From Nemertoderma westbladi (taxonomy: Eukaryota > Animalia > Xenacoelomorpha): a stretch of 64,000 bases of DNA. The translations under genes and the position numbers were made by a program. Numbering within the stretch: position 1 is the stretch's first letter; the number at the start of each line of letters is the position of its first letter. Positions 1 to 64,000 of the stretch are shown piece after piece. The notes beneath the pieces are model-generated. The model was not told the origin of the DNA, did not search any database, and saw nothing but the letters and a program-made list of their open reading frames with translations. The stretch is taken from the NCBI GenBank assembly GCA_032718475.1, contig JAUCBJ010008464.1, positions 71,816 through 135,815 of the forward strand, written 5' to 3'.

Positions 1-141
1 ACTATTGATATAATGTCATTATCCCTGCAAACCACCAACGTTAATCTAACGTTGGGTTTATGTTAGACATTCGTTAAAAAATGACAGTTAGAATTTAACC
101 ATAAACCTACGTTAAAATACGTTAGAATTCTGTCAATTTTT

Positions 142-330
142 AACGTTAATTTTTTACAGTAATTATACGTCAAAAATTTACAAATATCGGACAATACCAT
201 ATTTTTTAACGTTACTTTAACGTTAATTTTTAACGTTAATTTTTTACAGTAATTATACGTTAAAAATCAACAGAGATCTGACATTTCCAAATTTTTTAAC
301 GTTGATTTAACGTTAATTTTTAACGTTCAT
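142..330. repeat. Degenerate ~91-bp tandem repeat rich in TTAACGTT
   Basis: aacgttaatttttt(t)acagtaattatacgt recurs at ~142 and ~232, with many TTAACGTT(AA) palindromes. Confidence 0.5.
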
Positions 331-696
331 TATTAACGTTAATTTAGCATTAAAATACATCAGATTTTAACGATGATTAGTGAATCACTTAACTGATTCA
401 TCAATGGATAACATATCTATGTCTAGCTGACCATCCGCTGACTTTGTTCATTTCTTATTTTGTTAAATTTTTATGATACTTGTGTAATTTTTTAAATATT
501 ATTTTTAAATATTTGCCTTACTAGTCAGCATCTGTGTACCAGTACCAAGCGTACAGTATAAAAGTACAGTAAGTAAGCGTACGGTAGAAAAAGGGTGGAA
601 AGAAGGATCTAGACGATGCTAGTGGGGCTGCAGCCGATAGCGAAGATGAATGAATATTATATATCGATAAAAACTTGGCCCTAATTACGTTACGGA

Positions 697-1361
697 TAAC
701 TTTATGAAACTGGATGTACGTTTCGGTTAACTTTATGAAACTGGATGTACGTTTCGGTTAACTTTATGAAACTGGATGTACGTTTCGGTTAACTTTATGA
801 AAGTGGATGTACGTTTCGGTTAACTTTATGAAACTGGATGTACGTTTCGGTTAACTTTATGAAAGTGGATGTACGTTTCGGTTAACTTTATGAAACTGGA
901 TGTACGTTTCGGTTAACTTTATGAAAGTGGATGTACGTTTCGGTTAACTTTATGAAAGTGGATGTACGTTTCGGTTAACTTTATGAAAGTGGATGTACGT
1001 TTCGGTTAACTTTATGAAACTGGATGTACGTTTCGGTTAACTTTATGAAAGTGGATGTACGTTTCGGTTAACTTTATGAAACTGGATGTACGTTTCGGTT
1101 AACTTTATGAAACTGGATGTACGTTTCGGTTAACTTTATGAAAGTGGATGTACGTTTCGGTTAACTTTATGAAACTGGATGTACGTTTCGGTTAACTTTA
1201 TGAAACTGGATGTACGTTTCGGTTAACTTTATGAAACTGGATGTACGTTTCGGTTAACTTTATGAAAGTGGATGTACGTTTCGGTTAACTTTATGAAACT
1301 GGATGTACGTTTCGGTTAACTTTATGAAACTGGATGTACGTTTCGGTTAACTTTATGAAAC
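697..1361. repeat. 31-bp minisatellite, ~21 near-identical copies
   Basis: Unit taactttatgaaa(c/g)tggatgtacgtttcggt repeated head-to-tail with only one variable position. Confidence 0.97.
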
Positions 1362-1873
1362 GGATGAGTCCGGTAGCAACCTACGGGTCTCTGAACTATA
1401 GATCTAAGCCTCCCATTGATAAATAAAAATTCCACAAATTTCTAATTCCGAATTCCAAAAATTCCACATTTCTAAAGCCTACTTTATAGTGTTATAGAAA
1501 TTAAATTCAGAATTTCATACAAGAAAAAATCATACATAATTATTGATTTTTTCATTGATCAATTACACGAGATTATGAATTTAAGCTTATGGTTTTAACA
1601 CTTGAATTTGTTCAAAATTACATTTCACTGTATGTAACTGGCAATTTGAAAATCTATCGTAATGTGATAATAACGTGTATTATTAATATTATATCTAATA
1701 CATAATTAAAATATATACATAATTATTATATGTAATATTGATTAATCATAAGTAATGTGTTAATTGTGAGTTAATACAATATAATTTTGTCAATATTAAG
1801 TGGCAAAGTTGTCTTCGGCCGTTAGGCCAGGGAAAACATTACGCACAAAGTCTGACGACTTGTTTCCAGATAA

Positions 1874-2387
1874 GGGGGCGTTCATAAAGTATGTCACGCA
1901 CTAGGGGAGGGGGGGGGGGGTAGAGCTTTCGTGACATTTTGTGACAGGTGGGAGGGGGGTGTCGACCTTTGTGACGGTCACGGCGATGCTCTACGGTATG
2001 CTTTAATGTTAGATTGACTTTGACTAACACATTTGTAGATGAGTGGGAAACTTTAAGGAAAAAACAATAAACTCAATAACATTGAATTTAATCCCTAACA
2101 TTAACAGGGCACCCCTGTCTAGTCTGCCTTGTACATGTACAGTATTGTAGTTTGAAGCTGCTAAAGTATGTATAGGCTTTTAGTAAGAACTACTTCAGTC
2201 AAAATGTTTCACTTTCTATTGTGCTTTCTAACTGTTATTAAATTACTGAAATAAAATATTTTTCGTCTAGGGGGGGGGGGGGGGTTATAAATTTACGAAA
2301 ATAGGTTTTTTGTGACAGAAGGGGGGGGGGGGGGGGGGGGGGTCAAAAAAATGGAAAATTTGCGTGACATACTTTATGAACGCCACC
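1874..2387. mobile_element. PIF/Harbinger-type MITE
   Basis: 27-bp TIRs gggggcgttcataaagtatgtcacgca (1874-1900) and tgcgtgacatactttatgaacgccacc (2361-2387), flanked by a TAA target duplication. Confidence 0.85.
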
Positions 2388-2399
2388 TAATTCCACCAT

Positions 2400-2590
2400 A
2401 TTTTTATTCACCAGAGGATACTCCAGTACCCATTAAAGGACGCCCTTGAGAAATGCGCCCTAGCTCGTCCCTTTAAAGCGTTCGTCCTGAAACGAAAACT
2501 CTCCCGACCCCTTTGCGGGGATCGAACCCATGACCTCTGGAGAGATGTTAATTAAAGGCAACGGATTAACACTACACAAACTACAAGGGC
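2400..2590 (-). mobile_element. Probable tRNA-derived SINE
   Basis: Minus strand has a B-box GGGTTCGATCCCC (~2517-2530), a degenerate A-box upstream and an A-rich 3' end; boundaries approximate. Confidence 0.45.
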
Positions 2591-4536
2591 GGGAAGAACA
2601 TAAAAAATGTTAGATTTTTGCTTTATCAAATGTGGCGTCGAATGCTGGACATTGACATTGACATATAGATTATCTATCATTACTAATATCAATATTAATC
2701 ATAACAACACATTTTGATGCTAACAAATACAATAGTATTTGGAATTTCTCTGAATGCTATTTTTAATGCAACCACGGCGACAATAAACCGAGAGGATCAT
2801 AGATTCGAGCTGAGTTTCAGCAGAGTAAGTGCAATACAAAAGACCGCAACTACTTAAATTTATGCAAAAAAACCGTAAGTCAACAAGACTTGCGGTTTTT
2901 TGTCATCAGAATTTAATGAGGATTTCACATCTGGAAATGGCTTGGCGAGATCTGTTGTATGCATTTTCAATAATTACCAGAAGTAGCTCCGATGAGAGAA
3001 AGCTTGTAATTTAACTGATGTTATTAATTCCATTAGTCATCTGAGGTCAACCCACCCTACCCTAACTGTTTAATATGAGAATGCCTTCTTAGGTTGTTTC
3101 GAGTTATCACTGTCTACGGTCTGACCGTCAAGATGTAAATTTAGACAGAGCCAGATAAGATAATAGCAATTGTCTGGAATATGTGATTATTTGACGTTAA
3201 TTAATTGTAAAGATAATTTAAAGATAAATTGTTATAAAGATACTTATTGTACTTATATTACGTAAATTTAATGTTTGAATAAAGTGATTCGTTATTGTGT
3301 TTTAAGAGTAATTTACCGACCATGTCTTTGAATAAAGTTTTAGTGTTATTTAAAACAATTAGAAATAAAGAGAATAAGAGAACAGTATGTGTCAAACTGT
3401 GCAATGAGTATCCAGTACAGTAGAGGCGAAAACTCCGTTGTCTTAATTATTGCAATTTTTATGTTATCAAGTTTGATTTAATTTAATCATTTCATTATTT
3501 TGCTGTAATTTTCTTACAGATATTTGATTGACATTATTTTTGAGTTCTCGGATTTTCAGATGTAGTTATTTCAAAAGCTTATATGTGAAGGTAGTAGACT
3601 GTCTGTGAAATAGGCAAATTCAACGAATTTGTAATTTCATATTTAAGTTAAAGGTCGACACAGATTTTTGCCTCAGGATATTTTCCTACAGTATGTCACT
3701 TTCTTAATAATAATTGTAAGTAAATAAGTTTAAATGGTAACTGGAAGTCAAACAATTATTTTCAATTTTTTTCAAAAAACAAATATTTATTTATTTACAA
3801 CAATTTTATTGACTTTACTTTAATTGACATGTTTTTGATAATCATATGTGATGTTAAACATAGTTTACAACTGTGGTTGATATATAAACCATTCAGCAGC
3901 TTTACTTAACTACGGTAATTACTACTAAAAAACGTGGGAATAAAAAAACTAAAATAATGGATGAACCAGTGATGTGGGTATAGAACAACAATAAGGAAGG
4001 ATTCTATTTATTCATGTACTTCAAAATTATATTTATGTATATATTTTTATTCTTAAATTGTTACCTTTTCTTCCGAATATAACCCAAAATCCTGAGAAAA
4101 TATGTAAAATAATATTTATTTCCTTAGGGAAAAAAAGTAACCCATATGTTTGCAGTAACCCGTATATTTATTTTTCAAAATGATGATTTTAATGCACTTT
4201 CATGCCACGAAATCATGACATTTTCATTTTTGCTAGGTCGCAATGAATAAAATGAAAGGAGTTGGTGATACGCAATCCCGGAATCCCCTTGTAGGACGCC
4301 ACGTAGTTGGCGAATTGTATTCGAGAAACGCACGCCATCGAACACCCGGGAGTAATTATCTAAGAGTTATTTGATGATGTCGTATGTCTTTCCTTTGATA
4401 CCGTTAAAAGTATATTAATCACGTTACACTGAGTAACGGTATCGGTAACTAACTACTAGGCTTACAGTTGATACTGAATTCCTAGACTTGCTTTAACTGT
4501 CATTATAGTAGTAGGCATTCAACTGTAAAATAAATT

Positions 4537-6955
4537 ATGGCTGACACAAAGCAAACACTGTCAGATAGTCTCCTAGAAAGAACAGTCTGCGACTCAGATA
4601 GGAGTGCAGAACATCTGAGACCGAAGTCCAAGTCCCCTCCTACTGTAAGAAAGGTCATCCCTACAGTAGTAGTATCAGACCCTAGGCTAGTAAAGCATCA
4701 TAGGTCTATTATAGGCACTAGATCTCAAGTTAAGCGAGACCAAGAGACGGCTGTTAAACAGCAGCTCAGCACCCGAGCCGAGAACTTATTTCTCAGCGGC
4801 ACGATAACTCTAGTAGTTCAGACACTGAAGAGTTGACGCCCGAGATCGGAGCAAGGATGGCGGAAGCGGTTTATCCAGATCCACTTCTAATTCTTTCTGG
4901 AGCCGTACTCACCAGAGTATTGATCGCTGTGGAGGAACATCAAGCCGATTGGATGAGAAATAAGAGATCGACCAGGGACAGCTATGCAGGATATACGACG
5001 GAGGAACTAAGGTCAATTGTAGAGACGCAATGGAACTTCCCCGGACCCGGACTCCCGTTTAACTTATTGGAAGCTTCCTGGGAGGACTTATACTGAATGG
5101 GAATAGTAAAGGACACTAGAGATCCAGCTGTATGGAAGAGGTCGGCAGCAGGATATGTCCAGGGATTCTTCAGCTTTTTGGAGCGATTAGAGGAACACCT
5201 ATTTCAACAACGCCAAGGACCTCAAGAGTAGGGAGAGCTGCTTTATCAAGTGTGAGAACGAATTTTACGGATCAGACTAATCCTTCCAGCCTTTGAGGAA
5301 GCCTCGAAGAGAAGCCAAGATACGTCGTTGCAAGTGGCTGTAAAGACTTGGTTCCAATGAGTGAGTCTTAAAGTCCAGGGAACGACACAATGGAAAGTTC
5401 AGCTAACTGAGCGCATGACCCACGGAGAATCAACAGATGCTACCTTTTCTCAGGTGGAAGGCGAAGCTACATCCGAGAAACCTCAGAAGAAGGATGCTAT
5501 TGACATCTATCTGTTGGACTATCAACGATTTATAGGTGATAAAGAGCTAAGGAGACGGCTAGCTGGACTTCACCCTAATAGTGAGGGAGCCAAATTTGTG
5601 TTTGACTCGTTAGATGCGGAAATATTAGGCTAAATTGGATGAAAGCATCCTCATCACTATGGAACAGGAAGAACAAATAAAGAAACGACAAATAGAAGAC
5701 CGAAAGTTGGCAGCAGCGGCAGAAGCTGAAAGAAAGGCGGCGGAAGCTGAAATGTCAGCGGCAGCAGCAGCGGCAGCAGCTGAAAGAAAAGCGGCAGTGG
5801 CAGAAGCAGAAAGGAAGGCATCTGAAGCGACTACCCAACTAGAGCTGGAGAACCTTCAGGCGAAACAAGATTACTTAAATAAACAAAGAACAGCTACTCA
5901 GATGCAACTGCTAAGTCGATCCACTCCCAGAAGACAGGGATTTACCTCCTCAGATGAAGGTGATACAACGGATCCTGAGGGTAAAGGTATTCAATCTCAT
6001 TCAAGCGGACGTAGAAGAGCACCACACCGGCAGAAGTTGCCTAATTTGCCTCCAGCGGTGAGAAGGCAACTAGCTAGTGTAGACTTAAGTAATCCTGAGC
6101 CTACAGACCAAATTATTAGAGTAAAAAGACTCCCTACTATAGTAGATGAGCCCGAAATAATTAGGCCTGTCATTGAAGCCACTCCTGTGATAGAGACCCC
6201 TGCACTTCCAGAACCTAACTCTAAATTCCCTTTGCACAGTACTAAACTACCTGTGCCCAGTAGACAAGCACCTGAACCACATCCATTCCTGGACGCTGAG
6301 CAAGACATAAATGACTTGTCTCCCGTCATCCCTACGCGTCACCCAGCTACCATGTTGGCGGCTCCCGCTTCAGCGGTTGAGTGGGTGGACGAGGGACGGC
6401 GGGGGATGAATCAGTTGCTCGGGCAGCTGGAGGACCATAAGAACAGGTCTTTCCAGCAGGTCCGAGAATTGGAAGGGACTGTTCAGCAGTTAAAGGGAAC
6501 AGTGAGAGAGAGTAGGTTAGAGTTGCAAGAAGTACAACAAAGTATCGCTTTAGAGTGCGATAAATTAGTAAATATACAAATGGGTATACCACCACCCCCT
6601 GTAACAATGTGTCAACCTGTTAGGTCTGAAGTATTTCATGCGCAAGGTGTGGAGCCTACACGCATCTATACTGCTAGTGAAGTAGAAACTCCTATAGTCA
6701 ACCCTATTAAGGTTGACAATGATATTCCATATAGACCTGATAATAATCCAAGAAATTTATATACTGATAACTCAATATTAAATAATACGATGGCCCAAGA
6801 AAGTTTTACGTGTCAAATGGCTAGAACTGAGGCCCGTCAAGCGGTAAAGGTGGGAGAGATTGTCAAGTTTAATGGAGATGAGATGAAATGGTTACCTTTT
6901 AATGAATATTATAAAGATAACATACAGAACTCTGTACTATCTAACGGAGAGAAAC
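4537..6955 (+). pseudogene. gag: BEL/Pao gag N-terminal part, with stops and frameshifts
   Basis: ORF fragments 4537-4836, 4833-5096, 5361-5633 and 5635-7005 are collinear with the gag of copies B and C; truncated at KFNGDEMKW...LSNGEKL by fusion to an LTR fragment. Confidence 0.9.
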
Positions 6956-6959
6956 TCTG

Positions 6960-7281
6960 CGGAGGTTTCTGTACAAAAAGCAGGAGAATCGCTCTGATTG
7001 GTTGACCAAACAAAGAAACACCAGAGAACAAGGAAAAAAGCTACACGTGTACAGATCAGCTGTTAGCTGTCGTCATAGTAACTACACTGTTTCAAGAGGA
7101 TTTTGCGTATTGCGACATAGAATTGCTAATTATGTCCGCTAAAGTACACATACAGAAGAAATGGCTTTTTATGTCCACTAAAACACCAGTACAGTAAGGA
7201 TACGGCCTTTTATGCCTGTTAAACCAACTACAGAGTACTTTACGGGGAAAATAACCGGCTAATTCCGCAAAAGCTTTTACA
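6960..7281 (-). repeat. Copy B 3' LTR (U3 part only, truncated)
   Basis: Matches 17540-17861 with about 5 differences; starts TGTAAAAGCTT on the minus strand directly after the PPT. Confidence 0.92.
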
Positions 7282-7307
7282 CCGCTCCCAGAAAATGGGA
7301 TTTTAGT

Positions 7308-8719
7308 CTATAAAATATAAAAAATCACAGTTTCTAAAATAGAAAAATACTTTAAACAGTTAGTCTTTCTTACACGGACGGCGTTTATGCAGTTTTTTGT
7401 GGCTAGCAAGAGTCCTTTTCCCTTTGGGGCGAGCCACTTTACTAGGAGAGCCATAACTCCTGGGTAAAGGGTGCAATACAATTGCATCTGAAGGTTTAGG
7501 GTTACGGTCGATGTCTCGTCCATTTCGATATGCTTCTCCTCGAGCTGATTTTCCTCCGCTTATCATTGGATGCGTTCGTCCAAAACTCTTGCAGAGAATA
7601 GGGTCGTCCAAGTTCGATATCTTCTTAGAGATTCTGAATTTCCTGATCGAATTGAGATAAAGTTAATTCGTTTACCGCTTGGACTTGCTACCGTAATTTA
7701 CGTTTCTCTAAACAATTGTAGGTTCATTTTCCGCTCTTTTGACGAATAGTGTCCAACGCGTTTCGTACAACTCTCTCCTCCGCCTCGGTGACAGGTTGTA
7801 TCGGGTTAAACGGGGACGATGATACGGTTGAATGACGATATTAGATGTCCGCATCCCAATCCGACTAGGTAAGATGGGCGAATATTTAGGGAGCCCACAA
7901 TCGGAGTGCCACCGACTAACTGTTCGGGTAGCACTAGATCTTTGAACAGTGAGTACAGTTCGGGAGGATCCATGATACTATTAGGATCAAGAGTCTGGGT
8001 TCTCACTAGGGAGTGAGGAGGTCTGATCGAGTATTCCGGAACTCGGATCATAGGTTTATTTAAGGATCGTTTGAATCGAGCGAGCGTAGGTGATACATCG
8101 AACAAGTTTCGCTCGAAACTCCCGTAAATATAGCGAGTAAAACCGTGTTTAAAGCAACGTCTCTACGGATGTTTATGTCTTTCCGTTTGTTGGTTGGGTC
8201 TTGGGCATTCATCGTAATAATACCAAAGACACACGTCTTGTAGGGGAAACGCGGGTGATATTTATTCGGTTTTACAACGTTTCTCTCAAGGATTCCAAAT
8301 ATACGTTGGAGTTACCGCGTTTATCTGGTTCTTTAACGTCTTCTCTTTCGAGTCGATTTCGAATAGAATTTTCGCATTCTATTTTCAGTTTATCGTTCCG
8401 ACTCCGCTGGGTGGGATATTTAAATAGTACCATTTCCCTTTTCGGTGTCGAAATCATCCGTATCGTGTAAATCGATAGGATGGCCGGTAGTTAAGAAGTC
8501 CATATACGTACCATTATGATGCGTATAGCGAACGGTGAACTTTCTATAATCCAATTCACGCGTAAGTTGCTCCTGGGACATTGGCGGTTCGATATAACGA
8601 ACATCGTCCTCCGTAGTAGTTGGACCAACGTCACCGCGTATCAAGCTATCGACAAACGCTTGTAAAGGTAGAGTATATCGCTCCCTGATACCAAGATCAT
8701 CTTCTATCAACTCAGACAT
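7308..8719 (-). pseudogene. Accessory ORF3 of copy B (frameshifted, internally deleted)
   Basis: Fragments MSELIEDDLG..., MFDVSPTLARF... and ...KKLHKRRPCKKD are homologous to 24483-26665 and 49095-50584. Confidence 0.8.
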
Positions 8720-10350
8720 ATCTGCTATATGAGTTTATCAATATTATAATGAGTTTACATTTAGGCTAGCGGGCGTCGCTGCCTACCCCTCTCTGCCCCC
8801 GGACAGCGCAAGATCCTCAGCACTGGTGTACTTTCGCCGATGTGCCTATCGCCAACGTCATAGCTGCACAACGACCACAACAACCAGCGCGAGTCACTCC
8901 ACCGTCCGTCCCAAAGGCTTAGATTTACTTCAGGTTCTTACTGGAGAGTTAGGGCTACTTTCACAATTGCGACTCGCTACTGTAAACACACTTTAGTAGT
9001 AACATTCACCTATAAACGCACAAATTCCACACAACTGTCACAAATCGCACACATTCGGGCCATTTGTCCGTTAGTCAGTGCCTTCCAGAATGCCACGTTA
9101 TTATTGGGTATCCTGGGATACTAGCAGTGCGCTATTTATTCCCTATGCTATTCAATGGGCAAGCTTTATTGTTCTTTTAACTCACTTCTAATTCTAGCGT
9201 GGTTGTCGCCATGGTGACATTATGGAAAGCTAGCGGTAGAATTAGGGTAATTCTCATGCATACAGATCTGGGATGCTATTTAATAGTAATTCTTTAATGG
9301 TCAATATCCTCTCTATACATGATTTTATGAATTTTATCGGCTATTGACTACATATTGGAGATTCTCGCAGACTAATACACTTAATAGAGTGAATCTCCGC
9401 TCCCATGATCTATTAATTAAAGGAATTTTGGGAATATTATAAATTGTATAAAAATGACAATTTATTAAATTCATTAAAACATGAATTCAAATTTATTCCC
9501 GTAAATTTTATTATTTAATATTAAATGGACACAATTTTATTCCAGAACATGTCTGGGGACTAGGATCCTTGATTCTAGGAAATTGGTCTTTTTAAGAATA
9601 TAGGTAAGTGCTACGATATCTTAATAGACTAGAATTTTAAAGGATCTAAAATTTGACAGATTTTGTAAATATTAATAATTAATATTTAGGATGGGCACCA
9701 GTTTATTCCAGAACTTGTCTGGGGACGTTAACCACTGATTCTAGAATTTTGTCTTTCAAGTATATCGGTGGGTGCCGCGATATCTTAATCGACTAGAATT
9801 ACAGCTGGTCAAAGGGTTTAACAGATTTATTTTGCGTTATACGCTACTGTTAAAGGGACATCACGCTACTATATGTATTATTTAATATACGTTATGAGAG
9901 CAATATCGCACGAAGCAATGTCAGTGAGAAGAGGCAAGTCGTTTCCAAGGTCTACCCAGAGCTTGGTTTAGCCGAGACACGAGGATCTGAATTTTGCATT
10001 CCTAATACTCTACTTTACGGTACTTGAATATAGTAGGAGCTTTATTGTACTTTAATAAGTACGGATATTTCATCTTACTGTAGTTACGTATTTGTAATCT
10101 AACACGGACAGTAAGGAAAGAGAAAAAGAATTATTTCTCGCCGTCGCTGTAAATATATAATATATAAGTAATTAAGTAATAAACACTAATATATATTGCA
10201 CTAGTCTACTAAATAATCGCTAAAATAACATTCTACTAAATAAAATTAAAGAAAACGATTATAATAAAATTACATAATAATACATACATAAATATAAAAT
10301 AATAAAAACAAATATAAAATAATATAGTCACACACCCACTCCAGACGATG

Positions 10351-13300
10351 TTACGTTGGGGAGTCCCTAGATGTTTGTTGGATTAGGGAGGTGGTCGTGG
10401 GAAGAGTATCTTGCCTTCCATAGTTTCCGGACAGTTCTCGGTCTCTTTCCAGTAAACATAAACGACCAACTGGGCGATTGAGCTGCTGTGTCTCGAAGAC
10501 AATTCCAGGTTTCCTCTTCGTCCTGGAATAGTGACGATAGAAACATCGCTTCAAATACACGACGGCCTTACAAAGCCGATTCCATGATCTATAGTGGTCC
10601 ATCGCTCCCGGCAGGAGAGGTGAGAGTCCCGGCGAGACGTCTGGTGTTCAAGATCTCCAGTCTCTCTCTCTGATCTCCACAACAGATCGGTTCGCGGTGG
10701 GGGAGTTTAGATCCACAGCGTCGTCCCTGGCAATGTGTAATACAGACAGATCTATCACGGGTTTAAATAACCTTGATTTACTCGTCCGGGTTTTAGGTTT
10801 GACTTTCTCCGCTCCCTTGGCTTGTCTAATCTCAGCCGTGGTAAGATGGGGAGGCCATTCATCTTCTTTACTTAGGAAGTCGGGTCCACCTAACCAGTCT
10901 GGAGTATCTGTCAGTTCTTGAGGAGTTGCTTTTCTGGAAGCGATGTCGGCTAGATTAATTGTCTTGGGGCAATGTCTCCATTGATCTACATTGGAGTTAA
11001 TATCGTCATTATCTGAGGAGTATGGTGTTCCCTCAGTTGGATCGTCTACCTCACTGCTCTCCACTTCCCATTCTCTTACTTGATATACCTGTTCTTTCGG
11101 TAATCTTTCCATGAGAGTTCTACGGGAAGGGCCAGTAAAGTACCAACCCACTCTAGTTCTTCCCGCATAAGCTTGTAGTGGTTGCGGTTGAGCAGGCCGT
11201 TTCTCCAATGTCTCGAGCGCTTCATGCGCGTTTTGACCGATGAGTATTTGCACTCCAGGGTAATCGGTGTTGAATCTAGGTATTTCAAGCTGCTGGGTGA
11301 AATCGTCCTCATCCCAGTTATAAGGTTCCACTTGGCTGGTAGCGAAGTTCTTTATCGCCACCATTTTTACTGACCTTATACTATGTTCTCCTAGTTCATC
11401 CTGGGGGGTAGACAACGCACCTACATAATAATCCGCTATTACTGTAGATTTCCAAACCTGCATAATTCCTGACATATTTAGCTTAGTTCGGAACTTGGGT
11501 TGTCCAGCAAAGATGTCTTCGGCTAGTTCTTTTTCGATGAATGTTCCTGTGCTACCGGAGTCAAGGAGGGCGTTCACTATATAACTCCTTTTAGGTCCGT
11601 GGACCCTTAACTGTACTACAGGAAATTCTCGGATTCCTACATTGGAAGTTGGCGCTTTCCAAGATGGTTGTCTGTCAGAAGTAGTTAGGGTGAGGTCGCT
11701 GTCTGTGTCTTTTTCATACGTAAGTGCTCGATACACTGCGGTATTTATCATGTAACAGGATTCATCTTCGTCGGAGAATTCATCCGTATAGAATCCTTCC
11801 ATCTCAGAACTTTGGTCAGTGTCGTTCACATCACTGAATTGGACATGTAGTTCGGAATCACTTACCTGACTCTGGCTGTTTCGCTCGAATTCAGTGTGCA
11901 ACAAGATATGATGTTTCGCACCGCACTTTGCACACCTTGTGTCGGAGTAACAGGTTCGCCGTTGGTGTCCTTGTCTGAGGCAATTATAAAACAACCGCTT
12001 ATCCCACATGACTTCCCGTCTCTCCGTTAATGATTTCTTTAGGAATTCATCACACATATTCAAACGGTGGGTCCCGTCACATAGCACACATTTCGGTTTG
12101 ATGTTACTTACCTTATTTTGAGTAACGTTGTGCACACTCGTTCTTTCTTCGGGCTTTCTTACCTGAATTATCTTAGGAGACGTAGGAGGGGTTTTTCTTA
12201 CCTGTTCTCTCCTGTCATTGGTTCGAGACCTGAATTTACTTACGTCTTTGGGCGTTTTGTTGACATAATAAGATCTTTCAGTGTCTTTCCCGCTGTCCTC
12301 TCCTTGAGAAGCCTGGCTTTCGCCGTCGTCGGTATAACACACTGGTGTTACCTTTCTCCTAGAAACGGATTTCTCACTTACCTTGTTTTCCGGTGTCTTC
12401 TCTCTGGACTGCTTTAGGAGCTGTAATTTCACTTCTCCATCTAAGAATGACATGAGATCAGCCATGGTAGGGTCTCGTCGTTGCTGTTCCATCATATATA
12501 ACACTTTCTTATCCCAGCGTGTACCTACTCCACCCTTCGGTAAAGTAGAGGCCACAGCTCCAATAACCATAGAACTCTGATATTCATGAGACTTACCTAG
12601 CCAATCTAATTATCTACAGATCTCCTGAATCTCATCGGAAAACTCTATAATCCCGCTGCTAATGAATTTTCGGGGCACTACCAATTTTGCATACAAATAC
12701 CTAGCTATGTTATTCCTATTACCATACCTGATGTTTAGGGTATCCCAAACTTGTCTTAATCCATCGGGATGTCCAATAAACTTTAACGCCATTAACTTGG
12801 GAGATCCTTCCAAGCACTCGATGAGGAATCTAAGCTTCTCTCCGTTTGATAGCACAGAGTTCTGTATGTTATCTTTGTAATATTCATTAAAAGGTAACCA
12901 TTTCATCTCATCTCCATTGAACTTGACGATCTCTCCCACCTTTACCGCTTGACGGGCTTCGGTTCTAGCCATTTGACGCGTAAAACTTTCTTGGGCCATC
13001 GTGTTATTTAATATCGAGTTATCGGTATATAAATTTCTCCGATTATTATCAAGTCTATATGGGATATCATTGTCAACAGGTTTATAATTACCCTTAATAG
13101 GGTTTACTATAGGAGTTTCCACTTCGCTAGCAGTATAGATGCGTGTAGGCTCCACACCTTGCGCATGAAATACTTCAGACCTAACAGGTTGACACATTGT
13201 TACAGGGGGTGGTGGTATACCCTTTTGTGTATTTACTAATTTATCGCGTTCTAACGCGATACTTTGCTGCACTTCTTGCAACTCTAACCTACTCTCTCTA

Positions 13301-15366
13301 ATTGTTCCCTTTAACTGCTGCACAGTCCCCTCCATCTCCTGGACTTGCTGAGAGGAGCGGGAACGGTGTTCCCTCAGCTGCCCGAGCAGGAGACCCATCT
13401 CCCGTCGTCCCTCATCTACCCACTCGACCGCAGAAGCGGGAGGCGCCAACGTTGTAGCGGGCGGACGAGGGACAACGGGCGACAAATCATTAATATTTCG
13501 CTCGGAGTCCAGGACATGAACATTTTCAAGGGTGGTTCTGTGGGGCACAGGTAGCTTAGTGCTGTGCAGAGGGAATTTAGAGGTAGGTTCAGGGAGTATA
13601 GGTGTCTCTATCACCGAAGGGGTGGCTTCGAGAACAGGCCTAATTATTTCAGACTCATCTACTATAGTAGGGAGTCTTTCTATGTTAATTATTTGGTCTG
13701 TGGGTTCTGTACTACCTAAGTTTGTGTTAGTTAGTTGCCTTCTGACAGCTGGGGGCAAATCAGGCAATTTCTGACGGTGGGACATTCTTCGACGTCTGCT
13801 TAGACGAGATCTATTTCCTCCTCCTTCAGGATCGGTGGTATCGCCTTCCTCAGATGATGTATATCCCTGTCTTTTGGGAGTTGATCGACTCATCATCTGC
13901 ATTTGACTAGCTGTTAACTGTTTATTTATGCAGTCTTGATTCTCCTGAATGTTTTCCAATTCTAGTTGGGTGGTTTCTTCCGATGCTCTCCGTTCTGCTT
14001 CTGCCACTGCCTCTGCCGCTGCCACTGCCGCCTTTCTTTCCGCTTCGGCCGCTGCCACTGCCGCCTTTCTTTCCGCTTCGGCTGCTGCCGCTGCCGCTTT
14101 TCTTTCCGCTTCTGCCTCTGCCGCTGCCGCTGCCGCTGCCGCTTTTCTTTCCGCTTCTGCCGCTGCCACTGCTGCTGCCACTGCCGCTGTCTTTCTGTCT
14201 TCTATACGTTTTTTCTTTACTTGTTCTTCTTGGACCCTAGTGATGCGGAGGCGTTCATCAAATTTAGCTTGGTTCGCAGCTCTCATATCCGCATCGATTG
14301 CGTCCAACACAAGCTTGGCTCCTTCACTATTAGGGCTAAGTCCATCCAGCCATCTCCTCAACTCTTCGTCACCTACAAAGCGTTGATAGTCTGACAGATA
14401 GATGTCAATAGCATCCCTCTTATGCGGTTTCTCTGCTGTCGCTTCACTTTCCACTTGGGAAAAGGTGGCGTCTGTTGATTCTCCAAGGGTTGAGCGCTCA
14501 TCTAACTGAGATTTCCACGGGGCAGTTCTTTGAACTTGGAGACTCACCCGCTGTAACCAAGTCTTTATGGCAACTTGCAACGACGTGTCTTGTCTTCTTT
14601 TCGAAGCCTCCTCAAAGGCCGATAGGATTAGTCTGATTCTTAGAATTCTTTCTCGAACTTGAAAAAGCAGCTCTACCTGCTCTTGAGGTCCTTGTGGTTG
14701 TCTAAACAATTGTTCCTCTAATCGCTCCATGGAGCTGAAGCATCCCTGTACGTATCCGGCTGCTGACCTCTTCCACACAGCTGGATCGCTGGTTTCCTTT
14801 GTCACTCCCATCCTGTGTATGTCTTCCCAGGCAGCTTCAGATAAGTCAAACGGGAGTCCGGGTCCGGGGAAGTTCCATTGCGACTCGACAATAGACTTCA
14901 GTTCTTCCCTTGTATATCCCGCATAACTATCCTTGGTCGATCGCTTACTTCTCGCCCAATCAATCTGGTGTTCCTCCACCGCAATCAATACCCTAGTGAG
15001 TACGGCTGCAGGAAGGATGAGAAGGGGATCCGAATAAACCACATCTGCCATCTTTGCTCCGCACTCAGGTGTCAGCTCTACAGTATCCGCACTACTGGAG
15101 CTGCCGGGCCACTGAGAAATAAGTTCTCGGCTCGCGGGTTGTTGCTGCTCCGCCGCCTCTTGGTCCCGCTTGACCTGAGCTCGAGTGCCTATGATAGACC
15201 TACGATGTTGGACTAGCCTAGGGTCTGATATTACTACTGGGGGAATGATCTTTCTTACAGTAGGAGGTGAGTTGAACTTCGGTCTCACATGTTCCACACT
15301 CCTGTCTGGGTCACAGATGGTCGTATCTAGGAGACTGTCTGACAGGTTTTGCTTTATGTCAGACAT
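10351..15366 (-). pseudogene. gag: BEL/Pao gag-protease with deleted pol (copy B)
   Basis: 918-aa and 640-aa ORFs are split by one nonsense codon (ICR*LDW versus ICRQLDW in copy C). BEL triple zinc knuckle ending CAKCGAKHHILLH, protease ALLDSGS, then RNase H end (QWRHCP..N.ADIASR) and pol C-terminus. Confidence 0.92.
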
Positions 15367-16866
15367 GTTTGTTTGTACAGTTGAATGCCTACTGCTATAT
15401 TACAGTTAAAGCAAGTCTAGTAATTCAGTAATTCAGTATCGCTGTTAGCTTAGTAATTGATTACCGATACTGCTACTCATTGTAGCGTGATATATATATA
15501 ATATATTAGAATACCGGTATGCTTATAGTATATATATAAGTATTATTACAGACTAGGTTTATCACAGAATACCGGTATAGAATTTCAGCACAAATATATA
15601 TAAATATATAATAGGCCTATCGTGAATACCGGTATACAGCTTACACTTATAATGTATATATATAAGTATAATTACAGACTAGAATTAATCACAGAATACC
15701 AGTATATAATTTAGCCTAAATTTATAGAAATAAATATAATAAGCCTATCGCGAATACCGGTATGTCAATTATTTTAAATAATTGAATTTCTGAATTTTTA
15801 GGGGTTACTTGGTTACTTTACTTACTTTATTAACGTTATTTGAGCAGTAGTCCAACTGATATTGAGACCTAATTGTTGTATGGCAGGCCTACTATTTATA
15901 AATCGTTTGAGTTGATTTATAATATATATACCCGTTTAATGGGTTTTTGTCAATATTTGAAATAAATGTTATTATTTCTGGGGGGAGTCACTACACAGAA
16001 GCTGTGCGCTCTCAGTGAAGTGCTACTTGTTGGACACTAAAACAAATAATTCTAATTTACCTAAGTTACTTAATACTACAAATTACGTACAATTTGGTGT
16101 GAGATTACAATCTCTAAATAAACACAAAAAATTACAAGTACGAAATTTTAGGGTAATTTTACAAGAAGTCTACAAACCAGCCTAACAAAGGGTTAGAATA
16201 TCTGGTTATTACAACGGACAGGGTACTACGGTATTTGAAAATAATAAGTAGTAGTAAATATACTGCGTTGTCCAGATAGGAAAAATACCACCGTCTGACG
16301 ACTTATAGCCGTATCGCTATAAGTACTACGTTATGTATCACGGAGTGTTCCTACCTAGAAGTTAATTACCGCGGTCTACCAGAACCAACGTGCCTATTAA
16401 CCACTTTAGAACACAAATATACTGCCTACACACTAATTACCTTCAGAAAGCACTGTACACTAAACCCTAAATTAGGTACAAGTACTTATACAACAAATAA
16501 TCAGTAGTTAAAAATACTTGAACAGCTAAAAGAACCACGGTATCTGCTGGAGTGACCGGGGCACAAAATCACCAGTCTTTACCTATGCCAAGCAGCCCTG
16601 ATGTAGTACCGGGGTTAGTTTAACTATAACGGTATATATAACAAGCACAATTACTGTAGGAATAAACTTGGGGATATGAATGTTGCGAATAATCGCATAA
16701 ACTCTTAATAATAAATATTACGCTACGCGTACAGACTACTCAAACAAAATGCAGACCAAATACTGACAGACTACTATCAAACCTAAACAAATTACGGTAT
16801 ATGCAGACTCCGAAATCCATGCAGACTCCGGTACTTCAGCTTTATTGCCTACCGCAATACAGAAGC

Positions 16867-16878
16867 TATATCTGTTAT
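16867..16878 (-). promoter_or_regulatory. Non-tRNA primer-binding site of copy B (ATAACAGATATA)
   Basis: Abuts the LTR end (...CGCGAACA), has no TGG, and is a perfect 12-bp reverse complement of LTR site 17407-17418. Confidence 0.8.
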
Positions 16879-17861
16879 TGTTCGCGCTTTTAGACCTTTA
16901 GCAGTTTAACCTGCCAAATTGGGATGTCTTCTAGATAATAAATCGACTTTAGCCTATGACGAGTATTTGATACACTACATTAGCCGAAGCCAGTCTATGC
17001 GCGACCATTCACCCGCTGGATATACCCGGGAGACTGGATTCGGAAGCTTAACCTTATTGCGGTGTAGGCCTACTGTATTATTCGACTGATCGTAATATAT
17101 AATCTCTGACAAATATTATTCACTTTCGGGAAATATTAACAGTTCCTTTAGGAACAACAACCAATACATGTAGTGCCTATGAAATAGCATTAGATTCACT
17201 TCAAAAACCACTTTAATGTAAGTCGCAATCGTTATATGTAACTGGTCTCTCTTACCTTCAGTATATCAAGAAGATTGAGGGTTTTGTAATTATTTATCGG
17301 TATTCCAAATATAATAATATTCCATCAACTGATATAATGAATAACCGACAGTAAATAGCAGTAAAAATGCGGTGTTTGTAGTTGACAATATGATTAGGTG
17401 AGTGAGATAACAGATATACGTTCTATAATTAAGCCTACTAATGTTGGGCTAAAGACTGAAAACACAGAGATTCCAAAGCCAGTCTTCTGGGCTCAGGACA
17501 AAATGTACACATTGACCCATAATGCATTGCGCGATTTCTCGGAGGTTTCTGTACAAAAAGCAGGAGAATCGCTCTGATTGGTTGACCGAACAAAGAAACA
17601 ACAGAGAACAAGGAAAAAAGCTACACGTGTACAGATCAGCTGTTAGCTGTCGTCATAGTAACTACACTGTTTCAAGAGGATTTCGCGTATTGTGACATAG
17701 AATTGCTAATTATGTCCGCTAAAGTACACATACAGAAGAAATGGCTTTTTATGTCCACTAAAACACCAGTACAGTAAGGATACGGCCTTTTATGCCTGTT
17801 AAACCAACTACAGAGTACTTTATGGGGAAAATAACCGGCTAATTCCGCAAAAGCTTTTACA
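16879..17861 (-). repeat. Copy B 5' LTR (983 bp)
   Basis: TGTAAAAGCTT...AAAAGCGCGAACA on the minus strand, same termini as the TSD-defined LTRs of copy C; contains a CCAAT box. Confidence 0.92.
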
Positions 17862-18515
17862 AAGGGAACGGTGGAGTGCTTGCAATGTGGTGGATTTCGG
17901 CTAAACAAATTCACTAGTAACTCCCGTGAGTTTTTGGAACGATCCTGGTAGAAGACCGAGGTGTTAAAGATCTGGATCTCATCAAGGACGATCTTCCAGA
18001 AACCAAAACACTTGGCTTAAAATGGGACACGGAGAGAGATATCGTGTTTTTCCAGTTAAAACAGCGAGATAATCCAGTTAGAACTAAACGGATTTGTCTA
18101 AGTATCCTGAGCACTTATTTCGATCCATTGGGATTTATTAGCCCAGTTATATTAGTTGCTCGGAGCTTAGTGCAACAAATGTGGCTCGAAAACCACTCGT
18201 GGGATGATCCACTTAAGGGAGAATTGCTAAAGAAGTGGATGAAATGGGAAGATTCTCTACCATCCATTGAGAACTTTATTATTTCCCGTTCATATTTTGG
18301 TAACGTTCTCCCCACATATTCCTATCAACTCCATGTGTTTGGAGACGCCAGCGATATGGGAATAGGTATAGTAGCCTACCTGAGGGTTGAAACTCCGGAT
18401 GGAATTAAAGTTGCCTTGGTCACCTCTAAGGCCTTGATAAACAACAAATTACGAGTTCCTCGAGCGGAGTTAAAGGCGGCTCTATACGCTACAGCCATCG
18501 GTCGGAATGTAACAG

Positions 18516-18924
18516 TAACAATGTGTTGGCAAGCTGTATTTTTCGAGGTGTTTGTTATTATACATTATATTATAAGAAGGGATCTAGGGGTCTTAACCTC
18601 GAATGATAAGTTTATTTTACCGAAAATAACTTATCTTTTATTGGCGCAATTGTAGGACTAATCCCATCACATGCGTACTTTTTAACCGGGTAGTGTACAA
18701 ATTTAGGAATCGCGTAATTTTTTTTTTTTTTTTTTTTTTTTCTTGAAATTAATATCTCATATCTCTCCAAACCACGTATGCGTTTCGACCTTACTGGGTC
18801 TCATCAGCGTGGTGTCGGATTCGAACCTGGGACCTCGAGGCGGAAGCCGAGACTACTTATTTTCGGTAAAATAAACTTATCATTCGAGGTTAAGACCCCT
18901 AGATCCCTTCTTATAATAAAATGT
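18516..18924 (-). mobile_element. Short retroposed insert with B-box, hammerhead motif, poly(A) and ~63-bp inverted repeat
   Basis: 12-bp TSD GGAATGTAACAG (18504-18515 and 18925-18936) interrupting pol; inverted repeat ~18567-18629 versus ~18857-18919. Confidence 0.8.
18771..18813 (-). ncRNA. Minimal type I hammerhead ribozyme motif (possibly degenerate)
   Basis: Minus strand reads ACCACG CTGATGA GACC cagtaa GGTC GAAA CGCATA CGTGGT: intact core, 6-bp stem I, 4-bp stem II, vestigial stem III. Confidence 0.8.
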
Positions 18925-21763
18925 GGAATGTAACAGAACAGATCGACTATCCACTGGAGAAAACTGTCTATTGGACTGATGCTTTACTCGTTCTGGAGTA
19001 TATAACAAATGAAGTCTGTCAGTTCAGCGTTTTCGTTACCAACAGAGTAGCCATTATACTTAGTCGCTCTAATGTAGATCAATGGAGACATTGCCCTGGG
19101 ACGATTAATCCAGCCGACATCGCTTCCAGAGGAACAACTCCTCAAGAACTGATAGATACTCCGGACTGGTTAGGTGGACCCGACTTCCTAAGTAAAGAAG
19201 AGCATGAATGGCCTCCTCATCTCACCACGGCAGAGATTAGACAAGCCAAGGGAGTGGAGAAAGTCAAACCTAAAACCCAGACGAGTAAATCAAAGTTATT
19301 TAAACCCGTGATAGATCTGTCTGTACTACAGATCTCTGGGGATGACGCTGTGGATCTTAACTCCCCCACCACGAACAAATCTGTTATAGAAATCAGGGAA
19401 AGAGACTGGAAATCTGGAACACCAGATGTCTCGCAAGGACTCTCCCCTCTCCTGCAGAGAGCAATAAATCATTATAGCTCCTGGAATCGGCTTTGCAAGG
19501 CCGTTGTGTATCTTAAAAGATGTTTCCATCATCACTATTCCAGGCCAAAGATCGCTAGTGATACCGCTACAATAATATCCGAAAAGGTCCATGCTATTAA
19601 AGACCTTCCCGCTTATAAAGTGTCTGATAGGTTTCTGAATGAGAAGATCAGTTACCAAGAGCATGAATATATCAATAAGCAGATACTGAGACTCCTGCAA
19701 TGCTATGAAGATTCCGATAAGTATTTCCTGTTGTTGAGAAATCCACAGATGCATTTGAGGGATCGTTTCTCTAGCACAATGATAGATGGGTTAATACGTG
19801 TCGGAGGGAGATTAACTAATGCTCCATTGTCCTTTGACACTAAGTTTCCCATACTCATTAGAAATCTTGAAATACAAATCAAGATGATTGTAGATGTTCA
19901 CAGTAGACTTTACCATGCTGGTAGAGAACTGGCTATTATTTCCATAAACCCCGCAGAGCTCTGAACCAAGTTCTTAGGAACTGTATACCCTGTAGGAAAG
20001 CATTCAGTAGGCCTTTAACACAGCGAGAGGCAGAATTACTTAGGGAACGAGTAAGCTTCTATGAACCACCCTTTACCAATACTGGGGTGGATTTATTTGG
20101 CCCTATTGAAGTATATCGTGCTAGGACTATAGTCAAGCGATGGTGTGTCATCTTTGTCTGTATGACTTGTAGAGCGATCCATCTAGATATGGTGAACGAT
20201 CTATCTACCAACAGCTTCATACTGAGTTTACGCCGACAGATCGCTCGTTTTGGGACTAGCAACACTATGAGATCCGACAAAGGAACGAACTTCATTGGCC
20301 AATAATGAGATCAAAGCTTACTTGAAAGATTGGAACCAAAGACAGGTGGACGATCAGCTAAGGATAACGGCATCTAGCTGGACCTTCAATGCCGCCGACG
20401 CCCCTTGGTGGGGAGGAAGTTGGGAGAGATTAATACGGAGTGTGAAGACCGCATTTCACTTTATAGTGCCGTGCCGCGCGTATCTCACTGACGAACTTTT
20501 GCGGACGTTAATGGAAGAAATGCCGCCTATCTTAACGAGAGACCGCTTATGCCAGTCTCATCGAGTCCCGACTCCCTAGAAGCGCTGACACCCACGCATT
20601 TCCTACTAAAGAAACCTGTAGCCATGCTCCCGTAATCGGAAATCACGGACGGAGACGAATACTACCGACAAACTTGGCAACTTATGCAGTTGTTATCCCG
20701 TCGTTTCTCTGACCATTTCGAAAAACATTATCTTCCTACACTACAACTTCGAACAAAGTGGTTTGCGCAGCAAGAAAACGTCAGCGCCGGAGACATGGTC
20801 CTTATTGTGGAATCAGATCTTCCACGTAAGAGGTGGCAGACAGGTCATATCATCGCGACTCATATATCCGATGATGGTTTAGTGCGATCGGTAAAACTCG
20901 TCGTCATGCGACGTAACTTTAAGAAACCTGGAATTGTATTCGAAACACAACAACTTAATCGCCCAGTTGGTCGTTTATGTTTACTGGAAAGAGACCGACA
21001 GTTATCCGGAAACTATGGAAGGCAAGATACTCTTCCCACGACCACCTCCCTAATCCAACAAACATCTAGGGACTCCTCAACGTAACAGCGTTTGGAGTGG
21101 GTGTGTGACTACATTATTTTATATATTTTTATCATTTTTATATTTATGTATGTATTATTATGTAATTTTATTATTATAATCGTTTTCTTTAATTTTATTT
21201 AGTAGAATAATATTTTAACGATTATTCAGTAGATTAGTGCAATATATATTCGTGTTTATTACTTAATTACTTAGCATTATATATTTCGTTTAATGGCGAG
21301 AAATAATTCATTTTCTGTTTCCTTACTGTCCGTATCATACTATAAATATGTGACTACAGTAAGATGAAATGTCCATACTTCTTAAAAGTACAATACCGTC
21401 CCTACTTTACTCAAGTATTATTGGTAAGTAGAGTATTAGGAATGCAATGTTCAGATCCTCGTGTCTCGGCTAAACCAAGCTCTGGGTAGACCTTGGAAAC
21501 GACTTGCCTCTTCTCACTGACATTGCTTCTTGCAATATTGCTCACATACCGTATATTAAATAATACATATAGTAGAATGATGTCCATTTAACAGTAGCGT
21601 AAAACGCAAAATAAATCTGTTAAACCCTTTGACCATCTGAAATTCTAGTCGATTAAGATATCGCGGCACCCACCGATATACTTGAAAGACAAAATTCTAG
21701 AATCAGTGGTTAACGTCCCCAAACATGTTCTGGAATAAATCGGTGCCCATCTTAAATATTAAA

Positions 21764-23437
21764 TCTATATATATAAATATCCTCTGTCTGTCTGTGAGTC
21801 TGTGAGTCTGTGAGTCTATGAGTCTGTGAGTCTGTCCAAGCTATACGCTCCGACACACGAGCACCAATCTGAGCGAATGATACATCGATCGAAAGCTCTC
21901 GTCCCGAGCACGTAAACTATCGCTATCTCGAGGCTTATTTTACGCGTTTGCTTGCGTGAATGCGTATTTTGTATTCGCTACAACATGTTGTGTGATAAAA
22001 TCTCAAAGTGATTCGAATATTCCTTTTGGCAGTACAGGCCTGGCAAAGCTGAGAGTTAGTTAGCAAGGCAGCTAGCTACTTGCAGACCAATCATAGGTGG
22101 CCTGCAGCAGGCTGGGTTGGTTAAGTAGTAATCTCAATAAATAGGACCCAGCAGGAGAGTGGAGTGGATCTACTGTGATTGGTTCTTGACTTACATTGGT
22201 AAGAACAAGCAGTAAATCTTAGATTAGCTTTTTTTCAGTTCACATATTGTTTATAATCATAAACACAAAATGATTCAATTATTCATTTTTGCAATGTACC
22301 GGATGGGTGCTAGCGAGGTAGGCCTAGCAGGTCGTCAGTCCGTCATCCTACAAGTTGGATCTTGACTCTATCATGTGCGTGCACCTATATAATGCAGACC
22401 ATCCTCAGCCCGTGAACATGAATTGTAAAGGCTATCTCGAGGCTGATTTTTTACACATTTACTTGATACTTGCATGAATGCGTCTTTGAGGAAAATTGCA
22501 TTATTCTGCAGTTGTTTTGTTATCGGAGAAATTACTGATCAGCAAGCAGGAAATTATAACAGCAGTTATTGCATCATCGTAACCACTCTGCTGACACTTT
22601 GCAGAATAAATTCTACCTGACCATAGCTGCGTGTTGGGAGGACGCCGACCAGTTTGCAGTTCTTCAGTCTGCCACTAGGAGGCGAAATGTCTGAAAGTGA
22701 AAATCTTATCCTATCTTGTTATTAATAATGATTTTTAGCTGAGACTTAGGTCCTTTACACAATATGTTTATAATGTTTTTTTTGCTGATACCAAGCAGAG
22801 TATACTACACCGTAGGGTGTGTATTTGGGCTTGGGGAGACGATGACTAATCTTCAGTTCCCCAGTCTGCCGCTATTAGGGGATGAAATGTCTGAATGAGG
22901 AAACCTACAATTTTGTTGTTTATGAATACTTTTTTGCTGATACTTGGCATTTGGCAGAGGACTACTACACCATAGTCGTCATGTTTGGGGAGGACGCTAA
23001 CCAGTGCATAATTATGCAGTCTGCCACTAGGGGGCGAAATGTCTGAAATTAAAACCTTCCATTTTAATACGATAGAGTTGCTGCAGTGACCTACTGCACT
23101 ATAGGTTATGTTTGCGAGGACGCTAACCACTACTCTGCAGTTATACAGTTTTCCACTAAGGGGAAAATATTACACACAGTTTAAACCTTTTCACATTTTA
23201 TTATTTGTAATCCATTGGAGGTGTTACTTGGAAGGTATCTACTACAACATAAAGCCTTATGTTTATTATTGTATGTACTGTAGCTGCAACTAAAACGGGA
23301 TCAGTCTGTTAGTCTTATGTAAAGTTTTGTTAAGTTAATTAATTAATTTATTTATGTTTGATATTGTCCATTGATTGATTGATTGTATAGAAGCTTGTGA
23401 ACTAGAAAGCCGTGGCCGAAGGCCACGGGCTTTCTAG
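21764..23437 (+). mobile_element. Non-autonomous Helitron
   Basis: A|TCTATATATATAAA start followed by a (TGAGTCTG)n microsatellite; 3' hairpin CGTGGCC-GAA-GGCCACG then CTAG|T; absent at the homologous site in copies B and C. Confidence 0.9.
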
Positions 23438-24482
23438 TATTTAATAAATATTTATAAAATCTGTTAAAACAAGTGTTATAATAGAGTAAATGCTGATAAA
23501 TTAACTCTAGAGAGTTTGTAAATCAAAAATCTGTTAAATTTTAGATCCTTTAAATTTCTAGTCAATTAAGATATCGTAGCATTTACCGATACTCTTAAAA
23601 AGACAAAATTTCGAGAATTAAGGATCCTAGTCCCCAGACATGTTCTGGAATAAAATTGTGTCTATTTTAATGTCAAATAATAAAATTTACGGAAATAAAT
23701 TTTAAATTCATATCCTCTCATGAATTTTATAAATTGTCATTTTATTTATAACAATTTATAACATTCCCAAAATTCAATTAATTAATAGATCATGGGAGCG
23801 GAGATTCACCATATTAAGTATATTAGTGTGCGAGAATCTCCAATGTATAGTCAATAACTGATAAAATTCATAAAATCATGTATAAAGGGGAAAATTGAAA
23901 ATTAAAGAATTACTATTAAATAGCATCCCAGATCTGTATGCATGAAAATTACCCTAATTCTACTGCTAGCTTTCCATAATGTCACCATAGCAACAACCAC
24001 GCTAGAATTAGAAGCGAGTTAAAAGAACAATAGAAAGCTTGCCCCATTGAATAGCATGCGGAATAAATAGCACCCTGCTAGTATCCAGGGATACATAATA
24101 ATAACGTGGCATTCTGGAAGGCACTTGACTAACAGACAAATGGCCCGAATGTGTACAATTTGTGACAGGAGTGTGGAATTTGTGTATTTATAGGTGAATG
24201 TTACTACTAAAGTGTGTTTACAGTAGCGAGTCGCAGTTGTGAAAGTTACCCTGCCTCTGTAGCAAGAACCTCCAGTAGTTCTAAGCCCTTGGGACGGACA
24301 GTGGAGTGACTCGTGCTGGTTATTGTTGTCGTTGTGTAGCTACTATGTTGGCAAAAGGCACAACGATGACAGTATATCAACGCTGAGGATCTTGCGCTGT
24401 CCGGGGGCATTGAGGTGGAGGCAGCGACGACCGCTGGCCTAAATATCATTAATTATAATATCGATAAACTCATATAGCAGCT

Positions 24483-26665
24483 ATGACTGAGTTAATAGAA
24501 GATGATCTTGGTATCATGGAGCGATATACCCTACCATTGCATTTAATAAGCGGCGACGCTAGTCAACCTACTACGGAGGACGATGGCCGTTATATCGAAC
24601 CGCCAATGTCAAAGGAACAGCTCACGCGTGAATTGGACTATAGAAAATTCACCGCTCGCTATACGCATCGTAATGGTACGTATATGGACTTCTTAACTAC
24701 TGGTCTTCCTATCGATTTACATGACACGGACGATGTAGATACCGAAAGGGAGATGATCCTATTTAATTATCATACCCAGCAGAGTCGGAATGATAAACTG
24801 AAAATCGAACACGAAAATTCTTTTCGAAATCGACTCGAAAGAGAAGACGTTGAAGAGCCAGATAAACGCAATGACTTCAACGAATATTTGGAATTCTTAA
24901 GAGAAACATATCTCAATGTGGCCAGTCAACAAAATCTAGAAACTTGATATCTTCAAGGTATACATCATAACCCTATGATAGAATTCAAACGACTCTATTT
25001 CACTATGATGTATCTTACTGCCGATCGACCGCTACCTGTTGTACCGGATAGCTTCGAACAGATGGAGGAATATTGTAAAACTGGAGAAAGATCACCAGCG
25101 TTTCCCCTACAAGACGTGCGTCTTTAGTATTATTGCGATGAATGCCCTAGACCCAACCAACAAACGGAAAGACATAAACATACGCGGAGACGTTGCGCTA
25201 AACACAGTTTTACTCACTATACTTACAGGAGTTTCGAGCGAAACTTGTTCGATGTATCACCCACGCTCGCTCGACTCAAACGATCCTTAAACAAACCTAT
25301 GATCAGAGTTCCGGAATACTCAGTCAGACCTCCTCATTCCCTAGTGAGACCTCAGACTCTTGATCCTAATAGTATGACGGATCCTCCTGAACTGTACTCA
25401 TTGTTCAAAGATCTAGTGTTACCAGAACAATTAGACGGTGGCACTCCGGTTGTGGGCTCCCTAGATATTCGCCCATCCTACCTAGCCGGATTGGGACACG
25501 GACATCTAATATCGCCGTTCAACCCATATAATCATCCCGGTTTAACCCCGATACAACCCATCACCGAGGTGGAGGAGAGCGTTGTACGAAACGCGTTAGA
25601 CGCTATTCGGCAAAAGATCGGAAAAGGAACCTACGATTGTTTAGACAAACGTAAATTGCAACAACAAGTCCAAGTGGCAAAAGAATTAGCTTTACCTCAG
25701 TTCGATCGGGAAATGCAGAATCTCGAAGAAGATATCGAACTCGGACGAACCTACTCTCTGTTTTTGGACGAACGCTTCCAATGACAAGCGGAGGAAAATC
25801 AGCTCGAGGAGAAGCACATCGAAATGGACGAGAGAGAAGAAGCAGCTTTAGCCCAGCCAGAAGCTCAAATCCGTATGACGGATCTCTATTCCAAAACCAT
25901 TATTCATCCTTCGATGGTTCCCATCGAAGTTCACAAACACTTCGCCACTGTACAACCCCAACCGGTTGATATCAACTTAAGATCTAGAGATCTTATCGCT
26001 GACGCTCCTATGTTACAACGTCCGCCAATCGAGGCTGCTCGTGTCGACGGTATACTCATTGAACCTCCTGACAATCGAGCGGATCTTGTCCGTGATATGG
26101 TACACGAGGTCAACCTACGCGCTAGACCTTTACTGAACTCATTTTATGGGATCAAAGACCACCCCCATTATGTCAATTTAACTCAATATTATATGGTGAA
26201 ACCGGAAGACCCTACACACAGTTTAAAGTTTCTACCATTGATAAATCCCACGGTGACTTGTTCATAAACTCGCATCCAGAGCTACAAGAAGTTCATAGAC
26301 GACCATATGAATATAAAGCCAGAGAACGCGAGTTGGAGAGAACCATCAAACCAAGGAAATTTCTCACTACTCACAGTCCACCTACCGCTCTCATGCAAAC
26401 GCCTCGTCAGGGACCAGTAAGAGCTGCTGTCCTGAAACGCGCTCTAAAGGTTGTTCGACCTCGTTCCACTGAGGTTGATATCGATCAACCGGGTACCTCG
26501 ACCGGCGGATACACTGACCGTAATCCTAAACCTTCCAATGCAATTGTATTGCACACCTCACCCAGGAGTTATAGCCCTCCTAGTAAAGTGGCTCGACCCA
26601 AAGAGAAAAGGACTCTTACTAGCCTCAAAAAACTTCGTAAACGCCGTTCACGTAAGAAGGACTAA
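24483..26665 (+). pseudogene. Accessory ORF3 of copy A/D, unknown protein (coiled-coil segment, basic C-terminal tail)
   Basis: Consecutive sense ORFs 24483-24947, 25039-25290, 25245-25784, 25824-26267 and 26258-26665 lie between pol and the PPT and are homologous in three copies. Confidence 0.75.
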
Positions 26666-26743
26666 TAGTTTAGAGTATTTTTGTATTTTAGAAACTGTGA
26701 TTTTTTATATTTTATAGACTTAAATCCCATTTTCTGGGAGCGG

Positions 26744-27842
26744 TGTAAAAGCTTTTGCGGACATAACAAGTCATTTTTCCGCAATGCGCAGAATACTCTA
26801 AAATAGCCCTAAATTTATCCAACTACGCGACGGGAAGGAATTAAAGCCAGTATGACGAAATCTGTCAGCTGATTTCTTGTGGACGTGGAATTTCTTTGTT
26901 CTGCCTTATTCAGCCAATCAGAGCAATTTTCCCTTTATGTCTGACAGAGGCCTATGGAAACTCGCGCAATGCATTACGGTCTTTGTTTACTATTTTTCTG
27001 AGCATCAGAACCTGCTCGGAATCTTCTGTGCTTCTGTGTAGAATTTTCAGACTTTGGCCTAGGAAACATCAGATGGCCTTGATTATAATAACGTAAATCT
27101 ATTATCCTACTTAATCACCGCATCACATTTCATCATTATCAACTACATTTCATAACTGCATAAGTAACACATACTGACAGTTCACCGCATTATTTTACTT
27201 CTGTTATTAATTGTTGTTATATTAATGGATATTGGTGTTATATTTGGAGAATACCGATAAATAATCATAAACCCCTCAATCTTCTTAATTACTGAGTTAA
27301 GAGGAACAGGTTTTTCCGGTAGCAACTGCGACTTAAATTATAGTGGTTTTTGTGTGAATTAAATGCTATTTCATAATCCCTACGTGTGTCAGTTGCTATC
27401 CTCCTTATATATGATCAAATTTAGTGAAGGTCGGAAGATCAGTGCTAAGTAGTGTGAAGTAGTGTGAAGTCGTGTGAATTAGTGTGAAGGTTAATAAAGC
27501 ATCTCCTAAAGAATGCGCTATTTACAAAACTCTGAGGCCATCTAGTTGTGATTAGTATAAGTCATAAGTCATTTTATACTTAAAGCGCCACGCCTTAAAG
27601 GAACTGTTAATATTTCCCCGAAAGTAAATATATTTGTCAGAGATTATATAGTAACGATCAATCGAATAATACAGTAGGTCTACACTGCAATAACTCTCAA
27701 GGAATCCGAATCCAGTCTCCCAAATCGTGGGTGATAGGTCGCGCACGGACTGGCTTCGGCTGATGTAACTTCAGTACACTAGATAATTGATATAGGCTAA
27801 AGTCGATTTATAAACAAGAGGACAACTAAAATTGGCAGGTTA
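26744..27842 (+). repeat. Copy A/D 3' LTR (lacking the last ~30 bp)
   Basis: TGTAAAAGCTTTTGCGG directly after the PPT; CCAAT box; U5 homologous to B and C up to ttggcaggtta. Confidence 0.9.
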
Positions 27843-28904
27843 GGGGAGACTGGATTCGGGTGCTTTGAAGTTATTGCGTTGCAGACCTACTGTATTATTC
27901 GATTGATCGTTACTATATAATCTCTGACAATATTATTCACCTTCGGGGAAATATTAACAGTTCCTTTAGGACGTGGCGCTTTAAGTATATAAACAGAGTT
28001 ATGACTTATATTAAACACAACAAGATGGCTACTGATTTTCGTAAATAGCACATTCTTTAGGAGATGATTTATTATCTGTCACACTGCTGCATACGATTTC
28101 ACACTGCTGCACACTGATCTGCCGACCGTCACTGAATTTGACCATATATAAGGAGGATAGCAACTGACACATGTAGGGATTATGAAATAGCATTTAATTC
28201 ACACTAAAACCACTATAATGTAAGTCGCAATTGCTACCGGTAACCGGTCCCTCTTACCTTCAGTAATCAAGAAAATTGGGGTTTTATGATTATTTATCGG
28301 TATTCTCCAAATATAACAACATATCCATCAACATATAACAATTAATAACAGACAGTAAACAGAAGTAAAATAATGCGGTGATAGTCAGCCAGTATCGGTA
28401 ATACCGGTACGCAGGTGCCAAGTTCAGTAGTTGAGTTGAGTGTGGCCCAGTTGTTATGGTTTGTTGCACAGTTGCACAGTGCAGTCAGCCAGTTGACAAG
28501 ATAATAGATTTACGTTCCTATAATCAAAGCTGTCTAATGTTGGCCAAAGTCTGAAACTTCTACAGAAGCACAGAAAAATTCCAAAGCCGATGTTCTGAGG
28601 CTCAGGAAATGGTAAACACTAACACTGAATTGCGTGGGTTTCTGTAGGCTCCTTTCAACGCAAAGTGAAAATCGCTCTGATTGGCCGAACAGAACAAAGA
28701 GAAGTTCCATGTGTACAGTCTTTAGAGTATTAAGCGCATTGCGGTAAAGTAAGGCACGGTATACTGCGGGGAAAATGGCTTGTTATGTCCGCTAAAGCAC
28801 CCCACGGTACATTGCGGAGAAAAATGGCTTGTTATGTCCGCTAAAACAACTAAACAGTTCATTGCGGAGAAAAATGACTTGTTATATCCGCAAAAGCTTT
28901 TACA
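27843..28904 (-). repeat. Inverted, 3'-truncated LTR of a fourth family member (E)
   Basis: Begins TGTAAAAGCTTTTGCGG on the minus strand at 28904; reverse-complement homolog of 26744-27720; no PPT in the flank. Confidence 0.88.
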
Positions 28905-29329
28905 GAGTGTATTGGATTTGGCACGAGTTGGGAGGTTAAAGTTCGAGAGCAAAACTCAATCAATACACCATATCCTGGAATTCGGATTATAGTGTCGCAC
29001 CAGTATCTCAGTAACATGGTTCGGATTTTTATATGTTCGCTGTGAAATGTTTCTAAACGGTAAGAAAAATTTAGAAATTTTCAATTTTGTTTATTAAACC
29101 GATTTACTACGAACACACCGTAATGATGACGAATGTAGGCAACCGAACCGGGAAGGCCCATTACGCCTTATTCGCCTTATACAGAAATATATACAAATAT
29201 AGAAACACCAATATATACATATAGTGTATAAATATAGTTTAAATATATAGTATATATTGTAAATATAGTGTATAAATCTATAGTATATAGTGTATCAAAA
29301 TATCGATATAATATTATCAGGCGACTACA

Positions 29330-30530
29330 ACATAGACCTAAATAAACACGTTTTAACCTAGCTACAAATTACTTACAAATTTATGAATCAAATGGGACTA
29401 ATACAATTAATTGATATGCCAACCCGAATTACACCTTTTTCAAAAATATGATTGACCTCATATTTAGTAATATATCTAATAAAATATTAACCCCTGGAGT
29501 TTTCCACAGTAATTTTGGATTTACCGATCACCTAGTTACCTTTTTGATAGTGTACGAAATTATTCATATTTTTTTAGACCAATTGATAAAAAGCATATAT
29601 ATGATTATTCCAAATTTAATCAAGACCAGTTTACATCAGACATTCAAAAGAAACGCAACTGGACATATCAGAATAATAAAATACCAATGGAAAAAGTATT
29701 TCAAAAATTTTATACTGAATTTGAGGCTATAGCTAATAAACATTTACCGAAAAAAAGAAATGAAAAAAAGAGAGATTCCAAAAAAACCATGGATGACTCC
29801 CGCAATAGTTAAATCAACAATTACAAAAAATCCTCATTAATGTTAAAACCAACCACGCAAAAAGAACAATATTATAAAAGGTACAGAAATAATTTAACGA
29901 AACTAATGAAAAAAGCAGAAAAAAAATATTTTGAGCTGGAATTTAAAAACATAAAAATAATATGAAAAAAACATTGCAATCAATTATTAATCAAGCAATA
30001 AACAAAACCTAAAATCGAGGCACACCAATAAAATTAAACCCAGAAGACCATGTCTGGTAAAAAAGAAGAAACAAATGAAAAAAATATAAGTAATATATTC
30101 AATGAACATTTTGTAAATATAGGACCCCAACTTTCCGAAAAGTGATAGAAATCCAACGCGATATATCAATTACAAAAAACCCAATAGCTTTAACCTTTTA
30201 GAAACAACGGCCGTAGAAGTGATTTCAATATAATATATAAAAACAAGTGCTACAAGTGCTACTCTCCCAGTAAGTAATATTAGTTAGGATTGCTGCGTAT
30301 GATATAGATAGCTCCACACCTAACAAAATTAATTAATATTATCCATAAATAACATTTTTTTCCCGATGCGATACATTAAAAAACACCAGAGTATCTGCAT
30401 GCCTTATTTCTATTGACTTGAGGAAGACCTTTGATACCCTAAACCACCAAATTCTTTTAAATAAATTACAATGCTAAGGTATCAGAATTCATTATTCTTA
30501 CATTATATAAATAAATGATCTGCCGAATTG
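29330..30530 (+). mobile_element. Decayed CR1/L2-group LINE fragment (endonuclease end to RT start)
   Basis: Remnant motifs QLIDMPTRIT, IDLIFSN, TDH, KPWMT, MNEHFVNIGP-like and IDLRKTFDTLNHQILL. Confidence 0.75.
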
Positions 30531-30966
30531 TGGGGCGAGCCACGAAAGTAAGCGAGCTTAGCACACGGACGTTACTGAATCAGCCAAATCTCGATATAAT
30601 CTATCCAAACTTGGTACACATGTAGTCTATGGCAAAAGTTTAGAAATTTTCCAAGTTGAATTTGCGTGTGGCCTTCGAGAAGCTAAGATAATAGCAGTTA
30701 ATTAAGTTGATTAGGGTAAAACAGCATTTTCAACCTGCGTCTTAAAGGATATTAATTATTTTCTCGTATAAGATTTAAATAATTATACTTAACAATTATA
30801 CAACTGTATTCCCCATACCCTATTCAATTATAGTTTTTAATTAGTTCAAGTGATTTGCTTTAAGAAATGTGTTTTTACTTGATCTAAACGTAATTAAACT
30901 ATCGAAATGCATCCCGTCACTCTATACCAGACATACTTGCTATTGCTTACTAGGCCTGCCGCAAAC

Positions 30967-31228
30967 TAGAGATGCAAGATGCAAAAAAGGACATCCTCGA
31001 TGTTCTATTTTTGCATCTTGCATCTCGAATTATAGAATACATGGTAGAATATGGGAGGCCGTACACTAGAGATGCAAGATGCATGATAAAGTCTTTGAAA
31101 TATACATTAAAATAAATAAATAACATAAAAGCTATATCAATATATAAAATAAAATACGATGCATCTTGCATCTCTAGTGTACGTCGGAAACGATTTTTGC
31201 ATCTGGTATCTTGCATCTTGCATCTCTA
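30967..31228. repeat. Small inverted-repeat element built from GATGCAA units
   Basis: tagagatgcaagatgc and gcatcttgcatctcta occur in alternating orientations. Confidence 0.55.
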
Positions 31229-32402
31229 ATGCTTAGTTGGACCATTAGTTGCTATTGCCTACCAGTCCAATCATCTCACCACTACTTGGCAACTTGTAAT
31301 TACATATTTAGGGAATAGAGGCAGGAACTGCTAGTGTAAGGTGCCACTACTGTAATAAGCCAACTTGCTTTATCGTGCAAAATGATTGCCTGAGTATTTA
31401 ATCGTGATTCTTTAGAATCATTAGCTAAATAATAATTTCGTTCAGTTGTTGACATGATAAATAAATATTTCAGTATCAATACTATCGGCATAATGTAAGT
31501 TGTAATAATATTTACAAATTGGGTTGCCTCCACACCTAAAAATATATTACTTTTAAAACATCATTAATCCTCTGTGCTCCTTTTAAAAACATCAAAAAAT
31601 ACGTAATGATTTAAAAATAAAAAAAACAAGCATTTATGTCACACGTTTATTTGACCAAACTTCACAAAAATACACTCATATAACACTCGCTCAACTACAT
31701 TAAATAATTTTTTTATTCCTTTTTTTTTATTCTTAATAAATACACAACAATCGTGAAAATTATGTGGTGCAAAAATATGGAATAATCAAAACACTAAAAT
31801 CAAAAATTGAAAATCAAAAAGTACTCTATCTAGAAAATTAATAATAATTCAACTCAATTCAAATTATTCAACGAATTATAATAATAAATAATTACCACCG
31901 CAAACTAAGATATCGAAAATAACAAGTTTAATAAATTGTTTCACTTTAACACCCTTTAAAATAGGACTATTATTCGATAAAAAAAAGTAAGCGGAAAACA
32001 CCGCTTTTTTTCACTCATTTTCAATTTAGCGAAATTCAACTATTCTGTCCGAGTGGTTAAGTTTTACAAGAGTTGGCATGTTTTCAGCACGAGCGAAGCG
32101 AGTGTTAAAATGCCAAAGAGTGGAAAAGCGGAAAATACCGCTTTTTTTCAACGGTGATCGTGTCAACCGAAATGCAGTCCATTTTCAGGACTTAAAATCT
32201 GGAAATGTGTTGTCCTCGCGTGGGACCCAGTTCAAGAAGCGAACTGGAAAGCTGTGGACACCAAGGAATCCAGTGGTCACAAGCGCCATATATACCATAT
32301 TCTGTTTCGTAAGAAATACAGGAGCTCTGTACATTAATGTACATGATTTTACTCCTCTTTTATTCACTCTTTAAAGTAAAATTGTAAAATGGGAACGTGA
32401 CA

Positions 32403-33516
32403 GGATAGATCTTTTTACGGAACACAAGCGAACACAGTAGAACAAACTCGAACACACTCCAAAAACTGCCGAACACAATCGAACACAGTCGAAAATAGAA
32501 AGAGCACAAAAAAATAACACCGGGTACCAACTTTTAGATAAAATTAGCCACGCGTTGCTTTTCTATAAGAAAATTCCCGAAATTATTGATTAAAATTGTC
32601 GCGAAATTAAATATTCCTTTCTTATCAGATCAGGCCTAGTCTAAGCCGACAACTAATAATTTAACATAGTAGTATCTGCCTAAGTTAAGTGTGGTTAGCA
32701 CCGGGACAGAGAACCCTACCGGTACCTGCCCGGGTAGGTACCTAACCGGGACCCAGCTCTTTAAATTCCAGTGCAGCAGTAGGCAGGTAGGTACCGGTAC
32801 CTATGTTGTACCGTGTACTTCATGTACAAGTACAGTACGTACGGTATTGGGCCTAACATCCTAATTCATACCCTCAGCAATCAGTCCCAGGCCAAGCTAT
32901 TCCGCAGTACGCAGGCAAACAGGTCTATTACTGTCGCTAATCCGCTATTACTATATATGTGACAGGTACGGTTCCCGGTAGGTTTCCGGTACCGGTACCT
33001 ACTGTATGTTGTACCGTGTACTTCATGTACAGTACGTACGGTATTGGGCCTAACATCCTAATTCATACCTTCAGCAATCAGTCCCAGACCAAGCTATTCC
33101 GCAGTACGCAGGCAAACAGGTCTATTTCTGTCGCTAACCCGCTATTACTATATACTGTATGTGACAGGTACGTTTCCCGGTAGGTTTCCCTACATAGTTT
33201 GTTATACAGTACAGCAGTACACAACAAATAATAGGCTTACCTACATAGTTTGTTTACACTACAGCAGTACACAACAAATAATAGGCCTACCTGATAAGAA
33301 AGGAATATTTAATTTCGCGATAATGTTATTCAACAATTTCGGGAATTTTCTTATAGAAAAGCAACGCGTGGCTAATTTTATCTAAAACTTGGTACCCGGT
33401 GTTATTTTTTTGTGCTCTTTCTATTTTCGACTGTGTTCGATTGTGTTCGGCAGTTTTTGGAGTGTGTTCTGGTGTGTTCTTGTGTGTTCGCTTGTGTTCT
33501 GTAAAAAGAACTATCC
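32403..33516. mobile_element. Non-autonomous DNA transposon with ~225-bp TIRs
   Basis: GGATAG...cttatcag (32403-32628) is the reverse complement of ctgataag...CTATCC (33291-33516); GAACAC subterminal repeats; internal ~200-bp tandem duplication. Confidence 0.88.
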
Positions 33517-34102
33517 GAGGTCACATCAGGTGGAGGAGCTTAGCTAATGGCTGCAGGCGCCTAAATTATTGAATTTGAAAACTTGACATTTTTTCCAAAT
33601 ATATATACACAATATAGGAAAAATAAACAAAGAATAACACAACATCAACAAATGTGTACCACATTTACACCTATAATATATTTTTTTATTTACTTGGCTC
33701 CAGCCATATATTATAGTAGTTTGATTATTCGATGCACACAGATCCTTTGTAATTTTCCCACATTTAATATGTAATAACTATAAAATATCAATAATGGATG
33801 AAGATATTAATTGTATATTGCAATATTTTTTGTGTACACCTTTTGATTTTATTAAAAAAACATACCTAAAAACTACAACTACAACTAATTTATTTCTGAG
33901 TATGTTAAGTTCAATAAGTTTGATATCATGACGTCAATAAATGTATATTAAACATAATTCTGGGTTATCTGGCAGTTTCATGCCTCAGCGATGGTTTAGA
34001 GAAGGGATTAGATTTACCATCAATCTGCAATTAATAATTAGATTTACAGAAATTAGATGTTTGAAATTAATTAATAATAATTCAGTGGGGTCGCTTAAAG
34101 AT

Positions 34103-34590
34103 CTACTACTACTATTAGTAAGTCGAGCGAACTCGGACAGTGGAAATGAAATCCTTCCAGGCTTCCCGATTCTCCATAGTTGTCGCAATTTCGCCTCTCC
34201 CAAGTTCAGCATCCCCTTCAAGTTGATCTATATATGTTATGGCAGGTCGTCCACGACTACGCTTTCCATGAGTGGGTTGCCAGAAAAGTAGATCTGGTAT
34301 GACCTCGTCTTTACTTCGCCAGCAGTGCCTACTGAATCTTAATCTGCGTTCACGGAGGGTGGTTGATACAGGTGGTATTGTACCATAAAGCTCGGCGTTT
34401 GTCATGTGTTGTCTCCATCCTGATGTTTATGGCAGCCCTTTGTAGTCTTGTGTAGTAACCATCAATTCGTTGTTCAAGTGATTTAGTCAGTGTCCAGGTC
34501 TCACCCCCATATACAAATACACTTTCCACTGTGGCTCGAAAGAACTTAGTCTTCAGCTGCCTGGAGAGACTGATTTCCAGATGGTATCCA
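34103..34590 (-). mobile_element. RTE-like LINE 3' fragment
   Basis: FFRATVESVFVYGGETWTL and RERRLRFSRHCWR...GKRSRGRP...YIDQL, followed by a (TAG)n tail. Confidence 0.85.
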
Positions 34591-35424
34591 TTTTTGATAG
34601 AGCTATCCATGCTCTTGTTTTCCTTTTTTGCTATTCTCTATCCATTATTATCGTCTGTTGTCAAGTTTCCATCAAAATTTCATGGCTCAAAAACAGCAAA
34701 ATCTTTAATTATTGCCGGACAAAATCATGAAAATCTCACTATATGATAAGTAAGTAAAATTTTTTTTTAGAATAATCAGACCTGTGTACAAAAATATTTG
34801 ACTACTTCCCTAGTAACAGGGTGAATTTTTCATATAAATGAAACTCGCCATATAGAAAAATTACGATTATATGACTTGGTTAGTTTAACAATAGAAGTCA
34901 AGTACAGGTTTCCATAGCAACAAGGTGACCTTTTCCTAGCAATCAATGTATATTTAATGTAATTATGTTTGAAACTTGTGATAAATAACATGTCTAACAA
35001 TATAACATGGTTTGGTTAGTAATGATATGGAGTTGATACAGGTTTCCATAGCAACAAGGTAAAATGTTCATACGCAACTGCGGATTTAGGGAACATTAGG
35101 ATTCAAACCGAGAGAATTGAGATAAACAACACGTATAAAAATAAATTATTGCTAGTTAGTAGTTATACTTGAGCTGATACACGATTGGTTGAAATGGAAA
35201 TTTAGTGTAATAAGGATTCATAATGGAGATAAACAACATATGTAGCAATATTGAGATAATTAATATATTCGTTGTACATAAGAATGATGAAGGAACTTTC
35301 GGTTAGGGTCCAGACACCGAATGATATACGTTTCTTAGGTTTGCATCCACTGAATAATAGGCTATTGATGAGAAGACAATTTTTTATTAATAAAGTTTTA
35401 GATAGATAGATAGATAGATAGATA

Positions 35425-36030
35425 CTACTAGGATCGGCATGCTGCATTGCAGCTGCATTTTTAAGAATGCTATGCCGGCTTGTCGACAAAATTGCGCCGC
35501 CGCAACTCCCTATCACCCATGACATTTGCTAGATCATCCGCATCTTCAAGGCCAGTGTCCTTTAAGATGCGTCTCAAGAAAGTCATGGGCTGTCCACCAC
35601 GCTTATTCACTCCATGAGGCTGCCAAAGTACAAGATTATGCACTGGTTGGTCCTCACGGCGAAAGCAATGTCCTGCAAAGCGGAGGCGATTTTGTTCTAG
35701 TGTCAAGCTTGGGGGAACCAAAGAGACACCTCCAATGTTATATAGTGTCTGGTTGGAGATGTGTGCATTGTACTTGACACAATGAACCCGGCGTAGCATT
35801 CTTGTGAATGTGCCATCCAGAGATTTGGTGTTCTCAGCAGTTAGAGCCCAGCATGGACTCCCATTGAGGAGTACTGGAACTACTGCTGCTCTAAATAATC
35901 GGACCTTAAGTTTCCGATTATTTCTCGGTGACTTCCAAATCCTGGAAAGCCTATTCAAGGCTGCCCATGCCTTTCCCTTACGTATTCGAAGGTCCTCATC
36001 TGACTTCCGGTGAGTGATCCACCTAGGTGA
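35425..36030 (-). mobile_element. Second RTE-like LINE 3' fragment, adjacent to (GATA)n
   Basis: LKVRLFRAAVVPVLLNGSPCWAL, RLRFAGHCFR, LVLWQP. Confidence 0.85.
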
Positions 36031-36719
36031 TCCTAAGAGAGGTGATTCATCTATCTATCGATCTATCTATAGATATATAGATAGATGGATAGATATATAG
36101 ATATATATGGATACATTATGTAAAAACAATAACAAATACACCAATCAATGTATATAGGTTTTGTCCAACATAACATATAGGATTAGGCCTACCCCTAAAG
36201 CTTTGCAGCTTATTTCCAAGAGGGTCCTTAATGTTACTTAAGATACAAATACAATATTAAAATACAATACAAAAAGTTTTATTTGGAGTGATAGAAATTT
36301 ACCTGTAAACAAGGTTAAGGAAATATTTAAGAAAGAAAAAACTCCCGGATATAAACTTCTAATGAGATCCTTAGAGTTAGAACCCACGGATCCAAGTAAA
36401 CTGAAGGATCGTATTTTAGATAAAACCATTAAGTGATACGAAATTTGAAACCTACAGTACAATAATAAACCCGTCATTAAAACGATTTATATTTTATTTT
36501 TATATTATACTTATGTATAGGGTTGCGGAATGTCTACTTCCCCAAAGTAGAATACTGTACTGTAGGTATGGGCGGATTAGTGTAAAATCAAGTTGATATA
36601 GGATATTCAGTGGGAAGATATAGCGTAGTTTATAGACAATTCCAGAACTTTTTGATATTTTTTTAAGTATGTAATAATAATTATTTTATTAAATTAAGTC
36701 TTCTTCTATCTGTTTCTGT

Positions 36720-37635
36720 GATTACATTGCTCAAATTCAATATGAAATCAAATTGAACATAAAATTGCATTCTGCATATTTTTTATGTGACATATTATAA
36801 TAATCGCAAATAAGCAATAAAATATAACCAGATATAACTGCTATGCAGCAGTGAAGTAATAATGATCTCGTGATTACTACTCTCAGATACATTTGAATTT
36901 CCCGCCACCTAGTAAAACCCTTAGTAGGACTACAGTTAATTGGCTTATACATATAACATATATAACAACTCCTCTTTTTCGAATTTCATACTTTGAAATT
37001 TGATTTATAGAAATCTCTGTTAATGTTACTGTAGTTATGTTTGTAAAATAACCATCACCAGTTTCACTTAAATGTCTGCATGATATATAAATTAAGAACT
37101 TCCAAGTTAGACCGTATTATTATCTTTGAGTTTTGAAATTCAATAGTAAGTGAGGCGTTGTGGTTGTGATTTAATTCGATCACTCCGACGCTGGCTTGGA
37201 GAGTCTGGGATACTACGCTTTTCGTCTTGTGTCAACAAATCTTCTTGAATTGGGCGAATAAACTTTCGATTTCGCCACAAAATACGCCCTGATGGAAATC
37301 GAAGATGGTATCGGCGATAATTATTAGTTTCGACTCTGGGTTTTGAACTAGAACGGTGATTCTGAGAGTGGTCTGGTAAGTTCATTCGAAAGCTTCTTCA
37401 ACATTATTGGTTGAATTCCATTGGATTGGGTCCTGGTGCTCCAGTAGGTTTAGATTTTGCAATCGCTTCCATAACAATAGAAGGTGTGAACTTGATTGAC
37501 TGTTACTAGTTTTTCTTTGTATGTTGGGGGATATTGGACAGTTAGGATTGACTCTCAGATACATTTGAATTTCCTGCCACCTAGTAACAGCCTTAGTAGG
37601 CCTAAAGTAGGATATTGGCTTATACATATATAACA
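36720..37635 (-). mobile_element. Internally deleted Gypsy-like LTR remnant
   Basis: ~90-bp direct repeat starting TGTTATA at 37635 and 36967, the latter preceded by PPT GAAAAAGAGGAG; integrase-tail-like RRYHLRFPSGRILWRNRKFIRP between them; left boundary approximate. Confidence 0.6.
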
Positions 37636-38143
37636 CATATGTTAACGTGAATGGCTATCGTTGCCATTTATTTCCTTGAATATAATTCTACACTTTCTTC
37701 ACAGATTCTTCATTTAGAGGTAAATCCAACACTGATCACTGTGGCACAACCATAATGACCTTGATATTGACATGATTCATACCTTTGCAATGCAAAGGTT
37801 TTCATACATACGAGTTTTTCTAATGTTGATTATGAAGATTTTAAGAGGTTGGATTAAGGAACCACTTTTCAGCGGGATGCATTCTAGAATTTCAAATTCA
37901 ATATCAAGTCGTCTAATTTCACTAAGGTTGCAAGTCCCATGTGAGTTTGCTAGAGAACCAGAGGAACGCATGAAATAGACATATAGAAGGCAACTGAATT
38001 TAGACAGTTCTTATTGTAAACAGATCCAGTTGTACTAAGTGGAGTGTTGCCGAGTGCATTCTTTGAAAATGTTCTTATATTTACATGTTGCAATTCGTCT
38101 TTTCTCGGTAGAGGGAATTTGTGTGACGGGATTGAGTTCAATG

Positions 38144-38308
38144 TGTGAATGAGGATTAGCGGGAGATTTGAACTATGTTTTACATGTGTAAGCTTGACAG
38201 TATTAGTGGTACAGTATGGTACAGTAGTCAGACAGTAAAGGGATACCAGTACGGTATTACCTAGTGCAATATGCTTTACAATATGCTTGTTGTTATATCG
38301 CATTAACA
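38144..38308 (+). repeat. Copia 5' LTR
   Basis: Near-identical to 55336-55500; preceded by CAATG. Confidence 0.96.
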
Positions 38309-38318
38309 TGGTAGCAGA
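38309..38318 (+). promoter_or_regulatory. Copia PBS, complementary to the initiator tRNA-Met 3' end
   Basis: TGGTAGCAGA immediately after the LTR. Confidence 0.85.
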
Positions 38319-38582
38319 AGCCAAACCACAGGGTGTTGATAATGGTACCAGTGTCTGGGCTATAACATACCTGAATTAATGTCGGAGATAACGTTTAATT
38401 TAAAGTACTGGTACAGAAATTAAACTTCAAGACATATTGTCAGTATCCTGTTATATCAGTATATTGTTAGATTGTTATCCAGCGGGAAATAAACGTATGG
38501 TACCGGTACTGTATACCAAACAATCTAAATACCAATATACCGATACGTATAAGACTGTAAGATATAGATAATAACTAATGCA

Positions 38583-39782
38583 ATGGATCAATCTACGATT
38601 GGGCCTAATACAAGTAATAATAGAGTTAATGTTAAAAATCCACCACCACTTAGAGAAGACCTATCTTATGAAAATTGGGTCCGAGAATTAGAAATATGGC
38701 AAGACGCGACGGACATTCCGAAAACTCGGCAGGGACCCACCGTTTTCCTGAGTTTAACTGGCGTCGCCAGTGAGGCGATTCTAGAGATCTCCCGGGATGA
38801 ATTAAAAGGTAAAGATGGAGTAAATCGTATCATAGAGAAACTCGATTCCTTGTATTTAAAAGATAAGGCCATACGGGCATTCCACTCTTATGATAAATTC
38901 TGTAGTTTTAGACGACCCACAGACTCCAATATCACAGATTTTATAATAACTTTTGAGCGAAACGTAAATAAATGTAAGGCGCTTAATATGATTCTTCCAG
39001 ATGGGGTTTTAGCCTATCAACTATTGAAATGCGCAAATTTAGATGATACCAAAAACCAATTAGCGTTAGCAACGGTCGGCGAGCTAACCTATGATAATAT
39101 GAAAAAGCAAATACTGAAATTATTCGTTGATGTTTCGCCTCAGTATGTAAATAGTAGTAGCAGAGATACGGATATTAAAATAAAATCTGAACCGATATTT
39201 GCTGCTTCGGTCGAACAGGATACCGGAACTTGGGATTCAGAGGATATTGAATGGGATTATGAAACTGATTGTTACTATGGAAATTCATATTACAGGGGGG
39301 GTTATCCACGAAGCAGCGGAAGGTTTAGTCGCAGGCCAAGAATAGCCAGATACATAGTCACTAACAATAGGAGACCTCAACGAGGAACTGTCACTTCCTA
39401 TCGGGTAAACGCGCCGAAAGCTGCAGGAACTTTGCGATTAAATCCTCCAGATCAGTACGGCAGACCTACACAATGTGGTTGCTGCATGTCGATTTATCAT
39501 TATGAATCCGATTGTAAAGAATCACCAAAAAGTACCGAATATAAGTCCGCTCTCTTTAACACTGTGAACATTGAAAATGAAGACAAGCTTCAAATTGACA
39601 ATATAACACTTTTCACCGACGCCGATCTTGTCACTAAAAATCATCTTCTGTCAGAAACTCTCAACTGTGCTATTATTGACACGGGCTGTACAACGACTGT
39701 CGCTGGAGAGACATGGCTGAGATGCTACATTGAGTCTTTAAACTGTGTCGATAAACGAGATATAGTTTATGAGGACAGCAAT
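38583..39782 (+). CDS. gag: Copia gag-pol, 5' part (gag, zinc knuckle, protease start)
   Basis: YENWVRELEIW...KTRQGPTVFLSL, CGCCMSIYHYESDC and protease IIDTGC; continues in frame at 51859 once copy C and one TSD are removed. Confidence 0.92.
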
Positions 39783-41028
39783 TGTAAAAGCTTCTGTGGG
39801 ATCTAACTGGCCCCTTTTGCTTCGCAATCCAGTTTCCCCCCAGGGGCTGGAATACTCTAAAAAGGTTCTCTAACTGTATATATATTCCCCTCGCCCGCAA
39901 GGTACCGTTACAGGTGTTTTAACGGACATAAAAGTCATTCTGCTATATACGTGTTTTGGCGGACATGGTAAGGCAAAAAACCTGTAATGCACCAACTACC
40001 TTTCACAGCTTAGCCGTGATGATTCATATTACGACATCTAACAGCTGGTTGCTGACATGGAAACAGCCATTGGATGCATGGTTCTTTGTTCGGCTTGAGC
40101 CAATCAGAGCGATTTTTCCTGTCGACGTGTAGCTTTTCGGTCGATCATAAGGAGAGTGTTCAGTCTTACTGCTTTTACTTGATACTTTGTTGTTATTGCT
40201 GTCTAAGCCAGAAACACCGGCTTTTTGGGAAGAACTCTAGTAAAACTGCTTAAATTATCGAAAGTATAAACTGTTACCTTAACAAATCAATAACTCACTA
40301 ATTAACATGCTCACTTAATTTAATTGCATTAATCATATTGTTTGTACTGTTATTTTACCGTCAGTTATTAATTGTACCTATTTGTTGATGGAAATATTGC
40401 TCTTTGGATAATACGGATAAATCACCCAAATTCCCAATTTTCTTGATACACTACAGGTTAGAGAGACCGGCTATACATAACAATTGCGATTTATATTAAT
40501 GTGGTGTGTATTGAATCCAATGTTATTTAGCAGACCCTACGTGAGTCAATTGCTGCTCTCTTTATGTGTGATCAAATATACTGACGGTCGGCAGAATAGT
40601 GTGTATGATTGTGATTGGTAACAAAGTATTTCCTAAAGAATACGTTTTATACTTCAATCATAAGCAGTATCGTTGCGTTTTAGTATAAGTCTTAGTTCTG
40701 TTTAGATAGATAGAGCGCCACGTCCTAAAGGAACTGTTAATATTTCCCGAAAGCCAATAATATCTGTCAGAAATTAATTATTAACGATCTATCGAATAAT
40801 ACAGTAAGTTTACACTGCAACCTTACACTGCAATAATAAAATTTAAGCATCCGAATTCAGCCTCCCGGGTGTAGATCCATCGGGTGAATGATCGCGCATG
40901 GGCTGACTTCGGCTAATGTTTTGTGTATTAGCATAAAATATTGTCGTATGCTAAAGGTGTTTTTATTAACTAAAAGACATATAAATTTTGGCAGGTTAAA
41001 CTGCTAAAGGTCTTCAAAAGCGCGAACA
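39783..41028 (+). repeat. Copy C 5' LTR (1246 bp)
   Basis: Direct repeat of 50611-51853, differing by one substitution and one short local replacement that I could see. Confidence 0.97.
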
Positions 41029-41041
41029 GTAACAGTTTATA
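41029..41041 (+). promoter_or_regulatory. Non-tRNA primer-binding site of copy C (GTAACAGTTTATA)
   Basis: Abuts the LTR, has no TGG, and is a perfect 13-bp reverse complement of LTR 40265-40277 (TATAAACTGTTAC). Confidence 0.82.
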
Positions 41042-41377
41042 ATCTTATTGCAGTAGGCAATAAGGTTGCAAAATACCGTAGTGACTGGTAAAACTGAACC
41101 GGTACTTTGTAGGTCAGTAGGCCTAACTGTCATCACCGGTACCGGTACTGCTGTACAAGTACATTTAGTATTATTCGATTTGATTATTGTATACTGGTAG
41201 GTCTTAGTACTTAATCAGGGACTGCAGCCCTGAATTTTTATTGAGATTTTACCTATTTCTGTCGGTTTTATTTCCTAGTAGGCTAATATTGAGCAGAAGG
41301 CGTGTGACCCTGCTCAGATTGTTCAGATAATTGTAGGCTGAGCTGCTGTCTGACTGTTGTTGAGTTTGGAGAGATTA

Positions 41378-41910
41378 CGGCGTATGTAGAGTTTGTCTGA
41401 TAAAGTGCCGTTAGTAAGTTGGGGCAGCCATATGCGGTAAGGTCAATCCCCTCTTAAAGAATAAGTCGTACTACCGTGTTAGAACGCATACTAACTAACA
41501 GTTTCAGAGTCTGCATATACTGTAGTTTATCTAGGCTTGATCGTAGTCTGCCAGTGTTTTAGCCTGAGTTTGTTTGTGTGGTCTGTTCAGGTACCGTAAT
41601 AGTTATTACTCAAATATTTGTAGGCTGGATTGTTGTCTAGCTATTTTTAGGTCTGAAGGGATTGCTGCGTGTGTAGAGTTGGTCTGATCAAGTGCCGTTA
41701 GTAAGTTGGGGCAGCCATAAGCGGTAAGGTCAATCCCCTCTTAAAGAGTAAGTCGTACTACCGTGTTAGAACGCATACTAACTAACAGTTTCAGAATCTG
41801 CACATACTGTAGTTTGTTTAGGCTTAATAGTAGTCTGCCAGCGTTTGGTTTGTATTTGTTTGAGTATTCTGTACGGGTAGCGTAATATTTATTATTCAGA
41901 GTTTATGCGA
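41378..41910. repeat. ~290-bp-period direct duplication in the copy C 5' UTR
   Basis: gtagagttt/ggtctgata/caagtgccgttagtaagttggggcagcc... occurs at ~41386 and ~41673. Confidence 0.8.
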
Positions 41911-43207
41911 TTATTCGCAACATTCATGTCCCCAAGTTTATTCCTACAGTAATTGTGCTTGTTATACATACCGTTATAGTTAAACTAACCCCGGTACTAC
42001 ATTAGGGCTGCTTGGCGTAGGTAAAGACTGACGACTTTGTGCTTCGGTCACTCCAGCAGATGCCGTGGTTCTTTTAACTGTTCAAGTATATTTAACTACT
42101 GATTATTTGTTATACCGGTACTTGTACCTAATTTAGGGTTTAGTGTACAGTGCTTTCCGAAGTAATTAGTGTAGGCAGTATATTTGTGTTGTAAAGTGGT
42201 TGATAGGCACATTCGTTAGCTCTATTAGCTTCTGGGTAGGAACAATCCGTGATACATAACGTAGTACCTATAGCGATACGGTTATAGGTCGTCAGGCGGT
42301 GGTATTTTCCTATCTGGACAGTACAATATATTTACTACTTATTATTTCAAATACCGTAGTACCCTGTCCGTTGTAATAACCAGAATTCTAACCCTTTGTT
42401 AGGCTGGTTTGTAGACTTCCTGTAAAATTACCCTAAAAATTTCGTACGTAATATTTTGTTGTGTTTAATTAGAGAATTAATCTCACCAGTATAGTAAGTA
42501 ATTTGTAGTATTAAGTAACTTAGGTAAATTATAATTATCAGTTTTAGTGTCAAATAAATAGCACTTCACTGAGAGGCGTTCAGCTTCTGTGTAGTGACTC
42601 CCCCAGAAATAATAACATTTATTTCAAATATTGACAAAAACCCATATAACGGGTATATAAATATTATAAATCAACTCAAACGATTTATAAATAGTAGGCC
42701 TGCCATACAACAACTAGGTCTCAATATCAGTTGGACTGCTGCTTAAATAACGGTAATAAAGTAAGTTAAAGTAACCAAGTAACCCTAAAATATTCAGAAA
42801 TTCAATTATTCTAAAATAATTGACATACCGGTATTTACCATAGGCTTATTATATTTATTTCTATAAATTTGAGCTGAAATCATACCGGTATTCTGTAATT
42901 AATTCTAGTAATAATTATACTTATATATACTATAAGTGTCAGCTGTATACCGGTATTCACGATAGGCCTATTATATATTTATATATATTTGTGCTAAAAT
43001 TATATACCGGTACTCTGTGACAAATCTAGTCTGTAATAATACTTATATATATATTATAAGCATACCGGTATTCTAATATATTATATATATATCACGCTAC
43101 ACTGAGTAGCAGTATCGGTAATTAATTATTAGGCTAACAGTGATACTGAATTACTAGACTTGCTTTAACTGTAATATAGCAGTAGGCGTTCGACTGTACA
43201 ATCAAAC

Positions 43208-46200
43208 ATGGCTGACACAAGGCAAACTCTGTCAGATAGTCTCCTAGAAACAACAGCCTGTTTCTCAGATCAAAGTGTAGAGAATCCCAGACCGAGGTCT
43301 GAAACCCCTCATACTGTAAGAAGGGCAACCCCTGCAGTGGTTGTGACAGAACCTAGGTTGGTAGAAAAGATTTCGCAATTTGCGAAGTTAGTGAAGCGCC
43401 GTTGGTCTGCCATAGGCACTCGGGCCCAAGTCAAGCGGGATCAAGAAGAAGCTATAAAACAGCAGCAACCTCCTAGCCAAGAACCTAGTTCTCAGCGGCC
43501 CGATAGCTCCAGTAGTTCGGATACTGTTGAGCGGACGCCCGAACGCGGAGCGAAGATGGCGGATACGGTTTATGATGGGCGGCCAGCCTGTGGGGAATCA
43601 ACCGACGCCACTTCTTCTCAAGTGGAAAGTGAGGTGGAAGGCGAAGTGGAAAGTGAGGTGGAAGGCGAAGTGGAAAGTGAGGTGGAAAGCGAAGTGGAAA
43701 GCGAGGTGGAAAGCGAAGTGGAAAGCGAATTAACATCAGCAGAGAAGCCGCGAACTAGAGACGCTATCGACATTTATTTGTCCGACTATCAGCGATTCCT
43801 AGGAGACGAAGAGTTGAGGAGACGGCTGTCTGGACTTTCCCCTAATAGTGAAGGAACCAAGCTTGTGTTGGACTCAATCGATGCCGAAATGTCAGCTGCA
43901 AACCAAGCTGAATGTGATGAAAAACTCCGCCTCATTAGAGTCCGAGAAGAACAAATAAAGAAAAGAAGGATAGAGGAACAAAAGGCGGCGGCTATGGCGG
44001 AGGCTATAGCAGATGCAGAAGCAGAAAGAAAGGCAGCGGCGGCAGAAGTAGAAGCAGAAAGAATAGCAGCAAAGGCAGCGGCGGCAGATGCAGAAGCAGA
44101 AAGAAAAGCAGCAAAGGCGGCGGCTGCGGCAGATGCAGAAGCAGAAAGAAAGGTGGCAAAGGCAGTGGCAGAAGCAGAAAGGAGAGCATCTGAGCAGACT
44201 ACCCAACTGGAGTTGGAGAATCTGCAAGAGACACAAGACAGTATAAATAAACAGTTTACTGCTAATCAAATGCAGATGATGAGAAAATCTACTCCCAAGC
44301 GCCAGGGGTACACATCCTCGGAGGAAGGCGATACTACCGACCCTGAAGGCGGAGGAAATAGATCTCATCTAAGTAGGCGTAGAAAAACATATTACCGTCG
44401 CAAATTGCCTGATTTGCCCCCAGCTGTTAAAAGACAGCTAACTAGCACAGATTTAGGTAGTGCAGAACCCATAGAACAATTTATCCAGGTCAAAAGACTC
44501 CCTACTATAGTCGATGAACCTGAAATAATTAGGCCTGTAGTTCCCAAAGTCACTTCTGTGCTAGAGACCCCTACACTTCCAGAGCTTAACTCTAAATTCC
44601 CTTTACATAGCACTACACTGCCTGTACCCGGTGGAACAGTCCATGCAAATACCCCTGTCCAGATAGCAGAGAGAGAAATCAATAATTTGTCTCCCGTCGT
44701 CCCGCGTCAGCCCGCTACTATGTTGGTGACTCCCGCTTCGGCGGTTGAGTGGGTGGAAGAGGGACGGCGGGGGATGAATCTCCTGCTAGGACAGATGCAG
44801 GAGACTGTCCACCAACTTAAGGGAACAGTGAGGGAAGGTAGAGCAGAGTTGCAAGAAGTGCAACAAAGTATCGCGCTAGAACGCGACAAATTAGTCAATA
44901 TACAAAAAGGCATACCAATGCCCCCTGTAACATTGTGTCAACCTGTTAGGTCTGAAGTACTACATGCGCAAGGTGTGGAGCCTACACGCATCTATACTGC
45001 TAGTGAAGTTGAAACTCCTATAGCAAACCCTATTAAGGGTGATTATAGACCTGTTATTAATGATATTCCCTATAGACCTGATAATGATCCGAGAAATTTA
45101 TATACCGATAATTCGATATTAAATAACACGATGGTCCAAGAAAGCTTTACGCGTCAGATGGCTAGAACAGAAGCCCGCCAAGCGGTCAAAGTGGGAGAGA
45201 TCGTCAAATTCAATGGAGACGAGATGAAATGGTTACCTTTCAACGAATATTACAAAGATAGCATACAGAACTCTGTACTATCTAACGGAGAGAAACTTAG
45301 ATTCCTCATCAAGTGCTTGGAAGGACCTCCCAAGTTAATGGCGTTAAAGTTTATTGGACATCCAGATGGATTAAGACAAGTTTGGGATACACTAAACATC
45401 AGGTATGGTAACAAGGATAACATAGCTAAGTATTTGTATGCAAAATTAGTAGCCCCCCGACACTTCCTTAGTAGTGGGATTATAGAGTTTTCCGATGAAA
45501 TTCAAGAGATCTGTAGACAACTGGACTGGTTAGGTAAGTCGCACGAATATCAGAGTTCCATGGTTATTGGAGCCGTAGTCTCTACTTTACCAAAGGGTGG
45601 AGTATGTACACGCTGGGACAAGAAAGTGTTGTACATGAATGAACAACAACGACGAAGTCCTACCATGGCTGATCTCATGTCTTTCTTAGATAGTGAAGTA
45701 AAATTACAACTCATAAGGCAGTCCAGAGAGAAAACATCGGAAAATAAGGTAAGTGAGAAACCCGTTTCTAGGAGAAGGATAATACCAGTGTGTTATACTG
45801 ACGACAGCGAAAGTCAAGCTTCTCAAGAAGAGGACAGCGGGAAAGACACAGCAAAATCTTACTATGACAACAAGACCTATAAAGACGTAAGTAAATACAA
45901 GTCTCGAACCAGTGACAGGAGAGAACAGGTAACAACAACTCCTCCTACGTCTCCTAAGAGAATTCACGGAAGAAAGCCCGAAGAAAGAACGAGAGTGCAG
46001 AACGTTAACCAAGTTAAGGTGAGTAACATCAAACCAAAATGTGCGCTGTGCGACGGGCCCCACCGTTTGAGTGCGTGTGCTGAATTTCTAAAGAAATCCC
46101 CTGTAGACAGACGTACAGTCCTGTGGAATAAGCGGTTATGCTATAATTGCCTCAGATCAGGACACCAACGGCGAACCTGTTACTCCGACGTAAAGTGTGC

Positions 46201-47470
46201 AAAGTGTGGCGCGAAACATCACATCTTGTTACACAGTGAGTTCGAACGAGACAACCCGAGTCAGGCAAGTGAGCCCGAACTACATGTCCAATTCAGTGAT
46301 GTGAACGACACTGACCAAGGTTCTGAGTGGGAAGGATTCTATACAGACGAATTCTCCGATGCCAACGAATCCTGTTATCTAATAAATACCACAGTGTATC
46401 GAGCACTTACGGATGAAAAGGACACTGACGAGTTTACTCCAACTCCTTTTGACAAACAACCATCTTGGAAAGTTCCGACTTCCAACATAGGAATAAGAGA
46501 ATTTCCTGTAGTGCAAGTTCGAGTTCATGGTCTTAACAAGAGTTACATAGTGAACGCCCTACTTGACTCCGGCAGCACAGGAACTTTCATCGATCAAGAA
46601 CTAGCCGAAGATATCTTTGCTGGACAACCCAAGTTCCGGATTAAATTGAATATGTCAGGAATTATACAGGTTTGGAAATCTACCCTAACGGCAGATTACT
46701 ATGTAGGTGAGTTGTCCACCCCCCAGGATAAATTAGGAGCACAAAGTATAAGGTCAGTAAAAATGGTGGCTATAAAGAACTTCGCTACTACCCAAGCAGA
46801 CCTTTATAACTGGGACGAGGACGAGTGCATCCAACATCTTGAGATACCTCGATTCCAAACCGATTATCCTGGAGTGCAAATCCTCATCGGCCAAAACGCG
46901 CATGAGGCGCTCGAGACATTGGAGAAACGGCCTGCTCAACTGCAGCCATTACAAACTTATGCGGTAAGAACTAGAGTAGGTTGGTACTTTACTGGCCCTT
47001 CCCGCAGAACTCTTGAAGAAAGATTGCCACAAGACCGGCTACTTCAAGTAAAGGATTGGGAAGAGGGGAGCAGTGAAGTGGACGAACCCACTGAGGTAAC
47101 ACCATACTCCTCAGATAATGACGATATTAACTCCAATGTAGATCAATGGAGACATTGCCTTGGGACGATTAATCCAGCCGACATCGCTTCCAGAGGAGCA
47201 ACTCCTCAAGAACTGATAGATACTCCAGGCTGGTTAGGTGGATCCGACTCCTTAAGTAAAGAAGAAGAAGAATGGCCTCCTCATCTTACCACGGCAGAGA
47301 GTAGACAGGCCAAGGGAGCGGAGAAACTAACACAACAACTCAATCGCCCAGCTGGTCGTTTATGTTTACTGGAAAGAGACCGAAAACTGTCCGGAAACTA
47401 TGGAAGGCAAGATACTCTTCCTACGACCACTTCCCTAATCCGACAAATATCTAGGGACTCTATAACGTAA
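43208..47470 (+). CDS. gag: BEL/Pao gag-protease polyprotein (1420 aa) fused in frame to short RNase H-end and pol C-terminal remnants
   Basis: Open ORF with KFNGDEMKWLPF (DUF1759-like), CALCDGPHRLSAC / CYNCLRSGHQRRTC / CAKCGAKHHILLH and ALLDSGS; no RT or integrase motifs. Confidence 0.93.
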   Translation: MADTRQTLSDSLLETTACFSDQSVENPRPRSETPHTVRRATPAVVVTEPRLVEKISQFAKLVKRRWSAIGTRAQVKRDQEEAIKQQQPPSQEPSSQRPDSSSSSDTVERTPERGAKMADTVYDGRPACGESTDATSSQVESEVEGEVESEVEGEVESEVESEVESEVESEVESELTSAEKPRTRDAIDIYLSDYQRFLGDEELRRRLSGLSPNSEGTKLVLDSIDAEMSAANQAECDEKLRLIRVREEQIKKRRIEEQKAAAMAEAIADAEAERKAAAAEVEAERIAAKAAAADAEAERKAAKAAAAADAEAERKVAKAVAEAERRASEQTTQLELENLQETQDSINKQFTANQMQMMRKSTPKRQGYTSSEEGDTTDPEGGGNRSHLSRRRKTYYRRKLPDLPPAVKRQLTSTDLGSAEPIEQFIQVKRLPTIVDEPEIIRPVVPKVTSVLETPTLPELNSKFPLHSTTLPVPGGTVHANTPVQIAEREINNLSPVVPRQPATMLVTPASAVEWVEEGRRGMNLLLGQMQETVHQLKGTVREGRAELQEVQQSIALERDKLVNIQKGIPMPPVTLCQPVRSEVLHAQGVEPTRIYTASEVETPIANPIKGDYRPVINDIPYRPDNDPRNLYTDNSILNNTMVQESFTRQMARTEARQAVKVGEIVKFNGDEMKWLPFNEYYKDSIQNSVLSNGEKLRFLIKCLEGPPKLMALKFIGHPDGLRQVWDTLNIRYGNKDNIAKYLYAKLVAPRHFLSSGIIEFSDEIQEICRQLDWLGKSHEYQSSMVIGAVVSTLPKGGVCTRWDKKVLYMNEQQRRSPTMADLMSFLDSEVKLQLIRQSREKTSENKVSEKPVSRRRIIPVCYTDDSESQASQEEDSGKDTAKSYYDNKTYKDVSKYKSRTSDRREQVTTTPPTSPKRIHGRKPEERTRVQNVNQVKVSNIKPKCALCDGPHRLSACAEFLKKSPVDRRTVLWNKRLCYNCLRSGHQRRTCYSDVKCAKCGAKHHILLHSEFERDNPSQASEPELHVQFSDVNDTDQGSEWEGFYTDEFSDANESCYLINTTVYRALTDEKDTDEFTPTPFDKQPSWKVPTSNIGIREFPVVQVRVHGLNKSYIVNALLDSGSTGTFIDQELAEDIFAGQPKFRIKLNMSGIIQVWKSTLTADYYVGELSTPQDKLGAQSIRSVKMVAIKNFATTQADLYNWDEDECIQHLEIPRFQTDYPGVQILIGQNAHEALETLEKRPAQLQPLQTYAVRTRVGWYFTGPSRRTLEERLPQDRLLQVKDWEEGSSEVDEPTEVTPYSSDNDDINSNVDQWRHCLGTINPADIASRGATPQELIDTPGWLGGSDSLSKEEEEWPPHLTTAESRQAKGAEKLTQQLNRPAGRLCLLERDRKLSGNYGRQDTLPTTTSLIRQISRDSIT

Positions 47471-49094
47471 TAACATATGGAGTGGGCGTGTGGCTATATC
47501 ATTTTATATTTGTTTTTATTTTATATTTATGTATGTATTATTATGTAATTTTATTATAATCGTTTTCTTTAATTTTATTTAGTAAAATGTTATTTTAGAA
47601 AATTTAGTAAATTAGTGCAATATATTAGTGTTTATTACGTACATAATTACTTATAATATATATTTAGTGCGACAGCGAGAAATAATTATTTTCTCTTCCC
47701 TTACTGTCCGTATCATATTATAAATACGTGACTACAGTAAGATGAAATGTCCGTACTTCTTAAAGTACAATAAAGCCACTACTATATTCAAGTATTATTG
47801 GTAGGCAGAGTATTAGGAATGCAAAGTTCAGATCCTCGTGTCTCGGCTAAACCAAGCTCTGGGTAGACCTTGGAAACGACTTGCCTCTTCACACTGACAT
47901 TGCTTTGTGCGATATTGCTCTTCTACCTTATATTAAATAATACATATAGTAGCGTGATGTCCCTCTAACAGTAGCGTAAATCGCAAATAAATCTGTTAAA
48001 CTTTTTGACCATCTGTAATTCTAGTCGATTAAGATATCGTGGCACCCACCGATATACTTGAAAGACAAATTCTAGAATCAGTGGTTAATGTCCCCAGACA
48101 AGTTCTGGAATAAATCGGTGCCCATCCAAAATATTAATTTAATATTTATTAAAATCTGTAAAATTCCGATCCTTTAAAATTTCTAGTCAATTAAGATATC
48201 GCAGCACTTACCGATACTCTTAAAAAGACAAATTTCATAGAATTCAGGATCCTATGTCCCCAGACCTGCTCTGGAATCAAATTGTGCCAATTTAACATCA
48301 AATAATAAAATTCGAGGGAATAATTTTAAATTCATATTCAAATGAATTTCATAAATTGTCATTTTGTGAAATTTGTAACATTCCCAAAATTTCAGTAATT
48401 AATAGATCATGGGAGCGGAGATTCATATTGAGTGTACTAGAGTGCGAGAATCTCCAATATATAGTCAATAGCCGATAAAATTTATAAAATCATGCATAAA
48501 GAGGATATTGACAATTAAAGAATTACTATTAAATAACATCCCAGATCTGTATACATGAGAATTGCCCTAATTCTACCGCTAGTTTTCCATAATGTCACCA
48601 TGGCAACACCCACGCTAGAATTAGAAGCAAGTTAAATGAACAATAAAAAGCTTGCCCCATTGCGTAGCATAAGAGTATACATAGCGCACTATTAGTATCC
48701 AAGGATACATAGTAATAACGTGACATTCTGGAAGACACTGACTAACGGACAAATGGCATGCATGTGTGCAGTAAGTAATGATTGTATGGAATTTGTGCGT
48801 TTATAGGTGAATGTTACTACTAAAGTGTGTTTACAGTAGCTAATCGCAATTGTAAAATAGCCCTAACTCTACCGAGATAACCTCAAGTGGATTCAAGCCT
48901 TTGGGACGGACAGTGGTGGGACTTGTGCCGGTTATCGTTGTCGTGCCGTTGCTACATGTTGGCGTAAACACTGCGACAACGGTACATCGGCGCTGAGAAA
49001 CCCACTGTCCGGGGGCAAAAGGCCTAGTAGGCAGCGACGCCCGCTTGCCTAAAATATTAACTCATATTGATATTAATAAACTCAGATAGCAGAT

Positions 49095-49493
49095 ATGACG
49101 GAATTGATAGAAGATGACCTTGGTATTAGAGAGCGATATACTCTACCTTTACAAGCGTTTGTGGATAGCTTGATACGCGGTGAAGCCGATCCGACTATTA
49201 CGGAGGACGATGGTCGTTATATCGAACCGCTGATGTCCCAGGAACAACTTACGCGTGAATTGGACTATCGAAAATTAACCGCTCGCTATACGCATCGTAA
49301 TGGTACGTATATGGACTTCTTAACTACCGGCCATCCTATCGATTTACATGATACGGACGATGTAGACACCGAAAGGGAAATGGTTCTATTTAAATATCAT
49401 ACCCAGCGGCGTCGTAACGATAAACCGAGAATAGATCACGAAAATTCTATTCGTAACAGACTGGGAAGACGAACCAATATGTCTAGAATCTGA
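49095..49493 (+). CDS. Accessory ORF3 N-terminal part (copy C)
   Basis: MTELIEDDLGIRERYTLPLQAFVDSLIRG... conserved in three copies; ends at a deletion junction. Confidence 0.65.
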   Translation: MTELIEDDLGIRERYTLPLQAFVDSLIRGEADPTITEDDGRYIEPLMSQEQLTRELDYRKLTARYTHRNGTYMDFLTTGHPIDLHDTDDVDTEREMVLFKYHTQRRRNDKPRIDHENSIRNRLGRRTNMSRI

Positions 49494-50584
49494 GGAGATT
49501 CAGCCTATCGCGCTCGGAACAGCGACAACGATTATGGTATCAAGGTCCACAGTGTCTCACTGCGTACGATTATCGCCATGCCAACTATGTTTCTCGGCAA
49601 CATTGTCGGTTATGCGCATCGAGAGACCATGTTACGCCCATGGACACAAACGTCCGCTGTTCCTATTTCCACGAACAACCGGCGATGGAAATTTATTGCG
49701 CATATTGCAGATTTAATAATTTGCACATTTTTGCCGTTTGCCCTCAATTTATGACTCAATGTCACCATTGTCAACTAAAGGGACATGCCAGTTTCGATTG
49801 CCCTTTTAATCACGATTTGGAAAGCGTAGATGAAATGATCACACTACGTTACATCAGAGCTTGGGAAGCGAACACTGATTTATATTGTGATTCACGCCAT
49901 CGCTATTATCCTGGACGCGCCTACGAAGGAGTTTATGCGTTCCATCCATATTTGTTTGCCTCCGTCGAGCAGAAATCGCGCCTATCAAGTTATGAACTAT
50001 TGAAGCGCGTTGGAGAATGTATTTCAACCAAATATGTACGCAAATTCCTCAGGAGCATTAATCCGAGTGACATCAATTCGTATAACTTAATAAACTTTAT
50101 CCGTCAAGATCCGGCCTATGGAGACTTATTTGTCAACTCACACCCTGAGTTACAGGAAGTATATCGACGGCCTTACGAGTACAGAACCCGCGAACGCGAG
50201 TTGGAAAGAACCATTAAACCAAGGAAGTTTCTAACTGCCTATGGTCCACCCACGGCCCTCGTTCAGACCACTCGTAAAGGACCCGTAAGAGCGGCTGTCT
50301 TGAAACGAGCTCTCAAAGCCGTTAGACCCTCTCCCCGGACGTTGATGTCAATCAACCCGGTGCTTCGACCGGCGGGTATACCGATCGCAATCCCATACCT
50401 TCTGATGCAATCATATTGCACTCTTCACCCAGGAGTTATAGCCCTCCTCGTAAAGTGGCTCGCCCCAAAGAGAAAAGGACTCTTGCTAGCTTTAAAAAAC
50501 TGCGTAAACGCCGTCCGCGCAAGAAAGACTAACTGTTTAGAGTATTTTTATATTTTAGAAACTGTGATTTTGTATATTTTATAG
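49487..50584 (+). CDS. Accessory ORF3 C-terminal part with three CCHC-type zinc knuckles (copy C)
   Basis: Frame open from 49487 (first ATG 49640): CRLCASRDH...C, CAYCRFNNLHIFAVC, CHHCQLKGHASFDC; distal part homologous to 26258-26717. Confidence 0.75.
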   Translation, partial: NLRRFSLSRSEQRQRLWYQGPQCLTAYDYRHANYVSRQHCRLCASRDHVTPMDTNVRCSYFHEQPAMEIYCAYCRFNNLHIFAVCPQFMTQCHHCQLKGHASFDCPFNHDLESVDEMITLRYIRAWEANTDLYCDSRHRYYPGRAYEGVYAFHPYLFASVEQKSRLSSYELLKRVGECISTKYVRKFLRSINPSDINSYNLINFIRQDPAYGDLFVNSHPELQEVYRRPYEYRTRERELERTIKPRKFLTAYGPPTALVQTTRKGPVRAAVLKRALKAVRPSPRTLMSINPVLRPAGIPIAIPYLLMQSYCTLHPGVIALLVKWLAPKRKGLLLALKNCVNAVRARKTNCLEYFYILETVILYIL

Positions 50585-50610
50585 ACTTAAATCCCATTTT
50601 CTGGGAGCGG

Positions 50611-51853
50611 TGTAAAAGCTTCTGTGGGATCTAACTGGCCCCTTTTGCTTCGCAATCCAGTTTCCCCCCAGGCGCTGGAATACTCTAAAAAGGTTCTCTA
50701 ACTGTATATATATTCCCCTCGTGTTTTAACGGTTATCGGTGTTTTAACGGACATAAAAGTCATTCTGCTATATACGTGTTTTGGCGGACATGGTAAGGCA
50801 AAAAACCTGTAATGCACCAACTACCTTTCACAGCTTAGCCGTGATGATTCATATTACGACATCTAACAGCTGGTTGCTGACATGGAAACAGCCATTGGAT
50901 GCATGGTTCTTTGTTCGGCTTGAGCCAATCAGAGCGATTTTTCCTGTCGACGTGTAGCTTTTCGGTCGATCATAAGGAGAGTGTTCAGTCTTACTGCTTT
51001 TACTTGATACTTTGTTGTTATTGCTGTCTAAGCCAGAAACACCGGCTTTTTGGGAAGAACTCTAGTAAAACTGCTTAAATTATCGAAAGTATAAACTGTT
51101 ACCTTAACAAATCAATAACTCACTAATTAACATGCTCACTTAATTTAATTGCATTAATCATATTGTTTGTACTGTTATTTTACCGTCAGTTATTAATTGT
51201 ACCTATTTGTTGATGGAAATATTGCTCTTTGGATAATACGGATAAATCACCCAAATTCCCAATTTTCTTGATACACTACAGGTTAGAGAGACCGGCTATA
51301 CATAACAATTGCGATTTATATTAATGTGGTGTGTATTGAATCCAATGTTATTTAGCAGACCCTACGTGAGTCAATTGCTGCTCTCTTTATGTGTGATCAA
51401 ATATACTGACGGTCGGCAGAATAGTGTGTATGATTGTGATTGGTAACAAAGTATTTCCTAAAGAATACGTTTTATACTTCAATCATAAGCAGTATCGTTG
51501 CGTTTTAGTATAAGTCTTAGTTCTGTTTAGATAGATAGAGCGCCACGTCCTAAAGGAACTGTTAATATTTCCCGAAAGCCAATAATATCTGTCAGAAATT
51601 AATTATTAACGATCTATCGAATAATACAGTAAGTTTACACTGCAACCTTACACTGCAATAATAAAATTTAAGCATCCGAATTCAGCCTCCCGGGTGTAGA
51701 TCCATCGGGTGAATGATCGCGCATGGGCTGACTTCGGCTAATGTTTTGTGTATTAGCATAAAATATTGTCGTATGCTAAAGGTGTTTTTATTAACTAAAA
51801 GACATATAAATTTTGGCAGGTTAAACTGCTAAAGGTCTTCAAAAGCGCGAACA
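50611..51853 (+). repeat. Copy C 3' LTR (1243 bp)
   Basis: Follows the PPT; ends CGCGAACA then TSD GCAAT. Confidence 0.97.
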
Positions 51854-51858
51854 GCAAT

Positions 51859-54800
51859 GTATGGTTTAGATTTGGAGACGGTGAACGCTATTTATCTAAA
51901 GTTAGAGCCAAAATTCCAATTCATGTTGGAAGTCAACGTGTATATCTTCATGTAAATCTCGTACAATGTGATATACCTCTTCTTTTGTCTAGATCTGCGA
52001 TTAAAAAAGCCAACAGAAAAATAGATTTCAATGAAGATACAATAGAACTCCTTGGAGAAAAATTAGACCTAATCATTTCTTCAACTGGGCATTATTGTTT
52101 AGCCTTGTACCGTTCCAAGGAGTTGATGGTAGAAAATGCTAAACAGATTCTATTTACTTCACCACTGAAAGGAAAAGACAAAAATGAGTTAGAAAAAGAT
52201 ATAAATAAACTTCATAAACAGTTCGCACATCCTCCAGCTAGTCGATTAAAAGAACTAATTACGGATGCTGGCTATAGTTCTATACTTATAAACTCGATCA
52301 TAGATGATGTTACAAAACAGTGCGATATATGTAAGCGCTTCAAATCAGCTCCTTTGAAACCTGTAGTTGGGTTCCCATTAGCTAATACATTCAATGAAAC
52401 AGTTGGAATGGATCTGAAAGAAATTAGACCTGGTTTTCATATTCTTCACTTTGTTGATCACGCCACAAGGTTCTCTCAAGCTGCCTTGATTAATAATAAA
52501 CGCAAAGAGACGATCGTTGAAAAGATATTTGATTATTGGATTCGGCTGTTTGGTGCACCAATGAAATTCCTCTCGGACAACGGGGGCGAATTCAACAATG
52601 GAGAATTGCTTGAATTATGTGAAAAATTTAACATTCGGGTTCTCACCACCGCAGCAGAAAGCCCTTGGTCGAATGGGCTTGTTGAAAGACACAACAGAAT
52701 ATTAGCGAATTGCATCGAAAAAATTGTATTCCAATCCCCTGTTAATTTAAACTTGGCTGTACAATGGGCAATATCCGCCAAAAATTCTTTGATCAATGTT
52801 TACGGTTTCACTCCTAATGTTTTGGTGTTTGGGAAAAATCCAAATTTCCCATCAAACTTTGTGAATAAATTACCAGCTGACGGTTCCGCATGTAGTAGTA
52901 GTATAGTTAGGGATAACCTAAATGCTCTCCACTTGGCCAGAGAGTCTTTCATACGCCAAGAAAGTTGTGAAAAACTCCGGCGGTCACTCAGCAGAAAAAC
53001 GAGAGCTTATTCCGATTACATATTTACAAATGGTGAAGAGGTATACTACAAACGCAATAATTCAACAGCATGGAAAGGGCCAGCAAAAGTGCTTGGAGTG
53101 GACAATAAAATGGTATTGGTTAAACATGGCGGCCAATATTTAAGAGTGCATCCATGTCGTCTACAACTGGTTAATGTGAATGTTAAAAATGACGAAATAA
53201 CATCATCGAATTATAATGTGAATAACAAAGTAATCGAAACTTCAGATGATGATTCTGATATGAATGAGAACAATCTGTCGAATATACCTGGCTACTCACC
53301 AGATGCTGCTGCTAATAGTTTTGAAGGAACATCCACTCCGAGTATTGGAAAAGACGAAACACAAGAAAACACAAAGACAAAGTTACCATGCACTAAAGAG
53401 AATATAGAATATCTGGAAAATAATTCAGATCAATGGAAGTCAGCTAAGATTCTAGGACGAGGCGGTAAAGCTACTGGTAAATTTTGGCATTTTATAAATA
53501 TGGAAAATGCAGCGGGTGAGCAATATTGTAAGAGTTTTAGAGATGACATTAAAGAGTGGAGAATTAACACTGTTTCAGATGGAACCAAGAACAATACGGT
53601 AGATGCAGAGGAAGCTTCAGAGGAAACTGTAACAGATACATTTATTTCAAGTGATGTGGATGATAATATGAAACGTTTTGATCGTGCAAAGGAAGAAGAA
53701 TTAAAGAAGTGGATAGACATGAAGACATATGTCGAGGTAGAAGATGCTGGTCAATACGCAATATCCACCAAATGGGTTCTAACTGAGAAATTGAAGAACG
53801 ATGGAGTACAGTTGAAGGCTCGTCTCTGTGCTCGAGGGTTTGAGGACGATGGCTGTGGCAGAACTGAATCACCAACATGCTATAAAGACTCACTTAGAGT
53901 ATGTTTAATATTGATTTCAACATTTGGATTGAGGCTTAATGTCATTGATATAAAGAGTGCATATCTGCAAGGAATTCCCATGGAGAGGGATGTATATATT
54001 CTCCCACCAAAAGAATCGCATACTGCATTTCTATGGAGACTAAATCATTCGGTTTATGGTCTCAATGAATCGGGACGAAAGTGGTATCTGAGAGTCGTTG
54101 AGGAGTTTACTAAACTGAATGTAAAGAAATCACAATTCGATCCAGCTATATTTTATTCTCATCGTAACAATAAACTCAATGGAATAATAGTAATCCACAT
54201 TGATGACATGGTTTGGGCTGGAGATGATTTCTTCAAAATTAATATTATCGATCGATTGAAATCTACATTTATTGTTAGCTATGAATCTAGTGTTGTCATG
54301 AAATACCTTGGTCTAGATTTAAAGCAAGACAGAGATTGCGTTACAATTAATTTATCAAAATATGTACAAGATATTAATGCCGGTAACATTGAAGTACCAT
54401 CCGACCGAATTTCCGTGAAAGAAAGTCCTCTAACTGATCATGAAGCCAGAGAATATAAAGGTTTGTTGGGCCAATTAAACTGGGCAACTACACAATGTCT
54501 GCTCGATGCTTCATTTGACTCTTGTCAACTGGCGTGCTTTTCTAGGAGCGCTAACATTGGGCATCTGTTGAGAATCTTAAAAACAATAAAAAGATTGAAA
54601 TACAATGACTTATCTATTCATCTGCATAATCTTGGAGAACCAAATCATCTCGAAATACTATGTTATAGTGATGCGAGTTTGGGTAATTTACCTGATGGTG
54701 GATCTCAGGGTGGCCACATTGTGTTACTTCTCGGTAATAACAACAAAGCATCCATCATATCGTGGCATAGTAAGCGTATTCGACGAGTAGTTAAAAGTTC

Positions 54801-55155
54801 GCTGGCGGCGGAAACGGTTGAAATGGTAGAAGCTGTCGAATCAGCATTTCTACAATCTCAATTCATAAAGGAATTGATAGGTAATATAGATATACCCATA
54901 ACAGCCCTAACTGATAGTAAATCATTGTATGAAGCCACTCACTCCTTAACATCAGTTCGAGACAAGCGACTACGAATAGATATTGCGATTCTGAGAGAAA
55001 TGTTGGCTCACAAAGAACTTTCAGGTATCATCTGGGTTCCCACCAATCTGCAAATCGCAAACGTTCTCACCAAACAAGGAGCTAATGTCGGGTCTATTAA
55101 ATGGGCTCTACGACGATCAGCTACATATGATAGACATGAATGGAAATTTAAATGA
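51859..55155 (+). CDS. pol: Copia gag-pol, 3' part (protease end, integrase, RT, RNase H)
   Basis: FRFGDG, DIPLLLS, LHKQFAH..CDIC, SDNGGEF, SPWSNGLVERHN, KARLCARGF, DIKSAYLQG, YGLNESGRKW, HIDD, YSDAS, SSLAAE, TDSKSL. Confidence 0.95.
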   Translation, partial: VWFRFGDGERYLSKVRAKIPIHVGSQRVYLHVNLVQCDIPLLLSRSAIKKANRKIDFNEDTIELLGEKLDLIISSTGHYCLALYRSKELMVENAKQILFTSPLKGKDKNELEKDINKLHKQFAHPPASRLKELITDAGYSSILINSIIDDVTKQCDICKRFKSAPLKPVVGFPLANTFNETVGMDLKEIRPGFHILHFVDHATRFSQAALINNKRKETIVEKIFDYWIRLFGAPMKFLSDNGGEFNNGELLELCEKFNIRVLTTAAESPWSNGLVERHNRILANCIEKIVFQSPVNLNLAVQWAISAKNSLINVYGFTPNVLVFGKNPNFPSNFVNKLPADGSACSSSIVRDNLNALHLARESFIRQESCEKLRRSLSRKTRAYSDYIFTNGEEVYYKRNNSTAWKGPAKVLGVDNKMVLVKHGGQYLRVHPCRLQLVNVNVKNDEITSSNYNVNNKVIETSDDDSDMNENNLSNIPGYSPDAAANSFEGTSTPSIGKDETQENTKTKLPCTKENIEYLENNSDQWKSAKILGRGGKATGKFWHFINMENAAGEQYCKSFRDDIKEWRINTVSDGTKNNTVDAEEASEETVTDTFISSDVDDNMKRFDRAKEEELKKWIDMKTYVEVEDAGQYAISTKWVLTEKLKNDGVQLKARLCARGFEDDGCGRTESPTCYKDSLRVCLILISTFGLRLNVIDIKSAYLQGIPMERDVYILPPKESHTAFLWRLNHSVYGLNESGRKWYLRVVEEFTKLNVKKSQFDPAIFYSHRNNKLNGIIVIHIDDMVWAGDDFFKINIIDRLKSTFIVSYESSVVMKYLGLDLKQDRDCVTINLSKYVQDINAGNIEVPSDRISVKESPLTDHEAREYKGLLGQLNWATTQCLLDASFDSCQLACFSRSANIGHLLRILKTIKRLKYNDLSIHLHNLGEPNHLEILCYSDASLGNLPDGGSQGGHIVLLLGNNNKASIISWHSKRIRRVVKSSLAAETVEMVEAVESAFLQSQFIKELIGNIDIPITALTDSKSLYEATHSLTSVRDKRLRIDIAILREMLAHKELSGIIWVPTNLQIANVLTKQGANVGSIKWALRRSATYDRHEWKFK

Positions 55156-55335
55156 ATTGATGTTTTGATGCTATAATAACTCCAATGTCCCAAGTTTAAA
55201 TTTGAATAATGAAATATTTTTGGGGAGCTATCGCAAGTGTGACGGGTTGAGATTTACTTGGTAATTATTTATTTACTTAATATGTGAACTGAGGTGGTGG
55301 TTACCTATTAATATTATTAGAAAGTTATGGGAGTA

Positions 55336-55500
55336 TGTGAATGAGGATTAGCGGGAGATTTGAACTATGTTTTACATGTGTAAGCTTGACAGTATTAGTG
55401 GTACAGTATGGTACAGTAGTCAGACAGTAAAGGGATACCAGTACGGTATTACCTAGTGCAATATGCTTTTCAATATGCTTGTTATTATATCGCATTAACA
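55336..55500 (+). repeat. Copia 3' LTR
   Basis: Follows a purine-rich tract; followed by CAATG. Confidence 0.96.
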
Positions 55501-56328
55501 CAATGATCCCGACTGGGTTAGGTTGTACGCGTCACTTTGCTGCTTGGCTGCTGAACTGATATCTTTGGGCGAAGGCCGTCGGGAAAATAACAAAGTTTGT
55601 GTTTCTCGTTGTTAATGTTCCAATGATAGTAGATGACAGCAGTATATGAAATGACGGTCTAAACTATTGCCGGTCCCTAATTGTGTGATTAATGAACTGT
55701 AAACAGTAATCAGTAATCAGGATAACTATATGATTGATACACATACATATTGGTTTCACCTCTACTCTACTTTGGCCTTTGCTACCCAATGGATGCTTTC
55801 CTATCTTTCCCCACGTGCTTTCCTGCCCGCTATTGGCTTATATACTAATTGTCACTTTGGCACTCCCTGTAGGTGTTACCCCCTGCTGCTAGCCTCGACT
55901 AGCTGGGTTCTCCCTCTGAGGTGGTTTGACCTCTCACCTTTCTCTGTGGCTTTAGGGCCTATGTTGCCCCCCCCCCCCCCCCCGAGTTGGTTATGAGGCG
56001 CGAATATTATTGGTAATCTTTCTATTGCAAACTATATTGGTAAAATGCCACTGGTCCCATTTTCGGGTGGGTAATGTAAGGTAATTGAATCCGCTTACAT
56101 CCAGGCTCTGGATGAAATTTTAGCAACCCTAACTAGAGAGCCCCAACTTATGTAAAATACTGCTCACATACATTAAATGAAATAAAAATCACTCTTACAT
56201 TATAAACATATTTCTCCCATGATCATTCGTTTATTTGGATTCGTTTATAATTTGCCGTAATATTATTAATCCATTGCAATAGTGAGTAACTTCTTAGTAA
56301 TTTCAGAACATTTTCTGAATAAACTTAC

Positions 56329-56529
56329 CTATATCTGTTCAAAAACTTCCACCTCCTCTATGTTGATGATATCTGCTCCATGAAAGATAATGGTATATCT
56401 TCCATTCAATCCTTGACATGGTACACTGATGACAAGAGCCGGGGATGATATTGTGTCACACAGCTGATCAATGTTACTATCAAGCCCACGCAAATAAACT
56501 TCATCATTGACATTATTTATAACCAATAC
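56329..56529 (-). CDS. Host gene exon: C-terminal half of an F-type lectin (fucolectin/F5-8)-like domain
   Basis: tttatag| acceptor in phase 0, VLVINN...LCDTI...VPCQGLNGRYTIIF...INIEEVEVF, TAG stop followed by gtaagt. Confidence 0.78.
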   Translation of the reverse strand, partial: VLVINNVNDEVYLRGLDSNIDQLCDTISSPALVISVPCQGLNGRYTIIFHGADIINIEEVEVFEQI

Positions 56530-56899
56530 CTATAAATAAATAAATTTTTAATTAACGGCCTTTTAATAAATAAATAAAGCTCATATTTTGTAGTTAACAG
56601 TTATATTTAGGCCTTTTAAAATTACATTCATTCATAATATAATTCCAGCATATATATACCGGTACAATAAATATTCGATAGTTATTAATGTAGTGCAAAT
56701 TTATAAATATTATCTGTGCATTTCAATTCTACCCCGAAAGGGGGTGTACATTAAACTATTATTATAAATAAATAAATAAATTAATTTTGTTTAAAAAATT
56801 AATGCGGGTTAATGATCAACCTTTCATTAAATATCATTAAATATTTACAAATATAACAGGAATTTATAATAATATGGTGATATTTCACTATTTTAAATT

Positions 56900-57515
56900 T
56901 CCAATATATTCAGATAGTTTTTGGCAATACAAATTTATAGCCAACATTTTGGAAAGGATCCAAAATTTGTTGTGTTTGAATTACAATAACAGTACACGTC
57001 CATGTGACCTTCGCACACATGTAAGTCTAGACAATTCGCTCGGGACTACTTCATAAATCTGTTGATGATATGACTGAAACATTCATCAAAACATTAGAGG
57101 GAAGCTTGTTTCGAGAATGTTTCCCCATGAATCAAACGTGATAAACTCAAAATACGAAAAACAAGAAGGATCATTTTCAAAAAACGCAAAAACCTCTCCT
57201 TTCTTGTACCTGTAAAATTGTACCTTTCCTAATTGATGATGAGGTCATTACTGATCTCACCGATATATGTGTAGCTCTACAGGGTGAGTATGTACCCGTT
57301 TTCTCAAATCCTATAACATCATCACGCGTTTAGAATCCAACCTGCTTCTTTAAAATTGGTCCCAATCCCAAGTTAAAGGAAATCGATATTACCCTTGATA
57401 AAATTTCAAAGGCGATTGACGAGCAATGTTCGGCTTCTGCCCCAGGTCCGGATGGTGTTCCTGCCTTGCTTTTGAAATCATGTAAACATCAGTTACTTTA
57501 CCCTCTTCAAATTAT
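56900..57515 (+). mobile_element. Decayed LINE ORF2 fragment in the lectin intron
   Basis: Remnant SASAPGPDGVPALLLKSCKHQLLYPL (start of RT region). Confidence 0.6.
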
Positions 57516-57825
57516 ATTGTTGGTGAAACTCGCCTATATTTAGTTTATCCGTTATATCCAGTATCTTAAATATCTTTATAAGCTCACATTAGCTTATATT
57601 CCCTTGCCTGATTTCACCAATGATGTTCCCATATTACGGCACAGTGAATTCATTACTATTAATATCTTGATATATTATATAATTATAGATACGACCCCAA
57701 TCGGGGCAAACGGTAAAATGTAAAATTTAAATCATTATAAAATTAATTAAAATATATATACAAACTATTTACGGGATAGTACGGGCTAGTGGATAGGCGG
57801 GGGGGGGGGGGGGGGGGGGGGGGGG

Positions 57826-58250
57826 TTACAGAGTCGCAAGGACCGGTAGTGTGGGGCTCTGTGGGCACACGAGAGCGTGGTAGCGGTTTTCGCAGGAGTC
57901 GCCACAGAATCTACACTCACAACTTGCAGCAAGTTCGTGAAACGGTTGAGAGTTGCTGCAGAGTTTGTGGTGGAACCCGTGGGAGGTGCACCGGGTTAGT
58001 ATGTGCCGGTTTCGCTGCCCTGGACGTCTCCAGGTGCGGTTGGCGAACGCGGGACCAAGGGAGTATCTTTCCTCTGTATAGTTTGTTTCGCGTTCATCAC
58101 GGAAGTCTGATAGGCAATTAAAACGTCGGTATTGAATACGGTTGGAGATTTTGAAATTATGTCAGTGATAAATGTAGGCCTATCCGTTTCGATTAGATGT
58201 AGTGCAAGAGTGGATGAGACTGAGTTATGTAGTCCTAACATGCGTTTGAC
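57826..58250 (-). mobile_element. Non-LTR retrotransposon ORF2 C-terminal fragment
   Basis: Minus frame reads WRRPGQRNRHILTRCTSHGFHHKLC...FH...CECRFCGDSCENRYHALVC*, a C-terminal Cys/His finger. Confidence 0.6.
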
Positions 58251-58636
58251 GTGCGCGTTCTTTATTTTATCGAGGTTTTTTTAGATGTATCAGTTTGATA
58301 TCTTGATATATTGGTGGTTGGTTAGGTTATTGAAACGTAATTTACATTGTGTGCTTTCCTTTCTTTCTCATACTCTGCCTATTGTAGAAGATTCAGCTGT
58401 AACAGCCAGCTGGCCGTTAATGATATTTACAGCAATAATTGCGAATAATAATAATACAAACGTTTTTATTGCTGGGGAAGACCCTCTATCCTTAACATAT
58501 TATAAGGCTTAACTGGACTTACGTGGCTTGCCCCCTATTTAAAAATCATTGGGTATCTTACTGTATTACTCATTAATCAGAGGGATAGCTTTAGGACCTA
58601 TTAGCTTTAGGCTCACATTCACATTCAAATATTTAC

Positions 58637-58887
58637 CTTCGCGCCAATTATTCTCTGCTCATATCCTCTTCTGTTGTAAATCATAATGCCATCAATCGAC
58701 TTTACACTGCCGAGATCCACCCACCACCAGTTGGGAGGGTTCAGATCCGAATGGAATCCGCAAGAGGATACATCATACCAATAATCGCCAGTCTTTCTGC
58801 CGTTATTAGCTAAATTCGATGTACAGCCACCCCATGGGGTGTCATCGCGACCAGTAGGTTTGTTCACAATATCCAGTTTTCTTCCAC
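58637..58887 (-). CDS. Host gene exon: N-terminal half of an F-type lectin-like domain
   Basis: gattag| acceptor and AAG|gtaaat donor; LANNG...CGFHSD..PNWWWVDLG...IYNR..EQR (His-x26-Arg); splices in frame to the exon at 56529. Confidence 0.82.
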
Positions 58888-59049
58888 CTAATCACAATCA
58901 AAATAATAATACCAAATATTTGCTACTATTACCCTACTTCTATATCATAATTAAATTACAATATATCAACTTGGCGATACAACTACCTATAAATATTTCC
59001 ACTATACAAAATGTGGCTGTTTCACGTTTCAGATCAGGTCAGGTATTCT

Positions 59050-60076
59050 AGGTCATTGATCAAGAAAACTTGCCACCTCCATGCAGCATAAAGGAGGTGC
59101 CACCTGTAGCTGCATAGACCCTCTTACTAGGGCAAATCTGGTCCTGTAACTAGGACCCCCTTCGTTCTGGGATAAGGACGCCCTTGGTCCTGGATTAAGG
59201 ACCCATATACTTGGCTGCAGGGGTATATGGCCTGATCAGGCAGATGGTGATCTACCAATGGCTGGTCCGGAGTAGAGTGTTCTCATGTCCATTCTGAGAG
59301 CACTTCACTGCGACCTGCACCTGGCAGCAAGGGTACAGGGCATGACCCAGCAGATGAGCTGCAACAGCCAATGGTGGGTCATGTGCGGCAGAGTAGATAT
59401 GGGTGATGGGCCTCATATCTGACTCCATTGCGACACCCACCCTGTGGAATGGCAAACCAGGGTGTGGTATTTGCCCCGAGAGCTGACTCGGCAAAAAAGC
59501 ACCCCCAACCCCCACTATGGATTACATTAGCAATGCGGAGGTCCGGCCACTAGAGGCCAGTGGAATTACCGGACACAATCGGCCTCACAAGCGTCAGTTA
59601 ACTGCTGACCGGCTGCCTGTCTCACCCCCTACTGGAGAGAGATCAGCCAACAATTATTTGAGTCCCTTTCCTGATGACCTTTCTGGCCCAAACCCTGGGT
59701 CACCAGGAAGGCCAGATTGTGATGGGGGGAGGGATTCTGGAGTTGGAGGCTACTCTCATGTTCCACCCCGACCAACAAAGCCATTGGTGAATCTGAGGCA
59801 AGTCACAAGACTAGCCTCAGTAAACACCCTAACACTCGGGTCCCCAATGCGACAAGGTGAGCTGACTGCCTTGGCAGATAAGCTTTCTCTTAGCGCAGTG
59901 GGTGTTCAATAGCACCGAATGCAGACTGGACAGACTGATGAGGTTCTGATTAAGGACATGGGGGGCGGTTGGCGACTCGCCCTTGCGTCAGCAGATGATA
60001 GTGGCAATGGTGGAATTGGTCTATTGATGAATCCAACTGCACATGCAGCATTGGACAAAATAGACCAATTTTATCA
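59050..60076 (+). mobile_element. 5' portion of an RTE-like LINE (UTR plus APE endonuclease start, pseudogenised)
   Basis: RLASVNTLTL...AVGVQ*HR and GNGGIGLLM endonuclease-like motifs after a GC-richer leader. Confidence 0.6.
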
Positions 60077-60255
60077 ACGGAAATAATAACCTGAAGCGAA
60101 TAAAACTGAATAATCACTGATGCCGTTCCAGAAGCAAATTAACCTGTATAATTACCGAGGCCGCAGGCCGAGGTTATTATATTAGGTTAATTTGCTGAAG
60201 GATTAGGCATAAGTGATTTATTACAGTTTTATTCGCTGAAGGTTTTTATTTCCGT
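60077..60255. repeat. Imperfect ~180-bp palindrome centred on CCGAGGCCGCAGGCCGAGG
   Basis: acggaaata..cgaataaaactg..agcaaattaacct and its reverse complement on the other arm. Confidence 0.8.
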
Positions 60256-61934
60256 ATATTAACTCTAGAACATTGCAATATTGTGTTTATTGTTAATTTT
60301 AGCATATTGAACGAACAACATGACAGCATACTTTGTATTTTTAAGGATCGTTTTCTAATACAAAGACGCGTATTCAATTTTTTCAAGCCTTGCGTAGCAT
60401 TTAAATCCATTTCCTTGAATTACAGTAATATCGCTCCAGATGTCGTGGGGTTGTTCCCCTGCAGGCGGGCCAGGATAGTTTTCGTTTTGGCACAAATGCT
60501 AAGGGACTAACCAAAGAGGGCGCGCGCATATTTGCTTTGTTTCTTAAATGGTCGTTAAATGAGTACCAGTTATCTCATGGCCTGTCTGTAAGGAGTATAG
60601 TTCTGAGGGGTCTATACTGGAAATGAGTCGTTAGACCTTTTCTATTTTTCGTACTTTTTACAAGGAGGTCTCCTTGTTTTTTTTCATTTCCGCACTCATT
60701 GCCTCTAACATAAGGTAAGGACGATAAGACCGTATCTGTGCAACTACTGTATTTGTTTAATTATCTTATTTAATTAATTGTTGCAGAAATAACGTTATTT
60801 TATTTTCTTCAATACTAGACTCTTTTCACCGATAAATAAATAAAGATAAACCAACTTTACTATGGATATTCGTAATAATAATACGATTTGTTCATATTTT
60901 TAGAAACACTAGCTACTGTACCATTTTTATGAATAGACTAACTACCATTGAAAACACTACCTACCACAAAAAATAAACATGTAACGAGTCGGAAATATGT
61001 TCCAGAACATAAATCACTAGCCAAAATAGCTATACAAAGGCAGAATTATGGTGACACGGGTTAGTTACACTATTACCCCCCTCCCCCCCCCCCCCCCCCC
61101 CCCAGTAAAATTTAATTAAATTAATAAGATATGGCAAACAACGAAAAGATATAAAGTTTTTTTATGCCGTTTCTATCTAATTTAATGATGCTCGCATGGC
61201 TTTTGGTGAGGTAAGATTGTAATAAGAGTTATCATTCTTACGAATACTGGAGTGGAATTTAAAGTGCCAAACTGCCAATCTTATTGGGATGGTAATTTTG
61301 CTTATGTGAAATATTTAGCTACGGTACATTATTGAAAGAAACCGTAGCAAGTTTGGTATATTGCTGTACCATAGAATAATACATAAAATTATATGAATAT
61401 ACTGCAACATATATTTTCTAGAATCCCGTATCAGAGCAATTTCTAAGAAAACAGTATAATTTTAGGAAAAAACAACATTTATAGAACATTTTTTTTCAAA
61501 TTATACGATTATAATTTTACCTAGTATGCGAAAATTAACAATAAAATACAATAATTAGTAAGTTAATATAAAAAGCACTCCAGAATATAACATTGCGAAT
61601 AATGTAGTCACTATTTTAAAATGTAGCTACAGTAATTTAAATGTAGCTAGCTACCCGTGACAATTTCGATCCAGCAAATTTAATTCCAGCACTAATTAGA
61701 TTGCCCGTTGGGTACAAGTGACCTCTCAATAATTTCTTTTGTTACATTATGTCAACTTAACAGCGTTCTGGTGAATACTCGTAACGCTGCAAAGTAATCA
61801 ATACCATGGAAACAACTTAAATTACCGCATTCCAGAATGTATTATTTCCATTTATATTAATGAGTGCTGCTTTATTCAATAAAGCAGCACGTGTTTGCAT
61901 AATGCGTGCGTCCAGTTTAAAGTGACGGGACTAG

Positions 61935-63138
61935 CGGATCTAGGACACTTCCCTCCCGGACAGTTCCCCCCCGGACACTACCCCCCCCCGGACACTTCCC
62001 CCCCGGCCACTTCCCCCCCAGACACCCCCCCCCCCAGTTAAAGTGTTAAAATTAATCTGGTTGCACCAAAGCAATAAACAAAAGTTAAAGATGGTTACAG
62101 GACAAGTTGTATCGAGACTAGTTTTTTCAAAATTATAAAAGAAAAATTTTTAAAGTCAAATTTTGTTTGTTTTTCTTTTAATTGGGGGCTACCGCCCCCA
62201 AACCCCCGCTTCTTTTGTTGAGGGCTGCTGCCCCAAAACCCCTGCTTCTTTTCTTGGGGGCTGCCGCCCCCAAACTCACGCTTCTTTTCTTGGGGGCTGC
62301 CGCCCCCAAACCCCTGCTTCTTTTGTTGGGGGCTGCGGCCCCTAAACCCCCGCTTTTTTGGTTGGGGGCTGCCGTCCCCAAACCCCGGCATTCCCTGTGT
62401 GCCCGTGGTGAAAGACTTTGAGACCATTTTGAAATAATAAATTCATGTTTGTATCATCAGATAATAAATTGACTAAGCCTAAAGCAGCTGAGCTGTATTG
62501 AACGTTAACCAAATTAATATATAAATTACTACAATATTATATAATTCAACAAAATCCTATTAAAAATATCGCAAGTAACCAGGAAATTAAATTAATTTAT
62601 CAATATGTAATGCTGAACACAGAATACAGGTCGACGCATGTCGATTTTACCCTGGAGAGGTATAATTTTGATTGCAACAATAATATTCATCCCCCTCTGC
62701 TACAATTTGAAGAAGACTATTACATAATAATACCTATAATTAAAACAATTAATTATTATAATTCTATAGTTAATAAAAACAGTATATCATTCGGGGGATG
62801 GAATTTATAGGTCATCTAATTAATTGTTTAAAAATTAGCAAACAATACGATGTAATTGCATTGATAAAATCCATAAATAAAACTTGGATACAAAATGTAA
62901 AATCGGGATGCAAAAGATCACTTTCTGAGCTACGAAAGGCAAATTGGATGCAACTTGTCTGGTTATACAAGCGGTCCGTTTACCTTAAATTACAAATTGA
63001 AAAATAAGAATGTGCGAAGTTAAGAACAGTCGGGGGGAAGTGTCCGGGGGGGGGGTGTCTGGGGGGGAAGAGTCCGGGGGGGAAGTGTCTGGGGGGGGGG
63101 GGAGAGTCCGGGGGGGGGGGGGGGGGGGAAGTGTCCTA
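61935..63138. mobile_element. Non-autonomous DNA transposon with C/G-tract subterminal repeats
   Basis: TAGGACACTTCCC... at 61941 and ...GGGAAGTGTCCTA at 63138; internal ~39-bp minisatellite at 62182-62390. Confidence 0.75.
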
Positions 63139-63559
63139 CTTGAACGGGAGGCACTGTCCGGGGGGTAAGATTAATACTGAACTGTCACATCAAAGATTTA
63201 TCCCATCCATGCAGGAGATAACAACAATAAACTTTAATTAGATAAAATGTATAGTACCGGTACCTGTTAATATTGTTTACTAATATTCGAAATAGTACAA
63301 AATTAAAATGTATAAATGAGTATCCATAAAATCCTTTCATCACATACCGAACGCTGATAAGTTGACATAATGTAGCAAAATTACATACATCATTGTGTGC
63401 AAAGGTCAATTTTCAGCGTTAAAGACCCTTTGTTTATTTATGTAAACCTCCCTCGCTGCGCTCGCTCGGTACATAAGTAAACTCGGGTCATAACGCTGCA
63501 AAGTGTTACAATGATATAAATAGTTATTAATTTAAATCTATCACTGATTAAACCACCAT

Positions 63560-63790
63560 CTTATTCCCGTAATGTCTGGTTGTATAATCGATGTAATTAT
63601 GAGTTGTTAGGCGCCAAACTTCGCACAGCGCAGTGGTCTAATTTATATAATGAGTGTGATACCGTAGACATGCTAGTGAAAAAATGGACTAATCTCTTAA
63701 AAATTACTGCAAAAACCGCCACACCAAATAAAACAGTTACAATCAAACCAAATGACAAACCGTGGTATTCCAATGTTACAACACGAATAA
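63560..63790 (+). mobile_element. CR1/L2-group LINE fragment
   Basis: VWLYNRCNY...W....TPNKTVTIKPNDKPWY, typical of the endonuclease-RT linker. Confidence 0.6.
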
Positions 63791-64000
63791 TATGACCTGA
63801 AATATATCGTACCTTGTTGATTACGGCTTTTTGGATACGTGTCGATGTGCGGCACGAAAAATACAAGTAGCACAAATTTCATAATGAAAAATCATTACCA
63901 AATCAACCTGATTTTATAACATTTGGGGTTTTTTAGGATGCTGATCACGAATATGACACTCATAAATATCGTATTATCCATCCAACCAAATTTGATTTTT

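Follow-up and report, generated by a model that had tools for sequence, protein, structure and literature searches.

What primes reverse transcription in an LTR retrotransposon whose primer-binding site (PBS) position carries no TGG and is the exact complement of a segment of the element's own LTR? The question is raised by two copies, B and C, in a 64,000-nucleotide stretch of the Nemertoderma westbladi assembly (the window; contig JAUCBJ010008464.1), which consists of repeat-rich eukaryotic DNA with LTR elements nested within one another.

Copies B and C and their family

Copy C spans 39783-51853 on the forward strand and is inserted within a copia element, and copy B spans 17861-6960 on the reverse strand. 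They share the window with a sister copy (D) and an LTR fragment (E); in window coordinates, the parts of these elements are:

6960..7281, reverse strand: 3′ LTR remnant of B, cut after 322 bp, over which it is 98.4% identical to the 5′ LTR; truncated before the primer site
10648..15399, reverse strand: gag (DUF1759) and protease-like ORFs of B, split by a stop; RT, integrase and most of RNase H absent
16879..17861, reverse strand: full-length 5′ LTR of B, 983 bp, TG...CA
17862..20860, forward strand: broken pol remains of D, with a Pao Peptidase_A17 region, the RNase H end and integrase
26744..27843, forward strand: 3′ LTR of D, its end missing; primer-site position (27094-27105) occupied by a third sequence type, the PBS of D lying outside the window
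27844..28904, reverse strand: LTR fragment E, tail to tail with D; shares the third type with D (28512-28501) and has no PBS within the window
39783..41028, forward strand: 5′ LTR of C, 1246 bp, with the 5-bp target duplication GCAAT
43175..47470, forward strand: gag (DUF1759)-protease ORF of C; RT, integrase and most of RNase H absent
50611..51853, forward strand: 3′ LTR of C, 98.9% identical to the 5′ LTR; primer site repeated at 51090

The BEL/Pao hallmarks of TG...CA LTRs, a polypurine tract and a 5-bp target duplication are present, with C complete and B retaining one full and one cut LTR. Both gag matches to DUF1759 exceed the Pfam cut-off (E 8e-12 in C, 5e-7 in B). The family is placed in BEL/Pao by the Peptidase_A17 (E 4.5e-34) and integrase remains of D, together with the presence of PF05380 in 26 of the 26 homologs listed. 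In B and C themselves, pol is reduced to protease and a short distal RNase H remnant, and no RT of this family lies in the window. Judged by these domains and ends, B and C are non-autonomous BEL/Pao (Belpaoviridae) LTR retrotransposons. In a tree of the RNase H region (85 rows), the branch of the window's element is long and its placement poor, which gives no lineage (Sinbad, Suzu or other). The family is very high-copy, with 8210 contigs on 1 kb in sequencing run X1; the conserved 23-nt LTR motif had 0 matches among metagenome contigs, no relatives were found in viral contigs, and the BEL/Pao polyprotein gave no match against phages.

Several further observations concern the content of the window. 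Copy C holds ~3 kb of additional sequence ahead of its 3′ LTR, and in this region a 365-codon frame (49487-50584, forward strand) contains several Cys/His knuckle-like motifs; it has no Pfam match, and its Atlas scores, all under 0.9, lean loosely toward zf-CCHC proteins. Because only its last third finds partial matches in D (26240-26714) and B (7487-7311), the frame may be the remnant of a captured gene. A gag fragment, A (4411-6956), and the pol fragment of D (17862-27843) look like a single element interrupted by B, and an apparent later deletion joined the gag of A to the interior of B's 3′ LTR at 6956-6960. At 27843/27844 the LTRs of D and E meet tail to tail, both shortened before the LTR end. 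The gag proteins carry a long N-terminal extension with Ala/Glu-rich tandem repeats (43175-44200 and 13985-14220) whose copy number varies among A, B and C. Elsewhere, terminal inverted repeats of 226-236 bp (94-95%) flank an internal tandem duplication at 32403-33516, resembling a non-autonomous DNA transposon, and a 31-bp tandem array at 686-1366 is ~98% homogeneous.

Complementarity at the PBS position and tRNA-type controls

The sites compared, and an internal control, are:

16867..16878, reverse strand: PBS-position sequence of B, ATAACAGATATA; zero spacer after the LTR, no TGG
17407..17418, reverse strand: candidate self-primer of B, 12 nt, exact complement of the PBS
17571..17581, reverse strand: CCAAT box motif of B, common to all LTR types in the window
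38144..38321, forward strand: 5′ LTR of the copia element hosting C, with a canonical TGG tRNA-type PBS directly after it (internal control)
40265..40277, forward strand: candidate self-primer of C, 13 nt, exact complement of the PBS
41029..41041, forward strand: PBS-position sequence of C, GTAACAGTTTATA; zero spacer after the LTR, no TGG

Published predictions of self-priming call, in the part of the source used here, for at least 10 bp of LTR complement beginning 0-5 bp after the LTR and for no tRNA match (PMC6317226). In B and C, 12 of 12 and 13 of 13 bases match the own LTR at offset 0, which lies within this range. An earlier reading of the window from its letters (the sequence-only reading) had placed the B post-LTR sequence at 16878-16867 and its exact complement at 17418-17407, ~160 bp past the CCAAT box. 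Both positions hold, the complement has no other occurrence in the window, and the distance to the CCAAT box is 163 bp in B and 165 bp in C. The same reading had B differing from C by substitutions and an indel that recur in the LTR, and the alignment bears this out: the B and C primer sites fall in one alignment column block, and the copies differ at the PBS by two substitutions and a gap, as they do at the LTR site. When the partners are crossed, the match drops to seven bases (B PBS against C LTR) and five bases (C PBS against B LTR). The copies agree in all of the last 38 aligned LTR bases and then differ in 3 of the 13 columns of the adjacent PBS. Position 16879 is set independently as the LTR end by contigs whose loose ends carry mixed flanks: 18 from X1, 21 from X3 and 5 from X4.

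Dinucleotide shuffles of the LTR reached an equal match in 6 of 5000 cases for B and in 0 of 5000 for C. The interior of C holds three unrelated 12-mers complementary to the LTR, so a length of 12 is not in itself extreme and position is decisive: among 9577 (B) and 9562 (C) internal start positions, the longest LTR complement begins at position 1 after the LTR. The complementarity between PBS and LTR site is real and well beyond chance. It would be of no consequence for replication if the inverted repeat had been homogenised at the DNA level by template switching or had arisen by chance, a reading to which the single available contrast (B vs C) lends some room. We consider it very improbable, given arms of 12-13 bp that lie 540-764 bp apart, a PBS that abuts the LTR end in B and C alike, and an identical site in both LTRs of C, which makes the match older than the insertion.

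The copies carrying both PBS and LTR site number two (B and C), and two X5 contigs show further PBS-position types. The PBS predicted from the third type of D and E was neither seen in the sequencing-run contigs nor excluded by them, these contigs being too short to link a PBS with its LTR site.

No TGG was found in the 45 bases following each LTR of B and C, and neither copy carries an 18-nt PBS for a host tRNA 3′ end of the kind that the ICTV gives for Belpaoviridae (tRNA-Arg or tRNA-Gly; PMC8742986). The sequence-only reading had concluded that a fixed host tRNA cannot explain the PBS, and for a full-length tRNA we arrive at the same result, because the site is non-TGG and mirrors its own LTR through substitutions and an indel. 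Fragments of host tRNAs could still be imagined as primers, with an incidental LTR complement, as tRNA halves prime the copia elements Osser, Bryco and Bianca according to the part of PMC6317226 used here. Such priming would call for as many fragments as there are PBS types (those of B and C and the two further ones in the X5 contigs) and, in addition, two coincidences at aligned sites (6/5000 and 0/5000), and it is the least probable of the readings considered. The window contains no tRNA gene, and the 80 BEL/Pao loci described below yielded one, doubtful.

As controls, we used these 80 BEL/Pao loci from metagenome contigs, of which 54 were tested for LTR pairs and 33 had them; 15 of the 33 were dropped, their ends not being fixed by TG...CA and a 5-bp duplication. 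In all 18 that were left, TGG occurs within 0-8 nt of the LTR and the best self-complement is 3-7 nt, although the 18 share one assembly prefix and thus cannot count as separate hosts. Inspection by eye showed TGG-type sites in several further loci. A crude scan of 68 of the 80 loci, which are distant (~30-40% protein identity), revealed no convincing self-complementary PBS, and thus no self-priming relative outside the family of B and C was found here.

Two side observations concern elements with a tRNA-type PBS. The copia element at 38144-55500, interrupted by C, has 165-bp LTRs that are 98.8% alike, a 5-bp target duplication and a TGG PBS, which we take to recall the GalEa type of copia. 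In the tRNA-primed control loci L009, L015, L016, L017, L019, L026, L052 and L063, the LTR itself repeats the first 8-11 PBS bases on the same strand, 50-170 bp ahead of the true PBS.

Predicted folding and a proposed self-priming mechanism

The segments entering the predicted folds are:

16838..16867, reverse strand: local hairpin after the PBS of B (competing fold), -10.0 kcal/mol
16851..16859, reverse strand: leader segment of B, predicted either to pair with 17063-17055 or to form the 5′ arm and loop of the local hairpin
16999..17004, reverse strand: U5 segment of B, partner by folding of the LTR end 16887-16882 (5′ of the PBS)
17055..17063, reverse strand: U5 segment of B, predicted partner of the leader 3′ of the PBS, 9 bp perfect
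40827..40836, forward strand: U5 segment of C, predicted partner of the leader 41045-41054, 10 bp perfect
40892..40897, forward strand: U5 segment of C, partner by folding of the LTR end 41020-41025
41040..41068, forward strand: local hairpin after the PBS of C (competing fold), -12.3 kcal/mol

The cognate primer:PBS duplexes are calculated at -11.8 (B) and -13.9 (C) kcal/mol, compared with -6.4 and -5.7 kcal/mol for the crossed pairs. In a modelled RNA starting at the LTR site, the primer:PBS pair probabilities are 0.54-1.00 in B and 0.50-1.00 in C, and whether folded at 37 or at 20 C, each copy is predicted to pair at ~0.5-1.0. The duplex terminates precisely at the closing CA of the LTR, where a minus-strand primer is required to end.

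The three-duplex arrangement known as the pretzel is a pseudoknot and was modelled solely by blocking primer and PBS. With these set aside, the U5:leader pair probabilities are 0.56-0.88 (B) and 0.73-1.00 (C), and those between U5 and the LTR end are 0.85-1.00 (B) and 0.71-0.98 (C); in unblocked folding the U5:leader duplex falls to 0.00-0.08 and the local hairpin side is preferred. Singly, the duplexes are modest: the perfect-run length of the U5:leader duplex was equalled in 35 (B) and 18 (C) of 2000 shuffles, its energy in 3 of 300 shuffles for B but 100 of 300 for C, and the LTR-end duplex in 20 (B) and 49 (C) of 500. Moreover, the C leader pairs better when crossed (-21.6 with the B LTR vs -14.6 with its own). 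The U5:leader duplex also contains a double-sided change, G16853:C17061 in B vs A41052:T40829 in C, which copying from a primer could not produce. Folding predicts that both PBS flanks pair with two aligned U5 segments in the nested order of a Tf1-like three-duplex pretzel.

The sequence-only reading had described a hairpin directly after the PBS that co-varies between the copies. A hairpin does fold in both, at -10.0 (B) and -12.3 (C) kcal/mol; B and C have the same 6-bp core, and the outer stem shows, by eye, two double-sided changes and one single-sided change, a count that depends on the register around B's 3-nt bulge. In the sequencing-run contigs the core stays and the loop length varies (by eye). 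However, the hairpin and the U5:leader duplex make use of a common 5′ arm and are therefore competing folds; once primer and PBS are set aside, this arm is predicted to prefer the U5 segment, and the local hairpin is probably an alternative fold to the U5:leader duplex.

We propose, with a probability of roughly two in three, that B and C prime reverse transcription with a piece of their own RNA in the manner of Tf1, from the 5′ end of the transcript; self-priming in some form is clearly more probable still. By analogy with Tf1, transcription would start at the LTR site, and folding predicts that the 5′-terminal RNA segment folds back onto the PBS while the flanks pair with the U5 segments. 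RNase H supplied in trans would then cut after base 12 or 13, and the freed primer 3′ end, sitting exactly at the terminal CA of the LTR, would be extended. Later, plus-strand synthesis, modelled here on the general retroviral scheme, would copy the retained primer and thereby rewrite the PBS in each cycle.

Rewriting of this kind would explain both the mirrored indel and the sharp ends of the match on both sides. It also bears on the earlier claim that the changes in B are compensatory and give independent support to the pairing. The mirrored changes themselves stand and still point to the LTR segment as the primer, but one family supplies just one contrast, B vs C. Copying from the primer is the likely reason why the PBS follows the LTR, in which case mirroring requires no selection and the differences between the copies do not reflect classical compensatory, independent selection.

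The main doubt about a Tf1-type start concerns the promoter. No TATA box was found ~30 bp upstream of the LTR site, and TATA-like words occur, by eye, at the site itself in C and as a hexamer only ~10 bp upstream in B, D and E, which would place the start downstream of the site. The same LTR segment might act as a self-primer from within a longer or spliced RNA whose start lies upstream. In favour of this, the CCAAT box, 163-180 bp upstream, is rather far away if transcription starts at the site; B, D and E carry, by eye, an acceptor-like, pyrimidine-rich TTTCAG motif ~40-45 bp ahead of it; and the B helix withstands 60 additional upstream bases. In C, however, the acceptor-like motif is absent and the predicted helix is lost (0.00) when the same length of upstream sequence is added; the match is contiguous and makes splicing unnecessary, and its 5′ boundary is abrupt in B and C alike, as would be expected of copying that ran off the end of an RNA. 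We regard priming from an internal segment as unlikely.

Less likely again is a pairing of purely structural function, for circularisation via the 3′ LTR copy or as a packaging or translation switch, in which the LTR site would be promoter DNA and some other primer would be used. The TATA-like character of the site or its upstream neighbour and the competition of two folds around the PBS would suit such a role. Yet the duplex ends at the terminal CA, the sole place where a minus-strand primer must end, and the 45 bases that follow the LTRs of B and C show no alternative primer site. Furthermore, a structural pairing would tolerate wobbles and bulges, yet both matches are exact, including the indel.

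The chances are about even that the complete Tf1 machinery, with primer, RNase H-cut duplex and three-duplex pretzel, arose independently in a BEL/Pao lineage together with a two-state leader switch between U5 duplex and local hairpin. As a separate observation, a splice-donor-like motif lies at aligned positions in B (17255, reverse strand) and C (40457, forward strand), ~165-190 bp downstream of the primer site, and also in E; an intron beginning there would remove the PBS and could yield a separate gag mRNA.

Proposed self-priming in BEL/Pao and known systems

Self-priming as such is a known mechanism: it has been described for gypsy elements (Tf1/sushi, Tcn1) and predicted for the copia elements TAR and Houba, as far as the parts of the sources used here extend (PMC6317226, PMC4600332, PMC6934838, PMC5443660, PMC3601003). 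New is its probable occurrence in BEL/Pao, for which no report came up in the open-access literature searched. A term look-up in the available text of the Sinbad paper (PMC554778) and of a BEL/Pao survey (PMC3118150) returned no PBS or tRNA text, and the accessible parts of PMC8220671 and PMC13524379 added nothing on BEL priming. With two complete copies and predicted folds as its basis, the arrangement in B and C is best explained as self-priming; also new here is the predicted pairing of both PBS flanks with two aligned U5 segments.

With a BEL/Pao case, self-priming would reach a third superfamily, in animals, and tRNA-independent priming would become a repeatedly evolved solution; should the full Tf1 apparatus be present, self-priming would be convergent across all three superfamilies of LTR retrotransposons. 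The proposal predicts an RNA 5′ end at a known base, a cut after base 12 or 13 and RNA remaining on the cDNA, and the very high copy number of the family offers many natural variants for testing the linkage of PBS and primer. Annotation tools that demand a tRNA PBS would overlook such elements.

B and C resemble Belpaoviridae (Semotivirus) in their DUF1759 gag, TG...CA LTRs and 5-bp target duplication and, through D, in the Peptidase_A17 region; the order protease-RT/RNase H-integrase is probably shared as well. They differ from them in the absence of the 18-nt tRNA PBS, in lacking RT and in the ~3 kb of extra sequence ahead of the 3′ LTR. The sequence criterion by which Tcn1 (gypsy) and the plant copia elements TAR/Houba/Osr-1 count as predicted self-primers, as far as the sources used here show, also picks out B and C. 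These elements belong to another superfamily and host kingdom and, like B and C, are predictions rather than experiments.

The closest parallel is the Tf1/sushi group (Tf1/Tf2 of Schizosaccharomyces pombe, Tj1, Tosmo1-3), in which, according to the portions of the literature used here, the PBS directly after the 5′ LTR likewise complements an LTR segment. In Tf1, the first 11 RNA bases pair with the PBS and RNase H cleaves after them (PMC7175516, in part), compared with 12-13 in B and C. In about half of the Tf1 cDNA ends the PBS is a copy of the primer that was retained, and ATAAC, the first five bases of the B PBS, also opens that of Tf1 (PMC11042837, in part). Self-priming of Tf1 needs the three-duplex pretzel of primer:PBS and two flanking duplexes (10.1101/2022.12.06.519325, in part), and the two duplexes joining PBS-adjacent sequence to the LTR downstream of the primer have predicted counterparts in B and C. 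Start site and RNase H cut have been demonstrated for Tf1 and are proposed for B and C. In contrast to Tf1, primer and PBS are 540-764 nt apart in B and C, an upstream TATA box is absent, and a local leader hairpin competes with one flanking duplex. The Tf1 group consists of Ty3/gypsy chromoviruses, and the domains of B and C are those of BEL/Pao, with no chromovirus RT or integrase: the two copies would work like Tf1 without being members of its group.

Follow-up and report, generated by a model that had tools for sequence, protein, structure and literature searches.

What kind of gene can a BEL/Pao retrotransposon carry between pol and its 3' LTR, if that gene is not an env? The ICTV profile of the Belpaoviridae describes elements of 4.2 to 10 kb with gag, pol, sometimes env, and a tRNA-Arg/Gly primer site (PMC8742986), and env is the only extra BEL/Pao gene mentioned in the accessible part of the survey by de la Chaux and Wagner (PMC3118150). 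We asked the question of a 64,000-nucleotide stretch of Nemertoderma westbladi DNA (GenBank assembly GCA_032718475.1, contig JAUCBJ010008464.1, positions 71,816 to 135,815), hereafter the window, where a preliminary description had noticed a large third ORF (ORF3) after pol. That description held extra BEL ORFs to be typically env-like, which agrees with the ICTV account but not with the non-env zinc-knuckle ORF published for Cer19.

A single LTR family makes up four pieces of the window, A, B, C, and D (see the table). Judging by orientation and junctions, A and D are likely one element split by B. Pfam placed the family in BEL/Pao through DUF1759 (8e-12), Peptidase_A17 (5e-34), and DUF5641 (6e-21), and the LTR traits of the group are present: TG..CA ends, a target duplication, a polypurine tract, and, in copy C, an LTR of 1,246 nt. 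Copy C is nested within a Copia element and has a 5-bp target duplication (GCAAT); its LTR pair differs by 11 substitutions, its gag-protease frame is open, and its pol is mostly deleted. Despite missing most of pol it is 12,071 nt long, which exceeds the ICTV range. Copies B and C share a deletion that starts where the protease region ends and reaches into RNase H, differ in their second pol deletions, and are both non-autonomous. The order PR, RH, IN is consistent across copies, and the RT core is retained in none. The closest pol relatives are only 36 to 41% identical, and in a quick RNase H tree the window element formed a long branch with unsupported placement; therefore, this BEL lineage is sparsely represented in databases. 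Copies abound in the host: 53,759 contigs of run X1 map to the 10-kb D stretch. The runs that contain this stretch come from four studies, with no RNA run on record among them. Contig depth over the Helitron-like insertion of D was low in 4/4 runs.

Table. Features of the BEL/Pao family and of ORF3 in the window (position 1 is the first letter of the 64,000-nt stretch)
Feature	Position	Strand	Remarks
Copy A	4411..6956	+	leader and 5' part of gag
Copy B	about 6960-17861	-	non-autonomous
Copy D	about 17930-27843	+	
Copy C, LTR to LTR	39783..51853	+	LTRs 39783-41028 and 50611-51853
pol remnants, copy D	17930..21085	+	RNase H / Peptidase_A17 to integrase end / DUF5641
Helitron-like insertion, D only	21764..23437	+	5' TC, 3' hairpin and CTAG, between A and T
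Invariant 41-nt block, candidate acceptor or cis element	24187..24227	+	TTTATAG, TTTACAG; in B, C, and D
TAGCAG, candidate splice acceptor	24475..24480	+	2 nt before ATG; identical in B, C, and D
ORF3 N-terminal block, copy D	24483..24842	+	acidic; common to B, C, and D
ORF3 middle, copy D	24843..26250	+	Cys/His cluster, Pro-rich stretch, charged helical stretch
ORF3 tail, copy D	26252..26665	+	basic, P/S/T-rich, ends KKLRKRRSRKKD
Polypurine tract (GGGAGCGG) and 3' LTR, copy D	26736..27843	+	79 nt past ORF3 stop
ORF3 N-terminal block, copy C	49095..49469	+	
ORF3 C-only block	49470..50119	+	three zinc knuckles, aromatic-rich post-knuckle segment; in frame with tail
ORF3 tail, copy C	50120..50532	+	single frame change near 50340
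ORF3 remnant, copy B	7360..8719	-	several stops and frame changes
Primer-site position, copy C	41029..41041	+	exact reverse complement of LTR 40265-40277, 13 nt
Primer-site position, copy B	16867..16878	-	exact reverse complement of own LTR 17407-17418, 12 nt

In copies B, C, and D, ORF3 starts with M(T/S)ELIEDDLG (ATG at D 24483, C 49095, and B 8719) and ends with KKL(R/H)KRR(S/P)(R/C)KKD-stop (D 26665, C 50532, and B 7360), about 80 nt upstream of the 3' LTR. These matched coordinates bear out the common start and K/R-rich end of the preliminary description, and its gap of about 1.6 kb after pol was found again as 1,624 nt in C and about 1,650 to 1,720 nt in D with the Helitron-like insertion left out. 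The deletions are complementary, as had been described, in that D keeps a middle, C has zinc knuckles of its own, and B has lost other parts. The middle of D comprises about 470 codons and is partly present in B: D 24843-24907 and 25065-25833 are common to D and B, D 25833-26250 occurs in D only, and C 49470-50119 occurs in C only. B is without equivalents of D 24908-25064 and D 25834-26507; the tail (D 26252-26665) is present in D and C, and B has it from 26508 only. D's middle is not private, as all ORF3 bins were covered in 4/4 runs, and public contigs show the first deletion of B and the second pol deletion of C, as well as several more within ORF3.

The frame is open over most of these pieces. 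D 24483-26249 (589 codons) has 3 stops, at 24945, 25125, and 25782, versus 31 to 39 in the other five frames, and the middle alone, in the same frame as the N-terminus, has 3 versus 23 to 30. C 49487-50122 contains 0 stops versus 8 to 18 in other frames, and an in-frame TAG stands at 49484-49486, five codons into the C-only block. The tail and middle of D lie in different frames because D is broken at about 26250. One X4 contig extends 27 letters beyond 26248 and one X5 contig begins 65 letters before 26256, each with sequence unlike D; thus, D's break is not common to other copies. The pieces of ORF3 sum to 589 + 217 + 137 = 943 amino acids, a minimum that assumes one ORF. The single ORF of roughly 1,000 residues first proposed would be a sum of pieces that no copy joins, and the C block has its in-frame stop. 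The middle and the knuckle block do not overlap and their joint is present in no window copy, and therefore the knuckles and basic tail may belong to a protein other than that of the N-terminus.

Selection on ORF3 was measured as dN/dS on copy pairs by the Nei-Gojobori method, and a second test compared 0-fold with 4-fold sites. The N-terminus gave dN/dS values of 0.15 (D/C), 0.25 (D/B), and 0.22 (C/B), and 0.67 to 1.89 in shifted frames. The tail gave 0.10 (D/C) and, over 51 codons, 0.47 (D/B; interval, 0.19 to 1.32), and the middle gave 0.54 (D/B). For comparison, the values were 0.27 for gag, 0.26 for pol, and 0.51 to 1.24 for the noncoding spacer. In the second test, the 0-fold/4-fold ratio of the N-terminus was 0.22 (P = 1.9e-5) for D/C, with P values of 0.009 for C/B and 0.085 for D/B; that of the tail was 0.21 (P = 3.4e-10; D/C), and that of the last 51 codons, which include the basic end, was 0.22 (P = 9.8e-4). 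Twelve noncoding controls had ratios of 0.51 to 3.03, with 1 of the 12 at P = 0.019, and the D/B middle (ratio, 0.61; P = 0.067) was not separable from them. The C-only knuckle block, present as a single copy in the window, lies outside the pairwise comparisons. The N-terminus and tail of ORF3 are clearly under purifying selection. Neutral evolution, which the preliminary description had set against its own proposal, does not describe an N-terminus at 0.15 to 0.25 and a D/C tail at 0.10. With open frames and purifying selection at both ends, ORF3 is a genuine coding sequence.

Next, we considered whether the protein resembles an env. Env-bearing BEL-Pao elements such as Tas and Atlas virus likewise have a third gene, placed after pol and ahead of the 3' LTR (PMC8742986 and the accessible text of bioRxiv 10.1101/2021.11.23.469668), and both they and the window family are DUF1759/Peptidase_A17/DUF5641 elements. 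In contrast to them, ORF3 lies 1.6 kb from pol and is without a signal peptide, membrane segment, or fusion-protein match. The start of ORF3 is acidic, and no signal peptide was found there (best 9-residue hydropathy, 1.02); no membrane segment was found in the three ORF3 pieces, whose top 19-residue Kyte-Doolittle scores were 0.65, 0.78, and 0.06; and no fusion-protein family in Pfam or PDB matched the window pieces. As a positive control, one metagenomic locus gave Baculo_F at 1e-6. The scan of all ORF3 pieces seen and the Pfam and PDB searches thus upheld the earlier view of a protein with no evident signal peptide, transmembrane segment, or env match. A 26-codon hydrophobic ORF lies upstream of ORF3 at 23942-24022; we considered it as a signal-peptide exon and found this unsupported, its copies differing mostly by amino acid changes.

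The features that ORF3 does have are a CxxC..H.H..C..H cluster at residue 218, behind the acidic N-terminus, and two stretches with 15% and 12% proline, so that a Pro-rich middle stands as first described. Its supposed coiled coil is better described as charged and probably helical; the heptad pattern there is weak, with at best 4 of 8 a/d positions hydrophobic. The knuckles of C have the forms CX2CX4H-X10-C, CX2CX5HX4C, and CX2CX4HX4C. The Gag of the family has its own triple Cys-His box, and a duplicate of it was considered as the source of the ORF3 knuckles and rejected (spacing not Gag-like; alignment E = 0.11). Yeast Air2 (PDB 2lli and 3nyb) has the same tight spacing, CX2C..H..CP-X4-6-CX2CX3GH, as the C knuckles. 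Air2 was also their best PDB match (2lli), a weak one at E = 0.03 with knuckles 2 and 3 aligned, and the best match of a profile of the C knuckles and those of metagenomic locus L071, described below, at E = 0.16; it has five knuckles versus three in ORF3. Air2 is an RNA adaptor of TRAMP and the exosome. Against the Pfam family zf-CCHC_3 the C knuckles reached a subthreshold E of 0.09 to 0.16. Single-sequence AlphaFold models were unusable (pLDDT of 33 for the C block and 33 for the L071 ORF) because alignment depth was lacking.

A search of 1.84 billion proteins yielded no significant ORF3 homologue. With the C block as query, phmmer returned two matches from these proteins, both of which we discarded, P0001 as a generic knuckle repeat and P0002 as a false match inflated by repeats. 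None of 1,072 candidates matched the C block in comparisons with longer proteins, and none of 7,863 matched D's 594 codons. The ESM Atlas gave only generic zf-CCHC clusters, under 0.9, for the C block and nothing for the N-terminus. ORF3 had no match above cutoff in Pfam, NCBIfam, or PHROGs and none in viral contigs, the D piece had none in PDB, and 0 of 59 pattern matches to the C block in metagenome contigs were confirmed. The "unknown origin" of the preliminary description stands insofar as no described protein matches, but an ORF of similar build exists in L071 and the knuckles are spaced as in Air2.

L071 came from metagenome contigs scanned with an RNase H alignment, from which the best 80 of 458 BEL loci were taken. 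The integrase end was present in 44 of these 80, and at least 1,500 nt lay beyond it in 20 of the 44, several of them near-duplicates. Fifteen post-pol ORFs were run through Pfam: the knuckle ORFs were mostly Gag, one ORF was a Baculo_F env, and that of L071 was unannotated. The post-pol knuckle ORFs of L006, L024, L032, and L079 were set aside as Gag of BEL or Copia elements. This leaves 1 locus among the best 80 of 458, L071, where a non-env ORF occupies a comparable position. The L071 contig is circular and 10.8 kb long, its gag-pol of 2,337 codons is intact, and about 500 nt after pol it has a sense ORF of about 755 amino acids that ends before the presumed LTR. This ORF carries an ExoI-like SFDFEW motif, later KVG..D and Y..HDA motifs (DEDDy-like), and KKRRK; its exonuclease-like part has no Pfam match, and its best PDB match is human EXD2 at E = 0.11. 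It has no membrane segment, and three knuckles are followed by an S/P/R-rich, K/R-ended tail.

Both the L071 ORF and ORF3 are therefore sense ORFs after pol with three like-spaced knuckles and a K/R-ended tail before the LTR, whereas the N-terminus is DEDDy-like in L071 and acidic and Pro-rich in the window. The knuckles of L071 and C are 26% identical with the same spacing; full shuffling attained their alignment score in 7 of 2,000 trials, and shuffling that kept Cys and His in place did so in 218 of 2,000. For the post-knuckle part alone, 921 of 2,000 shuffles were as good, and D's 594 codons gave no alignment with the L071 ORF (97 of 500 shuffles equaled it). The common spacing pattern, set after both sequences had been seen, occurred in 1 of 2,525 ORFs of the best 80 of 458 loci and in no Gag. 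L071 pol is 36% identical to that of the window and ranks 33 to 69 of 47 to 80 loci (from the best 80 of 458), and the RNase H tree did not support their grouping. On balance, we think it somewhat more likely than not that the knuckle modules of L071 and C are truly homologous, a judgment that owes more to position and design than to score.

What could such a protein do? The leading answer, which we hold tentatively and at just under an even chance, is that ORF3 is a non-env accessory gene of BEL/Pao whose product is likely a nuclear RNA-binding protein acting in trans. The same 3' design in L071, a distant BEL element, speaks in its favor. The message for ORF3 would be a subgenomic RNA whose splice acceptor is TAGCAG, the motif just ahead of the ATG that the preliminary description had called conserved and that proved identical in 3/3 copies. 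It is the sole candidate acceptor that leaves no upstream ATG; a pyrimidine tract is absent. The invariant 41-nt block is the longest invariant run of the spacer, matched in 0.7% of 5,000 site shuffles, and its acceptor-like sites leave two or three upstream ATGs. A GTAAG donor candidate in the leader is conserved no better than its flanks, and run X4, whose RNA nature is a guess, covers the spacer and pol as well as ORF3 and so does not bear on expression. An internal promoter is possible in place of splicing.

The basic tail would then import the protein into the nucleus, where the Air2-like knuckle array may bind genomic RNA that has not been spliced and protect it against decay or retention there, with the middle serving as a flexible scaffold. 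The protected RNA could be exported, as it is by CERV for Cer1 or by Rev for HIV. CERV is a spliced, nuclear, Cys-rich accessory protein required for export of Cer1 genomic RNA, according to the accessible text of PMC10309623. Going by that text, CERV and ORF3 are both LTR-retrotransposon accessory proteins with a basic import motif (a predicted one in ORF3) and a Cys-rich module, but CERV belongs to a Ty3/gypsy element, has its 5' part in common with gag, and carries a C4-type finger; its function is experimental, whereas we infer that of ORF3. CERV is thus a model for how ORF3 might act, and we claim no homology. Copy C is young, with LTRs only 11 substitutions apart, yet the ORF3 middle and most of pol are gone, and hence ORF3 is dispensable in cis; its loss recurs among young non-autonomous copies. 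We propose that C-type elements without a full ORF3 remain mobile by using protein that helper copies would provide. The motifs suggest a nuclear location and nucleic acid binding; the weak Air2 match and the generic nature of zinc knuckles weaken the case for an RNA role.

Several other accounts of ORF3 have to be weighed against a nuclear RNA-binding protein acting in trans. It is unlikely, in our estimate, that ORF3 belongs to an exonuclease-knuckle family like that of L071, with a DEDDy 3'-5' exonuclease in a stretch lost from B, C, and D, in which case the protein might trim the 3' ends of element RNA, its primer, or host small RNAs. The order of ExoI-like and later DEDDy-like motifs, knuckles, and K/R-ended tail in the L071 ORF favors such a protein, as does the rarity of the common spacing pattern, and DEDDy exonuclease ORF3s, non-env and after pol, are published for the rotifer elements Juno and Vesta; the accessible text describes no knuckle array in them (PMC5408684). 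However, the window pieces are without a nuclease motif, the ExoI-like one included, with the stretch between D 26250 and C 49470 unseen; the D piece is not alignable with L071, whose pol is distant and whose exonuclease has no Pfam match; the knuckle likeness is marginal once Cys and His are fixed; and the spacing pattern was written after the fact. Still less likely is a pair of genes, or a single gene with an intron, in which an acidic N-terminal and middle protein of about 600 amino acids or more and a knuckle-tail protein would each come from a spliced message of their own. In its favor, the joint is missing from every window copy, the TAG in the C block could serve as a splice acceptor, the spacer has several conserved acceptor-like sites, and the L071 ORF resembles ORF3 in 3' design only. 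Yet the retained C sequence has no ATG before the first knuckle, a lone stop is unremarkable in a non-autonomous copy whose tail also has a frame change, and neither D nor C has a terminator or another start ahead of its break.

A second, free nucleocapsid-like chaperone of the cytoplasm or particle would instead anneal or package genomic RNA, for example in self-priming long-range pairing, and its tail would bind RNA rather than importin. Nucleocapsids have CCHC knuckles and basic tails, the primer site of the family has its pairing partner in the LTR, about 760 nt upstream, and Cer19-ORF2 of Caenorhabditis elegans (C38D9.2 and F15D4.5) has been proposed as a nucleocapsid in the accessible part of the supplement to PMC7084138. 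Cer19-ORF2 is a separate, expressed, non-env CCHC gene of a DUF1759-bearing element, as far as the accessible text of bioRxiv 10.1101/825315 goes. About 18 residues separate its knuckles, the distance also seen in BEL Gag, whereas those of ORF3 are 5 to 6 apart, and it stands before gag-pol by the order of the supplement's accessible text, whereas ORF3 stands after pol, a comparison made by description only. With neither Gag-type spacing nor a place before gag-pol, ORF3 is not of the Cer19-ORF2 type. A chaperone of this kind also sits poorly with a Gag that already has its triple Cys-His box and with L071, where a similar knuckle ORF occurs together with a TGG primer-site candidate of the tRNA type; we regard it as distinctly improbable. 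A decayed env gene or neutrally carried host DNA is very improbable indeed. Its position, the small hydrophobic ORF upstream, and the part of the gene that is unseen would fit an env, but both ends are selected, including the last codons where an env anchor sits, no membrane segment or env match was found where the control locus gave Baculo_F, and the small ORF varies between copies mainly in its amino acids.

A selected non-env gene, of more than 900 codons if its pieces form one ORF, makes this BEL/Pao lineage a "complex" retroelement, and export of unspliced RNA past host surveillance is understood in very few LTR retrotransposons. LTR elements of rotifers, nematodes, and plants are already known to have accessory ORFs (for plants, non-env extra ORFs in the accessible text of PMC7264820), and the function we give ORF3 comes from its motifs. 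In the full-text passages surveyed, no BEL/Pao element was described as having an ORF with knuckles or an exonuclease after pol; Repbase, GyDB, and subscription papers lie outside that scope, and prior mention is possible there. If the link to L071 is true, ORF3 would represent a widespread, unnamed accessory family missed by annotation pipelines because it has no Pfam match. A bolder and unlikely extension is that distant BEL/Pao lineages share an undescribed class of third gene with Air2-like knuckles and a basic tail, some of them DEDDy fused, whose products would mimic or antagonize TRAMP/exosome-type factors and so allow oversized, self-priming genomes to evade decay and build up to thousands of copies.

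The self-priming in this extension refers to the primer sites of the family. A primer site of the tRNA type is absent from B and C, which have no TGG within 57 nt; L071 carries a candidate of that type. In its place, each copy has an exact reverse complement of a segment of its own LTR, which arose by chance in 2 of 5,000 shuffles for C and 1 of 5,000 for B. No such pairing of more than 6 nt was found in 22 direct-repeat rows from the best 80 of 458 loci, in which the repeat ends are not always LTR ends. By sequence, the sites of B and C bear the signature of Tf1-type self-priming as given in the accessible text of PMC4600332. Each primer site matches the LTR of the other copy over 7 to 8 nt only, and thus the primer site and LTR segment have changed together.

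We looked for a tRNA primer site in two copies of the window's BEL/Pao LTR family, copy B on the minus strand and copy C, which is complete from LTR to LTR, and found none at the primer position of either. Instead, when reverse-complemented, the primer position of C (41029-41041) matches positions 40265-40277 of C's own LTR without a mismatch, and that of B (16867-16878, minus strand) likewise matches positions 17407-17418 of B's own LTR. Between B and C, primer position and LTR segment differ in a compensating manner. At the sequence level, this is a signature of Tf1-type self-priming in the family of B and C.

One pol deletion is common to B and C (regions 10648-15399 of B and 43175-47470 of C), yet the differences between the two copies are mostly silent in gag (dN/dS 0.27) and in the N-terminus (0.22) of ORF3, the non-env accessory ORF between pol and the 3' LTR. 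This combination implies either a pol-less lineage in which gag and ORF3 have been kept under selection or recombination with helper copies. The gag-protease frame of C comprises 1,431 codons and is open across both pol deletions. The very long Gag N-terminus contains Ala/Glu/Arg repeats whose number varies between copies.

The non-coding spacer between the pol stop and ORF3 holds two invariant blocks, which are candidates for an acceptor, a promoter or an RNA element. Its 26-codon hydrophobic ORF is signal-peptide-like in copy D; because differences between copies mostly change the amino acid, it is probably not coding. In D, the spacer also carries a 160-nt tandem duplication, into which the Helitron-like element has inserted.

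Two further observations concern loci among the best 80 of 458 metagenomic BEL loci. L071 is a circular contig with an apparently complete BEL/Pao element, whose unannotated third ORF has DEDDy/EXD2-like motifs, three zinc knuckles and a K/R-rich tail; the other, L058, is listed in the table.

Copy C is inserted between gag and protease of a Copia element. The primer site of this element starts TGGTAGCAGA and resembles the GalEa site in PMC3587641.

Features of the window and of two metagenomic loci
Feature	Position	Remarks
31-nt tandem array	562-1512	
Insertion only in D, 421 nt	18504-18924	within RNase H; 12-nt repeat on flanks
Helitron-like element, non-autonomous	21764-23437	microsatellite-like 5' end; 3' hairpin-CTAG
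Invariant block, 28 nt	23779-23806	spacer; unchanged in B, C, D
Hydrophobic ORF, 26 codons	23942-24022	found in B, C and D
Invariant block, 41 nt	24187-24227	spacer; unchanged in B, C, D
Second LTR, same BEL/Pao family	27844-28907	inverted relative to D; tail to tail, directly adjoining D 3' LTR
LINE-like reverse transcriptase, tail fragment	35470-36054	
Copia element	38144-55500	165-nt LTRs, 99% identical
Very long Gag N-terminus	43208-45160	~650 aa ahead of DUF1759 (Pfam domain in BEL/Pao Gag)
36-nt tandem array	62177-62419	
L071, unannotated third ORF	8752-10809 and 1-396	
L058, BEL/Pao polyprotein	527-6877	in-frame fusion to Baculovirus-F-like env start (Pfam 1e-6)

Follow-up and report, generated by a model that had tools for sequence, protein, structure and literature searches.

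Candidate self-priming in a BEL/Pao-type retrotransposon family of Nemertoderma westbladi, predicted from primer-binding sites that match the elements' own LTRs

Retrotransposons at the locus

The window, by which we mean the whole 64-kb stretch of DNA that was analysed, holds a nested set of animal LTR retrotransposons, several of which belong to one family (copies A, B and C and the truncated LTR E; Table 1). Copy A is flanked by a direct repeat and has LTRs that are 98.9% identical. It is inserted in a Copia element (38144-55500) with RVT_2 and rve matches and 165-bp LTRs (98.8% identical), and open frames of this Copia element lie on both sides of the insertion. Copy B, on the minus strand, has LTRs that are 98.4% identical; because its 3' LTR is truncated at 6960, the end of its LTR was placed by identity with the last 13 bases of the copy A LTR. 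Between 26744 and 28904, two truncated LTRs of the family meet tail to tail, in opposite orientation, at 27843/27844. A plus-strand gag fragment (copy D, 4411-6960) stops where the truncated 3' LTR of copy B starts, and a single element with a deletion at the copy B insertion may account for copies D and C. In copy A, 14 of the 15 differences between the LTRs fall within about 20 bases (39890-39912), which suggests a single recombination or conversion event together with a very young insertion. The window also holds a 31-bp tandem array (562-1512) and a 36-bp array within an inverted-repeat element (61941-63138).

In both A and B the coding sequence for Gag (PF03564, with zinc knuckles) and a protease is followed only by a short remnant of the RNase H end; the copy A frame is missing RT, most of RNase H and integrase. 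The remaining markers of the family come from copy C. PF05380 is present in each of the 26 homologues found for the RNase H piece (29-41% identity). A BEL-type Gag (PF03564 in A and B) is combined with a Pao-type RNase H region (PF05380 in C), as tblastn of five BEL polyproteins also indicates, and the domain order is protease then RNase H end in A and B, and RNase H then integrase in C. TG...CA LTRs, a short TSD and a PPT, all features of BEL/Pao, are present. On these protein markers only, the family is of BEL/Pao type, as the first-pass annotation of this DNA had proposed, and the same markers place it outside the Tf1/sushi group of the Ty3/gypsy chromovirus lineage. Within the 64-kb window there is neither a BEL RT nor an intact RNase H. 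Copies A and B are non-autonomous: lacking RT and integrase, they would need a helper. A further open frame near the 3' end of copy A has no Pfam match, and no homologue of similar length was found for it.

Table 1. Positions of the features discussed; those of loci L076, L049 and L066 are in the coordinates of the fetched sequences
Feature	Position	Strand	Remarks
Copy B PBS, 12 nt	16867..16878	-	exact complement of 17418-17407
Copy B 5' LTR, 983 bp	16879..17861	-	end placed by identity with copy A
Copy B duplex 3 LTR arm	17055..17063	-	predicted; pairs with 16859-16851, 9 bp
Copy B predicted self-primer site, 12 nt	17407..17418	-	
Copy C, same family	17862-27842	+	3' LTR (C3) truncated
Copy C broken RNase H (Peptidase_A17, PF05380) and integrase remnants	17930..21000	+	BEL/Pao markers of the family
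Third primer-site variant, truncated copy C 3' LTR	27094..27105	+	no PBS in window
Truncated LTR E, same family	28904-27844	-	
Third primer-site variant again, LTR E	28501..28512	-	
TGG-type PBS of host Copia	38309..38320	+	control; TGG at +1 after LTR
TSD left, GCAAT	39778..39782	+	direct repeat with right TSD
Copy A 5' LTR, TG...CA, 1246 bp	39783..41028	+	from LTR-pair identity and TSD
CCAAT box	40100..40104	+	in 6/6 LTR copies, 163-180 nt upstream of primer site
Copy A predicted self-primer site, 13 nt	40265..40277	+	exact complement of PBS
Duplex 3 LTR arm	40816..40836	+	predicted; two 10-bp Watson-Crick helices with post-PBS leader; crosses primer duplex (pseudoknot topology)
Duplex 2 LTR arm	40889..40897	+	predicted; pairs with final bases of LTR
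U5 hairpin	40987..41008	+	predicted, p 0.95; identical in A and B
Last LTR bases, 3' arm of duplex 2	41020..41028	+	predicted
Copy A PBS	41029..41041	+	adjoins LTR, no TGG; exact complement of 40265-40277
Leader hairpin or leader arms of duplex 3	41042..41070	+	predicted; hairpin 41042-41066 (p 0.98), or arms 41045-41054 and 41061-41070
Open frame: Gag (DUF1759, zinc knuckles), protease, short RNase-H-end remnant	43175..47470	+	
Copy A 3' open frame	49487..50584	+	two CCHC-like knuckles; region absent from B and C
Purine-rich tract (PPT) before 3' LTR	50603..50610	+	identical in B and C
Copy A 3' LTR	50611..51853	+	holds second primer-site copy, 51090-51102
TSD right, GCAAT	51854..51858	+	5-bp repeat of left TSD
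L076	donor 2403, acceptor 2768, LTR end 2963, PBS 2969		
L049	donor 6401, acceptor 6751, PBS 154		
L066	donor 2150, acceptor 2317, PBS 2428		

A PBS that changes in step with the LTR

The first-pass annotation had fixed the end of the copy A LTR by its TSD and reported that no TGG follows. Both points hold, the first TGG downstream of the LTR lying at +58 in copy A and +60 in copy B. Neither copy has a TGG-type (tRNA) PBS, and in this they depart from the ICTV description of BEL/Pao elements, which includes a PBS complementary to a host tRNA. In the 64-kb window ARAGORN detected no tRNA, and Rfam gave 0 matches in 39700-43300, so that this part contains no known ribozyme or tRNA. The segment that follows the terminal CA of copy A without a spacer is instead the exact reverse complement, over exactly 13 nt, of a site inside both LTRs of the element, as had been claimed. 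The annotation was also right that copy B has a different PBS with a matching site in its own LTR. A PBS that abuts the LTR, does not begin with TGG and is complementary to at least 11 nt of the LTR is the arrangement of Tf1-type elements.

As a chance control we simulated 20,000 LTRs with an order-1 Markov model; the 13-nt match of copy A was reached by 1/20,000 and the 12-nt match of copy B by 8/20,000. The two primer sites occupy the same columns of the LTR alignment, and at least two substitutions and one 1-nt indel set them apart, each of which is mirrored in both site and PBS. Matches across copies are short (5 nt between the copy A PBS and the copy B LTR, 7 nt between the copy B PBS and the copy A LTR). 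All 25 primer-PBS pairs of A and B together are Watson-Crick, whereas neighbouring helices include G-U pairs. GT(A) stands ahead of the site in each of the four LTR types, and perfect pairing breaks off sharply before an invariant G. A second LTR octamer, also complementary to the core of the copy A PBS, is invariant and shows no covariation with the PBS. Given their LTR identities, A and B are young and must have replicated with these PBSs.

Only these two copies in the 64-kb window carry both site and PBS. A third variant of the site occurs in copy C and in LTR E, and the PBS predicted from it is absent from the window outside the LTRs themselves. One contig of run X1 has 35 differing letters over the PBS region (41023-41071), in an ambiguous orientation, and may represent a further PBS variant; the run X1 contigs over LTR A and the copy B LTR end gave no readable PBS-site pairs and revealed no start or end, and their zero-depth bin over the primer site is a gap that carries no weight as evidence. 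A 27-nt pattern of the LTR end had 0 matches in viral and metagenome contigs, and BEL profiles detected no relatives among viral contigs.

Predicted structure of the RNA

In Tf1, the RNA's initial 11 bases anneal to the PBS, and RNase H cleaves between bases 11 and 12 (available text of PMC7175516). The available text of PMC10085805 describes the Tf1 structure as three duplexes, the primer-PBS helix and two more that join sequence next to the PBS with LTR sequence lying downstream of the primer. For RNAs that start at the site, the primer-PBS duplex of our elements is predicted with p 0.95 (A) and 0.94 (B). The loops between site and PBS are 751 nt (A) and 528 nt (B), in line with the 530-750 nt given in the first-pass annotation, and the hairpins that it had placed around the PBS (40988-41007 and 41041-41067) are predicted at nearly the same bases (Table 1).

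Counterparts of the two additional Tf1 duplexes can potentially form in both copies. In duplex 2, the final bases of the LTR pair with an upstream LTR arm, which in copy B lies at the homologous place; the regions have predicted energies of -16.6 (A) and -17.7 (B) kcal/mol. In duplex 3 of copy A the leader would pair with 40827-40836 and 40816-40825 (10+10 bp, -25.3 kcal/mol), and in copy B there is a 9-bp core (-21.7 kcal/mol) with a compensatory T-A to C-G change relative to A; the folding program cannot model the pseudoknot as one structure. The copy B leader would pair equally well with the copy A arm (-21.6), the reverse cross giving -13.0, and duplex 3 has a competitor in a local hairpin of about -10. 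The longest run in duplex 3 is matched by chance in 146/3000 simulations for copy A (10) and 279/3000 for copy B (9), and duplex 3 alone is therefore statistically weak. According to these models, A and B can form both flanking duplexes of the Tf1 'pretzel', which lends self-priming added support.

Distant relatives with junction-spanning matches

We fetched 79 BEL/Pao loci, 45 of them with upstream sequence. A TGG-type motif was found in 24 of the 45, and many of the other 21 are without an LTR end. In three families (L076, L049 and L066/L068) there is no TGG PBS, and an 11-12-nt PBS finds its match solely across a predicted exon-exon junction in the element's own LTR. A strict script recovered such a match across a predicted splice junction in 2/53 loci (L049 and L076); that of L066 was added by eye and with a relaxed script, L068 being an identical copy of L066. 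Control searches gave 3/300 for the L076 region, and 0/300 for L066 but with a filter that missed the L066 acceptor. Only for L076 does a second copy (L078, 7447) define where the LTR ends; the first 592 bases of L078 are unrelated and carry a TGG-type motif. A 12-nt match in L063 was dropped, being at chance level, and 12-nt matches in L076/L078 were rejected since they lie inside gag.

All junction families fall in one RNase H clade with support of 99, within which L071 and L072, with LTR and leader present, have no 11-nt match. The relationship of this clade to the family in the window is unstable in trees that were built from unnamed loci. The RNase H tree leaves the window sequence unplaced, while in the integrase tree it groups with the junction-primer loci with support of 98 in a set of 51 rows but 77 in one of 34 rows, and its grouping with loci that have a tRNA PBS is not rejected (p-AU 0.65). 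The junction-spanning matches suggest that the segment which pairs need not, in BEL/Pao, lie at the very start of the RNA.

A candidate intron can also be discerned in the LTR of the window family, between primer site and PBS (40457-40770 in A, and homologous places in B, C3 and E). By inspection of consensus signals, it has an acceptor-like TGTCAG in 4/4 and, in B and E, a donor-like GTAAGA that is weaker in A and C3; copy B has lost about 180 nt from its middle.

Where the primer would begin

A CCAAT box usually lies 60-100 nt from the transcription start. The distance from CCAAT box to primer site, 165 nt in copy A as the first-pass annotation had stated, exceeds this in every LTR copy and counts against the site as the start. 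The copy A site itself reads like a TATA box, which is not so in B, C and E. In copy A the primer-PBS duplex is predicted when the RNA starts at the site itself or 1 or 10 nt further upstream, and has p 0.0 in 7/7 starts 25-160 nt upstream; in copy B it is retained at 10/10 starts tested. The hints are split. The copy A duplex, which needs a start within about 10-25 nt, favours a cap start, while the far CCAAT box and the junction-spanning primers of the distant families speak against it. The balance tips only slightly towards the 5' end of the primer being the cap site, with a start near 40264-40266, over a start further upstream.

Self-priming may also take a form in which transcription starts tens of bases upstream and a longer 5' fragment, or a piece cleaved at both of its ends, serves as the primer, so that only its last 12-13 nt pair. 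We regard this form, which is part of the self-priming reading and not a rival to it, as possible but doubtful. Besides the CCAAT spacing, it can draw on an initiator-like TCAG(T/A)C 40-46 nt upstream in B, C and E (about 104 nt in A), and on the pairing of copy B, which runs 7 bp further upstream past a 2x2 loop. In the junction families, moreover, the upstream exon supplies 4-7 nt of the match, and a primer beginning at the cap is difficult to square with this. Against it, an upstream start abolishes the predicted copy A duplex, perfect pairing halts before the invariant G in 4/4 LTR types much as if the template had run off an end, and the kinship of the junction families with that in the window is unstable.

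Probable self-priming and its alternatives

We propose that for minus-strand DNA synthesis copies A and B probably use a fragment of their own RNA as primer and not a tRNA. This reading, which the first-pass annotation had put forward, is favoured by the absence of a tRNA PBS, by the covariation of site and PBS and by the predicted flanking duplexes; to that annotation it can be added that A and B are non-autonomous. By analogy with Tf1, the mechanism would run as follows. In the folded RNA, 40265-40277 would pair with 41029-41041, flanked by the predicted U5-end duplex (40889-40897 with 41020-41028) and by the crossing duplex of the leader with 40816-40836. RNase H from an autonomous helper would cut after 40277, and RT, likewise supplied by the helper, would extend the 3'-OH at 40277 into the terminal CA. 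During plus-strand synthesis the primer would then be copied into the PBS of the next element, which would account for letters that drift and pairing that nevertheless remains purely Watson-Crick.

The pairing could alternatively be a structural or regulatory helix, serving packaging, translation or the masking of a weak splice donor, with priming left to a tRNA half or another host RNA. All four sites do follow GT, as would be expected of a masked weak donor, and the shared core, CTGTTA, may resemble an Asn anticodon loop. Half-tRNA priming moreover exists in Copia lineages (available text of PMC6317226). We nevertheless consider this explanation unlikely. A host RNA cannot account for a PBS that changes in step with the LTR of each copy, indel included; all 25 pairs are Watson-Crick, where nearby helices use G-U; and the helix sits exactly where the 3' end of a primer must be.

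Since the site occurs in both LTRs, the primer might also be the RNA's own 3' end, with 51090-51102 cut and polyadenylated, or it might come from the second RNA of a dimer. A hexamer resembling a poly(A) signal is, however, not conserved 10-40 nt upstream of the site, where copy A has one (-26) and B, C and E have none, and the sole hexamer common to all four LTR types lies 120-214 nt downstream of it. We hold a 3'-end primer to be somewhat less probable still than a regulatory helix. Least credible is that the match arose by chance, or is a functionless relic of a template-switch duplication. The sequence is AT-rich and complete cases number only two, but the simulated frequencies, the identical position in both copies and the compensated differences have already largely refuted this idea.

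Comparison with known elements

Belpaoviridae (Semotivirus) are described as having LTRs, a PPT, Gag, Pol and an 18-nt PBS for a host tRNA, and their replication as poorly understood (ICTV, PMC8742986). The window family shares the LTRs, the PPT and the Gag and Pol markers, and differs by being without the host-tRNA PBS (PMC8742986). The available parts of PMC6317226 and PMC4600332 report self-priming in Tf1/sushi, and give it as a prediction in Tcn1 and in plant Copia TAR elements. Our elements resemble Tf1/Tf2, Tj1, Tosmo and the Tf1/sushi group in a PBS directly after the terminal CA, without TGG, in a short LTR complement and in the potential for three duplexes (accessible text of PMC10085805, PMC7175516 and PMC4600332). 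They differ from that group, as far as these texts describe it, in carrying BEL/Pao and not chromovirus markers, in pairing over 12-13 nt and not 11, in a loop of 528-751 nt, and in being non-autonomous. With the plant Ty1/copia TAR elements (Houba, Osr-1) and the Tcn1 clade they share a prediction of self-priming drawn from PBS-LTR complementarity, TAR being likewise outside Ty3/gypsy and likewise a prediction, but belonging to another superfamily and host kingdom (available part of PMC6317226). Dictyostelium Skipper, fungal GalEa and bivalve TRIMs are also without a TGG-type PBS; in the portions available of PMC5006619 and PMC6934838, however, Skipper is stated to be without a complementary LTR region, and GalEa and the TRIMs have internal hairpins and not an LTR-matched PBS.

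No self-priming in BEL/Pao was found in the literature searched, which lay outside subscription journals, Repbase and Dfam. The terms 'PBS' and 'tRNA' are absent from the available portions of the BEL/Pao surveys PMC3118150, PMC554778 and PMC6238403, and those of PMC3601003, PMC8220671, PMC6934838, PMC5006619 and PMC13524379 hold no case of BEL/Pao self-priming. The first-pass annotation knew of no report of self-priming in BEL/Pao, and this holds within the literature searched, but it missed the prediction for plant Copia TAR elements, outside Ty3/gypsy (available part of PMC6317226). Self-priming in A and B would best be seen as a known mechanism in variant form, extended to a third LTR superfamily and new to BEL/Pao in the literature searched; it may have arisen independently there, as the first-pass annotation proposed. 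A C. elegans Cer element has reportedly been proposed to encode its own tRNA-like primer, which would be a different mechanism.

Implications

A wider scenario, which we hold to be slightly more doubtful than probable, is that an undescribed, broad animal branch of BEL/Pao has swapped tRNA priming for self-priming and converged on the three-duplex structure of Tf1. The pairing segment would be ready-made in the window family or created by splicing of an LTR intron (L049, L066/L068, L076/L078), and the capped first nucleotides would not have to serve as the primer.

Since these elements have no tRNA-type PBS, annotation based on the PBS misses them. The covarying pairs supply exact, testable positions for the predicted start, cut and primer. 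If BEL/Pao self-priming is true, self-priming would be a trait of all three LTR superfamilies, which would touch on the question which of the two, tRNA priming or self-priming, is the older, and the elements may escape control by host 3' tRNA fragments.
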